A stretch of DNA of 64,000 bases from an uncultured Gellertiella sp. (GTDB lineage Bacteria; Pseudomonadota; Alphaproteobacteria; Rhizobiales; Rhizobiaceae), in NCBI GenBank assembly GCA_963457605.1, contig OY735138.1. One strand, written 5' to 3'. The notes beneath the pieces were generated by a model. That model did not search any database, was not told the origin of the DNA, and worked only from the letters and a program-made list of their open reading frames with translations. How positions within the stretch are numbered: the first letter of the stretch is position 1; every line of letters begins with the position of its first letter. Positions 1-64,000 of the stretch are shown here, in pieces. The position numbers were made by a program, and so were the translations under genes.

Positions 1-107
1 CGCCGTCCCTTGCCCATCCTGTCATCAACCCCTGCGGCTCTCGCCTGATCTTCCTGGAGGAACCAATCTCCCATTCTGACCGTGATCCCGTCAAATTCGC
101 CTACTGG

Positions 108-1169
108 GTGCCGAATGTTTCCGGCGGCCTGGTGATTTCCAATATCGAGCAGCGCACCAGCTGGACGATCGACTATAACCGCAAGCTGGCACAGATCGCC
201 GAGGCGAGTGGCTTCGATTATGCCCTGAGCCAGATCCGCTTCACTGCGGGATACGGTGCCGATAACCAGCATGAATCCGTGTCCTTCAGCCATGCGCTGC
301 TGGAGGCGACGACGACGCTCAAGGTGATCGCCGCCATTCTGCCCGGCCCGTGGAACCCGGCGCTCGCCGCCAAGCAGATCGCAACGATCAACCATCTGAC
401 CAATGGCCGCGTGGCGGTCAATGTGGTCAGCGGCTGGTTCAAGGGCGAATTCCACGCCATCGGCGAGCACTGGCTGGATCATGACGAGCGCTATCGACGT
501 TCGGTAGAATTCATCCGCGCCTTGCGGGGCATCTGGACGACGGACAATTTCACCTTCCAGGGCGATTTCTACCGGTTCCAGGACTATTCGCTGAAGCCGA
601 AACCCATCGATCCGCAGCCGGAGATTTTCCAGGGCGGTTCCTCGCGCGCGGCACGCGACATGGCGGCACGGGTCTCCGACTGGTATTTCACCAACGGCAA
701 CACGCCCGCCGAGATCAGGAAGCAGGTGGACGACATCCAGGGCAAGGCCCGCGAAAACGGCCACAGGGTCAGGGTCGGGGTGAATGCCTTCGCCATCGTG
801 CGGGAAACGGAAGCAGAGGCGAAAGCCGTCCTCGCCGAGATCATCGAAAAAGCCAACCCCGAAGCGGTCAATGCCTTTGGCCATGAGGTGAAGAATGCCG
901 GCAAGGCCTCGCCGGAAGGCGAGGGCAACTGGGCGAAATCCTCCTTCGAGGATCTGGTGCAGTATAATGACGGCTTCCGCTCCAACCTGATCGGCACGCC
1001 TGAGCAGGTGGCAGAGCGGGTGGTCGCGCTGAAGCGCGCCGGAGCGGACCTCATCCTGCTCGGCTTCCTGCATTTCCAGGAAGAGGTCGACTATTTCGGC
1101 AAGCACGTCATTCCGTTGATCCGCGAGCTGGAAGGTGCCGAGGCCAGCCACGCGGTTGCCGCGGAATAG
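108..1169 (+). CDS. sfnG: FMNH2-dependent dimethylsulfone monooxygenase-like protein (luciferase-like/LLM class)
   Basis: 353-aa ORF with near full-length resemblance to SfnG-type LLM monooxygenases (VPNVSGGLV, IEQRT.W.IDYNRKLAQIAE, RFTAGYGADNQHES, VVSGWFKGEF, GGSSRAARDMAARVSDWYFTNGN). The frame stays open back to nt 3 and encodes the conserved KFAYW directly upstream of the GTG at 108, with no ATG/GTG/TTG in between. The true start is therefore uncertain (non-canonical or upstream of the window). Confidence 0.85.
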   Translation: MPNVSGGLVISNIEQRTSWTIDYNRKLAQIAEASGFDYALSQIRFTAGYGADNQHESVSFSHALLEATTTLKVIAAILPGPWNPALAAKQIATINHLTNGRVAVNVVSGWFKGEFHAIGEHWLDHDERYRRSVEFIRALRGIWTTDNFTFQGDFYRFQDYSLKPKPIDPQPEIFQGGSSRAARDMAARVSDWYFTNGNTPAEIRKQVDDIQGKARENGHRVRVGVNAFAIVRETEAEAKAVLAEIIEKANPEAVNAFGHEVKNAGKASPEGEGNWAKSSFEDLVQYNDGFRSNLIGTPEQVAERVVALKRAGADLILLGFLHFQEEVDYFGKHVIPLIRELEGAEASHAVAAE

Positions 1170-1341
1170 CGGAACACCTGGCAGGACAGGAGAGCCGGGC
1201 GGCCACCAGGGGCGTCGGCTTTCGCCTCAAGAAGGTGAAGCAACGCGTGACCGTTCCCGACCGGGGCGGCCACGCGAAGGAGACGCCTTGCGCATCGTTT
1301 TCAGGATGGCGCGAGGCCGGGAAAAAGGGGGTCAAGAAACC

Positions 1342-2235
1342 ATGACGATCGCTCATTTGGCGGCAAGATCCGCAGCCTGGTCCGGACATCCGGTTGCCAT
1401 TGCCAGGGAAGGGCTGAACGTTGCCCGCGCGGCCATCTGGTCGCCGAAAACGGCACTGTCGCTTGCCGGGATATCGCTGTCCTTCGGTGGCGTGGTGGCG
1501 CTTCACGACCTCGATCTCGAGGTGCAGCGCGGCGAAATCCGGGCGATCATCGGGCCGAACGGGGCGGGGAAAAGCTCGGTGATCAACGTGATCAGCGGCG
1601 TCTATCGCCCGGACCGCGGCCATGTGTCGATTGGCGCGAACCGTTTTGCAAACGTGCCGACGCAAAGGCTTGCCCGGCTCGGCGTCGCCCGCACCTTCCA
1701 GAACCTCGCCCTGTTCAAGGGGCTGAGCGTGCTGGATAATGTCATGACCGGGCGGGTCTATCGCAACCGGTCCGGCTTCATCGAACAGATGATCGGCTTT
1801 GGCCGGGCCGCGCGCGAGCAGGCGGATGCCCGTGACCGGGCCGCGGCGGTGCTGGATTTCCTGCATCTCCAGTCCGTGCGCGAACGGCTGGTCGGCACCT
1901 TGCCCTATGGCCTGCAAAAACGCGTCGAGCTTGCCAGGGCGCTGGTGGCCGAACCCGACATCCTGCTGCTGGACGAACCGATGGCCGGCATGACGGCAAC
2001 CGAGAAGAACGAGATGGCGGGATATGTGCGCGCCGTGCGTGACCGCTTCGGCACCACCGTGGTGCTGATCGAACACGATATCGGCGTGGTCATGGGTCTC
2101 TCCGACCATGTGGCCGTGCTGGACCATGGCCGCAAGATTGCCGACGGCACGCCGGCGGAGGTGGCTGCCGATCCGGCCGTGATCGATGCCTATCTGGGCG
2201 TTGCGCCCGAAAACGAAGACGGGGAGGGCATCTGA
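1342..2235 (+). CDS. branched-chain amino acid-type ABC transporter ATP-binding protein (LivG-like)
   Basis: Tail of ORF 1135..2235. Start moved to ATG 1342 (MTIAHL), preceded by AAAGGGGG. Walker A GPNGAGKSS, signature LPYGLQKRVELARAL, Walker B ILLLDEPMAG. TGA overlaps the next ATG. Confidence 0.85.
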   Translation: MTIAHLAARSAAWSGHPVAIAREGLNVARAAIWSPKTALSLAGISLSFGGVVALHDLDLEVQRGEIRAIIGPNGAGKSSVINVISGVYRPDRGHVSIGANRFANVPTQRLARLGVARTFQNLALFKGLSVLDNVMTGRVYRNRSGFIEQMIGFGRAAREQADARDRAAAVLDFLHLQSVRERLVGTLPYGLQKRVELARALVAEPDILLLDEPMAGMTATEKNEMAGYVRAVRDRFGTTVVLIEHDIGVVMGLSDHVAVLDHGRKIADGTPAEVAADPAVIDAYLGVAPENEDGEGI

Positions 2236-3131
2236 TGCCCGAGTTCGACTGGTCGTTCTTCACCGAAGTGCTGGTGGGCGGACTTCTCTCCGGGGTGATG
2301 TATTCCCTGGTCGCGATCGGCTTCGTGCTGATCTACAAGACCTCGGGCGTGCTGAACTTCGCGCAGGGAGCCATGCTGCTCTTCGCAGCACTCACCTTCG
2401 TCAGCCTGACGGAACGCGGGGTCAGCTTTCCGCTGGCCTTTGCCGCCACCTTCGCCATCATGATCGTGCTTGGCATCGGCATCGAACGCGCGGTGCTGAG
2501 GCCGCTCACCAACAAGCCGCCGATCACGCTGTTCATGGCCACGCTCGGCCTCTCCTATGTCATCGAGGGTGCCGCCCAGCTGATCTGGGGCACGCAGGTG
2601 CATGGTCTCGATCTCGGCATCGAAGACGTGCCCTTCGACGTGGCCGGCGTCTTCATCAGCCAGTTCGATATCTTTGCCGCGGTGGTGGCCATCGCCCTGG
2701 TCGCAGCCCTCTCCGCCTTCTTCCGCTACACCCGGATCGGCCTGGGTTTCCGCGCCGTTGCCGACGACCAGTTCGCGGCACTCGCGGTCGGCCTGAAATT
2801 ACCGTGGATCTGGGCGAGCGTCTGGGCAGCGGCGGGGCTGGTGGCGCTTGTCGCGGGCCTGCTCTGGGGCGCCCGGTCCGGCGTGCAGTTTTCGCTGTCG
2901 CTGATCGTGCTGAAGGCGCTTCCGGTGCTGGTTCTCGGCGGCTTCGACAGTATTCCCGGTGCCATCGTCGGCGGTTTGCTGATCGGAGCGTCGGAGAAAC
3001 TCGCGGAAGTCTATATCGGCGAATATTTCGGCGGCGGCATCGAGGGCTGGTTTGCCTATGTGGTCGCCCTGCTTTTCCTCCTCGTCCGGCCTGCCGGCCT
3101 GTTCGGCCAGAAGCTCGTGGAAAGGGTCTGA
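2235..3131 (+). CDS. branched-chain amino acid-type ABC transporter permease (LivH-like)
   Basis: 298-aa polytopic hydrophobic ORF, start overlaps upstream stop (ATGA-type coupling). Typical LivH-like sequence (LNFAQGAMLLF, LIWG). Confidence 0.85.
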   Translation: MPEFDWSFFTEVLVGGLLSGVMYSLVAIGFVLIYKTSGVLNFAQGAMLLFAALTFVSLTERGVSFPLAFAATFAIMIVLGIGIERAVLRPLTNKPPITLFMATLGLSYVIEGAAQLIWGTQVHGLDLGIEDVPFDVAGVFISQFDIFAAVVAIALVAALSAFFRYTRIGLGFRAVADDQFAALAVGLKLPWIWASVWAAAGLVALVAGLLWGARSGVQFSLSLIVLKALPVLVLGGFDSIPGAIVGGLLIGASEKLAEVYIGEYFGGGIEGWFAYVVALLFLLVRPAGLFGQKLVERV

Positions 3132-3134
3132 TCC

Positions 3135-4187
3135 ATGTCTGCCATCCCGTCCGATCTTTCCCCGCCGCGTGGCGCCAGGGCGAAATCCCTGCCACCCTAT
3201 CTGGCTCCGCTGCTGGTGCTGATCGTCGCCTATGGCGTCATCCCGGCCATCGGCACCAGCTACCTCTTCGAAGGCATCCTGCTGCCCTTCCTGGCGCTGA
3301 GCCTTGCCGGCGTAGGGCTGAACATCCTGACCGGCTATGCCGGCCAGGTGTCGCTCGGCTCCGCTGCCTTCATGGCGGTGGGTGCCTTTGCCTGCTTCAA
3401 CGTCGATCTCAGGGCCGGGTCGCTGCCGCTTCTCGCAAGCATCCTTGCCGCAGGCCTCTCGGCGGCGGCCATCGGCATCGTCTTCGGCCTGCCGAGCCTC
3501 CGGCTGCGCGGCTTCTATCTGGCGGTGTCGACCCTTGCTGCGCAGTTCTTCGTGCAATGGGCGCTGACCAAATTCAGCTGGTTTTCCAACGACAGCGCCT
3601 CGGGCGTCATCGATGCACCAGCGCTGACCATTGCCGGGTTTACCTTCGAAGGGCCGGTCGGGCGCTATTATTTCGCGCTGATCGTCGTCACCCTGGTCAC
3701 CTTCCTCGCCCATCGCCTGGTGATCTGCGAGACGGGCCGCAATTTCATCGCCGTGCGGGACAACGAGACGGCGGCGCGCATCATCGGCGTGCCGGTGCTG
3801 CGCACCAAGCTGCTCGCCTTTGCCATCTCCTCCTTCATCATCGGTGTCGCCGGCGTGCTCTGGGCCTTCGCCTACCTGCGCACCGTCGAGCCTGCGGGCT
3901 TCAATCTCGACCGCTCCTTCCAGGTGCTGTTCATCATCATCATCGGCGGGCTTGCGACGCTCCGCGGGGCCTTCTTCGGTGCGGCGCTGATCGTGGTCTT
4001 TCCGCTGGTTCTGTCCCGTCTGGGCACCTTCGTCTTCGGCGATCTCTTCGACAGCGGCGTGCTCGACATGGCGCAGCGCATCGTGCTCGGCGCGCTGATC
4101 ATCCTCTTCCTGATCCTGGAACCGGACGGGCTTGCAGCCCTTGCCGACCGGATCCGCAAGCGCATCGGATTGCCTGGCAGAACCTGA
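3135..4187 (+). CDS. branched-chain amino acid-type ABC transporter permease (LivM-like)
   Basis: 350-aa hydrophobic ORF 3 nt after livH-like stop. GYAGQVSLGSAAFMAVGAF motif typical of LivM family. Confidence 0.85.
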   Translation: MSAIPSDLSPPRGARAKSLPPYLAPLLVLIVAYGVIPAIGTSYLFEGILLPFLALSLAGVGLNILTGYAGQVSLGSAAFMAVGAFACFNVDLRAGSLPLLASILAAGLSAAAIGIVFGLPSLRLRGFYLAVSTLAAQFFVQWALTKFSWFSNDSASGVIDAPALTIAGFTFEGPVGRYYFALIVVTLVTFLAHRLVICETGRNFIAVRDNETAARIIGVPVLRTKLLAFAISSFIIGVAGVLWAFAYLRTVEPAGFNLDRSFQVLFIIIIGGLATLRGAFFGAALIVVFPLVLSRLGTFVFGDLFDSGVLDMAQRIVLGALIILFLILEPDGLAALADRIRKRIGLPGRT

Positions 4188-4279
4188 ACGCCAGCATTCG
4201 ACCCATCCCGCATTCCCAATCTGCCTTCCAACCCTTCCGGCTGCCATCGGCACCGGTCAACACCTGGAGTTTATCCATC

Positions 4280-4609
4280 ATGACCCTTTTCTCGAAATTC
4301 AGGATCGCGGCCCTTGCGGCCGGCATCGCCTTCAGCATCGCGCTGCCGGCGGCCCATGCGGACGAGCAGTATTTCCCGCTGCAAAGCTATCGTGTCGGCC
4401 CCTATGCGGCGGGCGGCACGGGCTTTTTCGGTGGCTTCATCGATTACCTCAACCTGATCAACATCCGCGATGGCGGCGTCAACGGCGTCAAGCTTACCTG
4501 GTCTGAAGCCGAAACCCAGTATGAGGTGGAACGCGGCGTCGAGGCCTATGCCAAGGACAAGGGCATCAAGATCCGCACCGCTGCCGATGCGGACGGCGTG
4601 ACCAACTGA
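4280..4609 (+). pseudogene. truncated periplasmic substrate-binding protein (LivK/type-1 PBP family) fragment
   Basis: Only the last 109 codons of the artefactual 807-aa ORF make sense. They give a signal peptide (MTLFSKFRIAALAAGIAFSIALPAAHA) and an N-terminal PBP segment (YFPLQSYRVGPYAAGGTGFFGGFIDYLNLINIRDGGVNGVKLTW), then a stop after ~109 aa. Proteins of this family are several-fold longer. Confidence 0.6.
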
Positions 4610-4617
4610 GAATAGCG

Positions 4618-4664
4618 CTCCCGAACCCCGGCAGCCCTGAAAGGGATGCGCCGGGGTTCGGGAG
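4618..4664. repeat. perfect 15-bp inverted repeat (CTCCCGAACCCCGGC / GCCGGGGTTCGGGAG) with 17-nt loop
   Basis: Read directly. Lies just after the truncated binding-protein fragment and before the livF-like gene. Confidence 0.7.
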
Positions 4665-4700
4665 AGCCTCTGAACGCGGACAGGGCAAGGAGCCGATCTG

Positions 4701-5450
4701 ATGACGGACAACACGATACTGGCGGTCGACCGGCTGGAGGCAACCTATGCGCATGCCATTTCGGCGCTGCATGGGGTCAGCTTCTCTCTCGCCCGCGGCG
4801 AAATCCTGGCGCTGCTCGGCGCGAACGGTGCGGGCAAGACCACCGTGCTGAAGGCAATTTCCAACCTGCTGCCCGCCGAGCGTGGCCAGATCACCGCCGG
4901 CACGATCCGTTTCGACGGGCTCGACGTGACGAAAACCAGTCCGGCGGCGCTGGTCAGGGCGGGCCTGGTGCAGGTGCTGGAGGGACGCCACTGTTTCCGC
5001 AGCCTGTCGGTTGAGGAAAACCTGATTTGCGGTGGCCTCGGGCGCGGCAGTTCGCGCGGTGAGATCATCCGGGATCTCGAGCATGTCTATGCGATTTTTC
5101 CGCGGCTCAAGGACAGGCGGCGCACCGCCTCCGGCCTGACATCCGGTGGCGAACAGCAGATGACGGCCATCGGCCGGGCCCTGATGTCGCGCCCGCGCCT
5201 GCTGGTGCTGGATGAACCCTCGATGGGCCTTGCCCCGATCGTCATCCAGGACATTTTCCGCACCCTCCGGCGGCTGAACCGGGAGGAGGGGCTCTCCATC
5301 CTGGTCGCCGAGCAGAATTCGGCGATTGCGCTCGCCTATGCGGATCGCGCCACCGTGCTTGAAAACGGCAAGGATGTCCTGTCTGGCACCGCCCGCGAAA
5401 TCCGCGCCCGCGACGACATCAAATCCTTCTACCTCGGCCAGAACAACTAG
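4701..5450 (+). CDS. branched-chain amino acid-type ABC transporter ATP-binding protein (LivF-like)
   Basis: 249 aa. Walker A GANGAGKTT, signature LTSGGEQQM, Walker B LLVLDEPSMGLAP. Confidence 0.85.
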   Translation: MTDNTILAVDRLEATYAHAISALHGVSFSLARGEILALLGANGAGKTTVLKAISNLLPAERGQITAGTIRFDGLDVTKTSPAALVRAGLVQVLEGRHCFRSLSVEENLICGGLGRGSSRGEIIRDLEHVYAIFPRLKDRRRTASGLTSGGEQQMTAIGRALMSRPRLLVLDEPSMGLAPIVIQDIFRTLRRLNREEGLSILVAEQNSAIALAYADRATVLENGKDVLSGTAREIRARDDIKSFYLGQNN

Positions 5451-5511
5451 GTCACACCCGGCCTGGCGCTGACCGCCTGAACCTGAACCCTTGCGAAGAG
5501 GAGATCCCCAG

Positions 5512-6702
5512 ATGACCATCAATGCGATCAACACCGAAAATGCCGCGAGAGCGGTTCCGCCGGTGCCGCGCCCAGCCGAACCGGCCCATATCATCCGCTC
5601 CGACGAAGAGGCGATTGCGGTGGCAGAAAGGCTTGCCGCCGACTTCGTCATCGGTGCTGCCGAGCGTGACCGCGACCGGATCTGGCCGGTCAGGGAACTC
5701 GATGCCTTCTCGCAGAGCGGCCTCTGGTCGATCAACGTACCGAAAGCCCATGGCGGCCCGGAACTTTCCTACGCGACGCTGGCCAGGGTGGTGGAAATCA
5801 TCTCCGCCGCCGACAGTTCCATTGGCCAGATCTCGCAGAACCACCTGGGCGTGGTCGCCGCCATCCGCACCGTGTCGGACGAGGCGCAGAAAGCGCTGCT
5901 GTTTGCCGAGGTGCTGCGCGGAACCCGCTTCACCGATGCCGGCGACCATGTGATCGTCAATGGCCGCAAGTTCTATTCGTCGGGCGCGCTGCTCGCCCAT
6001 CTGGTGCCGATTGTCGCGCTGGATGACGAGGGCCGCGCCTGGTACGCGATTGCCGAGCGCGATGCACCGGGCCTGACCGTCATCGACGACTGGTCCTCAT
6101 TCGGCCAGCGCACGACATTGTCGGGCACGGTGCTGCTCGACAATGTCAAGGTGGCGAAAACCCATCTCGTTCCCGGCTACAAGGGCTATGCGGAGCCGAC
6201 AGCCGATGGCGCGATCTTCCAGATCATTCAGGTGGCCGTCGACACCGGCATTGCCCGTGCTGCCATCGACGAGACGGTGAATTTCGTCCGCACCAAGAGC
6301 CGCGCCTGGGTGGATTCCGGCGTCGACAATGCCTGGGACGACCCCTATACGATCCAGGCCGTGGGCAGGCTGACGCTGCATCTGCATGCCGCGCAGGCGC
6401 TGCTGGAAAAGGCCGGCCATGCCATCGACAGGGCGGTCGCGGAGCCGAATGCCGAAACCGTGGCCCAGGCGCAGATCATCACCGCCGAGGCCAAGGTGCT
6501 CTCCACCGAAATCGCCATCGAGGCCACCAACAAGCTGTTCGAACTCGCCGGCACCCGCTCGACGCTCGCCGAACATGCCCTCGACCGCCACTGGCGCAAT
6601 GCCCGCACCCACACATTGCACGACCCCGTCCGCTGGAAATATTCGATCCTCGGCAAGTATTTCCTGAACGGCGAAAAGCCGCCGCTGCATGCCTGGAGCT
6701 GA
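5512..6702 (+). CDS. SfnB-family sulfur-acquisition oxidoreductase (acyl-CoA dehydrogenase fold)
   Basis: ORF 5491..6702, start moved to ATG 5512 after GAGGAG. Acyl-CoA dehydrogenase-like sequence (NGRKFYSSGALLAHLVPIVALDDEG, DDWSSFGQRTTLSGTV, RHWRNARTHTLHDP) typical of SfnB/DszC-like proteins. Context is an sfnG-like gene and a flavin reductase. Confidence 0.75.
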   Translation: MTINAINTENAARAVPPVPRPAEPAHIIRSDEEAIAVAERLAADFVIGAAERDRDRIWPVRELDAFSQSGLWSINVPKAHGGPELSYATLARVVEIISAADSSIGQISQNHLGVVAAIRTVSDEAQKALLFAEVLRGTRFTDAGDHVIVNGRKFYSSGALLAHLVPIVALDDEGRAWYAIAERDAPGLTVIDDWSSFGQRTTLSGTVLLDNVKVAKTHLVPGYKGYAEPTADGAIFQIIQVAVDTGIARAAIDETVNFVRTKSRAWVDSGVDNAWDDPYTIQAVGRLTLHLHAAQALLEKAGHAIDRAVAEPNAETVAQAQIITAEAKVLSTEIAIEATNKLFELAGTRSTLAEHALDRHWRNARTHTLHDPVRWKYSILGKYFLNGEKPPLHAWS

Positions 6703-6863
6703 GAACAGCGGGGGCGGTTGCACCGCCGCCCCCTGGAATTCAACGAATTCCCGGATGCGGATCGCATGTCCGGCCGGGCAGCAGAAGCTTTTTTGCCCGG
6801 CCTCTTTCAACGCTGCCGATTGGAATGAATTTCCCCCTGGACCGCTCACAACGCAAATTTATA

Positions 6864-6883
6864 ACTCTACATTTTTTATAGAC
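6864..6883. promoter_or_regulatory. candidate operator ACTCTACA-N5-TATAGAC (copy 1)
   Basis: AT-rich island 47 nt upstream of the flavin reductase ATG. The same 8+7 nt half-sites with identical 5-nt spacing recur at 10572..10591. Partial dyad TCTACA-N5-TATAGA. Confidence 0.35.
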
Positions 6884-6929
6884 TTTATTATGTTGATTGC
6901 ATGAATTCGAGAAGATCAAAGGACAGATC

Positions 6930-7496
6930 ATGATCCCCATTGTGTCGGCATTTGGCAGTGGCATTTTCCCCATCGGCCTGGATCTGCCGCCGCCCGAAAC
7001 CGTCGCGCCTGCGGTCTTCAGGGAAGCGCTGCGGCATGTGGTGGGCAGCGTTTCGGTCGTGACGTCGGGGGAGGGGGACGCCCGGACCGGCGCCACCGTG
7101 ACCTCAGCCTACGGGCTTTCGGTCGATCCGGCGGCGATGATCGTCGCCATCAACCGGGACTCCTCCAGCTACCGGACGATCCGCCATTTCGGTCATTTCT
7201 GCGTGAATGTGCTGGCCCAGGGCCAGGAGGCGGTTGCCAACCGCTTTTCAGGCTTTGGCGGGGTCAAGGGTGTTGACCGCTATGCCGGCGAAAGCTGGTC
7301 GGTCGGCAAATCCGGGGCCCCCGTGCTCGACACGGCGCTGCTGTCTCTCGACTGCGTGCTGGAGGACGAGATCCGCAAGTTCAGCCACGCCATCTTCGTC
7401 GGCAGGGTGGTGTCGGCCGGTGTCCGGGAAGGCAATGCGCTGCTCTATGGCAATGGCGGCTATGGCGGGCTGTCGCGTCCGGGGACCGGAGCTTAG
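6930..7496 (+). CDS. flavin reductase family protein (NAD(P)H:FMN oxidoreductase, HpaC-like)
   Basis: ORF 6897..7496, start moved to ATG 6930 after AAAGGA. Flavin_Reduct-like sequence (FREALRHVVGSVSVVTS, TVTSAYGLSVDP, FCVNVL). Context is FMNH2-dependent monooxygenases. Confidence 0.75.
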   Translation: MIPIVSAFGSGIFPIGLDLPPPETVAPAVFREALRHVVGSVSVVTSGEGDARTGATVTSAYGLSVDPAAMIVAINRDSSSYRTIRHFGHFCVNVLAQGQEAVANRFSGFGGVKGVDRYAGESWSVGKSGAPVLDTALLSLDCVLEDEIRKFSHAIFVGRVVSAGVREGNALLYGNGGYGGLSRPGTGA

Positions 7497-7555
7497 CCAG
7501 ACACAAGGCTCACCGCACGTGCCATGCATCTTCATATTCCAAGGGAGCAGACAAC

Positions 7556-9028
7556 ATGACCATTCTGGATGGACAGGCAAAAGTTGTTCTCACCGTTGCG
7601 ATTGTGGGGGGAGGCCTGACCGGTGCCGCCGTTGCCCTTCATCTTCGGCGATCCTGGCAGGGAGATCCCGCAGCGCTTGATATCGTCGTCTGCGAACCGC
7701 GCGCAGAACTTGGACGCGGCCTCGCCTATGACACGGTCGAAGCCTCCCACCGGGTCAACGTGCCGGCCGGCAGGATGAGCATCGATCCGCTGGATGACCG
7801 TGCCTTCGAGACCTGGTTTTTTGCCAGCGGCGAGAGCGGGCGCGATCCGCAGGCGCTCGGATCAGATGGCCGCTATTACCCGCGCCGTGATGCCTTTGGC
7901 CGCTACGTCTCCGCCCAGATCAAGCCCTGTCTGGCAGCCGGAAGCATCCGCCACCTCGCCCGGAAGATCGAGCATGTGGGCTTTGAACGCGGCCACTACG
8001 TGCTCGGCACTGCCGACGGACGGCGGCACCGGGCCGATTTTCTGGTAATCGCCACATCGCATCCGTCCCCGGCCCCGCCGGTGCAACTGGCGGTGCTGGC
8101 CGGAGATCCCCGGCTGGTGGCAGATCCCAACCAGCCGGGATCACTTTCCCGCATCAGGCCCGAAGACCGGGTTCTGGTCGTCGGCTCCGGGCTTGGCGCT
8201 GCCGATGTGGTTGCTGCGCTGGACAGCCATGGCCATCGCGGCCAGATCACGGTGTTTTCGCGGCGTGGCCTCGTCTCGCGCGGCCATGCGGCCGACGATC
8301 TGGAACCACGGGGAGATTTTGTCAGCCATCCCGCAGATACCGTCCGGGCACTGGTGCGCCGCATCCGGGCCGAGATCCGCGACGCCGCCGAACACGGCAG
8401 CGGATGGCAGGCGGTGTTCGATGCCCTGCGCACACAGGGCGGGGCGATCTGGCAGCATCTGCCGCTGACCGAACGGCAGAGGCTGGTGCGCCACCTGCGC
8501 CCCTTCTGGGACGTGCACCGCTTCCGTGTCGCCCCGCAGGTCAAGGCGATCTCGGACCGGCTGGTCGCAGAAGGGCGCCTGCGCTATCTCGCCGCCTCGC
8601 TCGCCGCTGTCGATTACATCGATCACCAGTCTCCCGTCACGATCAGCCTGAGGCATCGCCACAGCGGTGCCATCGAGGAGTCGGATTTCGATGCAGTCAT
8701 CGTCACGACCGGGCCAGCCCACCGGAGCATCATTGCCCACCAGCCCTATCTCCAGAGCCTGAACGGTCTCGGCCTGATCCGGCTCGACGACACCGGTCTC
8801 GGCCTTGCCTGCGCCTGGAATGCCCGGGCGCTCGATCTCTGGGGCGCAACCGTCCCCGGCCTCTACATAGCCGGGCCGCTGGCGCGCGGCACCTTCGGTG
8901 AACTGATGGGGCTGCCCCAGGTCAACGAACAGGCCTTGCTGGTTGCAGGCGAGATCCGGCGGGAGCTGGAAAAGCGTCTTTCCGGGCTCGATGCCCGCGT
9001 GGCCCGGCCCGGCAGGATACCGGCGTAA
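7556..9028 (+). CDS. FAD/NAD(P)-binding protein (YdhS-like)
   Basis: 490 aa. N-terminal dinucleotide fold VAIVGGGLTGAAVALHL and second Rossmann motif VLVVGSGLGAADVVAAL. Architecture of the FAD-NAD(P)-binding (NAD_binding_9) family. Confidence 0.7.
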   Translation: MTILDGQAKVVLTVAIVGGGLTGAAVALHLRRSWQGDPAALDIVVCEPRAELGRGLAYDTVEASHRVNVPAGRMSIDPLDDRAFETWFFASGESGRDPQALGSDGRYYPRRDAFGRYVSAQIKPCLAAGSIRHLARKIEHVGFERGHYVLGTADGRRHRADFLVIATSHPSPAPPVQLAVLAGDPRLVADPNQPGSLSRIRPEDRVLVVGSGLGAADVVAALDSHGHRGQITVFSRRGLVSRGHAADDLEPRGDFVSHPADTVRALVRRIRAEIRDAAEHGSGWQAVFDALRTQGGAIWQHLPLTERQRLVRHLRPFWDVHRFRVAPQVKAISDRLVAEGRLRYLAASLAAVDYIDHQSPVTISLRHRHSGAIEESDFDAVIVTTGPAHRSIIAHQPYLQSLNGLGLIRLDDTGLGLACAWNARALDLWGATVPGLYIAGPLARGTFGELMGLPQVNEQALLVAGEIRRELEKRLSGLDARVARPGRIPA

Positions 9029-9087
9029 CCGCATCCTGCCGGTTTTGAGGCCGCAAAACGGCCCCGGAGTCGGCATGTGTTACGGGC

Positions 9088-10500
9088 TCAGCACTTCTGC
9101 CGCCCGGACGCAACCGCAGTATCGCCTGTCACCAGACTGCGGCCGGGATCGGCCAGCCAGGCGTGAAGACTGGCTGCCGCCGCATAGGTTTGCCGGACGA
9201 TCTGCGGGACAAGATCGATGTCGGGCAGGCTGCCAAGACCCAGCGGTCCCATGGCATGGATTCCCCCGAAGCCATTGGCCGCAGTCCGCGCCCGGCCGCT
9301 GTTGTCGACATAGATGCCGAGATGCAATTCGTCCCGGACAACCAGCCCCGACTTGAAGAGGGAGCGATACAGCGTCGATTCGAGGTCCGCCGGGCGAAAC
9401 CGGCAATCCAGTGTCCGCTCGCTATGGAGGATCTCGAGACCCTGGGGGGTGGCCAGCAACACGCCGTTTCGGGCAATGCGCTCGACTTTCCCTTTCCGCA
9501 CGCGGATGCTGCCCTCGGCAATCGCCCGGTTCAGGCGTTGATGGTGATCCGGCGGCAGGCGGTTGCGATGGCTGTCATAGACGCCCTTCACATGCCGCTT
9601 GAACCGGCTGCGCTCCTGCGGCGTCAGGCCTTGCCACACCTCCTGTGCACGCAGGCGAAAACCGTTCATGATGCCTTGCCATCCGGACCCTTCCGCCTCG
9701 GCATTCTCCGCCGCTTCCCGCAGGAACCGGAAAGCACCACGCAGCGTCTTTGGCAGCGGCTTGTCCGAAAGCACGGGGCCGACGGCGGCGTTCGTATGGG
9801 TTTGTGGCAGGTAGCCCGAGGCGGAAATCAGCGTGACATGGCGTGCAAGGCCCGTCTCCAGCAGCCACAAGGCCCTGTCGGCAGCGTAAAGTCCGCCGCC
9901 GACCACCACGGCATCGCCCACCGGATGCCCGGCGGCAAGCCGGTCGTCCAGGCTGCGCAACCCATAACCGGTCGCCAGGAAGATGGCATCGAAAAATTTT
10001 TGGAAATGCGTGCCATAGAAGAGGTTCAGGCCACCTTCCGTGCGCTGCTCGATGGCCGTCACGGTTTCAGGACAAATCTGGATGACAGCATCTGCCCGCC
10101 GGGTCAGGGCTTCGGAAAACCGCTGATAGACATAGGCGCTGAACGTTTCCCCCGACACGAACCGGTGGTCGATGCTGGTGACCTGAGAGCCATCCTGCAT
10201 ATCCTGCAATTTTTTTCTTTCCAGCCACAGCCTGAAATCATCCCGGACATCCGGATCAATCGAAATGTCCCGCACGCGGCTGTTGAGGACTGTTGATCCC
10301 GTCCCGGTCAGGTGTTCACCGCCGTCAATCCTCGGCTGCGGATCGAAAATCACCAGATGGAAAGGTTGGTGATAGCCCTTGAGCAGGGCAATGGCTGTCA
10401 TCAGGCCGGTGAAACCGCGACCGACGATCGCAAGTTTGACGAGTGGACCGGAATTGACCTTGCCTGGCATGTCAAGTGAATGGGCGGTGACGAGGGTCAT
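9088..10500 (-). CDS. FAD/NAD(P)-binding protein (YdhS-like), paralogue of 7556..9028
   Basis: C-terminal 470 codons of ORF 9088..11181. Start set at ATG 10500 (MTLVTAH) after AGGAAAGGAA. LAIVGRGFTGLMTAIALL and VVVGGGLYAADRALWL motifs, collinear with the neighbouring paralogue (RSRFKRHVKGVYDSHRNRLPP vs RQRLVRHLRPFWDVHRFRVAP). Confidence 0.7.
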   Translation of the reverse strand: MTLVTAHSLDMPGKVNSGPLVKLAIVGRGFTGLMTAIALLKGYHQPFHLVIFDPQPRIDGGEHLTGTGSTVLNSRVRDISIDPDVRDDFRLWLERKKLQDMQDGSQVTSIDHRFVSGETFSAYVYQRFSEALTRRADAVIQICPETVTAIEQRTEGGLNLFYGTHFQKFFDAIFLATGYGLRSLDDRLAAGHPVGDAVVVGGGLYAADRALWLLETGLARHVTLISASGYLPQTHTNAAVGPVLSDKPLPKTLRGAFRFLREAAENAEAEGSGWQGIMNGFRLRAQEVWQGLTPQERSRFKRHVKGVYDSHRNRLPPDHHQRLNRAIAEGSIRVRKGKVERIARNGVLLATPQGLEILHSERTLDCRFRPADLESTLYRSLFKSGLVVRDELHLGIYVDNSGRARTAANGFGGIHAMGPLGLGSLPDIDLVPQIVRQTYAAAASLHAWLADPGRSLVTGDTAVASGRQKC

Positions 10501-10571
10501 GCATCGTTCCTTTCCTGCGTTGAAGCCGCCAGAGACCTTCACGTGCGGCGAGCCCGCCGCAGCACCCATAT

Positions 10572-10591
10572 ACTCTACAAATCTTATAGAC
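10572..10591. promoter_or_regulatory. candidate operator ACTCTACA-N5-TATAGAC (copy 2)
   Basis: In the divergent intergenic region between 9088..10500(-) and 10874..11578(+). Matches copy 1 at 15 of 20 positions with identical spacing. Confidence 0.35.
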
Positions 10592-10873
10592 ATTGTGCAT
10601 CGATGTTTCAAGACCTCATTTCCGGCGGAGGGAGGCCTGCCGGGGTCCCATTTCCCGAATCGAAAACGTCCGAAAACGATCTCCCGTGCCGGGACCAAAG
10701 GCCGGATGGCCCGGCAGAAATCCGCCGGCGACAACAAGCGCGGCAGGACGGATCGGCCGCCGCCGGATCGGTGCAACACAGCCACTTGGATCGCCGGGGG
10801 TCGGAATGGTAGACTGGAACGGGACCTCCTCAGGAGGTCTCTATCCCGTCCAAGGTCAAGCAAGGAATACCCG

Positions 10874-11578
10874 ATGACTTCAGAGAAAGTGGCGATTGTA
10901 ACGGCTGGTGGCAGCGGCATGGGGGCGGCGGCGGCCCGGCGTCTGGCGGAAGACGGTTTCCGGGTGGCGGTGCTGTCCTCCTCCGGCAAGGGCGAGGCGC
11001 TGGCCCGGGACCTCGGCGGGCTCGGGGTCACCGGCTCCAACCAGTCGGTCGATGATCTCCGGCGGCTGGTCGACCAGACCATGGCGAAGTGGGGCCGGAT
11101 CGACGTGCTGGTCAACAGCGCCGGCCATGGCCCGCGCGCGCCGCTGCTCGAGATCACCGACGAGCAATGGCTGACCGGCATGAATGTCTATCTGATGAAT
11201 GTCATCCGCACCGTCAGGCTGGTCGGCCCGGTGATGCAGGCGCAGAAATCCGGCTCGATCATCAATATCTCGACCGCCTGGGTCGGCGAGCCCTCGGCGA
11301 TGTTCCCGACCTCGGCGGTGTTCCGGGCGGGTCTTGCCACCTATACCAAGCTGTTTGCCGATGAATATGCGCCGCATAATGTGCGAATGAACAATGTGCT
11401 GCCCGGCTGGATCGACAGTCTTCCGGCGACCGAAGAGCGCCGCCAGATGGTGCCGATGGGCCGCTATGGCACCAGCGCGGAGATTGCCGCCACCATCTCC
11501 TTCCTCGCATCCGAAGGCGCGGGCTACATCACCGGCCAGAGCCTGAAGGTCGATGGCGGGCTGATGCGCTCGGTCTGA
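10874..11578 (+). CDS. SDR family oxidoreductase
   Basis: Tail of ORF 10379..11578, start at ATG 10874 (MTSEKVAIV). TAGGSGMG cofactor motif, NSAG, and a C-terminal GQSLKVDGG typical of classical short-chain dehydrogenases. Confidence 0.8.
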   Translation: MTSEKVAIVTAGGSGMGAAAARRLAEDGFRVAVLSSSGKGEALARDLGGLGVTGSNQSVDDLRRLVDQTMAKWGRIDVLVNSAGHGPRAPLLEITDEQWLTGMNVYLMNVIRTVRLVGPVMQAQKSGSIINISTAWVGEPSAMFPTSAVFRAGLATYTKLFADEYAPHNVRMNNVLPGWIDSLPATEERRQMVPMGRYGTSAEIAATISFLASEGAGYITGQSLKVDGGLMRSV

Positions 11579-11587
11579 TCTTGCCGC

Positions 11588-12067
11588 TCAGCGGATGAGG
11601 AGCGCCGTGCCCCAGAGGCCGATGGCAAACACCGTGTGCGCGATGAGGTTCATCGCGCGCACCTTGCCGGGATTGGGCAGCCGGTGCGCCGCCCAGCCGA
11701 TGCCAAGCCCCGGCTGCAGCAGGAACCAGCCGGCACCGACCGTCAGGATGCCGAGGATCCAGGCCGGAATGAAGGTCGGATCGGTAAACCACTCGTGCCC
11801 GGCGATGAGCGCCAGAATGACGCCGTAGAGAATGCCGACCGCATAATGGCCGGTCCAGCCGATGGCCAGTTCGCGCGCATGCGGTTCGGCGAGCGCGATA
11901 TCCTCGTGAAACACCGTGCCGCGCGACAGATGCCAGAACCAGCGCCCGACGGGGGCCCAGTTCGCGGTGGGCTGGGAAAACACCAGTGTCAGCAGCAGCG
12001 CCCAGAGATCCATCAGGACCGTCGCGCCGACCCCGATCACCACGCCACGCCCCATCAGTTCCACCAT
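11588..12067 (-). CDS. DUF2938-type integral membrane protein
   Basis: 159-aa ORF with four or more hydrophobic segments. Sequence (DLWALLL, GRWFWHL..G.F.H, GWTGHYAVGILYG) resembles the DUF2938 family. Confidence 0.6.
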   Translation of the reverse strand: MVELMGRGVVIGVGATVLMDLWALLLTLVFSQPTANWAPVGRWFWHLSRGTVFHEDIALAEPHARELAIGWTGHYAVGILYGVILALIAGHEWFTDPTFIPAWILGILTVGAGWFLLQPGLGIGWAAHRLPNPGKVRAMNLIAHTVFAIGLWGTALLIR

Positions 12068-12153
12068 CCCTGCTTCCGATCCTGCCCGAGTGTTGCGAAT
12101 CGAAAATAGATATCAGCGCGAAGGGCTTGGCAAGCCTGCCTGCACCGGCCACC

Positions 12154-12190
12154 AGAGTCTGTCTGGTTCAATATGAACCTGACAGACTCT
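12154..12190. repeat. REP-like palindromic hairpin element, copy A
   Basis: AGAGTCTGTCTGGTTCA-ata-TGAACCTGACAGACTCT, a 17-bp stem with one mismatch. Between the ABC-F 3' end and the DUF2938 5' end. Same family as 35332, 36011, 45424 and 51660. Confidence 0.85.
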
Positions 12191-12276
12191 AGGCCCCGGC
12201 GCGCCGGTTTCGCCGACGCGCTGCCATCCTCACAGCATGGAATTCATTTCAGCAAAACCGAATATTGTCGCCGCAC

Positions 12277-13899
12277 TCAGCTGCGCAGGCCCGGTGCCTC
12301 GTGGCCGCTGCGGGCGACATATTCGGTATAGCCGCCGTCATAGCGGTGGATGCCGTCGGGTGTCAGTTCCAGCACCCGGTTCGAGAGTTCGGCGAGAAAA
12401 TGCCGGTCATGCGAGACGAACAGCATGGTGCCCTCGTAATCGGAAAGCGCCTTGATCAGCATTTCCTTGGTGTCGAGGTCGAGATGGTTGGTGGGCTCGT
12501 CGAGAACCAGGAAATTCGGCGGGTCGAACAGCATGATCGCCATCACGAGGCGGGCCTTTTCGCCGCCCGACAGCACCCGGCAGCGCTTTTCCACGTCATC
12601 GCCGGAAAAGCCGAAACATCCGGCAAGGGCCCGCAACGACCCCTGGCCTGCCTGCGGGAACTGGTGTTCGAGCTGCTGGAAGACCGTAAGCTCGCCATCG
12701 AGCAGGTCCATCGCATGCTGGGCGAAATAGCCGAGCTTGACGGATGCGCCGAGCGACACGGTGCCCCGGTCCGGTTCGGTGGTTCCCGTCACCAGCTTCA
12801 GCAGCGTCGACTTGCCCGCCCCGTTGATGCCCATGATGCACCAGCGCTCGCGCCGCTTGATCATGAAATCGAAGCCGTCATAGATCGAACGGCTGCCATA
12901 GGCCTTGGCGACATCCTTCAGGCTGACCACATCGTCCCCGGAGCGCGGCGCGGGCTGGAACTCGAAGGCCACCGACTGGCGGCGCTTCGGCGGCTCGACC
13001 CGGTCGATCTTCTCAAGCTTCTTCACCCGGCTCTGCACCTGCGAGGCATGCGAGGCACGGGCCTTGAAGCGTTCGATGAACTTGATTTCCTTGGCGAGCA
13101 TCGCCTGCTGGCGCTCGAACTGCGCCTGCTGCTGCTTCTCGTTCAGCAGCCGCTGCTCCTCGTAGAATTCGTAATTGCCGGAATAGCTGTTCAGCGACCC
13201 CGCATCGATCTCGATGATCTTGTTGACGATGCGGTTCATGAATTCGCGGTCATGCGAGGTCATCAGCAGCGCGCCCTCAAACCCCTTCAGGAAATCTTCG
13301 AGCCAGATCAGGCTTTCGAGATCGAGGTGGTTGGAGGGTTCGTCGAGCAGCATCACGTCGGGGCGCATCAACAGGATGCGGGCGAGTGCCACCCGCATCT
13401 TCCAGCCGCCGGAGAGCTTGCCGACATCGCCATCCATCATCTCCTGGGTGAAGGAGAGACCGGCCAGCACTTCGCGCGCCTTGCCGTCGAGCGAATAGCC
13501 GTCAAGCTCCTCGAAGCGGGCCTGCACCTCTCCATAGCGCTCGATGATCTCGTCCATGTTGTCGAGTTCGGCGGGATCGACCATGCGGGCCTCGAGCGCC
13601 TGCAATTCGGCGGCAACGGTGCTGACCGGGCCTGCCCCGTCCATCACCTCGGCAACCGCGCTGCGGCCTTCCATCTCGCCGACATCCTGGTTGAAATAGC
13701 CGATGGTCACACCCTTCTCGACCGCGACCTGGCCTTCGTCCGGCTCTTCCTGGCCGGTGACCATGCGGAAGATCGTCGTCTTGCCCGCGCCATTCGGGCC
13801 GACAAGGCCGATCTTCTCGCCCTTGTTCAGCGCCGCCGAGGCCTCGATGAACAGGATGCGGTGGCTGAGCTGCTTGCTGATGTTTTCAAGGCGTATCAT
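12277..13899 (-). CDS. ABC-F family ATPase (two ABC domains, no membrane domain)
   Basis: 540 aa. Two Walker A motifs (GPNGAGKTT, GINGAGKST), two signatures (LSGGWKMRVALA, LSGGEKARLVMA) and an inter-domain charged linker (QRLLNEKQQQAQFERQQAML). Confidence 0.9.
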   Translation of the reverse strand: MIRLENISKQLSHRILFIEASAALNKGEKIGLVGPNGAGKTTIFRMVTGQEEPDEGQVAVEKGVTIGYFNQDVGEMEGRSAVAEVMDGAGPVSTVAAELQALEARMVDPAELDNMDEIIERYGEVQARFEELDGYSLDGKAREVLAGLSFTQEMMDGDVGKLSGGWKMRVALARILLMRPDVMLLDEPSNHLDLESLIWLEDFLKGFEGALLMTSHDREFMNRIVNKIIEIDAGSLNSYSGNYEFYEEQRLLNEKQQQAQFERQQAMLAKEIKFIERFKARASHASQVQSRVKKLEKIDRVEPPKRRQSVAFEFQPAPRSGDDVVSLKDVAKAYGSRSIYDGFDFMIKRRERWCIMGINGAGKSTLLKLVTGTTEPDRGTVSLGASVKLGYFAQHAMDLLDGELTVFQQLEHQFPQAGQGSLRALAGCFGFSGDDVEKRCRVLSGGEKARLVMAIMLFDPPNFLVLDEPTNHLDLDTKEMLIKALSDYEGTMLFVSHDRHFLAELSNRVLELTPDGIHRYDGGYTEYVARSGHEAPGLRS

Positions 13900-13920
13900 G
13901 GGCGGTCACGGTCCAATCGG

Positions 13921-13945
13921 AAAAAGGCGCGGCAAAGGCCGCGCC
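13921..13945 (-). terminator. rho-independent terminator downstream of the chitosanase gene
   Basis: On the minus strand GGCGCGGC-CTTT-GCCGCGCC is followed by TTTTT: a perfect 8-bp GC stem, 4-nt loop and T-tract. Confidence 0.7.
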
Positions 13946-14069
13946 CGAGCTTCGCCCTGTCGCAATTTTTGCCCCCCGGCGTCAAGCACGGACAGCCCGG
14001 CATGCCGGAATTGCGGGATTTGTCCCTTCTGCCGAAACGGCCGGCAGGCGGAAGCTCACCGCATGGGCC

Positions 14070-15014
14070 TTACAGCGCGTGGCTGGAGCCGAAGACGGTG
14101 AGGGTGATCTTTTTGTCGAGGTTGAAGTTGCCGCTGTCGTAGAGTTTCAGCATCGCGTCGGCGCGGCCGACCGATTCCTTCCACTCGCTGGCGGTTTCCC
14201 TGTTGGCGGGAGACAGGAGGTCGGCGCGGCGCTCCTCGAGGAAGGCCTTCAGCCATTCCTTCTCGTCCGCCCCGTCGCCGGGCTTGCCGCCGGCCTTCTC
14301 GCTTGCCCGCCGGGCAATCGAGGTGACGGAATCTTCGTCGTCGCCATAGCCATGCTGAATGCCCGCCTCGTAAAGCGCGGCCCTGGTCAGGGGCAGGGTG
14401 GCCCCAAGCTCCCCGGCGAGCTCGCGGGCCGGCTGGCGATAGAGCCTGTCATTCACCCGGTCTTCGGCGGCCCTCAGGCCCGGCTCCCTTGCCGCCTCTT
14501 CGAAGGCTGCGGGGAAATCCTCAAGGCCCGCGACCGAATCCGTGCCATTCACCTCGCGCAGCGCAGGCAGGAATTTTTCAAGCGCATTGCCCGGCTCTGC
14601 CTGGGCATAGGCCTCGACCACCTGCAGCAGATCGCCGGTGCCCGAGGTGAAACCGGCCCGCCCGGCCGTAAAGCCACGGCCATCATCGAGATTTTCGATA
14701 TAGCCATACTGGATGTCGCTGGTGTCATTTTCAAAAACGCTGACCAGCTTGTCTTCGACCTCGGTCTGCCGGTCCCCGGAAATGGCGGGTTGCGCGGTGT
14801 CGGCTGCGGGATTTTCAGTCTCCTCGCTTTGGCCGCTCGCAGCAGCCTTGTCCCCGGCAGGCTCGCCATCCTGATCCTCGTCCTGGATCAGCACCTGACC
14901 GCTTTCGCTGTCGTCTTCGGCATGGGCGAAACCTGTGACCTCAGGCGTGAAAAGGCCGAGCGTGGCGAGCAGGGCGGCGAGCAGCGGGGCTTTTCGCAGG
15001 GAAGAGCGTATCAT
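14070..15014 (-). CDS. secreted GH46 chitosanase
   Basis: Tail of ORF 14070..15131, start at ATG 15014 (MIRSSLRKAPLLAALLATLGLF signal peptide). After an acidic linker, strong resemblance to family-46 chitosanases (VSVFEN, QYGYIENLDDGRGFTAGRAGFTSGTGDLLQVV, PGNALEKFLPAL..VNGTDS, LYEAGIQHG). Confidence 0.85.
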   Translation of the reverse strand: MIRSSLRKAPLLAALLATLGLFTPEVTGFAHAEDDSESGQVLIQDEDQDGEPAGDKAAASGQSEETENPAADTAQPAISGDRQTEVEDKLVSVFENDTSDIQYGYIENLDDGRGFTAGRAGFTSGTGDLLQVVEAYAQAEPGNALEKFLPALREVNGTDSVAGLEDFPAAFEEAAREPGLRAAEDRVNDRLYRQPARELAGELGATLPLTRAALYEAGIQHGYGDDEDSVTSIARRASEKAGGKPGDGADEKEWLKAFLEERRADLLSPANRETASEWKESVGRADAMLKLYDSGNFNLDKKITLTVFGSSHAL

Positions 15015-15060
15015 GGTCGAAGTCCTTGGAACAGGTGTATCAGGGGATGGGAAAGGGCAT

Positions 15061-15129
15061 ACGGGGGACCCATGTGCGGGCACACGGGGGACCCATGTGC
15101 GGGCACACGGGGGACCCATGTGCGGGATC
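15061..15129. repeat. 3 x 23-bp perfect/near-perfect tandem repeat (ACGGGGGACCCATGTGCGGGCAC)
   Basis: Read directly. Units start at 15061, 15084 and 15107, and the third diverges at its end. Fills the spacer between the SIS gene stop (15128) and the chitosanase start (15014). Confidence 0.9.
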
Positions 15130-16153
15130 ACAGGGTTTCGGTCACCTTGCGCAATGATTTCGGCTGGTCGGGATTGCGGCCAAGGCGGTGCGACAGCTTT
15201 TCGATCATCAGGTAGAGGCCGACGATCTGGCAGAGCGACGCGGTGAAGGGCGAGCCGGTGGCGACGGAGGCAAGATCATCCGCCGGGTCCGGCGACATCA
15301 GGCAGACGGTTGCGCCCTGGGCGCGCAGGGCGGCAGCGGTGTCCAGCACGCCTGCCCGGGATTGCCCGTCCTGGATCAGGCCGATGGCGGTGAAGCGGCT
15401 GTCGACCATCTCGATCGGGCCATGCCTAAGCTCGGCGGAGGAATAGGCCTCGGCCTGCAGGCCACAGGTTTCCTTCAGCTTCAGCGCCGATTCATGGGCA
15501 ATGGCGAGCCCCACGCCCCGGCCAAACAGCAGGATGGGGCCACGGGTTTCAAGCGCCGGGAGAACCGCGTCCAGGCTGATGTTCAGCGCCTGTTCCAGAT
15601 GCGCCGGCAAGGCGGCGAGCGCCTCCTTCAACGGCGGGTTGCCGCTCCATTCGGCGACCAGCGCCAGGCCCGCGACCGCCGTCGCCACGAAGGATTTGGT
15701 GGCGGCGACACTGAGCTCCGGCCCGGCCTCAAGCCCGATGACATCCGCCGACAACTCCGCAAGCGGCGCGCCAGTCTGGTTGGTCAGCACCGCCAGCGGG
15801 GCGCCGGCGGCGGCGTAGTGGCCCGCCAGCGCCAGGAGATCGGGGCTCTTTCCCGATTGCGACATGGCCACGCAGGCCCCGCCCCGGGTCGAGAGCGGCC
15901 TGTCATAGACCGAGATCACCGACGGCCCGACCGAGGCGACCGGCAGGCCGAGAATGAGTTCGCAGGCATATTTGAACAGGGTCGCGGCATGATCGGAGGA
16001 GCCGCGCGCCACGGTGACGAGATGGGTCGGATCTGCCCGGCGCAGCATGGCGGCGGTGGACAGGATGGCGTCCCGCTGCCGGGACAGCAGGCGGGTCACC
16101 ACGGCGGGGATTTCGTGGATTTCGCGGTACATGTGGGTCGTGGTGGGGGTCAT
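15128..16153 (-). CDS. SIS-domain sugar-phosphate isomerase/deaminase (NagB-II / GlmS C-terminal-like; predicted glucosamine-6-P deaminase)
   Basis: 341 aa, two SIS repeats (ARGSSDHAATLFKYACE, MSQSGKSPDL, LAIAHESALKLKETCGLQAEAYSSAELRHGP). Context is chitosanase and a sugar kinase. Confidence 0.75.
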   Translation of the reverse strand: MTPTTTHMYREIHEIPAVVTRLLSRQRDAILSTAAMLRRADPTHLVTVARGSSDHAATLFKYACELILGLPVASVGPSVISVYDRPLSTRGGACVAMSQSGKSPDLLALAGHYAAAGAPLAVLTNQTGAPLAELSADVIGLEAGPELSVAATKSFVATAVAGLALVAEWSGNPPLKEALAALPAHLEQALNISLDAVLPALETRGPILLFGRGVGLAIAHESALKLKETCGLQAEAYSSAELRHGPIEMVDSRFTAIGLIQDGQSRAGVLDTAAALRAQGATVCLMSPDPADDLASVATGSPFTASLCQIVGLYLMIEKLSHRLGRNPDQPKSLRKVTETL

Positions 16154-17145
16154 GAAGGATCTGCCGTCCTGAGTTCAAGGGTAGAGGCGTAGGCAGCACA
16201 GCCGAAAAGCGCGGCCGTGCTGTCGGTGATGATATGCAGGGGAAAACTTTCCAGCAGGGTGGTCTGCCGTCCCTTGAAGGTGAACATCCGGCGGAAGCGC
16301 GGGGTATGCAGCAGAGGCAACAGTGCCTGCGTCACGCTGCCGGCGAAATAGATGCCGCCGAAGGGCAGGAAGGCCAGCGCCAGATCGCCGGCCATCCGGG
16401 CGGCAAAGCGCACCAGCATCTCGCAGGCGAGTTCCGCCGCCGGATCGGTCCGGGCCATGCCGCGCCGGGTGATCTCGGCACCGGACAGTGTCTGCCCGGG
16501 CTGGCCGATATGCTTGCAGGCCCAGGCATGGACCTCGACCAGTCCGAGGCCGGACAGGGCCCGTTCGACCGAGGCGCGTCCACGCCCCCGCGCCAGGAAA
16601 TCGCGCAGCGACAATTCCTGCGCCGTCTCGACCGGCAGCGTCATGTGGCCGCATTCGGCCACCCGCGCCACCGGTGCACCGGTGCCGGAGGACAGCGATC
16701 CCTCCAGCACGGCGGCGTTGAAGCCGGTGCCGATGCCGATCACCAGCCGCCCGCCGCTGCGGTTCATCGCACCGTCCGGCCTGCCGATCTCCTCGACGCC
16801 GCCGGCTGGCAGCCGGTCGAGCGACCAGGCGAGCGCTTCGAGGTCGTTGAGGAAAACCGTATGATGCCCCCCGGTCCGGTCCGCCACGGCTTGCCGGGTA
16901 ACGATCCAGCTATGGTTGGTCAGTGCCACGCTGTCATCGGTGATCGGCGCGGCAAAGGCCAGCACGCTGGAGGCAACGGTCTTCACCCCGACCGCGTCCA
17001 GATAGGAGGCGATGGCTGTTTCATAGCTGTCATATTCGCCATTGCGGAACTGCCGGACACTGGAAAGCTCACCGGTACCGGGATCGGCCAGTGCCAGGCG
17101 GGTGTTGGTGCCGCCGGTATCGCCGACGAGAACGAGACTGCTCAT
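16150..17145 (-). CDS. glucokinase-family sugar kinase (predicted glucosamine kinase)
   Basis: Tail of ORF 16150..17532, start at ATG 17145 overlapping the upstream stop (ATGA). N-terminal LVGDTGGTNTRLAL is the Glk phosphate-1 motif, and IGIGTGFNAA is also present. Confidence 0.75.
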   Translation of the reverse strand: MSSLVLVGDTGGTNTRLALADPGTGELSSVRQFRNGEYDSYETAIASYLDAVGVKTVASSVLAFAAPITDDSVALTNHSWIVTRQAVADRTGGHHTVFLNDLEALAWSLDRLPAGGVEEIGRPDGAMNRSGGRLVIGIGTGFNAAVLEGSLSSGTGAPVARVAECGHMTLPVETAQELSLRDFLARGRGRASVERALSGLGLVEVHAWACKHIGQPGQTLSGAEITRRGMARTDPAAELACEMLVRFAARMAGDLALAFLPFGGIYFAGSVTQALLPLLHTPRFRRMFTFKGRQTTLLESFPLHIITDSTAALFGCAAYASTLELRTADPS

Positions 17146-18914
17146 TTGTCCCCGCTCCCCGTTGCGGCCTGTTGATGCGGCTCGGTAATGGCCAGCAGGA
17201 ACCAGGTGGCATGCGGCAGCCATTGTTCCGACCAGCGCCAGGAATGGAACGGGTCCTCCGTCGGGCAGAAGGCGATGTCGCTTTCGTCCAGCAGGCCTGA
17301 CGTGATGCCGTTGCAGATGCCGCCGCGTGCATGCGGCACCTTGAAGGGAGCGTAATGACTGACATTGCGACCGAAGCCATGCATCATCGAGCTGTGATAG
17401 GGATTGGCCCCGAGGATCCAGCCGAGGAAGCGCTCGGGCAGCGCCCGCGCCGCATCGGCAAGCGCGACCAGCGGTTCGATGGCCCTGATGGCGGCGGCAA
17501 GCGAGGCCAGCCGCGCATTCTCGCCCTGCCACCAGTAGCCGGACTCGTTGACATGGCTGTAGAAGAACTGGGTGCCGACCGAGCCGTCCGGCCGCCGGAC
17601 GAAATGCCGGGGATAGCTGAACGGATTGTGGACCTCGCCGGTGACCGCGACGAGATGAGCAACGGCGCGGGCGAGGCCCGAGCGGATCTTGCCCGCCGTG
17701 ACGGCGGGGGCCATCGGCAGATAGAGGGCGAGCGCCAGCAGTGGCAGACCCTCGTCGGCGGCATGGGTGAAGGGACGGGACATGTCATCGCCCGACCGCC
17801 ACCAGCCGTCGCGGCCATGGCCATCCGACATTCGCGCCAGGAGGGCATTGGCCCGCATCTCCGCATGGCCGCGATAGATCGGCTTGCCCGTGGTTTCCGC
17901 CAGTTCGAGGCAGGCGAGCAAGCCGCAATAGTCGTCGATGATGTTTTCCCTGCCATCGTCCAGATAGGAGAGGCCATGGGCAAGCAGGTTGTCAAAGGCC
18001 CGTTCGGCGGTGGCCAGATAGTCCCTTGCGGAAAAGGCCCCGTCCTTGCCGAGCCGGGCCGCGCGGGCAAGAGCTGCTATCGCCATGCCGCCGCCCTGCC
18101 GCCAGCCGGCTTCCCAGCTGTCGTGCTTGTGGCCCTGCTGGGTGGTGTAGGAGCAGATCTCGCGCTGGGCGGTGTCGCCGCTCCAGCGGTCGAAGACCGT
18201 CATGCAGAAGGCTCCGTCCGGGCGGCACATGCGCACCAGGAAATCCGCGCCCCAGAGCGCCTCGGCCTCATATCCGGGCTTGAGTTCGGCCTTCACCGCG
18301 CCGGAGGCTGCGGCCCGCAGCAGCGCCCAGACGACAAGCGGCGTCTGCTGCGGGTTGATGTAATTGGCGTAGCTGAGATGGCTCAGATATTTGGAGACGT
18401 CGCCAGAGGCATCATACCAGCCGCCGCTGACATCCGCGGTCCCCTCGACCTTGCTGCCGATGAAGGGAATGGTGCGGTCGGCGATCTCGTATTTGCCGGC
18501 ACAGCGCTGGCTCATGAAATAGCCGAGGATGGCCTCCGGCATGTCTGTTTCAAGCAGGTTGCCGGCAATCGCGAAGGCGGGCGAGACGATCCGTCCTCCA
18601 TCGGCGTCAACCCCTTCAAGCTGCACGGTGCCCGTCAGCGTGCAGGCGGAAAAGTCGATCTGCTGGTAGGACTGTCCCTGCCAGCCGGCAACCGGGCCTG
18701 CCGCGCCGAGCGTGCATTCGGCAAGCAGCACCGCGCCGCTTGCCGCATCCACCAGACGGCAGGAGGTCAGCGCCGGACCGCTGCCGAGACAGAGGACCGC
18801 AGCCTTGGTCTTCTGGCTGTCATAACCGACATGGCTGACGGCGATGGCGCGCGCGGCGTAGAGCCCCGCAAAGGCGGCGTTGGGGTTTTCAGAGATGGTG
18901 GCAGGATACGACAT
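17142..18914 (-). CDS. GH9-like glycoside hydrolase with N-terminal Ig-like domain (predicted exo-beta-D-glucosaminidase)
   Basis: ORF 17142..18923 (alternative ATGs at 18923 and 18914). N-terminal SHVGYDSQKTKAAVL resembles the CelD_N Ig-like domain. GGWYDASGDVSKY resembles the GH9 GGWYDAGD catalytic motif. Same position as the GH9 gene in the Vibrio chitobiose operon. Confidence 0.65.
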   Translation of the reverse strand: MSYPATISENPNAAFAGLYAARAIAVSHVGYDSQKTKAAVLCLGSGPALTSCRLVDAASGAVLLAECTLGAAGPVAGWQGQSYQQIDFSACTLTGTVQLEGVDADGGRIVSPAFAIAGNLLETDMPEAILGYFMSQRCAGKYEIADRTIPFIGSKVEGTADVSGGWYDASGDVSKYLSHLSYANYINPQQTPLVVWALLRAAASGAVKAELKPGYEAEALWGADFLVRMCRPDGAFCMTVFDRWSGDTAQREICSYTTQQGHKHDSWEAGWRQGGGMAIAALARAARLGKDGAFSARDYLATAERAFDNLLAHGLSYLDDGRENIIDDYCGLLACLELAETTGKPIYRGHAEMRANALLARMSDGHGRDGWWRSGDDMSRPFTHAADEGLPLLALALYLPMAPAVTAGKIRSGLARAVAHLVAVTGEVHNPFSYPRHFVRRPDGSVGTQFFYSHVNESGYWWQGENARLASLAAAIRAIEPLVALADAARALPERFLGWILGANPYHSSMMHGFGRNVSHYAPFKVPHARGGICNGITSGLLDESDIAFCPTEDPFHSWRWSEQWLPHATWFLLAITEPHQQAATGSGDK

Positions 18915-19875
18915 GGGTCTCATCTATTCTTGTGGGCGAGGGCATGGTTTCACGGCAGATGGCAGACGCCCTCGGGCAGCGGGCGACGAAGGGACATCCC
19001 CGGCTTTGCGCGGTCCAGAGCGGAATATCGGCAGCCCGGCGCGCGCCGGACGGCTGGATTCGCTTGGCCGGATTGGGAACCGAGGCGATCAGAAGCTGGG
19101 TATAGGGATGGGCGGGCCGTTCGGTGATCGTCTCGCTCGAGGCCTGCTCGACGATGTGGCCGGCGTAGAGAACGGCGGTTTCCTCGGCGAAATAGCGGGC
19201 GGTGGCGATATCGTGGGTGATGTAGAGAACGGCGACATTCTGCCGTTCCTTGGTGTCCTGCAGGAGGTTGAGGATGCCGAGCCGCACCGACACGTCGAGC
19301 ATCGAGGTCGGCTCGTCGGCCAAGAGCACGGACGGATTGACCGACAGCGCCCGGGCAATGGCGACGCGCTGGCGCTGGCCGCCGGAGAGTTCGTGCGGAC
19401 GGCGCTGCAGGTAATCGGCGGAGGGGCGCAGGCCCACCTGGTCGAGCAGCGCCATGCTCTGCTCGCGCACTTCGGCCCGCGACAGTTCCGGCCGGTGGAT
19501 CTGGATCGGCCGCTCGATATGGTGGCCGATGGACAGCGCCGGATTGAGCGAGCCGAACGGGTCCTGGAAGATCATCTGGACCTGGCGGCGGTAGAGGCTC
19601 GCCTGCCTGCGGTCCAGCGACAGGACCGAGCGGCCCTCAAAGCGGATGTCGCCGCTTGACGGCGGCGTGACCCGCGAGATCAGCCGGGCAGTGGTGCTCT
19701 TGCCGGAGCCGCTTTCGCCGACCATGGCCACGGCCCGGCCGGCATGCAGCTTCAGCGAGATCCCGCTGAGCGCGCGCATCTGGGTGGTTTTCTGCAGCAG
19801 GCCGCCGAGCAGGTAATCCTTGTTGACCTCATCGAGCTCGATGACGGCGGCGGCGGGGTTCACAGAAGATGACAT
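18889..19875 (-). CDS. Opp/Dpp-type ABC transporter ATP-binding protein (OppF/DppF-like)
   Basis: 328 aa. GESGSGKST, LSGGQRQRVAIARAL, LLADEPTSMLD. C-terminal oligopeptide-ABC extension (HPYTQLL, C..RC). Confidence 0.85.
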   Translation of the reverse strand: MSSSVNPAAAVIELDEVNKDYLLGGLLQKTTQMRALSGISLKLHAGRAVAMVGESGSGKSTTARLISRVTPPSSGDIRFEGRSVLSLDRRQASLYRRQVQMIFQDPFGSLNPALSIGHHIERPIQIHRPELSRAEVREQSMALLDQVGLRPSADYLQRRPHELSGGQRQRVAIARALSVNPSVLLADEPTSMLDVSVRLGILNLLQDTKERQNVAVLYITHDIATARYFAEETAVLYAGHIVEQASSETITERPAHPYTQLLIASVPNPAKRIQPSGARRAADIPLWTAQSRGCPFVARCPRASAICRETMPSPTRIDETHVVSCHHL

Positions 19876-20822
19876 GCGGCGATTTCCCCCTGTGTGGCAA
19901 AGGTTTTGACGGGCGGCGCCGTCTCGAGGCAGCGGGGCTCGGCGCGGGTGCAGCGCGGCGCGAAACGGCAGCCACGGATCGGCAGCCGGAGATCCGGCGG
20001 CGAGCCGGGAATGCCTTCCATGCGGACCTTCGGACCGGAGAGCGGCGGGAAGGAGTGGCCGAGCGCCACCGTATAGGGATGGCGGGCATGGTCGAGTACC
20101 CGCGCGGCGGGGGCCACTTCCACCAGTTCACCGGAATACATCACCCCGATCCGGTCGCAGAACTCGATCATCAGCCCGAGATCATGGGTGATGAACAGCA
20201 CGGAAAAGCCGAACCGGTCCTTGAGCGCGCAGATCTGCTCGATGATGTCGCGCTGCACGACCACATCGAGCGCGGTGGTCGGCTCGTCCATGATGATCAG
20301 CCGCGGCTGCAGGCAGAGCGCGATGGCAATGCAGATGCGCTGGCGCATGCCGCCGGAAAACTGGTGCGGATAGTCGTCCAGCCGCTTCGGATGGATGCCG
20401 ACCAGCTCGAACATTTCCGCCGCCCGCGCCCGGGCCTCGGCCTTGCCCGCCCGGCTGTGCGCCTGGATGACGTCGGTCAGCTGCTCGACGACGGGGATGA
20501 CCGGGTTCAGCGCATTCATGGCGCTCTGAAAGACGAAGCTGACGGTGGCCCAGCGGTACTGGCGCAGCGCCTCGCCCGACAGTGCCAGCACATCGGTGCC
20601 CTCGATCAGCACCTGTCCGCCGGAGACGAGACCGGGAAGCCGGGTCAGCCGGGCGATGGCGAAGGCCGCCGTGCTCTTGCCGCAACCGCTTTCCCCGGCA
20701 AGGCCGAAGACCTCGCCCGGCGCGATGTCGAAGCTCAGATTGTCGACCGCCCGCACCACGGCGGTTTCGGTGACATAGTCGACGGTGAGGTTTTTGACCT
20801 TCAGCAAGGGTTCAGAAGACAT
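19860..20822 (-). CDS. Opp/Dpp-type ABC transporter ATP-binding protein (OppD/DppD-like)
   Basis: 320 aa. GESGCGKST, FSGGMRQRICIAIAL, IIMDEPTTALD. C-terminal HPYT and CRFAPRC motifs. Confidence 0.85.
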   Translation of the reverse strand: MSSEPLLKVKNLTVDYVTETAVVRAVDNLSFDIAPGEVFGLAGESGCGKSTAAFAIARLTRLPGLVSGGQVLIEGTDVLALSGEALRQYRWATVSFVFQSAMNALNPVIPVVEQLTDVIQAHSRAGKAEARARAAEMFELVGIHPKRLDDYPHQFSGGMRQRICIAIALCLQPRLIIMDEPTTALDVVVQRDIIEQICALKDRFGFSVLFITHDLGLMIEFCDRIGVMYSGELVEVAPAARVLDHARHPYTVALGHSFPPLSGPKVRMEGIPGSPPDLRLPIRGCRFAPRCTRAEPRCLETAPPVKTFATQGEIAACHLL

Positions 20823-21813
20823 CGCAGTCCCTCCCGCGCGCAGTGAGGAAGCGGCGCACCGCCTTGATGTTGCGCCCGGCGCGCAGCCTCGGGCTGGTCA
20901 TCTCGTCGACCGCGAAATTGATCATCACCAGCGCCGCACCCGTCAGGATGATGGCAAGGCACGGCGGCCAGATTTCCCACCAGGCCCCGGTTTCCAGCGC
21001 CAGGCTCTTCTGGGCGGAATAGAGCATGGTGCCCCAGGTGACCGAATTCGGATCACCCAACCCGATGAATTCCAGTCCGGCTTCGGCAAGGATCGAATAG
21101 ATGGTGGCCAGCACGAAGCCGCCGACCAGGAAGCTCAGCATGTTGGGCAGGATCTCGACCAGCAGGATGCGCCATTTGGCTTCGCCCATCAGCTCGGCGG
21201 CCAGCACGAATTCGCGGTTGCGCAGCGCCAGCGTCTGGCTGCGGATGCTGCGTGCCGACCAGCCCCAGCCGGTGGCGGCCAGCACCAGCCCGATGATGAC
21301 AGGGCTTGCATGCTCGAGATAGGCGGCAATGACGATGATCAGCGGCAGCGCCGGCAGCACCAGCGCCACATTGACGAAGAAGGTGAGGATCTCGTCGACG
21401 CGCCCTCCGTAATAGCCGCAGCAGATGCCGATGACGATGCCGATCAGGGTGGCGACGATGCCCGCGACGAAGCCGACCGTCAGGCTGACACGGCCGCCAT
21501 AGAGCATCTGCGAATAGACGTCCTTGCCGAGCCGCGTGGTGCCGAGCACATGCTCGACGGAGGGCGGCTGGCGGGGCGGGCCGCTGCGCCGGTAGGGATC
21601 ATGGCTGGCCAGCACCGGTGCCAGCGCCGAGGTCAGCAGCAGTACCAGCAGCACCACCATGCCGACCATCGCCCTGCCGTTGGAGGCAAAGCCCTGCAGG
21701 GATTTCGGAAAGGCGCGGACGAAGCGCGACGGCGGCTTCAGGCCGAGCTCGGCGCGCAACCGGTCGACGGGGGGAGCAAGCTGGTGCGGGGAAGCAGTAT
21801 CGGTCGGGGTCAT
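20812..21813 (-). CDS. Opp/Dpp-type ABC transporter permease (DppC-like)
   Basis: Tail of ORF 20812..22512, start at ATG 21813 (MTPTDT). Hydrophobic, with the BPD_transp_1 EAA-like region (LAAELMGEAKWRIL). Confidence 0.8.
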   Translation of the reverse strand: MTPTDTASPHQLAPPVDRLRAELGLKPPSRFVRAFPKSLQGFASNGRAMVGMVVLLVLLLTSALAPVLASHDPYRRSGPPRQPPSVEHVLGTTRLGKDVYSQMLYGGRVSLTVGFVAGIVATLIGIVIGICCGYYGGRVDEILTFFVNVALVLPALPLIIVIAAYLEHASPVIIGLVLAATGWGWSARSIRSQTLALRNREFVLAAELMGEAKWRILLVEILPNMLSFLVGGFVLATIYSILAEAGLEFIGLGDPNSVTWGTMLYSAQKSLALETGAWWEIWPPCLAIILTGAALVMINFAVDEMTSPRLRAGRNIKAVRRFLTARGRDCDVF

Positions 21814-21824
21814 GGCGGAAAACC

Positions 21825-22808
21825 TCACGAATGGCCGCGCGCGCGCAGGCGCGGGTCGAGCAGGACATTCGCCACATCCGACAGGAGATTGGCGAGGAGA
21901 ACGCTGGCGGTCAGAAGGATCATCTGGCCGGCGATGAAGGAATAGTCGCGGGCCTCGATGGCGCTCAGCGAGAACTTGCCGAGGCCGGGATAGTTGAACA
22001 CCACTTCGGTGATCAGCGCGCCGCCCAGGACATAGCCGACCGACAGCGCCAGCGAGGCGACCTGCGGCAGCATGGCATTGCGGGCAACGTAGCGATTGCG
22101 GATCCGCCGGTCGTCGAGGCCCTTGGCGCGGGCCATGATGACGAAGTCGTCGCCCAGCAGGTTGATGATCGAATTGCGCATGCCGAGATGCCAGGAGCCG
22201 TAGTTGACGATGACGATCGACAGCACCGGCAGGATGGCATGCAGGGCGATGTCGCGGGCATGGCTGAAGGTGAAGCCCGGCTCGACGCCATTGGTCTCGG
22301 CGCGCCCGAGCGGCAGCAGCTGGGTTTTCACCGCGAAGACATAATAGAGCACCAGGGCCACCACCGCCGGCGTGAAGGCGGTGAACATCACATTGACCGG
22401 CGTGAAGACGGAATCGAAGAAGCCGCCCCGGTGCCAGGCCGAATGGATGCCCATCAGGATGCCGATCACGAAGGAAATCGCCGTGGCGATGCCGACGAGG
22501 AACAGCGTCCATCCGGCGGCATAAAACAGCAGGTCGGAGGTGGGGTTCGGGAAGGACATGGTCGACACGCCGAAATCCAGATGCATCAGGCCCCTGACAT
22601 AGAGCCAGTACTGGTGGGCAAGGCCGCCGTCATAGCCATAGGTCTGGCGCAATCCCTGAAGCTGGCTTTCCGTCAGCTTGCCCTTCATCGCAGCCATCAG
22701 GCGGGTCAGGGGATCGCCGGGCATCATCCGGGGAATGAAGAAATTCAGCGTGATCGCGATGGCAAAGGCCGCCAGGTAGAAGGCAAGCCGCCTGAGAAGG
22801 AAGCGCAT
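21825..22808 (-). CDS. Opp/Dpp-type ABC transporter permease (DppB-like)
   Basis: 327 aa. MRFLLRRL N-terminus and FIPRMMPGDP motif typical of DppB/OppB. ARAKGL EAA loop. Confidence 0.85.
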   Translation of the reverse strand: MRFLLRRLAFYLAAFAIAITLNFFIPRMMPGDPLTRLMAAMKGKLTESQLQGLRQTYGYDGGLAHQYWLYVRGLMHLDFGVSTMSFPNPTSDLLFYAAGWTLFLVGIATAISFVIGILMGIHSAWHRGGFFDSVFTPVNVMFTAFTPAVVALVLYYVFAVKTQLLPLGRAETNGVEPGFTFSHARDIALHAILPVLSIVIVNYGSWHLGMRNSIINLLGDDFVIMARAKGLDDRRIRNRYVARNAMLPQVASLALSVGYVLGGALITEVVFNYPGLGKFSLSAIEARDYSFIAGQMILLTASVLLANLLSDVANVLLDPRLRARGHS

Positions 22809-22888
22809 GGAATACCTCCGGGAAGGGAGGGCGGAGAGGCATCATGCCTTTCCGCCCGGTCGCTGTCGGGAACAGGCGGTTTTCAGGG

Positions 22889-24577
22889 TCAGGGCGTGAC
22901 GGCTTTCGGCACCAGCTGCAAGGCGTGGATCACCCGTTCATGCGTTCCGACCCACAGGTTCGGGCGCATCGTCGCGTTCTTCTCGGTCACCCAGCCGTCG
23001 AAATGCCTGGTCGAATACTGGTACCACATCGGATTGCCGAACAGCGAGATGACCGGCAGGTTCTCGGCCACCAGCTTCTGGATATTGGTGACCGCCTGCT
23101 GCTGGGCGGCGTGATCGAGCGTTGCCGCGGCCTTCTTCAGCTCGTCCTCGACGGCGGGCATCCGCATCTGGTGCACCGAGAGTTCACGGATATGGCCGGG
23201 AACCATGGTCGCCGGATTGAACATCGCCTTGTAGGTGATGAGCGGGGTCGGATCGAGCGTCGTGTACATGATATAGGCGTCATAGTCGCCGCCGGGGAAG
23301 ACGTCGAACCAGGCGCCTTCGTTCACCGCCTTGACATTGGCATGGATGCCGACGTCCTGCAGGTTTTCGGTAATGCTCTGGACGGCGTTGGCCCAGTCGG
23401 TCCAGTCCGCTGGCACCGAAATGCCGAACTCGACGGGCTTGCCGTCTGGCGTGTCGCGCCAGCCGTCGCCGTCCTTGTCGATGAAACCGGCCTTGTCGAG
23501 GATCTCCCTGGCGCGGTCGGGATCATAGTCCATCAGACCCTTGTAGGGCGCAAGCGCCGCCTCGTTCAGCCACGGCTTGTAGGCGTCACCCGTGCCGACG
23601 GGATAGCGGGTGCGGGTGGTGAGGTTGAAGGTCGAGATCGTCACCAGCGTTTCCCGGTCGATGGCATTGCTGACCGCCTGGCGGAAGGCAAGGTTGTCGA
23701 AGGGCTTGCGGGTGGTGTTGAACATCAGGTCGACATCGGCATCCGGCGGCAGCCAGAAGTGATTGTCGGGGCTGAGCGGCGTATAGGTCTGGTCGGGATC
23801 GGTCATGCCGTCGCCCGCCCAGTCGAGATCGCCCGAGGTAATCGCCGCGATCACCTGCTCGTTGGTCGCATATTGCGGGAATTGCAGGCAATCGATCCTG
23901 TTGTCCTTGTTGCCGTAGAAATGGGTGTTGCGGCAAAGCTCGAAGGAACTGCGCGCATAATTCGTCACTTCCGTCCAGGGGCCGGAGCCGACCGGCTTCT
24001 TGTTCTCGAAGCGGGCGGGATCGGCGACGTCCTTCCAGATGTGTTCCGGCAGCGGCATGATGATGCCAATGCCGAAATGGGCAAGCGAATCCGGATTCTT
24101 CAGGTTGAAGCGCACCGTATGCTCGTCCAGCGCCTCGGCATTGACGATGTTGCCGGTGCCCGCCGCCGCGTCATGGCGGTCGAAGCCGACGGTGAAATCC
24201 GGGTGGGCGGCGGCATAGTCGAAGGTGAAGACCACGTCATGCGCGGTCAGCGGCTTTCCGTCCGACCATTGCATGTCGGGGCGCAGGTGATAGGTGACGC
24301 TCTTGAGGTCCGGGGCAACGTCGAAGGAGGTGGCAATCGCCGGATAGTCGTGGGCGGGATCGCGGACATTGTAGATCCACAGCGGCAGATAGGCGAAATC
24401 CTGCACCAGCGAGGCATTGACCTGCAGGTTGTAGGGATTGAAGTTTTCCGCCATTGCATCGAAATGCGAGGGCGCGAGCTTCAGCACCACCGGACTTCCC
24501 GCCGCCAGGGCGGTGCCGGCCAGCGCCGTCGTCGTCACCAGTGCAAAGATCGCGGCGAACCGCTTTGCCTTCCTCAT
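22889..24577 (-). CDS. family-5 extracellular solute-binding protein (predicted chito-oligosaccharide binding)
   Basis: ORF 22889..24610, start moved to ATG 24577 (MRKAKRFAAIFALVTTTALAGTALAAG signal peptide) after GGAGGAGGAAT. SBP_bac_5-like. First gene of the ABC operon. Confidence 0.8.
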   Translation of the reverse strand: MRKAKRFAAIFALVTTTALAGTALAAGSPVVLKLAPSHFDAMAENFNPYNLQVNASLVQDFAYLPLWIYNVRDPAHDYPAIATSFDVAPDLKSVTYHLRPDMQWSDGKPLTAHDVVFTFDYAAAHPDFTVGFDRHDAAAGTGNIVNAEALDEHTVRFNLKNPDSLAHFGIGIIMPLPEHIWKDVADPARFENKKPVGSGPWTEVTNYARSSFELCRNTHFYGNKDNRIDCLQFPQYATNEQVIAAITSGDLDWAGDGMTDPDQTYTPLSPDNHFWLPPDADVDLMFNTTRKPFDNLAFRQAVSNAIDRETLVTISTFNLTTRTRYPVGTGDAYKPWLNEAALAPYKGLMDYDPDRAREILDKAGFIDKDGDGWRDTPDGKPVEFGISVPADWTDWANAVQSITENLQDVGIHANVKAVNEGAWFDVFPGGDYDAYIMYTTLDPTPLITYKAMFNPATMVPGHIRELSVHQMRMPAVEDELKKAAATLDHAAQQQAVTNIQKLVAENLPVISLFGNPMWYQYSTRHFDGWVTEKNATMRPNLWVGTHERVIHALQLVPKAVTP

Positions 24578-24596
24578 CCTTATTCCTCCTCCAAGG

Positions 24597-24623
24597 GAAC
24601 GATCCCACATTCGGGCATCGTTC
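24597..24623. promoter_or_regulatory. 7-bp inverted repeat GAACGAT-N13-ATCGTTC between lacI-family gene and ABC operon
   Basis: Read directly. Sits 20 nt upstream of the binding-protein ATG and 34 nt after the LacI-family stop. Either an operator or an attenuator/terminator is possible. Confidence 0.3.
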
Positions 24624-24656
24624 AGGGTTCAAGCACAAGCCTTCACGTGAAAGGCC

Positions 24657-25667
24657 CTATGATGCAGATGCTGTTGCCGTCGAGCTGCGCGCGATGAAAT
24701 GGGTCGGCAGGGTAATTTCGGTCGTCTCCGGCTGCTCGCCATCCAGCACCCCGATCAGCAGACCGACGGCATGCGATCCGGCTTCGCCGATGGGCTGGCG
24801 CACGGTGGTGAGCGGCGGCGACAGGTGCCGGGCATGGAAATTGTCGTCGAACCCGGTCAGCGACACGTCGTCCGGCACCACCAGGCCAAGTTCGCGGAGC
24901 GCCATCAGGGCACCGGCGGCAATGTCGTCGTCGCCGCCAAAGATTGCGGTGAAGGGGCGACCTGCGGAAAAATGCCGCCTGACGGTGGCATAGCCGTGTT
25001 CCTCGGAGAACTGGCCGGCCTCGGTCGTCACCGCATCCGGCCCGAGACCGGCCTCGGCCAGCGCCTGGCTGATGCCGTCAAGACGGGCGATGGTATCGGC
25101 ATGCTGAAGGGTACCCGCGATATGCAATATCCTGCGATGGCCGAGCCCGAGCAGGTGGGCCATCATCTGCCGTGCCCCCAGCCGGTTTTCGAGCAGCACC
25201 GCGCCGGAGGCCGCCGCATCGGTGCCGCAGCCGATCAGCACGAAGGGCAGCCCGGCGGTGGCGAGCGCCTGCCGTGCGGTGGCGCTGATCGGAAATTCGA
25301 GATTGAGCAGCAGCCCGTCGCAGGAACGGTCGACCAGTTCGAGAATGGCGCGCTCTTCTTCCAGCGCATCACCGAAACCACTGGTCAGCAACAGGCCGCG
25401 TCCGGCCTTCTTGCAGGCGATCTGCATGCCCGATACCAGCTGCGCATAGAAGGGGCTGGCAAGATCGGTGACGACGCCGCCGAAGATGTTGCTGCGGTTG
25501 GACCTGAGCGCCCGGGCATTGCTGTTCGGACGGAAGCCCAGCTCATGTATGGCCTCTTCGATGGCAAGACGCGCGGCTTCCGACACATATCCATTGCCGG
25601 ATATGTATCTGGAAACCGTCGAGCGGGATACCGAAGCCCGCCTTGAAACGTCATTGATCGTGGCCAT
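24657..25667 (-). CDS. LacI family transcriptional regulator
   Basis: 336 aa. N-terminal HTH MATINDVSRRASVSRSTVSRYISG and a periplasmic-binding-protein-like effector domain. Confidence 0.9.
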   Translation of the reverse strand: MATINDVSRRASVSRSTVSRYISGNGYVSEAARLAIEEAIHELGFRPNSNARALRSNRSNIFGGVVTDLASPFYAQLVSGMQIACKKAGRGLLLTSGFGDALEEERAILELVDRSCDGLLLNLEFPISATARQALATAGLPFVLIGCGTDAAASGAVLLENRLGARQMMAHLLGLGHRRILHIAGTLQHADTIARLDGISQALAEAGLGPDAVTTEAGQFSEEHGYATVRRHFSAGRPFTAIFGGDDDIAAGALMALRELGLVVPDDVSLTGFDDNFHARHLSPPLTTVRQPIGEAGSHAVGLLIGVLDGEQPETTEITLPTHFIARSSTATASAS

Positions 25668-25925
25668 GCCTGCCCTTGTCCGGTGCGTATGGGATCGGTC
25701 TCACATAGCAAGGAGGTCAGGGCTTGTCAATAACCGTTTCCAAATGCACCGGGGGCCGTGCCGCCCGGAAAGGCATGACGCGCCCCTTCAAGGCCCCGGC
25801 TTGCCACTGGCGAGGCAGCGGATTTTCAGATATATATCTGCTTCTTCATATTCTGAAACAATAAGATTTGCATTTTCTGAATTCCGCGCATACCATTTCA
25901 TTATTGTGAAACATGGGATGTCCCG

Positions 25926-27209
25926 ATGCGCAGTTTCGCGGACCCGGTCTGGTCGGAATCGGTCACAGAGCAGGGCATGGACACCAGTCTGCCGCCCTCC
26001 GGCCGGCTTCACGATCTTTTGATCGTCGGCGGCGGGTTTTTGGGCCTGTCGGCGGCGCTGCATGCGGCGCGCGCGGGCCGGTCCGTGCTGGTGCTGGAAG
26101 CCGGACGGCTTGGGGCCCATGCCAGCGGGCTGAATGGCGGGCAGGTCATTCCCGGCCTCAAATATGATCCCGAATGGCTGCTCCGCCACTATGGCGAGCG
26201 GCGGGGAGAGGCGGTGACCGGCTTTGCCGCCGGCACCGCCGATGCGGTCTTCGACCTGATCGTGCGGGAGGGGCTTGCGGTTCCCCATGTCAGGGCGGGC
26301 TGGATCCAGGCCTGCCATACGGAAAAGGCGATAGCGGCGGCCACCGAGCGACACCGGCAGTGGCGGGCGCTCGGGGCCGATGTCGCCTTGCTGGATGCCG
26401 AAGAAATCCAGGCCCGGATCGGCACCTGCAATTATCTCGGCGGCTTCTTCGACCGGCGGGCAGGCACCATCAATCCGCTCGCCCTGCAACTGGAACTCGC
26501 CCGCATTGCCCGCGCGGCAGGCGCCATGATCAGCGAAGGACAGGCCTGCCTGCGGCTTGAAGGCGGTGACGGCGACTGGCGGGCGGTGACGCAAACCGGT
26601 GCCACGCTCCGGGCGCGCAAGGTGCTGGTCGCCACCAATGCCTATTCGGACCGGCTGATCCCCGGCCTCGCGCAAAGCCTGATTCCGCTGCATTCGCTGC
26701 AGATTGCCACCGCGCCGCTCGGCGAGGCGCTTGCCAGCCGTATTCTGCCCGGCCAGCAATGCGTCTCGGATTCCCGCCGCATCCTCGTCTATTACCGCAA
26801 GACCGCCACCGGGCGGCTCATTCTGGGCGGGCGCGGGCCGATGCGCCTGCCGCGCGGCGAGGGCGACTGGGCGCATCTGGAACGGGCGATGCGACGGCTG
26901 TTTCCCGTACTTGCCGGGGTTGCCATCGACAAGCGCTGGTTTGGCCGGGTGGCGGTGACCGCCGATCACCTGCCGCATCTGCATCAGCCGGCCGCCGGAC
27001 TGCTGGCCATGGCCGGCTGCCAGGGCCGGGGCGTCGGCATGATGGTGGCCGCCGGACCACGGCTTGCCGATTATCTCTTCGATGCGGATCCCGGCCATCT
27101 TCCCCTGCCGCTTTCCCCCATCGTTCCCATCCCCTTTCACCGCTTCCGCAAGGTGGGCGTGGCGGGATTGATCGCCTGGTACCGGATGCTTGATGCGTTC
27201 GAGCGATAA
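25926..27209 (+). CDS. FAD-dependent oxidoreductase (DAO family, gamma-glutamylputrescine oxidase-like)
   Basis: 427 aa. DLLIVGGGFLGLSAALHAARAG dinucleotide fold and DAO-family layout. Upstream of a Pot-type ABC transporter. Confidence 0.75.
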   Translation: MRSFADPVWSESVTEQGMDTSLPPSGRLHDLLIVGGGFLGLSAALHAARAGRSVLVLEAGRLGAHASGLNGGQVIPGLKYDPEWLLRHYGERRGEAVTGFAAGTADAVFDLIVREGLAVPHVRAGWIQACHTEKAIAAATERHRQWRALGADVALLDAEEIQARIGTCNYLGGFFDRRAGTINPLALQLELARIARAAGAMISEGQACLRLEGGDGDWRAVTQTGATLRARKVLVATNAYSDRLIPGLAQSLIPLHSLQIATAPLGEALASRILPGQQCVSDSRRILVYYRKTATGRLILGGRGPMRLPRGEGDWAHLERAMRRLFPVLAGVAIDKRWFGRVAVTADHLPHLHQPAAGLLAMAGCQGRGVGMMVAAGPRLADYLFDADPGHLPLPLSPIVPIPFHRFRKVGVAGLIAWYRMLDAFER

Positions 27210-27215
27210 AAGCGC

Positions 27216-27244
27216 TTGACAATTCGCTGATATATGAAAATAAT
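27216..27244 (+). promoter_or_regulatory. sigma70-like promoter candidate (TTGACA-N17-AATAAT)
   Basis: Read directly in the AT-rich spacer 45 nt upstream of the GTG start at 27289. Confidence 0.3.
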
Positions 27245-27288
27245 AAGGCATATTTCACGTAATTGAAGATACTTGAAGAGGTAATGCG

Positions 27289-28173
27289 GTGACCGTAGCG
27301 TTCGGGCAGCAGCGAGGGAGCGGAGGAGGGCGAAAGCTCTTCCACGGCCTGATGCTGCTGCCCGGGCTTCTCGCCTGTTTCGTGCTGATCCTGTTCTCGC
27401 TCGGCCTGGTGCTGTTTCTGGCATTTCGCGACAATGATGGCTCGCTGCTCGGGGCGGGCGGCAGCCTTGGCAATTTTGTGACCGTCCTGACCGATCCGCT
27501 TTACGGTCTTGTGGCGCTGCGCTCGGTGGTGATTGCCGGGCTGGTGACGCTCGCCACCGTGGTGACGGCCTATCCGGTCGCCTATTTCCTCGCCTTTCAC
27601 GCCGGTCGGCACCGGGGCATCATCCTGTTTCTGGTGACGCTGCCGTTCTGGACCAGCTACCTGCTCCGGGTCTTTGCCTGGAAGATCGTGCTTGCCTATA
27701 ATGGCGTTCTGAATTCCGTTCTGACCGGCACCGGCCTGATCTCCCAGCCGAGCACCGCCTTCCTCAACACGCCCGGCGCGGTGGTGCTGACGCTGGCCCA
27801 TGCCTATGCACCCTTCGCCATTCTCCCGGTCTTCGTGGCGCTCGACACCATGCCGCGCTCGCTGTTCGAGGCGGCGGCCGATCTCGGGGCGCGGCCCTTC
27901 ACCGCCTTTCGCCGGGTGGTGCTGCCCTATTCGATGCCGGGGGTGCTTTCCGGCGCGCTGGTCGTCTTCGTGCCGACCGTCGGCGATTATGTCACCCCGG
28001 CGCTGGTCGGCGGGCCGCAGAGCACGATGATCGGCTCGCTGATCCAGGCGCAGTTCGGCAAGGCCAATGACTGGCCCTTCGGCGCTGCCCTGTCGGTGGC
28101 GGTGATGGCGCTGATCCTCCTCGTCATCCTGCTGGTGCGCTTCGTCGACCGCCGCTACGGGAGCCGCCAATGA
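27289..28173 (+). CDS. Pot-type ABC transporter permease (PotB-like)
   Basis: 294 aa, GTG start after GAAGAGG. Six hydrophobic segments and EAA loop (LFEAAADLGARPFTAFRRVVLP). Confidence 0.8.
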   Translation: MTVAFGQQRGSGGGRKLFHGLMLLPGLLACFVLILFSLGLVLFLAFRDNDGSLLGAGGSLGNFVTVLTDPLYGLVALRSVVIAGLVTLATVVTAYPVAYFLAFHAGRHRGIILFLVTLPFWTSYLLRVFAWKIVLAYNGVLNSVLTGTGLISQPSTAFLNTPGAVVLTLAHAYAPFAILPVFVALDTMPRSLFEAAADLGARPFTAFRRVVLPYSMPGVLSGALVVFVPTVGDYVTPALVGGPQSTMIGSLIQAQFGKANDWPFGAALSVAVMALILLVILLVRFVDRRYGSRQ

Positions 28174-28970
28174 GTGTCTCCGCGCGAAGTGCAGGCTCCG
28201 GCTCGCTGCTCTGGGCCTATGTCATGGCCTATCTGGTGTTTCTCTACCTGCCCGTGGCGCTGATCCCGCTGTTTTCCTTCAACGATGCCATTCAGGCGGC
28301 CTTCCCGCTGAAGGGCTTCACGCTGGACTGGTACCGGGCGCTTTCCGGAAACGAGGCCTTGCAGCATGCGGTCCTGACCAGCCTCGAAGTCGGGCTGACG
28401 GCGGCAACCCTGTCGACGCTGACCGGCGTGACGATTGCCTGGCTCGATGTCTTCGGCCAGTCGGCGCTGTCGCGGGTGATTTCCGCCATTGCCCGGCTGC
28501 CGATCCTGATCCCCGGCGTCATCATCGGCATCGCGCTTTTGATCCTCGTCAATCTCGCACGCCTCGGCCCGTCGCGCACCGCCATCATCCTCGGCCATGT
28601 CCTCGCCGGACTGCCGACCACGGTGACGGTGATGCGCAGCCGCTTCGTGCAGATCCCGCGCAGCATTCCGGAAGCGGCGGAAGATCTCGGCGGGCGGGAA
28701 TGGCTGGTGCTGTGGCGGATCATGCTGCCGCTGTCGGCCTCTGCCATCGGCTCGGCCTTCATGCTGGCCTTCCTGACCAGCTTCGATGAATTCATCATCG
28801 CGTTTTTCCTGGCCGGCACCGACCAGACGCTGCCGCTGTTCATCTGGAGCCAGCTGCGCTTTCCGAAATCCCTGCCGGTGGTGATGGCGCTCGGCAGCGC
28901 CATCCTCGGCCTCAGCATTCTGATCGCCAGCGCCGCCGAACTGCTGCGCCGTCGCGGCCCGCTGCGATAG
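28170..28970 (+). CDS. Pot-type ABC transporter permease (PotC-like)
   Basis: 266 aa. Start overlaps the upstream stop (ATGA). EAA loop (IPEAAEDLGGREWLVLWRIMLP). Confidence 0.8.
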   Translation: MSVSARSAGSGSLLWAYVMAYLVFLYLPVALIPLFSFNDAIQAAFPLKGFTLDWYRALSGNEALQHAVLTSLEVGLTAATLSTLTGVTIAWLDVFGQSALSRVISAIARLPILIPGVIIGIALLILVNLARLGPSRTAIILGHVLAGLPTTVTVMRSRFVQIPRSIPEAAEDLGGREWLVLWRIMLPLSASAIGSAFMLAFLTSFDEFIIAFFLAGTDQTLPLFIWSQLRFPKSLPVVMALGSAILGLSILIASAAELLRRRGPLR

Positions 28971-29015
28971 GTCACCGACACCATGACAAGAACCATAACC
29001 ATGAGGAGAAGGCAG

Positions 29016-30092
29016 ATGACAACGGCACGGATTTCGGGACCCATCAAGGCGCTCGGCAGCCTTCTGGGCGGTGCGCTTCTGGCGCTGTCGGCGGCGGCGG
29101 GCCCGGCGCATGCGGGTGACAAGCTCAGCTATTTCACCTGGTCGGGCTATGAGTTGCCGGATTTCAGCAAGAGCTACAATGCCGCCCATCCCGATGCGGT
29201 CGAATATTCGATGTTCGGCGATGATGATGACGCCTTCACCAAGGTCAAGGCGGGCTTCAGGCCGGATATCGCCCATCCCTGCTATGACAAGATCGCCCGC
29301 TGGAACAAGGAAGGCCTGCTGCAGCCGATCGACACATCGCGGCTGAAGAACTGGGACAAGATCTTCCCGACCCTGCGCAACCTGCCGGATCTGAAGGCCG
29401 GCGACGGCAAGGTCTGGATGGTGCCGTGGGACTGGGGCAATACCTCGATCCTCTACCGCACCGATCTGGTCAAGAACCCCGACAAGAGCTGGGCGCTGCT
29501 CTGGGACAATCAATATGCCGGGCGGATGGCAACCATCGACGCGGTGCATGACACGCCGCTGGTCGCAGCCCTCCTGGCAGGCGTCAACCCGTTCGACATG
29601 GACAAGGCGGGCCTCGACAAGGTGGCCGCCAAGCTGCGCGAACAGCGCCCGCTGATCTCCACCTACACGACCGACATGACCTCGGTCGAACAGTCGCTGG
29701 CAAGCGGCGAACTGGTGGCGGCGATGACCTGGAATGCCTCTGCCGTCGCCCTGAAGAAGCAGGGCGTGCCGGTCGAATACATGCATCCGAAGGAAGGCAT
29801 GCTGACCTGGACCTGCGGCTATGTGCTAATGAAGGATGCCAAGCATGTCGATCTTGCCTATGACTTCATCAACAGCCGACTGGAGGCGGATTCAGGCAAG
29901 TACCTGATCGAGAACGATGGCTATGGCAGTTCGACCACCACGGCCTTTGCCGCCGTGCCGAAGGCCGAACTCGACAAGCTGGAACTGCCCTCCAACCCCG
30001 ACGACATGCTGAAGACCACCGTATTCACCGGTCCAATGAAGCAGAACGACGATCTTGCCAAGATTTTCGAGAAGGTGAAGGCCGGTGGCTGA
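29016..30092 (+). CDS. PotD/PotF-like periplasmic solute-binding protein
   Basis: ORF 28983..30092, start moved to ATG 29016 after GAGGAGAAGG. Signal peptide ending AGPAHA. SBP_bac_8-like sequence (LSYFTWSGYE, WDWGNTSILYRTD). Confidence 0.75.
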   Translation: MTTARISGPIKALGSLLGGALLALSAAAGPAHAGDKLSYFTWSGYELPDFSKSYNAAHPDAVEYSMFGDDDDAFTKVKAGFRPDIAHPCYDKIARWNKEGLLQPIDTSRLKNWDKIFPTLRNLPDLKAGDGKVWMVPWDWGNTSILYRTDLVKNPDKSWALLWDNQYAGRMATIDAVHDTPLVAALLAGVNPFDMDKAGLDKVAAKLREQRPLISTYTTDMTSVEQSLASGELVAAMTWNASAVALKKQGVPVEYMHPKEGMLTWTCGYVLMKDAKHVDLAYDFINSRLEADSGKYLIENDGYGSSTTTAFAAVPKAELDKLELPSNPDDMLKTTVFTGPMKQNDDLAKIFEKVKAGG

Positions 30093-30272
30093 CCTTTGAG
30101 AAACGAAATTCCGCGCCATGCGTGCACTTTCCTGTGCATGGGGAAATATTACACTGCCCCCCGGTATTTCAACGAACCTATATCTATTTGCGATCCGATT
30201 TCCCTTTTTCACATCGGATAGGCACCATGGCGCGGAATACCTTGAACTGAACCCTGACGAAGGACCTGGCTT

Positions 30273-30878
30273 TTGGAAGATGTGGCAATCAGACAAGCCC
30301 GGGACGCAGCCGAAGCCGATGTGATCGTCGGCAGGCGGGTGCGGGCCCTCAGACTCGAACGCAACCTGTCGCTGAATGATCTGGCGGCACGGACCGGCAT
30401 TTCCATCGGCGCGCTCAGCCAGATCGAGCGGGGCCTGTCGTCGCTGCGCGTCAAGGTGATCTGGCCGCTTGCCGCAGCGCTCGCCGTCGAGCCGAGCGCG
30501 CTGATCGGCGATGGCGGCGAGACCGGCAACGACCTTTACTGCGTGCGCAGCACCTCGCGGCGGTCGCTGCCGGTGCGCTCGGAAGGCATCGCCAAATGGC
30601 TGCTGTCGCCACCCGCCTCGGCACTCAGCGGCATGCTGGTCACCGTCGAACCCGGCGGCGGCACGGCGGAAGCCTATGCCCATACCGGCCATGAATTCGG
30701 CTATGTGCTGGCAGGCGAGATCGAGCTTGAGATCGACGGCGGCACCTATCAGCTGAAGCAGGGCGACAGCTTCGCCTTCAAGAGCACATTGATGCATGCC
30801 TTCAAGAATCTCGGCCCCGTCAAGGCGGAGATCCTGTGGATCAACACCAACAAACCGCCGGAGCCGACCAATGGCTGA
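30273..30878 (+). CDS. XRE-family HTH / cupin-domain transcriptional regulator
   Basis: 201 aa (TTG start; GTG at 30282 is an alternative). HTH_3 segment VGRRVRALRLERNLSLNDLAARTGISIGALSQIERG. C-terminal cupin (HTGHEFGYVLAGEIELEIDG..Y.L.QGDSF). Confidence 0.8.
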   Translation: MEDVAIRQARDAAEADVIVGRRVRALRLERNLSLNDLAARTGISIGALSQIERGLSSLRVKVIWPLAAALAVEPSALIGDGGETGNDLYCVRSTSRRSLPVRSEGIAKWLLSPPASALSGMLVTVEPGGGTAEAYAHTGHEFGYVLAGEIELEIDGGTYQLKQGDSFAFKSTLMHAFKNLGPVKAEILWINTNKPPEPTNG

Positions 30879-31968
30879 CAGCACAGCATCCCCCAGGGGA
30901 GACCTTGTTTCCCTCCGCGATGTCCGAAAAGTCTTTCCGGGCGGGCTGGTCGGGCTCGACGACATCAACCTTGCCATCGGCCAGGGGGAATTCCTGAGCC
31001 TGCTCGGCCCGTCCGGCTGCGGCAAGACCACGACGCTGCGGGTGATTGCCGGTTTTGAAAGCCCGACCAGCGGCACCGTCCTGCTCGACGGGGAGGATAT
31101 TACCGGGCTCCGGCCCTATGACCGGCCGGTCAATACGGTGTTTCAGGATTATGCGCTCTTTCCGCACATGAATGTCCATGACAATATCGATTTCGGCCTG
31201 TCGCTGCGGCGGATCCCGTCAGCCGAGCGGAAGGCGAAGATCGTCCGGGCGCTGGAACTGGTCGGCCTGCCGGAAAAGATCATGGCCCGTGTCGGCGAAC
31301 TCTCCGGCGGCCAGCGCCAGCGCGTCGCGCTTGCCCGCGCCATGGTCTGCGAACCCCGGGTGCTGCTGCTCGACGAACCGCTTTCCGCACTCGACGCGCA
31401 TTTGCGCGAGCAGATGCAGCTGGAGCTGAAGCGGTTGCAGGCCGAGCTTGGCACCACCTTCGTCATGGTCACCCATGACCAGACCGAGGCAATGTCGATC
31501 TCCGACCGCATCGTGGTGATGAACCGGGGCAGGATCGAACAGATCGCCACGCCCGCCGAACTCTATGACCGTCCCGCCACCCGCTTCGTCGCCGGCTTCA
31601 TCGGCACCATGAACCTCTTGCCCGCCACGGTCGCATCTGTCGGCGACGGCCGGATCGGGCTGGATTTCGGCACCTTCCGGCTCCATGTTCCAGCGGAAGG
31701 CAGTCGGCCCGTCTCCCCCGGTGAAAGGCTGACGGCGGGCATCCGGCCTGAAGATCTGGAGATTGCCGTGAGCCCGGACAAGGCCGCGATCCGGGGACGG
31801 GCAAGCGCCGTGGTGTTCCATGGCAAATCGCTGCGGCTCCGGGTGGACATTGCCGGTTCGGAACCGCTGTCCGTCGACGTGCCACGCCAGGGTGACCGGA
31901 TCGGGCTCGCCACGGGTTCAGCCATCGGTCTCGACCTGCGCCAGGGGGCAGGCTGCCACCTGCTCTGA
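30871..31968 (+). CDS. Pot-type ABC transporter ATP-binding protein (PotA-like)
   Basis: Tail of ORF 30796..31968, start at ATG 30871 overlapping the regulator's stop by 8 nt. GPSGCGKTT, LSGGQRQRVALARAM, LLLDEPLSALD. C-terminal TOBE-like region. Confidence 0.85.
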   Translation: MADSTASPRGDLVSLRDVRKVFPGGLVGLDDINLAIGQGEFLSLLGPSGCGKTTTLRVIAGFESPTSGTVLLDGEDITGLRPYDRPVNTVFQDYALFPHMNVHDNIDFGLSLRRIPSAERKAKIVRALELVGLPEKIMARVGELSGGQRQRVALARAMVCEPRVLLLDEPLSALDAHLREQMQLELKRLQAELGTTFVMVTHDQTEAMSISDRIVVMNRGRIEQIATPAELYDRPATRFVAGFIGTMNLLPATVASVGDGRIGLDFGTFRLHVPAEGSRPVSPGERLTAGIRPEDLEIAVSPDKAAIRGRASAVVFHGKSLRLRVDIAGSEPLSVDVPRQGDRIGLATGSAIGLDLRQGAGCHLL

Positions 31969-32031
31969 GGCGGTGCAACATCCACCCGCACATGCGCTTG
32001 CTCCTGCCCCTGTCCCAGGAACGGAAAACCT

Positions 32032-33101
32032 GGGCGGTCTCATTTCTGAAGTGCAACAGGCTGGTTTGAGATTTCGGTTTGATAGGCTTCGAGGGGTGTT
32101 CTGAATCCGAGTGTTTGTCTTGGTCGATTATTGAGGCTGTCGGCGATTTTGTCGAGGTCCTTCTGGGAGTAGATGCTGAGATCGATGCCTTTTGGCAGAT
32201 ACTGGCGGATCAGGCCATTGGTATTTTCGTTGGTGGGTCGCTGCCACGGGCTATGCGGATCGCAGAAATATACTTTTATATTCAGCCGCTTAGCCAGCTC
32301 GGTGTGCTGAGCCATTTCTTTTCCCTGGTCGTAGGTCATGCTGGTGCGCATCGCTTGAGGGACACGCGACAGGCCGCGCGAGAACCCGGCAAGTGCTGCA
32401 TCCGCGCTGGCATCCTTCATCTTCGTCAGAATGACATAGCGGGTTTTGCGTTCGGCCAGCGTGCCGATGCAACTGGCATTTCCGGCGCCCTTGATCAGGT
32501 CACCCTCCCAGTCGCCGGGCAGTTCACGGGTCAGCACGGACGCCGGACGCGCATGCACCGACACCATGCCAGGCAGGCTGCCGCGCCGGTCCTTGCCTTG
32601 AGCGCGGGGGCGGCGCAATTTATGCCCCTGTCGAAGCAAGCCTATGAGTTGCTTGCGCAATTCGCCTTTCGGCAGGATGTAGATCGCCCGGTAAATCGTC
32701 TCGTGCGCCACTGTCTCGGGCTCGTCCATGTGCTTTAACCTGCCGGAAATCTGCTGCGGGGACCAGCCCAGACGTATCTGCCTGAAAACAGTCTCCCGCA
32801 AGGCCGTCCCTTCCGCAAGCCTGACCAGTCCGCGACGGCGGCGCGACAAAGAGGCTCTGGAAGCAATGCCCGCGTCATAGCATGAGTGAGAAGGCGACGC
32901 TGGCGGCGCGTTGCGGCGAACCTCCCGAGACACAGTCGATCGCGACCGGCCAAGAGCCAGAGCGATCCACGCCTGCGTGTTGCCCATATTCAAACGGCTC
33001 TGGAGAAAGTTGCGCTCAAAAGCGCTAAAATGCTGATAATGCTGACCCATAACGGCATCCTTTAAACGGATGCCTGTTGCACTTCAAATCAGAGAACGCC
33101 C
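32032..33101 (-). mobile_element. IS30-family insertion sequence (~1.07 kb)
   Basis: Single transposase ORF flanked by 29-bp imperfect terminal inverted repeats. GGGCGGTCTCATTTCTGAAGTGCAACAGG (32032..32060) matches the reverse complement of 33073..33101, GGGCGTTCTCTGATTTGAAGTGCAACAGG, at 24 of 29 positions. No clear target-site duplication seen. Confidence 0.85.
32040..33050 (-). CDS. IS30 family transposase
   Basis: 336 aa. N-terminal HTH (IALALGRSRSTVSREVRRN) and DDE core (GDWEGDLI ... MTYDQGKEM ... PHSPWQRPTNENTNGLIRQYLPKG) characteristic of IS30 transposases. Confidence 0.9.
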   Translation of the reverse strand: MGQHYQHFSAFERNFLQSRLNMGNTQAWIALALGRSRSTVSREVRRNAPPASPSHSCYDAGIASRASLSRRRRGLVRLAEGTALRETVFRQIRLGWSPQQISGRLKHMDEPETVAHETIYRAIYILPKGELRKQLIGLLRQGHKLRRPRAQGKDRRGSLPGMVSVHARPASVLTRELPGDWEGDLIKGAGNASCIGTLAERKTRYVILTKMKDASADAALAGFSRGLSRVPQAMRTSMTYDQGKEMAQHTELAKRLNIKVYFCDPHSPWQRPTNENTNGLIRQYLPKGIDLSIYSQKDLDKIADSLNNRPRQTLGFRTPLEAYQTEISNQPVALQK

Positions 33102-33171
33102 TGTTTCGAATTCCGGAAGAATGGATTAGCTTCCCGTCGGCGCGCTCCGGGATTGTGGGCTGCGCCATTCA

Positions 33172-33957
33172 ATGGAGCGTGAAGCGATGACCATGCCAGC
33201 CCTGTCCCTGTCCGGCGATCTCGATGCTGACGCAATTGATCAGCTGCGCATTGATCTTGCCGCAGCCTTCCGGCTGGCGGTGCAATTCGACTGGCACGAA
33301 TCCGTCGGCAATCACTTCAGTGCCGCGATTTCAGGCAATGGCAGGCGTTTCCTGATGAACCCGCGCTGGAGGCATTTCGGTGCGATCCGGGCGGGTGACC
33401 TGCTGCTGCTCGATGCCGGGGATGACAGCGTGATGGCGGGACCCGATGCGCCTGATCCATCCGCCTGGTGCATCCATGGCACCATCCACCGCGAGATGCC
33501 GTCGGTGCGGGTCATGCTGCATTGCCATCCGCCCTATGCCACGGCACTGGCCAGCCTCAAGGATCCCGCAATGCTGCCGATTGACCAGAATACCGCCCGG
33601 TTTTACGGGCTGGTCGGGGTCGACGATGATTTCGGCGGCATTGCCGATGCGGCGGAAGAGGGGGTCCGGCTTGCCCGCGCCTTCGGCAATCATCCGGTCC
33701 TGTTGATGGGCAATCACGGCGTCACCGTCACCGGTCCCTCGGTCGCCGAGGCCTTCGAGCATCTGTATTTCTTCGAACGCGCCGCCAGGACCCTGATCCT
33801 TGCCTGGTCCACCGGGCAGAAGCTGAATGTGATGTCGCCGGAACTCGCCCAGAAAACCGCCGATGGCTGGCTGCCCTATCGCGGCATGGCCTATGCCCAT
33901 TTCGACCACCTGAAATCCACCCTCGACCGCACCGACCGGTCCTACCGCGAACTGTAG
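33172..33957 (+). CDS. class II aldolase/adducin family protein
   Basis: 261 aa. Aldolase_II-like sequence (GNHFSA, HGTIHRE.P....MLHCHPPYATAL, GNHGVTVTGPSVAEAFE). Confidence 0.8.
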   Translation: MEREAMTMPALSLSGDLDADAIDQLRIDLAAAFRLAVQFDWHESVGNHFSAAISGNGRRFLMNPRWRHFGAIRAGDLLLLDAGDDSVMAGPDAPDPSAWCIHGTIHREMPSVRVMLHCHPPYATALASLKDPAMLPIDQNTARFYGLVGVDDDFGGIADAAEEGVRLARAFGNHPVLLMGNHGVTVTGPSVAEAFEHLYFFERAARTLILAWSTGQKLNVMSPELAQKTADGWLPYRGMAYAHFDHLKSTLDRTDRSYREL

Positions 33958-34002
33958 GACCGGTTCGCCAGCCGGGCGGCGCCGGCCCCGCGGGAAACGC
34001 CG

Positions 34003-34983
34003 TCAGTTGCGGTAACGGTCTAGAGCCGTCATGCGGCGGAGGGGGGGATCGGCGTCGGGCCAGCGGTAGATGTCGGTCCGGAGATAGTGGAGTTCGTCGG
34101 CAAGGGCCGCTTCGGCAATGTCCGTCCACCAGCATTTCGGCTTGCCGTCGCTGCCATCCGACCAGCGGTAGCCGCGCGCCTTCAGGTGATCCTTCATGTC
34201 GAAGGGGGCGGCTTCCGCAAACAGCCGGATATCGGCCCTATGGCTCGCCTGCCAGAGTTCGGCAAAGGCGCTTGCCCGCCCCGTGGCGCTTGCGCCGCAC
34301 AGCACCTCCAGCAGCGCCTGGCAATCGTCCACCGCCCGGTGCCCTTCGTGGAAATAACCGGACTGGCCGACGAGATAGCCAAGCTTGGTGCCCTCGAAAC
34401 CTCGCGCTGCCCAGTCGACCTCCCGGACCGAACAGGCCCAGGCCTTCTGCGCAAACAGCGGCAAAAGGGCCTCGCAGAAAGGCCGGTCAAAGCTGGCATT
34501 ATGGGCGATGACCAGGTCCGCCGGTTCGATCAGCCGCTGCACCGCGTCAAGGTCGATGGCCGCGCCCGCCACCGTGGCATCGGTGATCCCGGTCAGCCGC
34601 GTGATCTCCCCGGGAATGGCGATGCCCGGCTGCTGCAGCCCGCCATAGCTGCCGGTGACATCGCCGATCATGCCATCCGCATCGAAGGAAAAGGCAATCA
34701 GGCCGATTTCGATGATCTCGTCCTTGCGATGGTTGAGGCCGGTGGTTTCCGTATCGACAATCACGCCTGTGAGCGGGAAACCCGGTCTCGGCCGGGGACA
34801 GACCGGGCGCGGCTCGAGCCTGCGCAGGATCCTGTAGCGACCCGAGGCGAGAAGGCGCTGCACCATGTCCTCGTCGCTCACCGGCATCCGCGTCGCCCGT
34901 CGCCCGGAGGGCTGGTGCGCGTCGGCCCCTGCTTCGGCAAACAGGTCGAATTGTGCCGTCTTTCCGGAAAATGGTCCTGTCAT
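34003..34983 (-). CDS. DnaQ-like 3'-5' exonuclease domain protein
   Basis: Tail of ORF 34003..35064, start at ATG 34983 (MTGPFSG). Exo I VIVDTETTGL, Exo II IAHNASFDRPF, Exo III HRAVDDCQALLEVL. Confidence 0.8.
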   Translation of the reverse strand: MTGPFSGKTAQFDLFAEAGADAHQPSGRRATRMPVSDEDMVQRLLASGRYRILRRLEPRPVCPRPRPGFPLTGVIVDTETTGLNHRKDEIIEIGLIAFSFDADGMIGDVTGSYGGLQQPGIAIPGEITRLTGITDATVAGAAIDLDAVQRLIEPADLVIAHNASFDRPFCEALLPLFAQKAWACSVREVDWAARGFEGTKLGYLVGQSGYFHEGHRAVDDCQALLEVLCGASATGRASAFAELWQASHRADIRLFAEAAPFDMKDHLKARGYRWSDGSDGKPKCWWTDIAEAALADELHYLRTDIYRWPDADPPLRRMTALDRYRN

Positions 34984-35114
34984 CGTCTGCGGGCAAGTCC
35001 TGTCTGGGATCATGGGTATAAGGTGAGGCCTGGTCTTGTCTCCGAAAGGACGGTCGGGCATCACGCAGCAGAGAATTGATATCAGATATAGCGTTAATCC
35101 CGCAGGGAGAGAAT

Positions 35115-35321
35115 ATGGAAACCGTCGAAATTACCGGGCGAAGCGATTTCGCCCTCTGGGCCATTCAGCGGGCGCAGGAAATCGTCACCGGGGAGGGCGC
35201 GCATTTTGCGCTCGCCGCCCGCGATGGCGACGACACCGCCCTTGCCGCCAGTGCCGCAGCGCTCGGCCAGGCGATCAGCACCGCCTTGCTGGAGGTGTTC
35301 GACGGGCTGGTCGAGGGCTGA
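35115..35321 (+). CDS. small hypothetical protein (68 aa)
   Basis: ORF 35076..35321, start moved to ATG 35115 after GGGAGAGAA. No recognisable family. Followed immediately by hairpin element B. Confidence 0.4.
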   Translation: METVEITGRSDFALWAIQRAQEIVTGEGAHFALAARDGDDTALAASAAALGQAISTALLEVFDGLVEG

Positions 35322-35331
35322 TACCCCGCCT

Positions 35332-35368
35332 GGCGTCTGTCTGGTTCACATTGAACCGGACAGACGCC
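35332..35368. repeat. REP-like palindromic hairpin element, copy B
   Basis: GGCGTCTGTCTGGTTCA-cat-TGAACCGGACAGACGCC, a 17-bp stem with one T/G mispair at the same position as in copy A. Confidence 0.85.
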
Positions 35369-35468
35369 AAAGCAGGAGTTGCTTTGCGCTGATCTCACGA
35401 TAACATCCGCAAGCCGGGAGCGAAGGCATGCCTTGCCGCCCCGGCGGATGACAGGGAGATTTTTGACC

Positions 35469-35999
35469 ATGGACATGACGGGTTCCCAGAGAATCGACGC
35501 CAGCCGCGAGGCGGTCTATGCCGGGCTCAACGATATCGACGTGCTCCGGCAATGCATCCCGGGATGCGACAGTATCGAAAAGACCTCGGACACCGGGATG
35601 GTGGCGAAGGTCACGCTGCGCATCGGGCCGGTCAAGGCCAGCTTTTCCGGCAAGGTGACGCTGTCCGATCTCGATCCGCCGAATGGCTACACGATATCAG
35701 GCGAGGGCTCGGGCGGCATGGCAGGCTTTGCCAAGGGCGGGGCCGAGGTGAAGCTCGAGGCCGATGGGGCCGCCACCATCCTGCACTACAGCGTCAAGGC
35801 CGAAATCGGCGGCAAGCTCGCCCAGCTCGGCAGCCGGCTGATTGATGGCACCGCCAGGAAACTGGCGGGCGATTTCTTCGAGACATTTGGCGGCATTGTC
35901 GGCGCGCCTTCGCCGGACCCGGAGAAGGGGCCGGAAGAGCCCGAAACCGGCGGCGAACCCGCGGCCAAAAAGGGCTGGATCAGCAAACTCATCGGCTGA
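35469..35999 (+). CDS. CoxG-like SRPBCC-fold protein (carbon monoxide dehydrogenase subunit G family)
   Basis: Tail of ORF 35379..35999, start at ATG 35469. MDMTGSQRIDASREAVYAGLNDIDVLRQCIPGC and GKLAQLGSRLIDGTARKLAGDFF are typical of the CoxG family. Confidence 0.8.
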   Translation: MDMTGSQRIDASREAVYAGLNDIDVLRQCIPGCDSIEKTSDTGMVAKVTLRIGPVKASFSGKVTLSDLDPPNGYTISGEGSGGMAGFAKGGAEVKLEADGAATILHYSVKAEIGGKLAQLGSRLIDGTARKLAGDFFETFGGIVGAPSPDPEKGPEEPETGGEPAAKKGWISKLIG

Positions 36000-36010
36000 G
36001 GGGTGCGGCA

Positions 36011-36055
36011 GCCTGACGTCTGTCAGGTTGATATTGAACCTGACAGACGTCAGGC
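36011..36055. repeat. REP-like palindromic hairpin element, copy C
   Basis: GCCTGACGTCTGTCAGGTT-gatattg-AACCTGACAGACGTCAGGC, a perfect 19-bp stem. Between the convergent coxG-like and arsC genes, so a plausible bidirectional terminator. Confidence 0.85.
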
Positions 36056-36076
36056 CGGCCCCCGCCAGACCTGCGC

Positions 36077-36496
36077 TCAGATCCGCTTGCCGCTTGCGTC
36101 CAGCACCACTTCGCCATCTTCCTTGGAAAACGGCCCCCTGTGGGTGTCCGGCAGGATCTCCAGCACCTGTTGCGAGGGGCGGCAAAGCCGTGTGCCGAGC
36201 GGCGTGATGACGAAAGGCCGGTTGAGCAGGATCGGATGGGCGAGCATCGCATCCAGGATCACCTCGTCTGTGATCTCCGGCCTGTCCAGTCCCAGCGTCG
36301 CGGCCACCGCTTCCTTCTCCCGCAAGGCTTCGCGCACCGAAAGCCCGGCCGCCGCAATCATTGTCCGCAGCGCCTCCTTGTCCGGAGGGGTCGTGACATA
36401 ATCGATGATCTCCGGCTCGATGCCGGCATTGCGGATCATCGCCAGCGTGTTGCGCGAGGTGCCGCAGGCGGGATTGTGATAGATCCTGGTATCCAT
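36077..36496 (-). CDS. arsC: arsenate reductase (glutaredoxin-coupled ArsC family)
   Basis: Tail of ORF 36077..36667, start at ATG 36496. IYHNPACGTSRNTL, HPILLNRPFVITPLGTRLCRPS and GPFSKEDGEVVLDASGKR are collinear with enterobacterial ArsC. Confidence 0.9.
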   Translation of the reverse strand: MDTRIYHNPACGTSRNTLAMIRNAGIEPEIIDYVTTPPDKEALRTMIAAAGLSVREALREKEAVAATLGLDRPEITDEVILDAMLAHPILLNRPFVITPLGTRLCRPSQQVLEILPDTHRGPFSKEDGEVVLDASGKRI

Positions 36497-36524
36497 GTCC
36501 GTTGCTCCTTCCCCCGAAAGGTTG

Positions 36525-38858
36525 TCAGGCCGCCGACAGCGCCGAAAACGCCCGGTCCAGCGCCTGCAGGGCAAAATCCGCATCGGCGCGGGTGAAGACC
36601 AGCGGCGGGCGCATCTTGATGATATTGCCGTCGACCCCTTCCGAGCCAACCAGAACCCGGTGATCACGCAGGAGATTGACCAGCTTTTTGGTCTCAGCCG
36701 CAGCGGGCGTGCGCAACTCCCTGTCGGTCACGAGTTCGATGCCGATGGCGAGACCGCTCACCCTGACATCGCCGATCAGGCTGTGGCGCTGCTTGAGGGC
36801 GAGCAGGCCCGCCTTGACATGCGCCCCGAGTGTTGCGGCATTTTCCATCAGCTTCTGGTTCTCGATCACGTCGAGCACCGCAAGACCGGCGGCGGAGGAA
36901 ACATTGTTGCCGCCAAAGGTCGAGAAGAAGGCGCTCTGGCGGATGAAGTGGTCGTAGATTTCCGGGCGGGTGATGACGGCACCGATCGGATGGCCATTGC
37001 CGGCCGGCTTGCCGATGGTGATGATGTCCGGCACCACGCCATGCATCTGATAACCCCAGAAATGCTGGCCCATCCGGCCAAAGCCCGACTGGACCTCATC
37101 GGCAATGCACAATCCGCCGGCCCGCCGCACCCGGTCGAAGACCCCGGCGACATAGCCCGGCACCGGTTCCAGCAGACCATTGGCGATAAAGGCGGAATCG
37201 ACGATGACGGCGGCGGGCTTCATGCCATCGCGGGCCAGCGATTCAATCGCCCGGTCGGCATCCGCGGCACATGTCCCGGCAAAGTCCGCATCCTGTCCGG
37301 CAGGCCCGGCCCGGTAGCGGTCCGGTGCCATCAGCGTGCGCACATGCCGGGCCAGCGTGCCCGTGCGGTTGGCCGAAGGCGAGACCGCGTCGATGGCCTC
37401 GGTAATGCCGTGATAGGCGAAGTCCTGGGTGAGGAAACCCTGTGCGCCCGTCCAGGCGCGGGCGATCCGCCAGGCGATGTCATTGGCCTCGCTGCCGGAA
37501 TTGACGAAGGTGCAGACCGAGAGCTCGCCACCGGCAAGGACGGTCAGCCGCTCGGCATAGTCGAGAACCTGGGTGCCGAGATAGCGGGTATTGGTATTCA
37601 GCAACCGGCTTTGCCGGACGATTGCCTCCACCACATCAGGCTGGCAATGGCCGACAATCGGCACATTGTTGTAGCAGTCGAGATAGGAGGTGCCATCGGC
37701 GGCATGCAGCCAGACGCCCTCGCCGCGCACCAGATGCAGCGGCGGATCGTAAAACACATAGAGTTCCGATCCCATCGCCTTGCGGCGGCGGCGGATCAGC
37801 TCTTCGACCTCATTGGCCTGCGGCTGCGATTGCGGCAGGCCGCAGGTCTTGCGCAGGATCGCCGTCACCCTGGCGCGGCCCAGCGCGGCAAGCGCCTGCA
37901 TGGCATCGGCCGCCCCGAACCCTTCCACATCCATGTAATTGGGCACATCCGGCGTTTCGCTGCGCCTGTAGGCATTGATCAGCTGGGTGATGGCCAGCCG
38001 GGTCATCACCAGGTCGTAGAGCAGATCCACCTCCGCAGCTTCGAGCGGCGTGACGCCATGATAGCCGGCGGTCAGCGCGTTGAGCACCATCTCGACCCGT
38101 TCAGGCGCGGTGATGAAATCGCAGACCGCTCCGGCAAGATCAAAGATCAGCGGCCCATGCAGCATGTCGCCGAAATCGATGATGCCGGCCACGTCCCTGC
38201 CGGGGCCGAGCAGCAGATTATGCTCATGCATGTCGCAATGGATCACCTGGGCGCGCAGAGTGTCGAGCTGCGGCCTGACGGTCCCGACAAAACGGTCGAT
38301 GGCCGCAGCCACAAGATCACGCTGGTCCGGTTCGGCGATGAAGGTGAGATAGGGCCGGTACCGGTCAGCCATGCGGGGATCCCAGAGCAGGTCCCGGTTG
38401 CCGGCGGCGGCGTGGAAATAGCCGCGCATGGCGAGGCCCAGGCGTGCCTGCATCGCGCCGACGCGGCGGAAGGTTTGGGCATCCATCGCCACCTGCGCGG
38501 CAAGATCGCCCTCCAGATAGGAAAGCACATAGAAATCATGGCTGCGACCGTCGGCGGCGGTGATCCTGACGGTCTTTTCGCCATTGACGGTCAGCCGGAC
38601 GCGGGGAACCGGAATATCCGGCGCGACCCTTTCGATATGGCGCAGCACGCCGATCTGGCAATCCAGCATGTCGAAGGGTTCGTCCGCATTGGCGATCTTC
38701 AGGATGAAAGCCGTGCCATCCGCGGCACGCAGCCGGGAATTCTGATCGCGCTCGCTGTAGAGGGGGGTAATGGTACCTTCAAGACCGAAATGCCGTCGTG
38801 CATGCCCTTCGATTTCGTCCAGAGTGAACAGGGGCGGAGTAGCAGACAGGAATTTCAT
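36525..38858 (-). CDS. fusion protein: APH-type phosphotransferase (kinase) domain + class-III PLP aminotransferase-fold domain
   Basis: Tail of ORF 36525..39047, start at ATG 38858 (MKFLSATPP). The N-terminal ~330 aa carry the APH/choline-kinase signature ([22 protein letters not shown]). The C-terminal ~440 aa are class III aminotransferase-like ([41 protein letters not shown]). Confidence 0.8.
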
Positions 38859-39504
38859 CGGACATCTTCCATAGCGACAGAGGCGTGATGGCAAACACCG
38901 GAACGCAGGCGCGTGCGCAGCGACAAGGACGCCACGCCCATGTTTTCGCGCGCCCTGTTCTGCCCTGAATTCAGGAAGGAACGAACGCAGGCGCACGTCC
39001 CCAGCCGCAGCCGATGGTCTGCCAGGACCGTGGTCATCGCCCGGCATCTCGCCGGAGTCAACGCCATTTATGCAAAATATTCAACGGGTCAGGGGAGTTC
39101 TGAACAAGGGCGAAGAGCAGGTCCCACCCGAAATTGAATATTCCGGAGGAGAGATCCTGACGGCGCGGTCTGCCGCTCTGCCGCACGCTCGTGACCGGTG
39201 CCGGCAATGGCCGGTCTTCCGGCAGGGGGGAGAGGCCGGAGGGCTCCCGCCCGACCGGATCCCGCCCACGCGCAGGAAAAAAATATTTATAAACAACAAC
39301 ATAAAGCACATCCCCTGATGTGGTCATGACTGGCGTGGCACCCGCTCCCAGGCGCATCGCCGGATGGCTTGACCTTGCTGCGGATGAACGATTGGCGAGC
39401 CCGAAGTGGCACAGGCACCCGAAGACAGGATTTTGCGGCTGGAATCCGGCTTTCCCGCGCGCACAGGTTTTCCTGACAAACTCCGGCCCGCCATCGGGGA
39501 TGGT

Positions 39505-39529
39505 TTGAAAGTTCCATAACATAGATTAT
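39505..39529. repeat. left boundary direct repeat (attL candidate)
   Basis: TGAAAGTTCCATAACATAGATTAT. Its reverse complement reads AGATAA-TCTATG-TTATGGAACTTTCA (ATAA-N6-TTAT, Xer/dif-like layout). Confidence 0.6.
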
Positions 39530-39574
39530 CTGATCTAATTGGGGAATTTCATGAACGCTTGAAAGGATGCGTTT

Positions 39575-39769
39575 ATGAAACGTCTTGTTTCTGTTCTTGT
39601 TCTGCCCCTCGCCCGTCGTGTTGGCGCTCTTGCTGCCAGTGCGACGGCTGGCGCGATGGTCGTTGATCCGGCCATTGCGGCACGTCTTGAGGCGTGGGTG
39701 GTTGCTGGCGCGATGCTAGCCGTCGATCTCGCCTCTGTCTATATCCGCCAGACACAGGAGGGTCGTTAA
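39575..39769 (+). CDS. small hydrophobic phage protein (64 aa; possible membrane/lysis accessory protein)
   Basis: ATG preceded by GAAAGGA. Two hydrophobic stretches (LVSVLVLPLA.., AWVVAGAMLAVDLASV). First ORF inside the repeat-bounded block. No family recognised. Confidence 0.5.
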   Translation: MKRLVSVLVLPLARRVGALAASATAGAMVVDPAIAARLEAWVVAGAMLAVDLASVYIRQTQEGR

Positions 39770-39772
39770 TTC

Positions 39773-40546
39773 CTGCAGTTTCTGCTGCCCGCGCTTGCGT
39801 CGGCAGCAACTGGACTTATCGGCGGAGCGATCAACGCCAGTGCCCAAAAGAGCGCTGCGGATCGGCAGTATCAGAACGATATTGCGGCGCGGGATGAACA
39901 GCGGGCGTATGATCGCGGGTCCCTTGATCGTCTCGTTGTTGACGCTGAGCGAGCGGGGTTTAACCCTCTGACCGTGCTGCGCAACGGCGGGACCTCCTAT
40001 GCCAATAGCGGCTTGCCTCTGCTGTCGCGGCGTGAAGTGGCGGATACCTCGCTGGGTGATGCCATTATCGCGGGTGGTCAGACTTTCGCGAATTCGTACG
40101 ATCCTGACTATGACCTTAAGCGGCAGGAGCGGATGAGCGTGATTGCATCTAATCTCGCGAGTGCGAAGGCTGCAACGCTGTCCGGCGTACGTCGCGGGCG
40201 TGCTGGTTACGGGTCGGGCTCTGTTTCTAAGCCGAAATCGGGTATTGGGGCCGGTCCAAACGGCGAGGTGTTGCCGCTTTATACCAAATGGACGGGCCGA
40301 GATGGCAAGGAAGTCTGGCTTCCTAATCCGGCGTTGCCTGATGACGATGTGTTCAAGGGTGCCGGGTTGGGCGAAGCGCAAACCTCTGGTTGGCAGCTGT
40401 ACGACGTTATCAACGATCGTATTAAGCAGCAAAAGGCACATCCGATGCCGTTTGGCCGTAAGGTCAAGGTTTTGCCGTCTTATGAAGAGCGGCAAAAACG
40501 AGCCCAAAAAATCATGAAAGGAGGTGCGCTGAACACGCCATGGTGA
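39773..40546 (+). CDS. Microviridae DNA pilot / minor capsid protein (VP2/H-like)
   Basis: The reading frame is open from 39770, directly after the in-frame TAA of the previous ORF, to 40546. N-terminal LLPALASAATGLIGGAINASAQKSAADRQYQNDIAARDEQRAYDRGSLDRLVVDAERAGFNPL matches the gly/ala-rich N-terminus and the ..AY.R.....AG(L/F)NP(L/M) motif of gokushovirus-type VP2. There is no ATG/GTG/TTG before GTG 39974. The listed start is the CTG 11 nt after a strong AGGAGG (39756..39761) and is tentative. Confidence 0.65.
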   Translation: MQFLLPALASAATGLIGGAINASAQKSAADRQYQNDIAARDEQRAYDRGSLDRLVVDAERAGFNPLTVLRNGGTSYANSGLPLLSRREVADTSLGDAIIAGGQTFANSYDPDYDLKRQERMSVIASNLASAKAATLSGVRRGRAGYGSGSVSKPKSGIGAGPNGEVLPLYTKWTGRDGKEVWLPNPALPDDDVFKGAGLGEAQTSGWQLYDVINDRIKQQKAHPMPFGRKVKVLPSYEERQKRAQKIMKGGALNTPW

Positions 40547-40626
40547 AGCTTTGCCGTGCCTGCGCCCGTCGTCGGGCGAAACTGCGTAAAATGTTGAAAA
40601 CGTTCAGGAAAGGAACGAAAAAATGA
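40540..40626 (+). CDS. 28-aa highly basic peptide (candidate J/VP8-like DNA-packaging protein)
   Basis: Not in the ORF track (too short). ATG 40540 lies inside the pilot stop region (ccATGgTGA). Translation is MVKLCRACARRRAKLRKMLKTFRKGTKK, with 12 of 28 residues K/R. Its TGA overlaps the capsid ATG (ATGA at 40623..40626). Confidence 0.55.
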   Translation: MVKLCRACARRRAKLRKMLKTFRKGTKK

Positions 40627-42269
40627 GCATTCCGTCTTTGAAGGCTCCGAATGGGCCTGATATCAATCGCATGCGGACACAGCCTATCGCTGTACCGCGC
40701 ACCATTCGGCGTCAGTCTATCAATAACCTGACCTCCCTGCCTGCTGGCAAGATGGTCCCCCTCGCCGCGATCCCGGTACTGCGTGAAGATGCGGTGCGCT
40801 CTGGGCAGATGCGGATCAGTTTCGAACATATGGAAACTGTTGAGGTCCTCATGAACGCGATCAATGTTCGCGTGATGGCCTATTTCGTGCCGATGCTGGC
40901 TCTCGCCCGTTTCAACGGGTCGATGGACCAGCTCAATCTGTCGCATGAGGGCAAGCCCCCTATCGTGGGGCAACCCGTTGTACCGTATATCGAGCAAATC
41001 GCCTTCGGCGCATATGGCAGCAATCCGGTTTACAAATATCTCGGTTTGCACGGCCAGCCAACGCAGATGGTGAATTCTGCCTATCTGGAGGCCTATAATC
41101 TGATCTGGAATTACCGCGCGAAGAACCGTTCGCCGGAGCTGACGTTGCGCGGGCGGCTTGATACCGGCCTTGCGCCTGCGTTCTGGCTGCACGATCGCTT
41201 CAAGCACATGGTTCCGGATTTCGATAACGCGAGTATCGATGGTCAGGTGCCCCTGAATGTCATCAATGCCAAGCTGCCCGTTAAGGGCGTTGGCCTGTTG
41301 TCCAATCCGACGACGCAGCTCAATACGGTGGTGCGCGAAAGTGATGCGAGTATCTCGACATTCCAGACGGCGTTTCTGCCGACTGCTCCGCAGCTTGTGC
41401 TGCGTGGCAGGGCGGTGACGGGCAATATCGTTCCTGATATTTTTGCCGAGCTCGCCCAAAATGGCATTACCGTTTCGCTGTCGAATATCGAGCTTGCCAA
41501 GAAAACGCAGGCTTTCGCGCGGCTCCGTCAGGAGCTCAATGAGCAAGACGATTATATCATTGATCTGCTTATGGACGGGATCAATATTCCGGAACAGGCA
41601 TTCAAGTGGCCGATGCTTCTTGCGGATCAGCGGACCATTTTCGGGCAGTCGAAACGCTATGCATCGGATGCCGCCAATCTGACGAAATCCGTGGTGAATG
41701 GCATGACGGAACTCGAAATTGCGTTTCGCGTGCCGCGTGTCGGCTGCGGCGGCGTGATCATGCTCGTTGCAGAGATCACGCCGGATCAGCTCTTTGAGCG
41801 CCAGGAAGACCCCTTCTTCGCCGCCGGGAATGTCAACGATCTCCCGCAGTATCTGCGCGATGAGCTCGACCCTGAAAAGGTCGACATCGTGCAGAATAAG
41901 CGTATCGACAGTTCCCACGGCACGCCTGCCGGAACCTTTGCGTATGAGCCCATGAATGCGCGGTGGAATATGGACCAGCCGCGTATTGGCGGGCAGTTCT
42001 ATCGCCCGCAGGTCAACACGGCGTTTGACGAGGATCGTCAGCGGATTTGGGCTTCCGAGGTCCTCAATCCGACGCTGTCGAGCGAATTCTACATTTGCAC
42101 GAACATCCACACAAAGCCGTTTGTCGTTACCAATCGCGATCCCTTTGAATGTGTTACGCAAGGGGATGTGTTTGTTGAGGGCAACACCGTGTTCGGGGGC
42201 CACCTCATTGAAGCTACCGACGATTACAATCGCGTTTATGCGGTCGCTCCGCAGACGCGCCTTGCCTAA
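40623..42269 (+). CDS. Microviridae major capsid protein (VP1/F-like)
   Basis: 548 aa, RBS AGGAAAGGAA. N-terminal LPAGKMVPLAAIPVLREDAV and SAYLEAYNLIWNYRAKN resemble the conserved capsid-F motifs (G.L.P...E.LPGD; AYN.I.N.Y.R). The size fits gokushovirus-like VP1. Confidence 0.85.
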   Translation: MSIPSLKAPNGPDINRMRTQPIAVPRTIRRQSINNLTSLPAGKMVPLAAIPVLREDAVRSGQMRISFEHMETVEVLMNAINVRVMAYFVPMLALARFNGSMDQLNLSHEGKPPIVGQPVVPYIEQIAFGAYGSNPVYKYLGLHGQPTQMVNSAYLEAYNLIWNYRAKNRSPELTLRGRLDTGLAPAFWLHDRFKHMVPDFDNASIDGQVPLNVINAKLPVKGVGLLSNPTTQLNTVVRESDASISTFQTAFLPTAPQLVLRGRAVTGNIVPDIFAELAQNGITVSLSNIELAKKTQAFARLRQELNEQDDYIIDLLMDGINIPEQAFKWPMLLADQRTIFGQSKRYASDAANLTKSVVNGMTELEIAFRVPRVGCGGVIMLVAEITPDQLFERQEDPFFAAGNVNDLPQYLRDELDPEKVDIVQNKRIDSSHGTPAGTFAYEPMNARWNMDQPRIGGQFYRPQVNTAFDEDRQRIWASEVLNPTLSSEFYICTNIHTKPFVVTNRDPFECVTQGDVFVEGNTVFGGHLIEATDDYNRVYAVAPQTRLA

Positions 42270-42279
42270 GGAGGGCACA

Positions 42280-42888
42280 ATGACCATTAAGCTGAATTCT
42301 CTCTCGCGGTGGGCCGTGCTCCGTGCCAAGGAGGCCCTTGGGTTCGACGGGCCGGATGACGTCGAGAGGCTCGTGCGCCTTAATCTCAACTGTCAGTCGC
42401 CGACGGATGTATGGATTAGCCGGCGGGATGGGGAAATTTCCTTCCTTTGCTTCGCTCCGGCAGGTCTTGAGACCATTGAATTTTATATCGATGGTGCGTT
42501 TTCGCTGCTCTTCGATGATGAGCGCGGCGAGGTGCAATACAATTGCGCCGAGTTCGAGCCGTCGCATTTCGAGATTGATGACCCCGTGATTTTCACGAAG
42601 ATCGCCGAAAGGCGGGATCGCAATCCGGCGATGGAAGAAATGCTGTACCGCGCTCAAGTCAACGTAGAACGGCGGCTTGCGCAACAGGCCGACGAGTATC
42701 AAATGGCGCTCGCTGCCATGGAAAGGAGATTGGCCGAACATGCCAGGACAGACGATCAGGGAACAACTGCTGGCGCAAGTTCAGCGCCTGTATCAGCACA
42801 AGGCACAGGCGGTGAAGGACCCGGCGAGATTGGCGGCGGCGTTGCTGGCGGCGAACAGGCGGGAGGCTCCGGCGATGGGGCGTCCTGA
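42280..42888 (+). CDS. phage hypothetical protein (202 aa; possible scaffolding-type protein with Gly-rich acidic tail)
   Basis: Tail of ORF 41956..42888, ATG 42280 after AAGGAGGG, 10 nt downstream of the capsid stop. No family recognised. The last ~50 codons overlap the M15 peptidase gene in another frame. Confidence 0.5.
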   Translation: MTIKLNSLSRWAVLRAKEALGFDGPDDVERLVRLNLNCQSPTDVWISRRDGEISFLCFAPAGLETIEFYIDGAFSLLFDDERGEVQYNCAEFEPSHFEIDDPVIFTKIAERRDRNPAMEEMLYRAQVNVERRLAQQADEYQMALAAMERRLAEHARTDDQGTTAGASSAPVSAQGTGGEGPGEIGGGVAGGEQAGGSGDGAS

Positions 42889-43375
42889 CGAAGCCGAGCC
42901 GGTGATCGGCGGGCGTTACGAAGCTGAGCTGAGGGCGATGAAAGACCTGGTCTATTGCCGGTCTGAGGCCTGCGGTCGCCAGCAGTATCATGCGGACCGC
43001 ACGCACGCTCATCCTGATATTCTGGAGTTCGAAAAACGCTTCGTGAAGCGTATGCGGACAATCGGTGTGCCGCTGTTTGCGCATACTATCTGTAGGTCTG
43101 TCGCCGATCAGAATGAGGCGTATATTCGTGGCCGCAGCAAGGCCCGTGCGGGGCAATCTCCGCATAACTACGGGCTTGCTGTGGATATTATCCATGGGAT
43201 CAAAGCTTGGGACCTTACTCGCAAGCAATGGGATATCCTCGGCCATGTAGGAGCGGAGGTAGCCGCCGCGCAAGGCGTTAAGCTTGAATGGGGCGGCAAC
43301 TGGCAGTTCTGGGACCCCGCCCATTGGGAGCTTGCAAATTGGCGCGAGCTTCGAGCGTCGTTGAAGCAGGTCTGA
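42740..43375 (+). CDS. peptidase M15 (VanY / D-Ala-D-Ala carboxypeptidase-like) cell-wall hydrolase, candidate endolysin
   Basis: Tail of ORF 42677..43375, ATG 42740 after GAAAGGAGA. Zn-ligand motifs of LAS/M15 peptidases: SPHNYGLAVD (H-x6-D) and DPAHWEL (D-x2-H). Confidence 0.75.
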   Translation: MPGQTIREQLLAQVQRLYQHKAQAVKDPARLAAALLAANRREAPAMGRPDEAEPVIGGRYEAELRAMKDLVYCRSEACGRQQYHADRTHAHPDILEFEKRFVKRMRTIGVPLFAHTICRSVADQNEAYIRGRSKARAGQSPHNYGLAVDIIHGIKAWDLTRKQWDILGHVGAEVAAAQGVKLEWGGNWQFWDPAHWELANWRELRASLKQV

Positions 43376-43548
43376 ATTAGCCTTTTCGGCATTTGAGAAA
43401 CGTCATCGCCGCATGTTCGGCGGTGGCGTAGTCGTGTCTGCCCCAAAGCCCGCTTGGATCAAAGCTGGCTGTAGGGATTTGGGGCAGACACGGCGGGCAT
43501 ACCTCTCCCTTGGTCATAGGTGCATTTAGTGACAGGACACGAAAGCCC

Positions 43549-44682
43549 ATGTGTTTAGACCCCGTGAAAATCGCTGACGTCGGCTTTGTGGCCTGTCGCG
43601 AATGCTGGCAATGTCGAGAGACCAAAATTGATGATTGGGTCGGTCGCAACATTGCCGAAAGTAAGTTTGCAAAGGCTGCGCACGTCGTAACCCTGACCTA
43701 TGGCCAGGATGACAAGACGGGCGACAGGGACCATATCCGCTCCGCCGTGCTGACTTACTCTGATGTGCAGAAATATCTAAAATACCTTCGGTCGGATGGC
43801 TATCCGGTGCGATATTTCGTGGTGGGTGAGTACGGATCGAAAAAAGGCCGCGCCCACTGGCACATAATTTTGTATTGGCAGGGGCCGGTCCCCGAACACA
43901 AAATCCGAGAAAATTTCCTGCAAAAGCATTGGCCACATGGCTGGTCCTATTGGGATAAGTGTACGTCTGAGGCGGTCAGGTATGCATGCAAGTATATCCT
44001 TAAAGACCCCGCTGATCATGAAAAGCAAGGCTGGGGGCCGATGCCGTCCAAAAAGCCGCCGCTTGGCGATGCATATTTCCGCGATCTCGCGCAGCGCTAT
44101 GTTGATCAGGGGCTTGCTCCGCAGCACCTGCGCTACAGCTTTCCAGAGGTCCGCCGCATCCCGAATGGGTATCGCGGTCGGACTGCAAAACAGTTTCGGG
44201 ATGCCATGCGTCCTGTGCGGTTCATGATGCATGGCAAGACGGCTGAGAATTTTATCTCCTATTTTATTTACCTTTGGCGTGAACGCTTTGGCGATGAGCC
44301 GCCTAAATCCGAATTGATTTGGGCTTATGAGAGTAAGCGCCTTGGTGAATACTTCGAATCTGTGGCTGAGCCACGATTTGATCGCCACGTCAAAGGGCCG
44401 GTGCCTAAGGCACCGCCGTTTGATGGGGCTAAAGTGCAGTTTAGCGAAAAGGCTAACTGCTATTACAGTGATACGGCATCGGGCCGTTTGTGGTTTTCCA
44501 TCGACAGTGAAGGAGATGCCGTATGGCACGACACCATAAGTCCTCGGGTAGACGAGACGCCAACAAACCGGACAACTGGCATGGGGGATCGCGTATCGAT
44601 GATACGCAAAACCGGACCATTCACACGGTCCGATCCCTCGACTTCTCGCCAGTCATACCGGGATCACTCCAAGGGGCTCTGA
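43549..44682 (+). CDS. Microviridae replication initiation protein (VP4/A-like HUH rolling-circle endonuclease)
   Basis: ORF 43510..44682, start moved to ATG 43549 (MCLDP). N-terminal C..C..CR......W..R...E, motif I HVVTLTYG, motif II (HUH) GRAHWHIILYW, motif III YACKYILKD (Y..KY..K). Confidence 0.9.
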   Translation: MCLDPVKIADVGFVACRECWQCRETKIDDWVGRNIAESKFAKAAHVVTLTYGQDDKTGDRDHIRSAVLTYSDVQKYLKYLRSDGYPVRYFVVGEYGSKKGRAHWHIILYWQGPVPEHKIRENFLQKHWPHGWSYWDKCTSEAVRYACKYILKDPADHEKQGWGPMPSKKPPLGDAYFRDLAQRYVDQGLAPQHLRYSFPEVRRIPNGYRGRTAKQFRDAMRPVRFMMHGKTAENFISYFIYLWRERFGDEPPKSELIWAYESKRLGEYFESVAEPRFDRHVKGPVPKAPPFDGAKVQFSEKANCYYSDTASGRLWFSIDSEGDAVWHDTISPRVDETPTNRTTGMGDRVSMIRKTGPFTRSDPSTSRQSYRDHSKGL

Positions 44683-44861
44683 GCCGCAAAGCGGTGTCGG
44701 TGGCCCCTGCCCGCCCCAAAAACTATAGCTCGATTATTGAGCGTCCCTCCTCTCCTGGACGAATATTGCCCCCGGCAACTCGTCCGGTGTCCACGGAATC
44801 GGCCCGGCCTGTGTCGCATTTGTCTCTTAAGCCGCCTGAGCCTGTAAAACAGTCGTCTCCC

Positions 44862-44984
44862 ATGGCGCGCGATAGGCTTCTTGATAGGCTGACTTGTAAA
44901 AAGCGACCTGACAGTGTAGACGCCGCGAAAACGCGTAAGCGGGGCGGCGGCGGCGGGCCTCGTAAATTTATCCCGTGGTGTTGA
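44862..44984 (+). CDS. possible small basic phage ORF (40 aa) within longer ORF 44523..44984
   Basis: ORF 44523..44984 overlaps the Rep 3' end in another frame. It is Pro/Ser-rich and ends in a basic tail (KKRPDSVDAAKTRKRGGGGGPRKFIPWC). The internal ATG at 44862 has no obvious RBS. Coding status is uncertain. Confidence 0.25.
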   Translation: MARDRLLDRLTCKKRPDSVDAAKTRKRGGGGGPRKFIPWC

Positions 44985-45140
44985 GGGAGGGTTTTGATGC
45001 GCTCGATAATCCGATATTACAAGTTTCGAATTAAGCTATGGCTTTTTCAGTTTTGTGTCGGTATCGTGTTCTTGACATTGGTAACGATTTTGCACCATTG
45101 TCAGTCTGTAAGTGGCTGATTTGCCACTGTCACTAAACCA

Positions 45141-45164
45141 GTGAAATTCCATACCATAGATTAC
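45141..45164. repeat. right boundary direct repeat (attR candidate)
   Basis: TGAAATTCCATACCATAGATTAC. Its reverse complement reads AATCGCGTAA-TCTATG-GTATGGAATTTCA. Shares TAATCTATG.TATGGAA.TTTCA with the left copy. Confidence 0.6.
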
Positions 45165-45334
45165 GCGATTATGTGATGAAGCCGCAGGGTTGAATTGTCC
45201 TGTTCTGGCAAAGTTCAAATGTCACACTCCCCCTGCTTGAGAGCTGCGGGAGGCCAGGATGACGGTCCAGCCGCCGGCGCATGTTCCGGAGGTGGTGGAT
45301 CCGGGCACCGCTGGTTCCGGGATCGCGGATCACC

Positions 45335-45460
45335 TTTTCCCGCTCGAACGTGTTTGAGCGCTCGAACGTGTTTGAGCGCTCAAACAAGTTCGCGCGAAAA
45401 GACGAACGAGAACAAGGAGACATAGAATCTGTCTGGTTCACTGTGAATCTGACAGACTCC
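45335..45460. repeat. mosaic intergenic repeat element, copy 1 (tandem 18-bp palindromic units + spacer + hairpin element D)
   Basis: TTTTCCCGCTCGAACGTGTTTGAG x2, then a degenerate third unit, then AAAAGACGAACGAGAACAAGGAGA, then hairpin AGAATCTGTCTGGTTCA-ctg-TGAATCTGACAGACTCC (45424..45460). Collinear with 51591..51700. Confidence 0.85.
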
Positions 45461-46307
45461 GGGTATCCACTTGCTGTTCGATGGCACCGAAGATGCTGTG
45501 GCCGGAGTGGTCCTTCATCTCGATGCGCACGGATTGGCCGGTGGAGAGGACGGGTGTCGTGTCCGTCCCCTTCATCGCGGCGCCCCGACCGGAGCTGATG
45601 ATCGTGCCGGCGGTGAGGCGGCGGGTTCGGGCCGCCCCGGCGATCAGTTGACCGAAATCGGCCCACCTGTCGGCATCGGCATTTTCCCGGCTCGGGGGCC
45701 GTCCGTCCAGGCCGACGAGCAAGGGCAGGCAAAGCTTGCCACCCTGCCAGGCGTCCCCCAGTTCATCGGGCGTCACCGCAACCGGCGAGAAGGCGGCGGA
45801 GGGATTTGCCTGGAGGGACCGGCCCATCGGCACAGGCCCGTCATCCATCGGCAGGTCGCGCAATGTCACGCCATTGGCCAGCAGCACAAGGCGGATCTTC
45901 TCCCGCGCCTCTGTCGCGCCCGTTCCCATCGGCACATCATCGACGATCACCGCTACTTCCGCACCGAAATCGATGCCGGCAGGCTGAAGGGCGGCGGGGA
46001 TGGGGTCGCGCGGGCCGGTGAAATTGCCGGATCCGCGCTGGGTGAGTTCAGGGGTGCCCGAGATCCATTGATAGGCGCGCGGCAGTGGAGAGGCCGCGTC
46101 ATGCTCATGAAACCGCAGTACCGGCTGGGTTCCGGTTTCCAGCCCCTCGGCCACCCGGACCAGCCGGGGCGCGACATGTTCCCAGTCGTCAAGCGCCTGC
46201 TGCAGGCTGCGGGCGATATGCCCGACATCCGTATACCGGGTGAGATCCCTGGAAACGACGACCAGACGGCCATCGCGTGTTCTGTCCTTGAGAGTGGCGA
46301 GTTTCAT
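45438..46307 (-). CDS. fumarylacetoacetate hydrolase (FAH) family protein
   Basis: ORF 45438..46340, start moved to ATG 46307 (MKLATLKDRTRDGRLVVVSRDL). FAH-family segments (ERFHEHDAASPLPRAYQW, FSPVAVTPDELGDAW, VRIEMKDHSGHSIFGAIEQ). The last codons and the stop lie inside hairpin element D. Confidence 0.7.
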   Translation of the reverse strand: MKLATLKDRTRDGRLVVVSRDLTRYTDVGHIARSLQQALDDWEHVAPRLVRVAEGLETGTQPVLRFHEHDAASPLPRAYQWISGTPELTQRGSGNFTGPRDPIPAALQPAGIDFGAEVAVIVDDVPMGTGATEAREKIRLVLLANGVTLRDLPMDDGPVPMGRSLQANPSAAFSPVAVTPDELGDAWQGGKLCLPLLVGLDGRPPSRENADADRWADFGQLIAGAARTRRLTAGTIISSGRGAAMKGTDTTPVLSTGQSVRIEMKDHSGHSIFGAIEQQVDTRSLSDSQ

Positions 46308-46459
46308 GTCTGGTCCATTTCCGCGTTTGCAAGGGCGCAACGCCCGGGGTCAGGGACCTCGGGCGACATCGCATTCCAGCACGCCGCATGGTCCCCGGCA
46401 AGACCCCTGATGACGCCATCCGCAACGGACAGGGCGTGGCCGGAGATCACCCATCGGGA

Positions 46460-49400
46460 TCAGTCCCCGCTTTCCACCGGCCGGACCTTGCGGCGTTGCA
46501 ACCGGCGCGGCAGGGATCGCAGGACGGCGGACAGCCGGTCGATCTCGACAAAGACCACCGGGGTCATGAACAGGGTCAGTATCTGGCTGACGATCAGGCC
46601 GCCAACCACTGCCACGCCCAGCGGGCGGCGCAGCTCGGAACTCGCCCCGGTGCCGAGCGCAACCGGCAGAGCGCCGAGCAGCGCGCAGAAAGTGGTCATC
46701 ATGATCGGCCGGAAGCGCTGCACCGCCGCATCATGGATCGCCCGCACGGGATCTGCCCCGGCCTCCCGTTGCAGCGTCAGCGCCACGTCGATCATCATGA
46801 TGGCGTTCTTCTTGACGATGCCGATCAGCATCAGCAGGCCGATCAGGGCGATGATCGACAGGTCGAAGCCGAAGACCCTGAGGGCGAGAAGCGCCCCGAA
46901 GGCCGCCGACGGCAGGCCGGACAGGATCGTCAGCGGATGGGCGAAGCTCTCGTAGAAGACGCCGAGCACCACATAGATGGTCAGAACTGCGGCTGCGATC
47001 AGGAGACCGGTATTGCTGCTGGCCTGCTGAAAGATCCGGGCGGCACCGGCATAGCTGGTCGTCACGCCCGGGGGCAGGGCGATCTCCTGCTTCAGCGCAT
47101 CGAGCCGCGCCGTTGCCGTGCCGAGCGAAACGCCCGGCGGCAGGTTGAAGGACAGGGTGACGGCGGTCAGCTGGCCGGTCTGGTTGACGGTCACCGGACC
47201 GGCTATGCGGGTGACGCTGGCAAAGCTTGCCAGCGGCACCAGCTGACCGGAGGCGGAGGCAATCCGGAGTCCGGCCAGCGACTGTTCATCCCATTGCCGC
47301 GACTGGTCATATTCCAGAATGACATTGTAATTGTTGCCGGTGGTCTGGATCTGGGTCACCACATAGCTGCCGAAGGCGGCTTCGAGCGTGCTGCGCAGCG
47401 TCGCGGCGGAGATGCCGAGCTTGCTCGCCCGGTCATCGTCCACCTCGACATGCGCCTGGAGCGCGTTGTTTTGCAGATCCGAGGCGACATCGGCGAAATG
47501 GCCAGGATCGGCGCGCATCGCATCGCCCAGCACCTGCGACCACTGCCGCGCCGCTGCGGCATCGATTGACTGCAACACCAGCTGATACTGGCTCTGCGAG
47601 CTGCGCCCGCCAAAGCGCAGGCTTTGTTGCGGCGTGATGAAGCTCTTGAGCCCGGCAACGGGAGCCAGCGCCTGGCGCAGCGACTGCAGCGTGTCCGCAA
47701 GCGCGGGGCGTTCGCCGACCGGTTTAAGCTGCACCAGCAGGCTGCCCGCATTGACGGCCGAGCCGCCTGGCCCTGCCCCCAGCGTCGAGGTGACATGTGC
47801 CACGGCCGGATCCTTCATCACCGCGGCAGCGGCCCTGGCCTGCAGGGCGCTCATCGCCGCAAAGGATATATCCTGCCGTGCCTGGAGTGAGACGGAGAGC
47901 ATGCCGATGTCTTCGGTCGGGAAGAAGCTGCGCGGCAGGGCGGAGAACATGTAGCCGGAGGCGCCGAGCGTTGCGGCAAAGACCAGCATGACCGGGAACC
48001 GGTGGTTCAGGCACCAGCCGACGCTGCGCCCATAGGCCCGGGCCACTTTCTCGAACAGGCCGTCGCGGGTGCCGCCATGGCCCGGGTCCTGCGGCAGCCG
48101 CGCCGCCAGCATCGGCGTGACGGTCAGCGACACGACGGCGGAGGACAGGATGGCCATGGTCACGACGATGCCGAATTCGTTCAGCACCCGCCCGACGATC
48201 CCACCCATCAGCAGGATCGGCAGGAAGACGGCGACCAGCGAGATCGACATGGAGACGATGGTGCCGACCACCTCGCGCGAGCCGGTGACGGCCGCCTCGA
48301 AGGGCGACATGCCGGCTTCGACATGGCGCACGATGTTTTCCAGCATGACGATGGCATCATCCACCACCAGACCGACCGAAAGTGTCAGGCCGAGCAGCGA
48401 GATATTGTCGATGGAATAGCCCATCACATACATCGCGCCGAGCGTGGAGACCAGCGACAGCGGTACCGCAAGGCCGGGAATGAGGGTTGCCGTCACCCGG
48501 CGCAGGAACAGGAAGATCACCAGAATGACCAGCCCGATGGTGATGAGCAGGGTCTTCTCGACATCGGCCACCGCCGCGCGGATCGACACCGAGGCATCGT
48601 TGACGACCGCTATATGCATGCCCGGCGGCAGGGCGGCCTCAAGGTCCGGCAGGCGGGCGCGAATGCTGTCGACGACCTGAACCGTATTGGCACCCGGCTG
48701 GCGCTGGACGGCCAGCACGATCGACGGCGTGCCATCGAGCCAGCTGCCCTGGTTCAGCACCGCCACGCTGTCGCGCACATTGGCAACATCCTCCAGCCGC
48801 ACGATGCGGCCATTCGGCCGGGCGATGACCAGGCTGCGGAAGGCTTTGGCATCGTTGCGCTGGGTGGCGACGTCGATGGTCAGCGACTGGCTTTCGTTTT
48901 GCAAGGTGCCGACAGGCGAATGGTCGTTTGCCGCGGCGATGGTGGAGGCGAGACTGTCGAGCGACAGGCCACGGCTGGCCATCCGGTTCGGATCGACCGA
49001 TACCCGTACCGCGTAACTCTTTGCCCCGAAGACCTGCGCCTGGGCGACGCCGGAGACGGTCGAAAGGGCCGGCGAGATGATGTTTTCGGCGACATCGTCG
49101 AGCCGGGTGATCGGCAGATTGTCGCCGGTGACCGCGAGAATGAGCACCGGGGAATCGGCGGGGTTGGACTTGCGGTAACCGGGCGGGGTCGAAAGGTTGC
49201 CGGGCAGCTGGCGCTGTGCTCTGGCGATGGCAGCCTGGATGTCGGCGGCGGCGGCGTCGATATCGCGGGCGAGATCGAACTGGACGGTGATCTGGGTGCT
49301 GCCGGGCGTCGAGCTGGCGCTGATCGTGTCAATGCCCGAAATCGTCTGGAACTGCTTGATCAGCGGGGTCGCCACCGTGCTTGCCATCGTGTCGGGCGCG

Positions 49401-49561
49401 GCGCCCGCCAGCTGGGCAGACACGTTGATGGTCGGAAAATCGGCCTGCGGCAGGGCGGCGACCGGCAATTGCCGATAGCCGGCCAATCCCGCGACGAGAA
49501 TGCCCAGGATCAGCAGGATGGTGGCGACCGGACGGCGAATGAAAATTTCCGAAACAGTCAC
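46460..49561 (-). CDS. RND efflux transporter permease (AcrB/MdtB-like)
   Basis: 1033 aa. N-terminal SEIFIRRPVATILL, 12-TM / two large periplasmic loop layout, conserved VDDAIVMLENI. Confidence 0.9.
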   Translation of the reverse strand: MTVSEIFIRRPVATILLILGILVAGLAGYRQLPVAALPQADFPTINVSAQLAGAAPDTMASTVATPLIKQFQTISGIDTISASSTPGSTQITVQFDLARDIDAAAADIQAAIARAQRQLPGNLSTPPGYRKSNPADSPVLILAVTGDNLPITRLDDVAENIISPALSTVSGVAQAQVFGAKSYAVRVSVDPNRMASRGLSLDSLASTIAAANDHSPVGTLQNESQSLTIDVATQRNDAKAFRSLVIARPNGRIVRLEDVANVRDSVAVLNQGSWLDGTPSIVLAVQRQPGANTVQVVDSIRARLPDLEAALPPGMHIAVVNDASVSIRAAVADVEKTLLITIGLVILVIFLFLRRVTATLIPGLAVPLSLVSTLGAMYVMGYSIDNISLLGLTLSVGLVVDDAIVMLENIVRHVEAGMSPFEAAVTGSREVVGTIVSMSISLVAVFLPILLMGGIVGRVLNEFGIVVTMAILSSAVVSLTVTPMLAARLPQDPGHGGTRDGLFEKVARAYGRSVGWCLNHRFPVMLVFAATLGASGYMFSALPRSFFPTEDIGMLSVSLQARQDISFAAMSALQARAAAAVMKDPAVAHVTSTLGAGPGGSAVNAGSLLVQLKPVGERPALADTLQSLRQALAPVAGLKSFITPQQSLRFGGRSSQSQYQLVLQSIDAAAARQWSQVLGDAMRADPGHFADVASDLQNNALQAHVEVDDDRASKLGISAATLRSTLEAAFGSYVVTQIQTTGNNYNVILEYDQSRQWDEQSLAGLRIASASGQLVPLASFASVTRIAGPVTVNQTGQLTAVTLSFNLPPGVSLGTATARLDALKQEIALPPGVTTSYAGAARIFQQASSNTGLLIAAAVLTIYVVLGVFYESFAHPLTILSGLPSAAFGALLALRVFGFDLSIIALIGLLMLIGIVKKNAIMMIDVALTLQREAGADPVRAIHDAAVQRFRPIMMTTFCALLGALPVALGTGASSELRRPLGVAVVGGLIVSQILTLFMTPVVFVEIDRLSAVLRSLPRRLQRRKVRPVESGD

Positions 49562-50850
49562 AAGGCCGCTCCCGAACCGTCGGCGGTCTTGTCCAGGGGG
49601 GCAGCCTTTGCGCCGGAGACGATGACCTTCGCGCCATCGGCCAGTCCCGACTGGCCCTCGGTCACCACCGTTTCGCCCGCCTTCAGTCCATCGCTGATCC
49701 CGGTCATCGCACCCGCATTCAGGGCGACCGTGACCTTGCGTACCGAGACGGAACTGTCGGGACCAACCACATAGCAGGTGAACCCGTCCGGCAGCACCTG
49801 CACCGCGACGGTCGGCACCAGCACAAGGCCACGCTTCTCCCCAGCCCTCACCTCCACGTCGAGCGACTGGCCCGGCCAGAGATTGCCATCGGCATTGTCG
49901 AGCCTGGCACGCAGCCGGAAGGTGCCCGAGGCGGTATCGACGGTATTGTCGATGAACACCACCGGTCCCGATGTCGGTGCCGTGCTGCCCGATGACAGGA
50001 CCGGGGCAATCGCCACGTCGAGCTTGCCATCGGCAAGTGCGTCGCGGGCAAGTGCCAGATCGGTTTCCGGCAGGATGAACTCGGCAAAGACCGGCTTCAT
50101 CCGGGTGAGGGTCACGATGTTTGCGCCCGCAGACACGAAGGCACCCGGCGACACCTGTACCACGCCCAGCTTGCCATCAAAGGGGGCACGCACTTCGGTC
50201 TGTGTCAGGGCGACCCTTTCGGTGGTCAGGTTGGCATTGTCGACGGCGATGGCGGCCTCGGCCTGTTTCGAGGCGGCGAGCGCCTCGTCATATTGCTGCC
50301 GGGTGCCGGCACCCGAATTGTTCAGCGTCCGCGTGCGCTTCAGGTTGGCATTGGCGTTTTCCAGCGCGGCCTGATCGCGCATCAGATTGGCGTTTTCGCG
50401 GGCAATCCCGGCATTGATGCTGCGGTCATCCAGCTTGACGATCAGATCACCCGCCCTGACGGTTGCGCCATCGGTGCCGAGCACCGCTGCCACGATCCCC
50501 GCAGCAGGGCTGGCAAGGCCGGTCGAGGCGACCGGCACGATGGTGCCGATCGTATGGCGCATCACGGGGAGCGATCCGGCTTTGGCAGAGACCGTCACCA
50601 CCGCAGGCGGTCCGCCCGGACCACCCGTCCGGTCGCCACCATGCCCGGAACCCTTGCCATGCCTGCCGGAACCTGCCGCATCCTTCGGCGCTTCGCCTTG
50701 CGCTGCCGGGCCGGATCTGGCGAGGAAGGGCAGCCAGGCATTGCGGGTATCGACAGGAACGACATAGACGGCGATGGTCCCGAGGATCACACATGCGAAT
50801 GCGGCCCTGGCGACAGTCCCGGCGCGGCGCGATGGAGAGGAAGAAGACAT
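49558..50850 (-). CDS. RND efflux periplasmic adaptor (membrane fusion protein)
   Basis: 430 aa. Stop overlaps the RND pump start (ATGA-type). HlyD_D23-like sequence (VRAPFDGKLGVVQVSPGAFV) and an N-terminal anchor. Confidence 0.85.
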   Translation of the reverse strand: MSSSSPSRRAGTVARAAFACVILGTIAVYVVPVDTRNAWLPFLARSGPAAQGEAPKDAAGSGRHGKGSGHGGDRTGGPGGPPAVVTVSAKAGSLPVMRHTIGTIVPVASTGLASPAAGIVAAVLGTDGATVRAGDLIVKLDDRSINAGIARENANLMRDQAALENANANLKRTRTLNNSGAGTRQQYDEALAASKQAEAAIAVDNANLTTERVALTQTEVRAPFDGKLGVVQVSPGAFVSAGANIVTLTRMKPVFAEFILPETDLALARDALADGKLDVAIAPVLSSGSTAPTSGPVVFIDNTVDTASGTFRLRARLDNADGNLWPGQSLDVEVRAGEKRGLVLVPTVAVQVLPDGFTCYVVGPDSSVSVRKVTVALNAGAMTGISDGLKAGETVVTEGQSGLADGAKVIVSGAKAAPLDKTADGSGAAL

Positions 50851-51311
50851 GGGCGCGGACAGGCCTTTTTGCTGGATCGGACGAAGAAGATGGCGCGGGC
50901 TGATTCAGGCGGATTGATGTTGCTGGCTATGACATAGCATTAAACATCGGCAAGGATGACAATGCGTTCTGTCGCAGCCCGGCGCAGAATGGCTGTCCCA
51001 TGCGGCGCAGACCAGGGTTTGTCAGGCAAAAGTGGCGTGCGGATCGCACTCTATTGCATGGCGTCAGCGTGATCAATGTCAGTGGCCTCGCGCAGCGCAG
51101 CAGGGCAAACCCTGCCCGGACGGGATGACGCGCTGAAAGGGAGAGGGCCGGAGCAGATCCGGTGCCATTGCCGACCCGCCTTTGCATGGCCTATGAATAT
51201 CCAGTGGAATGCCTTGCGGCATCGGGCCGCGTTGCAGGCAAGCCCGGGGGCATCATGGAACCTTGCGGGGCTTGCGGTCGTTTTTTCGGATCATCGGAGG
51301 AGGACGGTATC

Positions 51312-51527
51312 ATGCACATTGGAAACATCGAGGAGCTTGACCGGATCGTCGAGCAAAAGATCGCCGCACTTTTCCACGAGATGGACGCCGCCGGGTGGAG
51401 GGCGGCAGATGTGGCGCAGTCAATCCGCAAGGATCTCGACCTCCGCTCGCGTCCGCAGGCGGAAGATCTGCGGAAGGCCCGCGCTGCGGTTGGCGGGGAT
51501 TTCGTTTCCGATGGAAATGAAGGGTAA
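51312..51527 (+). CDS. small hypothetical protein (71 aa)
   Basis: Tail of ORF 51162..51527, ATG 51312 after GGAGGAGGA. No family recognised. Confidence 0.4.
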   Translation: MHIGNIEELDRIVEQKIAALFHEMDAAGWRAADVAQSIRKDLDLRSRPQAEDLRKARAAVGGDFVSDGNEG

Positions 51528-51590
51528 CCCGGTCCGCCTGTCTTTGCCGATCCTTGCCCTTAGAGTTTGTGAGGGAAAAGTGGAATCCGG

Positions 51591-51700
51591 TTTTCCCGCT
51601 CAAACTTGTTTGAGCGCTCAAACTTGTTTGAGCGAAAAGACAAACGACAACAAGGGGAGCCAGAGTCTGGCTGGTTCAATATGAACCTGACAGACTCTGG
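51591..51700. repeat. mosaic intergenic repeat element, copy 2 (tandem 18-bp palindromic units + spacer + hairpin element E)
   Basis: TTTTCCCGCTCAAACTTGTTTGAG x2 (each unit contains the perfect palindrome GCTCAAAC-TT-GTTTGAGC), then AAAAGACAAACGACAACAAGGGGAG, then hairpin CCAGAGTCTGGCTGGTTCA-ata-TGAACCTGACAGACTCTGG (51660..51700). Confidence 0.85.
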
Positions 51701-52560
51701 CAGAGCTCGACGAAAACCGGCTGGTGGTCGGAGGCCGCAGTGGCCTCGTCGATCCTGCAGGACTGCACCCGGTCAGTCAGCCCTTTGGTGACAAAGGCAT
51801 AGTCGATGCGCATGTCGTGATCGGCGTCCTGCGCCTCGTCCCTGAAGAAGGTGACGCCGGACATCGGGGCATGGCCGCAAAGCGTATGGCAATCGGCAAG
51901 GCCGAAACCACCATTATCCCTGTCGCCGGTGAGCAGCCGGTATTCGGCGCTGTCGGGTTCGGCGTTGAAATCGCCAAGCAGGATCGCCTCGCCCGGCAAA
52001 ACCGGTGCGGGATCACTGCATTGCCAGGCCTCGGCCTCCGCGTCGCGTCCGTTCCAGGCCGCCCCTTCCCGGTCGTGGCGTTCAAGCAGCGCCTTCAGCG
52101 CAACGATCTGCTCCAGCCGCTCGGCTTCATTGGTATGGGTGAGGTGGACATTCAGCACCCTGAGAGACCCCGAAGGGGTCGCAATCACCGTATCCAGCGC
52201 CTGGGTCAGCATGTTGAAGGCCGGGCCGGTATCGTGCTTCGGCAGGATCACCGTGCGGCTGGAGAGAACAGGCCAGCGGCTCAGGGTCATCACCCCGAAC
52301 TGGCGGCGGCGGTTGATCACCCGGCCCGAGACACATTCGCTGGCATCGACATCGAAACCCGGCCCGTAGACCGCATGGCGATCCGGCATCAGGGCTTCGA
52401 TCTCGGCCGGCTGGTCGGCCATGCCGGTGCGGCGCCAGTGGCGGTCGACCTCCTGCAGGCAGATGATGTCAGCCGCGCGGACCACGTCGAGCACGCGCGC
52501 CAGATCTGATCTGCCGTCGCGGCCGAAGCCATACTGGATATTGTAACTTGCAAGTCTCAT
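51676..52560 (-). CDS. endonuclease/exonuclease/phosphatase (EEP) family protein
   Basis: 294 aa. MRLASYNIQYG, ADIICLQEV, GDFN, SDHQPV are the EEP catalytic motifs. The last 7 codons and the stop lie inside hairpin element E. Confidence 0.85.
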   Translation of the reverse strand: MRLASYNIQYGFGRDGRSDLARVLDVVRAADIICLQEVDRHWRRTGMADQPAEIEALMPDRHAVYGPGFDVDASECVSGRVINRRRQFGVMTLSRWPVLSSRTVILPKHDTGPAFNMLTQALDTVIATPSGSLRVLNVHLTHTNEAERLEQIVALKALLERHDREGAAWNGRDAEAEAWQCSDPAPVLPGEAILLGDFNAEPDSAEYRLLTGDRDNGGFGLADCHTLCGHAPMSGVTFFRDEAQDADHDMRIDYAFVTKGLTDRVQSCRIDEATAASDHQPVFVELCQSLSGSY

Positions 52561-52581
52561 GAAGGGATCAATTCCGTCTTT

Positions 52582-53268
52582 TCAGGCCGCTTTTTCGGGC
52601 CGGGGGCCGTCAACCGTGAAATGCAGCGGGAAGAGATGGGCAAGCAGCGTCCTTGCCATGGTCTGCGCCTCCGGCACAGTGAGCGGCGTCGGCCCCTGGG
52701 TCAGTTCCAGCCAGATGCCGCCCAGCGCCGTGTCGAGGATCCGGGCCAGCACCGTGCTGTCCTGGCCGGGATAATCGCCGCCTGCCACGAGCTCGCGGCA
52801 AAGCTCGGTCATCACGGCGGTGAAATGCCGGGTCTGGTCGGCAAAGAGATCGAGATAGAGCTTGCGGCCATTGGTGGCGGCCCAGAAGGTTTTCCAGGCG
52901 GCAAGATAGCGCGGCGTGAAATAGGTGCCGCCGAATTCGGCATCGACCAGCCGCCACAGTTTCTCCGCAGCGCTGCGGCTTGCCCCGAACTGGCTGGCAT
53001 GCAGCCCGCCGAAATATTCCCGGCCCATCAGTTCGAGCGCCGCCGTCAGGAGATTTTCCTTGCCGCCAAAATGCACGACGATCAGCGAGGGCGAGGCATT
53101 GGCGGCCTGGGCGATGTCGGCAAGGGTGAAATCGCCGATGCCCCTGTCGGCCAGCACGTCGATGGTCGCCTCGAGAAGCTCGGCCTTGCGGGCCGCCTTG
53201 TCCATCCGCAGGCGCGGCGGGGCCACGGTGCCGGATGGACCCTGCGTCTTCGCCTGCCGTCCCGCCAT
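52582..53268 (-). CDS. TetR/AcrR family transcriptional regulator
   Basis: 228 aa (alternative start MDKAARK at 53205). HTH region LLEATIDVLADRGIGDFTLADIAQAANASPSLIVVHFGGKENLL. Divergent from an ABC operon. Confidence 0.85.
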   Translation of the reverse strand: MAGRQAKTQGPSGTVAPPRLRMDKAARKAELLEATIDVLADRGIGDFTLADIAQAANASPSLIVVHFGGKENLLTAALELMGREYFGGLHASQFGASRSAAEKLWRLVDAEFGGTYFTPRYLAAWKTFWAATNGRKLYLDLFADQTRHFTAVMTELCRELVAGGDYPGQDSTVLARILDTALGGIWLELTQGPTPLTVPEAQTMARTLLAHLFPLHFTVDGPRPEKAA

Positions 53269-53446
53269 TCCGCTCCCCTCCCCGTCTGCTCTCTTCTTTT
53301 CGCCGATTGATAAACGGTTATTTAGCTGGAGAGCAATTCATTTCCATAAATTTCGGCACAAATATAAAAAAAGCTTGTCATTCAGATTTCACATAGTCAA
53401 GCTACTAAATGATCATTTAGTTGTCGTGAACGCGGAGGAGCCCGTC

Positions 53447-54934
53447 ATGCTCAGGATCATCGCACTTGTCTCAGCATTGCTGTTCAGCCTGCCCCTCGCG
53501 GCGCAGGCCGAAGGCGTGCTGCATCTTGGCACCGATGTCGGTTTTGGAGCCAAGACCACCATGGACCCCTATGATGGCAACCGGTTCTGGCCGGTCATCA
53601 ACATCGTCTTCGACGGGCTGGTGACGCTGACGCCGGACGGCAAGCCCGAGCCACGGCTGGCGACCTCCTGGTCCTCCAGCGAGAACCTGACCGTCTGGAC
53701 CTTCAAGCTCAGGACCGGCGTCAGATTCCATGATGGCCGCGCCTTCGGCGCGAAGGACGTGCTCTGGTCCTACAAGCGGATGCTGGACAAGGATTTCGAC
53801 AGCCCGGTGCGCGCCGTCCTGTCGATCATCAGGGACATCAAGGCGGTCGACGACCAGACGGTCGAATTCGATCTCTCCGCGCCGGAAGCGGATTTCCCGC
53901 TGCTTGCCGGTGACTATCGTGCCCTGATCCTGCCGGAGGGCACGACGGCGGAAAGCGTGCATGACAAGCCGATCGGCACCGGCCCCTTCATCGCCGAAAC
54001 CGTCGATCCCGAAGGCACCACGGTGCTTTCGGCCAATCCCGACTATTACGGCGGCAAGCCGAAACTCTCCTCCATCGAGGTGGTGGCGATTGCCGACAGC
54101 TCGGCCCGCGTCCAGGCGCTGTTGTCCGGCCAGCTCGACATGCTGCTGACGATTGACGCCAAGCAGGCGCCGCTGTTTGCCGGCAATCCGGATTTCACCC
54201 TGCAGCACATTCCCTCCGGCGACTGGAATGCCATCGACTTCCAGACCAATGTGAAGCCCTTCGACGATGTCAGGGTGCGCAAGGCCCTGAGGCTGGCGGT
54301 GGACCGCGAGGCGCTGACCCGGCTGGTGCTCGGCGACGGCAACGGCATCGTCAGCTGCGACACGCCGGTCTGGAACGGCGACGCCTATCATTCGGACTTT
54401 GCCGACTGCCATCAGGATATCGCCGGCGCAAGGAAGCTGCTGGCGGAGGCGGGCTATCCCGATGGCATCGATGTCGAGATCTTCACCTCCGACGTGGAGG
54501 AAAACATGGTCCAGATCGTCGAGGCCTATCAGGCGCAGGTCAAGGCGGCCGGCATTCGCGTCAAGCTGTCGATGACCGCGTCCGACGGCTTCTGGGACAG
54601 TGTCTGGATGAAGCGGCCGGCCTTTGTCGACAGCTGGGGCCAGCGGCCCGCCACCCAGGTGCTGAACGAGGTCTATCGCTCGACCGCCAACTGGAATCCC
54701 TCGGTCTGGAAACATCCCGAATTTGACGCGATGCTCGACAAGGCGCGCGCCGAGCCGGATTTTGCCCGCCGCAAGGCGCTCTATGGCGAGATCCAGAAGA
54801 AGCTCTATGACGAGGGCGGCATGCTGATTCCCTATCACAAGGTGCTGCTGAGGGTGCTGCGCGATTCCGTGAGGGGCGTCGAGGCTCCCTTCGTCACGGA
54901 AAACATCGACTGGGCCACGGTCGACGTCGAATAG
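53447..54934 (+). CDS. family-5 extracellular solute-binding protein (Opp/Dpp-type)
   Basis: Tail of ORF 52925..54934, ATG 53447 after GGAGGAG. Signal peptide MLRIIALVSALLFSLPLAAQA. SBP_bac_5-like (LATSW......WTFKLR.GV.FHDG). Confidence 0.85.
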   Translation: MLRIIALVSALLFSLPLAAQAEGVLHLGTDVGFGAKTTMDPYDGNRFWPVINIVFDGLVTLTPDGKPEPRLATSWSSSENLTVWTFKLRTGVRFHDGRAFGAKDVLWSYKRMLDKDFDSPVRAVLSIIRDIKAVDDQTVEFDLSAPEADFPLLAGDYRALILPEGTTAESVHDKPIGTGPFIAETVDPEGTTVLSANPDYYGGKPKLSSIEVVAIADSSARVQALLSGQLDMLLTIDAKQAPLFAGNPDFTLQHIPSGDWNAIDFQTNVKPFDDVRVRKALRLAVDREALTRLVLGDGNGIVSCDTPVWNGDAYHSDFADCHQDIAGARKLLAEAGYPDGIDVEIFTSDVEENMVQIVEAYQAQVKAAGIRVKLSMTASDGFWDSVWMKRPAFVDSWGQRPATQVLNEVYRSTANWNPSVWKHPEFDAMLDKARAEPDFARRKALYGEIQKKLYDEGGMLIPYHKVLLRVLRDSVRGVEAPFVTENIDWATVDVE

Positions 54935-54963
54935 GCACGGCAAGAGGGCAAAGGGAGGGGGAG

Positions 54964-55914
54964 ATGGTCGGGATTATCGCGCGGAGACTCTGGCTGGGCG
55001 GCATCACGCTGCTGGCCGTGACCTTCATCATGTTCAGCGCCGTCACCCTGCTGCCGGGTGATGCCTGCTCGGCCCGCCTCGGCCGTGCGGCAACGCCTGC
55101 CTCGCTGGCCAAATGCCGGGCGAGCCTGCCGGACCAGGGACCGCTTCTGCTGCGCTATGTCCACTGGGCGGGCCATGCGCTGACCGGGGATTTCGGCCAG
55201 TCGGTCGCCCGTCAGAAGCCGGTCGGGCCGGTGATCCTGCTGCGGTTCCGCAACACGCTGGTGCTGGCGCTGGCCGCAGCCCTGATCGGCTTTCCCGTCG
55301 CCATCCTGCTCGGCGTCATCGCCGCGCTGCGCCGCGACGGCTTTCTCGACGTGCTTGTCTCGACCGTGGCGCTGACCGCCATGACCGTGCCGGAATTCGT
55401 CTCGGCAACCGCGCTGGTGCTGGTGTTCAGCATCTGGCTGCACTGGCTGCCGGGCATCAACATCGTGCCGCCGGATGCGCCGCTGCTGAAACTCGTCGCC
55501 TCGATCACCACGCCGGCGCTGGTGCTCGCCTTCCTCAACACCGCCCATGTGCTGCGGATGGTGCGCTCCTGCGTGCTCGACGTGCTGGAAAGCCCCTTCG
55601 TGCAGATGGCGCATCTGCGCGGCATTCCCTATCTCCGGGTGATCTTCCTGCATGTGCTGCCGAGTGCGCTGCTGCCGGCCATCAGCCTGCTGGCGATGCA
55701 GTTTGCCTGGCTGCTCGGCGGCGTCGTGGTGGTCGAGGTGGTGTTCAACTATCCCGGCCTCGGGCGGCTGACGGTCGATGCGATTTCCGACCGCGACCTG
55801 CCGCTGGTGCTCGGCGTCGCCTCGATCCTCGCCGCCATCTATGTCCTTGCCAACAGTATCGGAGACATCCTGATGGTGCTTGCCAACCCGCGCCTGCGCA
55901 CGATGCGGAGCTAG
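54964..55914 (+). CDS. Opp/Dpp-type ABC transporter permease (DppB-like)
   Basis: 316 aa, hydrophobic, LLPGD motif and EAA-type loop. Confidence 0.85.
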   Translation: MVGIIARRLWLGGITLLAVTFIMFSAVTLLPGDACSARLGRAATPASLAKCRASLPDQGPLLLRYVHWAGHALTGDFGQSVARQKPVGPVILLRFRNTLVLALAAALIGFPVAILLGVIAALRRDGFLDVLVSTVALTAMTVPEFVSATALVLVFSIWLHWLPGINIVPPDAPLLKLVASITTPALVLAFLNTAHVLRMVRSCVLDVLESPFVQMAHLRGIPYLRVIFLHVLPSALLPAISLLAMQFAWLLGGVVVVEVVFNYPGLGRLTVDAISDRDLPLVLGVASILAAIYVLANSIGDILMVLANPRLRTMRS

Positions 55915-55920
55915 ACGCCG

Positions 55921-56786
55921 ATGCTTGCGCTCCCTGCCGGTCTGCGTGATGTTCTTTCCTCCCTGCTCCGCCAGCGCTCCGGCCAGATCGGGGTGACCCT
56001 GCTCGTCCTCCATCTCGCGGTGATGCTCATCGCGCCGCTGGTCGTCCCCTATGATTTCTCGCTGCAGGACGGGGCAAGCATGTTTGGCGGGCCGAGTGCC
56101 GCCCATTGGCTCGGAACCGATCACCTTGGCCGCGATGTCTTCACCCGGCTGCTGCTTGGCGGCAGGCAGGCGCTGTTCACCACCTTTCTCGCCGCCGTGC
56201 TGGCGGTTGGCTGGGGTGCTGTCACCGGGATATCGGCGGGCTATGTCGGCGGCTGGTATGACGAGTTGCTGATGCGGGTGATCGATGCCTTCCAGGCGGT
56301 GCCCTGGCTGCTGTTCGTCATGCTGCTGGTCACCATTCTCGGCAACAGCACCACGGTGATGGTGCTGGTCCTCGGCTTCTGCTACGGCCTGCCCTCGGCC
56401 CGCATTGCCCGTTCGGCCACCCTCGACATCGTCGCCAGCGACTATATCTCGGCGGCGCGGCTGTCGGGGGACAGCACCGCGACGATCATTTTCCACGAAA
56501 TCCTGCCGAATGTGCGCAATGTCATCCTGGTTGACGGGGCCATGCAATGGTCGTGGATGCTGCTGTGGTTTTCCTCGCTGTCCTTCCTCGGCCTCGGCGT
56601 CAGCCCGCCCAATCCCGACTGGGGGCTGATGATCTCGGAGGTCCGCCTCTACATGCAGGTGATCCCGCTGGCAGCGCTGGCACCGATGCTGGCGCTGTCG
56701 AGCCTGATCATCGGCATCAACCTCACCGCCGATACGCTCGGCAAGGCCTTCGGCATCGACCGGGCCAAACTGGAGGCCGAACGGGG

Positions 56787-56790
<4 letters not shown>
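55921..56790 (+). CDS. Opp/Dpp-type ABC transporter permease (DppC-like)
   Basis: 289 aa. HWLGTDHLGRDVFTRLL N-terminal motif typical of DppC/OppC. Confidence 0.85.
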
Positions 56791-58634
<1,844 letters not shown>

Positions 58635-58866
58635 AAGGTGGAGGCAGACGTTTGCAGGACGGAACCTGCCGCAGGGTTCAGGGCCGCGTACAACGCTTTG
58701 ATCCCCTGTTTTCACGCATGTCTTTCGCGCAAACCCACCGAACATTCTTGCGCCGCTTGCCCCGGTCATACCTCATTTATTGACGAAAACCGCATTTCAC
58801 ATTTCACATTTCACTCAGGATATCGCACCATACCGCAATTCCTGAAGGGCAACTGACGACGGCATC

Positions 58867-61800
58867 ATGACCTATTCCGAGAGCGATATCCTGCATGCGG
58901 TTGGCGTCAGGGCATTTTCGGCCGGCAGGGACTATCAGCGCCAGGGGCGGGTCATTGCAGTGCAGTGGAATGGCGTCGATGACATGGTCACGCAGGTACA
59001 GGGATCCGACCGCAAACCCTATCGTCTCCGCATCGCCATCGGTGCCGTCGGCAAGGGCCGGTTGACCATCGAAGGGCATTGCTCCTGTCCCATCGGCTTC
59101 AATTGCAAACATGTGGCGGCAAGTCTGCTGGATCGCCTGTCGGCAAGGAAAACCGCGCCGAATGCAGATGTGCCGCATGGCGAATCGCGCAGCCCGACGC
59201 AATTGCGCACAGGTGCTGCCGCGGGCAGACCGGCAGCACCAGACCAGCCGCTCGCGCCATCGCTCTCTCCTCCCGTTGCGGACTGGCTGCGCCGCCTGCG
59301 CCAGGCCGACCAGAGGAGCCAGCAGGACAACGACCATCTTCCGCAGCGGCTGATCTATATCCTGTCGCCTGAACGGGTCCATGCAACAATGCCCCGCCTG
59401 CAGCTGGAGATCCGGTCAGGCCGGATGCTGAAGGACGGAACGCTGTCGCCGGCGTCAAGTGCCTATAATCTCGACAATTGGCAGGACCGGTCCGCGGCGA
59501 AATACCTGCGTGAGGCGGACCGGAAGATCCTGCAGATGATTGTCTCGATCCCGCGCGCCCTGTCGTTTGGCCATACGCTGGTGCTGACCACCGCGCGGGG
59601 GGCGGAACTGACCGAACAGATCCTCGCCACCGGCCGGGCCCGCTGGCTTTCCATCTATGGCGTCGCGCTTTCGGCGGGAGCGGCAATCCCGGGGGAGGTT
59701 CGCTGGGGGCCGGGAGAGGGCGGCGCGCTGCGTGCCGCGTTGCAGCTCGCGGATCCCGCCCGCAGCGCAGCTGTCACCCTCCTGAATGCCATGCCGCCGG
59801 TCTATGTCGATCCGGCGGCCGGCATCCTTGGCCGGATCGAGACCGCCCTTGCGCCTCCGGTGGCCCACGAGATGCTGAGCGGCCCGGATATTCCGGCCGC
59901 CGAGGTTTCCCTCGTTGCTTCGCAACTGCGGGCCTCGGGGGAGAGGCTGGCAAATTCGGCACCACCACCGCTCGCCGAGCCCCGGATCATCACCGGGCCG
60001 TTCCAGCCGGTGCTGAAGCTGATGACGGTGCTGATGCCCGTCCCCTATCGTTCCGGCTATTACGGCTATGTGCAAACAGAATCTGTTGCCATCGCCCGCG
60101 TCGCCTATCGCTATGACAGATGGGAGGCGGCGGCAAGCGTGATGGAGTCCGTTGTCCTGCACATGGACGATCTGACGCCCGTCGAAGTCCATCGCAACGC
60201 GAAAGCGGAAAAGGCCGCCCTGGCCCAGTTGCGCAGGGCCCATTTTCTGCCGGTACCAAAGGTGCGAAGCTGGGTTCCCAGCGCCAACCAGCGGGATTTT
60301 ATGCCCGATGTGGGCGAGGATGGCTGGTACGAGGCGCTGTATCACAAAATTCCCGCCCTGGAACGACAGGGCTGGCAGGTCGAGACAGCGCCGGACTTCC
60401 CCCACCGGCTGCTGCGCGTCGATGGGGCCTTCGAAGCCCGTCTGGACCAGGCTTCGGGCCTCGACTGGTTCGAATTCGACCTCGGCGTGATGGTCGAAGG
60501 CGCAAGGGTTGATCTGATCGGCCCGATGATCCGGCTTCTGTCGGCAACCGAACCTGAAACCCTGGACCAGATGGAAGACGATGAGCCGCTGTTCCTGCCA
60601 TTGCAGGGCGGCCAGGTACTGGCGGCCCCGGTTGGCAGCATTCTGCCACTGGTCAGGACACTGTTCGATCTCTTCAATCTGGCCGGAGGTCTGAGAGCGG
60701 ACGGGCGATTGCGGCTGTCGGGACGGGATGCCGCCGGACTTGCGGGTCTGGAAGACGCCGCCGGTGCCGGCGTCCGGTGGCAGGGCGGCGACGGGGTGCG
60801 GGCATTGGGCCGGAAACTGCGCGATCACGGTGGCATACCTGACGTCGAACTGCCCCCCTGGTTTGGCGCGACATTGCGGCCCTATCAGGCACGCGGGCTG
60901 GCCTGGCTGGCTTTTCTGAAGAGTGCCGGACTTGGCGGCATTCTGGCCGATGACATGGGTCTTGGCAAAACCGTTCAGGCGCTCGCCCTGATCGCCGTCG
61001 AGAAAGCCGCCGGGCGCCTGTCCGGCCCTGTTCTGGTCATCGCCCCCACAAGCCTGATGGTCAACTGGGCGACGGAAGCCGAAAAATTCGCACCTGAACT
61101 CTCGGTGCTCGTCCTGCACGGGGCCGATCGAAAACAGCATTTCGACAGCCTCGACAGCGTCGATCTGGTGCTCACCACCTATCCGTTGCTGAGCCGCGAC
61201 AGCGCCATTCTCGCCGGGCGCGACTGGCAGATGATTTTTCTCGATGAGGCGCAAGTCATCAAGAATGCCACGGCGGCGACGACGAAGCTGGTCCATGCCC
61301 TCAAATCGCCGCATCGCTTCTGCCTGACCGGAACGCCGCTGGAAAACCATCTGGGAGAGCTCTGGTCGCTGTTTCATTTCATCGCGCCGGGCTTTCTCGG
61401 CGATCTCAAGGCTTTTACCCGCCAATGGCGGACACCGATCGAGAAAAAGGGCGACAAGGCCCGCTCCAGTCTGCTGGCAGCGCGGATCAAGCCTTTCCTG
61501 CTGCGCCGGACAAAACAAGATGTCGCCGGGGATCTGCCGCCCAAAACCGTGATCACCGAGAAGGTGGCGTTTGCGCCGGGCCAGAGGACCATCTACGATT
61601 CCATCCGGCTGGCGATGCATGCAAAAGTTCAGTCCGCCATTGCCGAAAAGGGCCTTGCCCGCAGTCATATCGTGATACTGGATGCCCTGCTGAAACTGCG
61701 CCAGGCCTGCTGCGATCCGCGTCTTCTAAAGCTGACGCCGGCGAAGAAATCCCCGTCGGCACCGGTCGGTTCCGCCAAGCTCGAACGGCTGATGGAATTG

Positions 61801-62277
61801 GTCGCCAATCTCGTCGATGAGGGGCGCAAGGTCATCGTGTTTTCCCAGTTTACCTCCATGCTGGACCTGATCCGCGATCAGCTGGACGAAGCGGGCATTT
61901 CCTACGCCTTGCTGACCGGAGATACGGTTGATCGGGGCACCCAGGTAAAATCCTTCCAGCACGGAACAATGCCGGTCTTCCTCATCAGCCTGAAGGCGGG
62001 TGGCGTGGGCCTCAACCTGACGGCAGCCGATACCGTGATCCTCTATGACCCCTGGTGGAACCCCGCAGTGGAAGAGCAGGCCATCGACCGCGCCCACCGG
62101 ATCGGCCAGGACAAGCCGGTCTTCGTCTACCGGCTGGTCGCCACCGAGACGATCGAAGAGAAAATGGACATCCTCAAGGACAGGAAACGGGCGCTCGCGG
62201 CCAGCCTTTTCGACGATGACGGAAAGCCCACCCTTGCGCTGACCGAGGCGGATTTCGAGTTGCTGCTGGGCGCGTGA
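58867..62277 (+). CDS. SNF2-family helicase with N-terminal SWIM zinc finger
   Basis: 1136 aa. SWIM CxC..CxH (CSCPIGFNCKHVAASLL). SNF2_N motifs (LADDMGLGKTVQAL, DEAQVIKN, LTGTPLENHL) and Helicase_C (LISLKAGGVGLNLTAADTVILYDPWWNPAVEEQAIDRAHRIGQ). Confidence 0.9.
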   Translation: MTYSESDILHAVGVRAFSAGRDYQRQGRVIAVQWNGVDDMVTQVQGSDRKPYRLRIAIGAVGKGRLTIEGHCSCPIGFNCKHVAASLLDRLSARKTAPNADVPHGESRSPTQLRTGAAAGRPAAPDQPLAPSLSPPVADWLRRLRQADQRSQQDNDHLPQRLIYILSPERVHATMPRLQLEIRSGRMLKDGTLSPASSAYNLDNWQDRSAAKYLREADRKILQMIVSIPRALSFGHTLVLTTARGAELTEQILATGRARWLSIYGVALSAGAAIPGEVRWGPGEGGALRAALQLADPARSAAVTLLNAMPPVYVDPAAGILGRIETALAPPVAHEMLSGPDIPAAEVSLVASQLRASGERLANSAPPPLAEPRIITGPFQPVLKLMTVLMPVPYRSGYYGYVQTESVAIARVAYRYDRWEAAASVMESVVLHMDDLTPVEVHRNAKAEKAALAQLRRAHFLPVPKVRSWVPSANQRDFMPDVGEDGWYEALYHKIPALERQGWQVETAPDFPHRLLRVDGAFEARLDQASGLDWFEFDLGVMVEGARVDLIGPMIRLLSATEPETLDQMEDDEPLFLPLQGGQVLAAPVGSILPLVRTLFDLFNLAGGLRADGRLRLSGRDAAGLAGLEDAAGAGVRWQGGDGVRALGRKLRDHGGIPDVELPPWFGATLRPYQARGLAWLAFLKSAGLGGILADDMGLGKTVQALALIAVEKAAGRLSGPVLVIAPTSLMVNWATEAEKFAPELSVLVLHGADRKQHFDSLDSVDLVLTTYPLLSRDSAILAGRDWQMIFLDEAQVIKNATAATTKLVHALKSPHRFCLTGTPLENHLGELWSLFHFIAPGFLGDLKAFTRQWRTPIEKKGDKARSSLLAARIKPFLLRRTKQDVAGDLPPKTVITEKVAFAPGQRTIYDSIRLAMHAKVQSAIAEKGLARSHIVILDALLKLRQACCDPRLLKLTPAKKSPSAPVGSAKLERLMELVANLVDEGRKVIVFSQFTSMLDLIRDQLDEAGISYALLTGDTVDRGTQVKSFQHGTMPVFLISLKAGGVGLNLTAADTVILYDPWWNPAVEEQAIDRAHRIGQDKPVFVYRLVATETIEEKMDILKDRKRALAASLFDDDGKPTLALTEADFELLLGA

Positions 62278-62459
62278 CGCAAGGCCTTTCGGTAAAGTGA
62301 CATGAAACACGCCCGGATCGGGCAAGATGCGGTATCGATCCGCCGAAGGCCGTGGTGCGCCTGTTTCCGGCCCGGGCCCCTTCCCCCTTCCCCCTGCAAA
62401 GGCAGGCGAGCTGCGATGTCCGGCAACCCGGGCACTATGCCCGCCCGGAAAACACAGAC

Positions 62460-63608
62460 CTACAGGATCCCCCAGGCCCGAAACCTGCCCCTGCCCGTCA
62501 TCTCCCTGAGGCCAAGCTCCACAACGATCCTGCGTGCGCCTTGAGGCGTCACATCGAGCGTTTTCGCCACCATTCCGGCAGAGACCAGCGGTCGTGCCAT
62601 CACCAGTTCGATCAGGTCCGGCAGTCGTGAGGAGGTTCGCCGTCCCAAAAGCTTGCGTTCCAGCATCTGGCGCGCCAGCGCCAGCCGGTCATGCTCCTTC
62701 AGGCCGGTTTCGGCACCGGCAAGCAGCCCTTCGGTGATGGCAAGCAGCCGGACATCGCGATGCCGGTGACGACGGCGGTCGACGGGGATGGTCTTCAGGC
62801 CGAGATTGAAGGCGGCGAGATGGGCGCCTGAGGTGATGCCCGCCTTTCGCAGCAGGGCGGCAGACAGCAGCCGCCCGAGCCAGGGGGCGTTCTCCAGGAC
62901 GGCGAGCTGGTTCCAGGCATCGAGCGCGATGATGGCCTGCAGCACCGGCGGCAGGTCCTCGGCCAGATCAAGCACGGCGCGCCATTCGTCGAGCCTCAAA
63001 TCCTCGTCCCGGTCAGGATCATGGATCAGCATCTCCCCTTGCGGCGAAGCGGGGCGAGCGGGCCGTCTTGCCGCATCGATGGCCGACTCTGACCGGGCCA
63101 GCACCGCATCGATGGCGGCAAGTTCCACATCAAACGGGTTGACATCCTCCTGATCGTCCTGCCCCTCCCCTCCCCCGGCACCGCCGCAACCGGGGTCGGC
63201 CGGCGCGGCCGCATGGTCACCACAGTCCCCGCCGTCAGGGGATGGTGCAGGCCACGCCTGCCCGCGCAGGCTTGCGAGCCCCTCGACCGACAGCGCCCAG
63301 CCGGGAGGCTGTGCGGCGATACGGCGGCGGGTCTTGAGGACGTCGCGGGCGATGGTCAGTTCATGGGTTGGGGCGCGAATATCGCGGGTGGCATCATGCA
63401 GGACGAGGTCTTCGAGATGGACAAGCTGGCCGTCGATCCACAGCGAGGCGCAGGCATCGGTAAACTGGGCGCGTTCGAGAAAGCCCGCGCCGACCGGTGA
63501 GCGGTTGATGCGCTCGTCAAGACGGGTGAGCGCGTGACCGGCATCCGAGATCGGTCGCAGCAGGCTGCGGACGGGCAATGTGGCGAGATCATAAACCATT
63601 GAATTCAT
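62460..63608 (-). CDS. DUF1612 / RHE_PE00001-type protein with C-terminal HTH
   Basis: 382 aa. Sequence (LWIDGQLVHLEDLVLHD, APWLGRLLSAALLRKAGIT, C-terminal TPQGARRIVVELGLREMTGRGRFRAWGI) resembles the rhizobial-plasmid DUF1612 family, recognised from memory. Confidence 0.6.
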   Translation of the reverse strand: MNSMVYDLATLPVRSLLRPISDAGHALTRLDERINRSPVGAGFLERAQFTDACASLWIDGQLVHLEDLVLHDATRDIRAPTHELTIARDVLKTRRRIAAQPPGWALSVEGLASLRGQAWPAPSPDGGDCGDHAAAPADPGCGGAGGGEGQDDQEDVNPFDVELAAIDAVLARSESAIDAARRPARPASPQGEMLIHDPDRDEDLRLDEWRAVLDLAEDLPPVLQAIIALDAWNQLAVLENAPWLGRLLSAALLRKAGITSGAHLAAFNLGLKTIPVDRRRHRHRDVRLLAITEGLLAGAETGLKEHDRLALARQMLERKLLGRRTSSRLPDLIELVMARPLVSAGMVAKTLDVTPQGARRIVVELGLREMTGRGRFRAWGIL

Positions 63609-63789
63609 GGTAAACGATTCATGAAACGAAATCCATATGAAGATTAAGGTTCTCTACTCGGGACGAATGCGCATCCATCGCATCACCGCCGATAAGTACC
63701 CCTTATCGGAAGCAAGCCAGCTCTTGCAGATATCTTGCCATCTTATGCGGCAAATACTATGGTGTGGCCACAAACCCTTGGGGAACACC

Positions 63790-64000
63790 ATGGCCGAACC
63801 ACAGCTTTCCATCCGCAGCGGCAAGGCTCGCGATCTCGCCCATTCCCTTGCCCGTCGCACCGGCCAGCCGATCAACCGGCTGGTCGAGCTGGCGCTGGAG
63901 CGATACGACCAGGAACTGCGGGAGGACAAGGTCCGTTACCCGATGGACGCGGTTTGGGATCTGGCTGCCGAGGACCGGCGCAACATCCCGGCTGGCACCA
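63790..64000 (+). CDS. VapB-type (PSK/Rv0623-like) antitoxin, 3'-partial at window end
   Basis: Own translation from ATG 63790: MAEPQLSIRSGKARDLAHSLARRTGQPINRLVELALERYDQELRED... This is typical of the antitoxins that precede PIN toxins. The ORF runs off the window and is not in the ORF track. Confidence 0.55.
   Translation, partial: MAEPQLSIRSGKARDLAHSLARRTGQPINRLVELALERYDQELREDKVRYPMDAVWDLAAEDRRNIPAGT

What the first reader, a model, noticed from the sequence alone, without database searches (positions are those of the whole stretch)
39505..45164. Complete-looking Microviridae (ssDNA phage) genome integrated in a high-GC rhizobial-type replicon
A 5.6-kb block is visibly AT-richer than its flanks and has every gene on one strand, with stop/start overlaps throughout.

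It encodes the hallmark set of a microvirus:
- a 548-aa VP1/F-like capsid;
- a VP2/H-like pilot protein;
- a 28-aa arginine/lysine peptide;
- a rolling-circle Rep with all three HUH-superfamily motifs (TLTY, HWHIILY, YACKYILK).

It also carries an M15 peptidase, but no integrase, terminase or tail genes. The size falls within the usual microvirus genome range, and the block is bracketed by ~24-bp direct repeats.

Lysogenic microviruses are established for Bacteroidetes and enterobacterial gokushoviruses but remain rare and poorly characterised in Alphaproteobacteria. The gene order here (small TM protein, pilot, basic peptide, capsid, unknown, M15 peptidase, Rep) does not match the classical phiX174 or Chlamydia-phage layouts.
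Basis: partly seen in the sequence, partly recalled or inferred. Interest (0 to 1): 0.85.

Follow-up and report, generated by a model that had tools for sequence, protein, structure and literature searches.

The report
Microvirus prophage inserted at dif

Summary
Window 39509-45171 is a 5,635-nt block with lower GC (0.558 against 0.642 in the flanks) and all genes on one strand. It encodes a microvirus capsid, pilot, HUH Rep and M15 lysin, and no integrase.

- **Classification:** the capsid is 68% identical to Flyfo microvirus Tbat2_105 and 49% to cultured Rhizobium microviruses. Gene order is the standard Occultatumvirinae/Tainavirinae layout.
- **Empty site:** a near-isogenic metagenome contig (L007) carries the empty site, which gives exact attB, attL and attR.
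- **attB is a true dif:**
  - It matches the Agrobacterium C58 dif at 24 of 28 positions.
  - It lies where GGGNAGGG (KOPS) polarity flips: 6:0 on the left, 1:9 on the right.
  - An IS1202-type end remnant sits 5 bp from its XerC arm.
- **Crossover:** it falls in or next to the 6-bp spacer.
- **Relatives:**
  - Five related prophages on Agrobacterium plasmids, a 1.74-Mb Rhizobium/Agrobacterium-group contig and a Devosia contig are flanked by two dif-type sites; a sixth, in Rhizobium sp. CSW-27, is ambiguous on its left side.
  - Two free relatives carry the intact attP.

This is a new member of a known kind. The added value has three parts:
- clear dif/XerCD-type integration for a subfamily whose mechanism was called "elusive" in 2024;
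- a conserved non-AUG start of the pilot gene;
- a missed basic virion-type ORF.

The parts
39509..39536 (-). attL, a hybrid dif-type site. Read on the - strand it is AGATCAGATAA-TCTATG-TTATGGAACTT: phage XerC arm, 6-bp spacer, host XerD arm.
   Evidence: Direct repeat. Rhizobiales dif-arm pattern with 2 mismatches, expected 0.03 per window. Three-way alignment with the empty site.
39537..39556 (+). Conserved phage sequence AATTGGGGAATTTCATGAAC that flanks attP on its XerC-arm side.
   Evidence: The same motif (AAATGGGGAATTTCGTGAAC) lies next to the dif-like site in free phages Flyfo Tbat2_105 and Tbat2_110 and in the Agrobacterium plasmid prophages.
39575..39769 (+). Small 64-aa protein with hydrophobic segments (membrane protein; holin-like role is inferred only).
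   Evidence: ORF. Hydrophobic segments at residues 4-21 and 33-58. Positional homologs of 65-73 aa in all relatives. Ebor Gp1 is called a membrane protein (PMC11980548).
39756..39775 (+). Translation-start region of the pilot gene: GGAGG Shine-Dalgarno, the TAA stop of the small ORF, then TTC and CTG (39773).
   Evidence: In the alignment of 7 genomes, GGAGG-N-TCG-N-TAATTC is invariant and is followed by CTG in 5 genomes or ATC in 2. No ATG, GTG or TTG occurs in frame until 39974.
39773..40546 (+). DNA pilot protein (VP2/H-like), 257 aa if translation starts at CTG 39773.
   Evidence: PHROG 11693 'pilot protein for DNA ejection', E=2e-4, covering residues 6-136. Alignment with relatives shows the invariant A-G-x-N-P-x-T motif (AGFNPLT in three of the four sequences). 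tblastn homology to the Flyfo phages begins directly after their small-ORF stop.
40540..40626 (+). 28-aa highly basic peptide (pI 12), a candidate J/VP8-like DNA-binding peptide.
   Evidence: ORF with an AGGAGG ribosome-binding site. Homologous small basic ORFs overlap the capsid start in Flyfo Tbat2_105 and pAtCG920.
40623..42269 (+). Major capsid protein (VP1/F-like), 548 aa.
   Evidence: The last found 1,271 homologs at E<=1e-20, and a 100% match labelled uncultured Gellertiella sp.
42280..42888 (+). Conserved acidic 202-aa protein (pI 4.5): beta-sandwich, long helix, Gly-rich acidic tail. Function unknown; a scaffolding role is a guess.
   Evidence: 43 homologs, all in microvirus-type contexts. 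AlphaFold model with pLDDT 85-93 for residues 10-100. No PDB match below E=1e-3. BFVD matches only to unnamed viral proteins of similar length.
42875..43375 (+). M15 family peptidoglycan peptidase (endolysin), 166 aa.
   Evidence: PF13539 at 4.9e-9. PHROG 465 endolysin at 9e-15. Start-codon context.
43400..43495 (+). Two strong hairpins in the M15-Rep spacer. A role as complementary-strand origin or terminator is inferred.
   Evidence: ssDNA fold of the 173-nt spacer gives -42.7 kcal/mol, z = -5.9. Inverted repeat I6.
43549..44682 (+). Rolling-circle replication initiator (VP4/A-like HUH Rep), 377 aa.
   Evidence: PF23343 at 9e-19, PHROG 942 at 2e-35. Motif positions.
44523..44984 (+). 153-aa very basic protein (pI 11.4) overlapping the 3' end of Rep, with a conserved C-terminus CKKRPDS..GGGG..K.(I/V)PWC. 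Probably a DNA charge-neutralising virion protein.
   Evidence: BLASTP at 7e-13 to the unannotated Flyfo ORF. Homologs in pAtCG920 and RHEph17. Same position, size and charge as Ebor Gp10, which is virion-associated by mass spectrometry (PMC11980548).
45127..45138 (+). Conserved phage sequence CTGTCACTAAAC that flanks attP on its XerD-arm side.
   Evidence: Present at the same place in two free relatives and three of the plasmid/chromosomal prophages.
45144..45171 (-). attR, a hybrid dif-type site. Read on the - strand it is TAATCGCGTAA-TCTATG-GTATGGAATTT: host XerC arm, same spacer, degenerate phage XerD arm.
45177..45236 (+). Host side: solo end remnant of an IS1202/ISNCY-type insertion sequence, beginning 5 bp from the XerC arm of dif.
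   Evidence: Aligns with the left end of the ISNCY element that abuts the corresponding site in pAtCG920. Single copy in the window. IS1202-family elements target dif/pdif 5 bp from the XerC arm (PMC10132070). Also present at the empty site in L007.
1..64000 (.). KOPS (GGGNAGGG) polarity switch that marks the replication-terminus zone around the insertion site.
   Evidence: Left of the site 6 on + and 0 on -; right of it 1 on + and 9 on -; Fisher p = 8.7e-4. The best split point lies about 2 kb to the right of dif.

Best explanation
The block is the complete 5,635-nt genome of a temperate microvirus of the Occultatumvirinae type. This is the clade of the Rhizobium microviruses, Kirchberger's families 7/14. 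It is integrated as a prophage in an uncultured Gellertiella sp. (Rhizobiaceae).

It carries no recombinase. Between the basic ORF that follows Rep and the small membrane-protein gene it has a 28-bp mimic of dif (attP = AGATCAGATAA-TCTATG-GTATGGAATTT). The host's XerC/XerD recombinases recombined this site with the replicon's own dif (attB = TAATCGCGTAA-TCTATG-TTATGGAACTT). The crossover fell in or next to the shared 6-bp spacer. The result is two hybrid sites, attL and attR.

Shown here:
- the phage identity;
- the exact junctions and the empty site;
- the dif nature and terminus location of attB;
- the same architecture in independent relatives.

Inferred:
- catalysis by XerCD;
- the degenerate phage XerD arm in attR damping FtsK-driven excision;
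- replication by the HUH Rep;
- lysis by the M15 peptidase together with the small membrane protein;
- translation of the pilot gene from a conserved non-AUG codon (CTG here).
For: **Identity**
- Capsid 68% identical to Flyfo microvirus and 49% to cultured Rhizobium phages, against only 41 bits to the PDB capsid 9ffh/9ffg, presumed to be the Tainavirinae phage Ebor.
- Rep, M15 and pilot profile hits.
- Gene order identical to free relatives and to Ebor.

**Completeness**
- All eight ORFs are intact, with lengths like those of free genomes.
- The joined ends recreate the contiguous CTGTCACTAAAC-[dif-like]-AAATGGGGAATTTCGTGAAC region of Flyfo Tbat2_105 and Tbat2_110.

**Integration**
- L007 encodes the identical 777-aa neighbour gene and has a single site where the window has 5,635 extra bases.
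- The polymorphisms (AAG/AAA, ATAAC/ATACC) place the crossover inside CATAGATTA, that is the spacer plus 3 nt.

**attB is dif**
- 24 of 28 positions match the A. tumefaciens C58 dif. The XerD arm matches 11/11 and the XerC arm 10/11 (Carnoy & Roten, PMC2731167).
- Only attL and attR match the Rhizobiales arm pattern in the 64-kb window; 0.03 matches are expected by chance.
- KOPS convergence.
- An IS1202-type remnant lies 5 bp from the XerC arm.

**Generality**
- pAtCG920, pAt2788a and pAt1D1108a show the same layout: canonical XerD arm on the left site, degenerate XerD arm on the right site, identical spacer within each pair.
- A 1.74-Mb Rhizobium/Agrobacterium-group contig shows the same layout and also has KOPS convergence.
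- Devosia YR412 is flanked by two dif-type sites in the opposite orientation, with the XerC arm of the right site degenerate; Rhizobium CSW-27 has a dif-type site on its right side and an ambiguous left site.

**Precedent**
- XerC, XerD and the phage dif motif are experimentally required for enterogokushovirus lysogeny (PMC7062461).
- Ebor is flanked by dif motifs (PMC11980548).
Against: - No xerC or xerD gene was examined, because they lie outside the window. Nothing shows catalysis, excision or particle production.
- The exact capsid sequence is on a single contig, so no circular form was seen.
- The pilot gene has no canonical start codon. This appears to be a clade trait, but it is untested.
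- KOPS counts are small, the test was post hoc, and one motif is mis-oriented between dif and the best split point.
- GC skew shows no switch at the 64-kb scale.
- The replicon type (chromosome, chromid or plasmid) is unknown.
- Subfamily placement rests on similarity ranks, not on a phylogenetic tree.
Confidence: 0.85

Rival explanations
1. The element was integrated by the same route but is now a cryptic, non-inducible remnant that only looks complete.
For: The pilot gene lacks ATG, GTG or TTG ahead of its conserved N-terminal third. Only one contig carries this exact capsid, and no episomal copy was seen.
Against: All ORFs are full length relative to free phages. The missing canonical start is shared with free virome genomes, which have an invariant Shine-Dalgarno and a CTG/ATC codon. 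Both att sites are intact. A near-isogenic strain has the empty site (flanks about 91-99% identical, neighbour protein 100%), which implies a recent gain or loss.
Confidence: 0.2
2. The target is a dif-like secondary site, not the replicon's functional dimer-resolution site.
For: The XerC arm has one non-consensus base (GCGTAA) and the spacer differs from listed Rhizobiales dif sites. There is no GC-skew switch in 64 kb. The best KOPS split point is about 2 kb away.
Against: Both arms are near-perfect. It is the only such site in 64 kb and in 22 kb of L007. KOPS polarity is 15 of 16 consistent. A dif-targeting IS family left an end 5 bp from the XerC arm. Spacers are known to vary between replicons (PMC2731167).
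Confidence: 0.12
3. Integration was catalysed by something other than XerCD, for example the phage HUH Rep or a host integrase acting in trans.
For: No enzyme was tested. HUH Reps can mediate integration in some ssDNA elements (general knowledge).
Against: The junctions are 11-6-11 dif-type sites with arm swapping around an identical spacer in the five loci where both junctions could be read. The spacers differ from replicon to replicon in four of those five. There is no target duplication and no Rep nick-site logic.
Confidence: 0.04
4. The block is an assembly chimera or a contaminating virome contig joined to bacterial DNA.
For: The source is a metagenome-assembled contig.
Against: The hybrid sites have host-type and phage-type arms exactly as recombination predicts. 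The same architecture occurs in finished Agrobacterium plasmids.
Confidence: 0.02

Closest known systems
Occultatumvirinae prophages and phages (Zucker et al. 2022; Rhizobium chico- and chaparroviruses of Van Cauwenberghe et al. 2022; Kirchberger families 7/14)
   Same: Capsid and Rep similarity, genome size, GC of about 56%, Hyphomicrobiales host, and gene order: small membrane ORF, pilot, capsid, ~200-aa ORF, M15 lysin, Rep, basic ORF. Prophages occur on chromosomes and on large plasmids.
   Different: This is a new lineage: at most 70% capsid identity to anything held. The host genus Gellertiella did not appear in any text I retrieved. Those papers did not analyse att sites, and a 2024 paper states that dif motifs were not found in Occultatumvirinae prophages (PMC11499846).
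Enterogokushovirus prophages of Escherichia (Kirchberger & Ochman 2020)
   Same: No integrase. The phage carries a dif motif in a non-coding region. The prophage lies between a near-canonical dif and a more variable phage-derived one, with the variation mainly in the XerD arm. XerC/XerD dependence is proven there.
   Different: Different subfamily and gene set: no M15 lysin and no large basic ORF. Gammaproteobacterial host. In the present clade attP occurs in either orientation relative to the genes.
Ebor (Tainavirinae) of Rhodobacter capsulatus (mBio 2025)
   Same: Same gene layout, including the membrane ORF, a peptidoglycan hydrolase and a ~145-aa basic virion protein overlapping the 3' end of Rep. 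The prophage is flanked by XerCD/dif motifs.
   Different: Sister subfamily: the capsid match is only 41 bits, assuming PDB 9ffh/9ffg is Ebor. Ebor is reported inside the cbbII operon rather than at a KOPS-convergent dif. Ebor has a methylase.
Vibrio IMEX elements (CTX, VGJ, TLC; Das et al. 2013)
   Same: They exploit XerCD at dif. A degenerate arm in attP is a recurrent IMEX trait (from memory of that literature).
   Different: Those are filamentous phages or satellites. The sub-type here (XerC-first, XerD-first, or full two-step) cannot be told from sequence. The identical spacers in attL and attR are compatible with complete two-pair strand exchange.

Membership tests
Microviridae (Petitvirales) | F/VP1-type single jelly-roll major capsid protein | tested here: met
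   tblastn E=0 to annotated microvirus capsids. PHROG 514 at 1e-9. PDB microvirus capsid 9ffh at 8e-10. Pfam Phage_F itself gives no hit.
Microviridae (Petitvirales) | HUH rolling-circle Rep (VP4/A) | tested here: met
   PF23343 at 9e-19 and PHROG 942 at 2e-35. Three motifs located.
Microviridae (Petitvirales) | DNA pilot protein (VP2/H) | tested here: met
   PHROG 11693 at 2e-4, which is weak. Clear homology to the positional pilot genes of relatives.
Microviridae (Petitvirales) | Small (about 4-6.5 kb) circular ssDNA genome | tested here: inconclusive
   Size is 5,635 nt. Circularity is inferred because the joined ends match free circular genomes. The ssDNA nature is not testable from sequence.
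Occultatumvirinae (proposed) | Capsid and Rep cluster with the Rhizobium phages and tortoise/bat virome genomes rather than with Tainavirinae | tested here: met
   Identity ranks: Flyfo and Tortoise 55-68%, Rhizobium phages 44-50%, Roseobacter occultatumviruses about 41%. The PDB capsid 9ffh/9ffg, presumed to be Ebor, gives only 41 bits. No phylogenetic tree was built.
Occultatumvirinae (proposed) | Alphaproteobacterial (Hyphomicrobiales or Rhodobacterales) host | tested here: met
   100% capsid match labelled uncultured Gellertiella sp.. Gellertiella belongs to Rhizobiaceae.
IMEX (integrative elements exploiting Xer) | No self-encoded integrase | tested here: met
   All ORFs were scanned; none is a recombinase.
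IMEX (integrative elements exploiting Xer) | Flanked by 11-6-11 dif-type sites, with arms exchanged around the spacer | tested here: met
   attL, attR and attB from the three-way alignment. Pattern statistics.
IMEX (integrative elements exploiting Xer) | The target is the host replicon's dif | tested here: met
   24/28 to the C58 dif. KOPS convergence, p = 8.7e-4. IS1202-type end 5 bp from the XerC arm. No whole-replicon confirmation is available.
IMEX (integrative elements exploiting Xer) | Integration depends on XerC/XerD | not testable with these tools
   Needs genetics. The host xer genes are not in the window.

The most novel reading that the evidence does not exclude
This locus and its relatives would be the first clear demonstration of three things.

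1. Occultatumvirinae are Xer-exploiting temperate phages that target the true, KOPS-convergent dif of chromosomes and of large conjugative pAt plasmids. They do so with a positionally conserved attP that has one degenerate arm and can sit in either orientation.
2. Presence of attP separates lineages that can integrate from those that cannot. It is present in the window type, in Flyfo Tbat2_105 and Tbat2_110, and in the cultured chaparrovirus RHph_TM24. It is absent in the chicoviruses TM23 and RHEph17.
3. The clade translates its pilot protein from a conserved non-AUG codon (CTG or ATC) placed one codon after the stop of the upstream membrane-protein gene.
Probability: 0.55. Interest if true: 0.5.

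Novelty: new member of a known kind. Interest (0 to 1): 0.4.

Why it matters
Microviruses are among the most abundant ssDNA phages, and rhizobia are agriculturally important hosts.

- **Integration mechanism.** For the Occultatumvirinae the integration mechanism was explicitly called elusive (PMC11499846). Here an occupied site, an empty site and free-phage attP sequences together give base-level attB, attP, attL and attR. They place the target at a KOPS-convergent dif. That makes XerCD dependence directly testable with a synthesised genome, as was done for enterogokushoviruses.
- **Spread.** Such prophages also sit in the dif sites of conjugative Agrobacterium plasmids, which is a route for phage spread by conjugation.
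- **Annotation.**
  - The non-AUG pilot start means the pilot gene is truncated in current GenBank records of the clade.
  - The ~150-aa basic ORF overlapping the 3' end of Rep is not annotated in the two records I checked (Flyfo Tbat2_105 and RHEph17).

Tried and rejected
- **Pfam on the capsid:** no hit. A relative reaches only 21 bits on Phage_F, so Pfam alone would wrongly have "refuted" the finding.
- **Exact-protein look-ups:** the capsid, the 100%-identical database record P0001 and the fumarylacetoacetate-hydrolase-family (FAH) gene on the right flank found nothing.
- **Genome-collection scan with the single capsid sequence:** only 3 loci, and not the source genome.
- **tRNA and Rfam scans:** nothing relevant.
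- **GC skew at 64-kb scale:** uninformative.
- **Promoter and terminator scans:** not above shuffled expectation.
- **Flanks:** no remnants of older phage copies.
- **ORF202:** the structure model gave only generic beta-sandwich matches in the PDB. PDB sequence searches for the pilot, ORF202 and ORF153 found nothing.
- **Rejected ideas:**
  - That the missing canonical pilot start means decay. It is conserved in free genomes.
  - That the excess of KOPS motifs on the non-coding strand of the phage is an independent signal. The genomes are related and at least one motif encodes a conserved capsid peptide.

Full report
**Observation**

The block is real. Between about 39.5 and 45.2 kb the GC content falls to 0.558, against 0.642 in the flanks. 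Every credible ORF is on the + strand and 93% of the block is coding.

- A 17-nt core of the repeat occurs only at these two places in 64 kb, where 0.01 is expected by chance.
- There are no tRNA genes and no relevant Rfam match.

**Gene content**

Gene starts were refined from ribosome-binding-site context.

| Coordinates | Product | Main evidence |
|---|---|---|
| 39575-39769 | 64-aa protein with hydrophobic segments | |
| 39773-40546 | pilot protein | PHROG 11693 E=2e-4 over residues 6-136; invariant A-G-x-N-P-x-T motif, AGFNPLT in three of four sequences |
| 40540-40626 | 28-aa peptide, pI 12.0 | homologous small basic ORFs in Flyfo Tbat2_105 and pAtCG920 |
| 40623-42269 | major capsid protein | 68% to Flyfo microvirus Tbat2_105, 44-50% to cultured Rhizobium microviruses, about 41% to Roseobacter occultatumviruses; PHROG 514; PDB 9ffh/9ffg 8e-10; Pfam silent |
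| 42280-42888 | acidic 202-aa protein, pI 4.5 | conserved in microvirus-type contexts |
| 42875-43375 | M15 peptidase | PF13539; PHROG endolysin |
| 43549-44682 | HUH Rep | PF23343 9e-19, PHROG 942 2e-35; motifs at residues 48, 103, 145 |

- The C-terminus of the 153-aa protein (CKKRPDS..GGGG..K.(I/V)PWC) is conserved in Flyfo Tbat2_105, pAtCG920 and RHEph17.
- It matches in position, size and charge the virion-associated Gp10 of the tainavirus Ebor (PMC11980548).
- No ORF is a recombinase, terminase or tail protein.
- The gene order is the same as in Flyfo and Tortoise virome genomes, in the cultured Rhizobium phages and in Ebor. It is therefore the normal layout of Occultatumvirinae and Tainavirinae, cut open between the basic ORF and the small membrane ORF.

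**Boundaries and empty site**

The 777-aa kinase-aminotransferase gene on the left flank occurs with an identical product on a 315-kb metagenome contig (L007). On that contig the same two flanking genes lie 1.07 kb apart, instead of 6.58 kb as in the window. A three-way alignment (sequence) shows what happened:

- L007 follows the window's left flank up to AAGTTCCATAACATAGATTA.
- It then continues as the window's right flank, CGCGATTATGTGATG....

Read from the XerC side, the sites are:

| Site | Sequence (XerC arm - spacer - XerD arm) | Location |
|---|---|---|
| attB | TAATCGCGTAA-TCTATG-TTATGGAACTT | L007 9270-9297 |
| attL | AGATCAGATAA-TCTATG-TTATGGAACTT | window 39509-39536 |
| attR | TAATCGCGTAA-TCTATG-GTATGGAATTT | window 45144-45171 |
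| attP (reconstructed) | AGATCAGATAA-TCTATG-GTATGGAATTT | joined ends |

The two polymorphic positions in the repeat keep host variants in attL and phage variants in attR. The exchange therefore lies in CATAGATTA, which is the 6-bp spacer plus three bases. The inserted DNA is 5,635 nt.

**The target is dif**

- attB matches the predicted chromosomal dif of A. tumefaciens C58 (TAATCGCATAAGATATATTATGGAACTT) at 24 of 28 positions. The XerD arm matches 11/11 and the XerC arm 10/11. It resembles the other Rhizobiales dif sites listed by Carnoy & Roten (PMC2731167).
- The arm pattern ATCGCATAA-N6-TTATGGAAC with up to 3 mismatches hits only attL and attR in the window, where 0.03 is expected. It hits only attB in L007.
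- The FtsK-orienting motif GGGNAGGG is used for Agrobacterium in PMC12153318. It is 6:0 (+:-) to the left of the site and 1:9 to the right, Fisher p = 8.7e-4. The cleanest switch lies about 2 kb to the right.
- Five bases beyond the XerC arm, the host DNA (also in the empty site) carries about 60 nt that align with the terminal region of an ISNCY-annotated IS. That IS abuts the equivalent site in pAtCG920. IS1202-family elements are known to insert 5 bp from the XerC arm of dif and pdif sites (PMC10132070).
- GC skew is uninformative at this scale, and the replicon type is unknown.

**Relatives**

- *Agrobacterium plasmids.* Related prophages in pAtCG920, pAt2788a and pAt1D1108a are each bracketed by two sites. 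The left site has a canonical XerD arm (TTATGGAACTT/C). The right site has a degenerate one (ATAGGGAATTT or ATATGGAATTT). The spacer is identical within each pair but differs between replicons: TATAGA, GATAGA and TATATG.
- *Chromosome-size contig.* A 1.74-Mb contig of the Rhizobium/Agrobacterium group shows the same layout, again with GGGNAGGG polarity converging there.
- *Opposite orientation.* Devosia YR412 is flanked by two dif-type sites in the opposite orientation relative to the phage genes, with the XerC arm of its right site degenerate. Rhizobium CSW-27 has a dif-type site on its right side; its left side looks like an intact attP rather than a hybrid, and I did not resolve it.
- *Free virome genomes.* Flyfo Tbat2_105 and Tbat2_110 carry a contiguous attP between the conserved CTGTCACTAAAC and AAATGGGGAATTTCGTGAAC. 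These are exactly the two sequences that lie at opposite ends of the window prophage.
- *Cultured phages.* The chicoviruses RHEph17 and TM23 have a short spacer there and no dif-like motif. The chaparrovirus TM24 has AAGTCGCATAA-TCTGTC-ATCTGGAACCA at that position.

**Mechanism**

The best-supported reading is Xer-mediated integration of a dif mimic into the replicon's dif. This has been proven genetically for enterogokushoviruses (PMC7062461) and described for Ebor.

- Shown: sites, junctions and architecture.
- Inferred: catalysis by XerCD.
- Interpretation only: that the degenerate XerD arm left in attR reduces FtsK-activated excision, and that dimer resolution continues at attL, where KOPS polarity converges.
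- Two strong ssDNA hairpins in the M15-Rep spacer (z = -5.9) may act as a complementary-strand origin or a terminator.

**Pilot gene start**

The pilot frame is open from the base after the small ORF's TAA stop. It has no ATG, GTG or TTG until GTG 39974, which lies inside the conserved NPLTVLRNGG segment.

- tblastn homology to the Flyfo phages starts immediately after their small-ORF stop.
- Translations of six relatives show a conserved F-(L/I)... peptide directly after the stop.
- At DNA level all seven genomes share GGAGG-N-TCG-N-TAATTC followed by CTG in five genomes or ATC in two. Both are near-cognate start codons, 11 nt after the Shine-Dalgarno sequence.

I infer a conserved non-AUG start at CTG 39773. 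Read-through of the stop to give a membrane-pilot fusion is not excluded. In either case this is a clade trait and not a sign of decay.

**ORF202**

It has 43 homologs, all in microvirus-type contexts.

- The model has a confident beta-sandwich at residues 10-100, a long helix at 116-157 and a disordered acidic tail.
- No PDB match is below E=1e-3.
- BFVD matches are only to unnamed viral proteins of similar length.
- A scaffolding role is a guess based on position and charge.

**Host and novelty**

The capsid and ORF202 are 100% identical to proteins labelled uncultured Gellertiella sp., on a 210,842-bp contig. Gellertiella belongs to Rhizobiaceae.

- The next-best capsids are at most 70% identical. 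They include both 5-6-kb contigs and large Rhizobium, Agrobacterium, Aminobacter and Pseudaminobacter contigs.
- Prophages of this clade are documented: PMC9753089 (including three on large plasmids), PMC9512667 and PMC9239249.
- The Zucker et al. paper does not mention Xer or dif for the clade beyond one introductory sentence, and targeted term searches of PMC9512667 and PMC9239249 showed nothing on it. PMC11499846 states that dif motifs were not identified in Occultatumvirinae prophages and that the mechanism remains elusive.

The finding is therefore a new member of a known kind. It adds a modest but concrete mechanistic point.

**Caveats**

- The evidence is sequence only.
- KOPS counts are small.
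- L007 is a low-coverage long-read assembly with indels and a fragmented RND (efflux transporter) gene.
- Subfamily placement has no phylogenetic tree behind it.
- No xer genes were inspected.
- There is no evidence of induction.

Noticed in passing
window 45177-45236 (also L007 about 9205-9265; L002 9794-11430): About 60 nt that begin 5 bp from the XerC arm of dif align with the left end of an ISNCY/IS1202-type IS. That IS abuts the equivalent site in Agrobacterium plasmid pAtCG920. In the window there is no transposase and no second end, so this is a solo end remnant of a dif-targeting IS.
   Followed up: partly
L014 (Rhizobium phage RHph_TM24, MN988464.1) 1817-1844: This cultured phage is described as lytic. 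It carries a dif-like motif (AAGTCGCATAA-TCTGTC-ATCTGGAACCA) in the same intergenic position as attP, in the opposite orientation. The chicoviruses TM23 and RHEph17 have none. TM24-type phages may therefore be able to lysogenise.
   Followed up: partly
window 39756-39775 and the homologous positions in L001, L002, L008, L009, L010, L012: An invariant GGAGG-N-TCG-N-TAATTC is followed by CTG or ATC. The pilot gene appears to start at a non-AUG codon one codon after the stop of the upstream ORF. GenBank annotations of the relatives start the pilot 8 to about 36 codons downstream.
   Followed up: yes
window 43400-43495: Two strong ssDNA hairpins lie in the M15-Rep spacer. One has a 19-bp stem at 43433-43451 / 43474-43492. 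The fold z-score is -5.9. Possible complementary-strand origin or terminator.
   Followed up: partly
window 44705; L001, L002, L008, L009, L010, L012 phage parts: GGGNAGGG motifs inside window-type phage genomes lie 16:1 on the non-coding strand. After integration the KOPS polarity therefore converges on attL, the site with the canonical XerD arm. The genomes are related, so the counts are not independent.
   Followed up: partly
L002 (pAtCG920), L008 (pAt2788a), L009 (pAt1D1108a): Large conjugative Agrobacterium pAt plasmids have dif-type sites occupied by microvirus prophages. In two of them an IS (ISNCY or IS30) is inserted right next to the site. Plasmid dif sites appear to be hotspots for several kinds of mobile element.
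   Followed up: partly
window 45341-45396: Tandem and palindromic 18-nt repeats (CGCTCGAACGTGTTTGAG, two copies plus an inverted copy) lie just downstream of the fumarylacetoacetate-hydrolase-family (FAH) gene. They are also present, in diverged form, in L007. Possible terminator or REP-like element.
   Followed up: no
L006 (Rhizobium sp. CSW-27) 6660-6760: The left end of this prophage shows a contiguous attP-like region (ctgtcgcattactaaat ... GGCGTAAGGCATCATCTGGATCG ... gtgaac) rather than a simple hybrid site. The true left junction may lie further upstream, for example through a tandem copy or a remnant copy.
   Followed up: no
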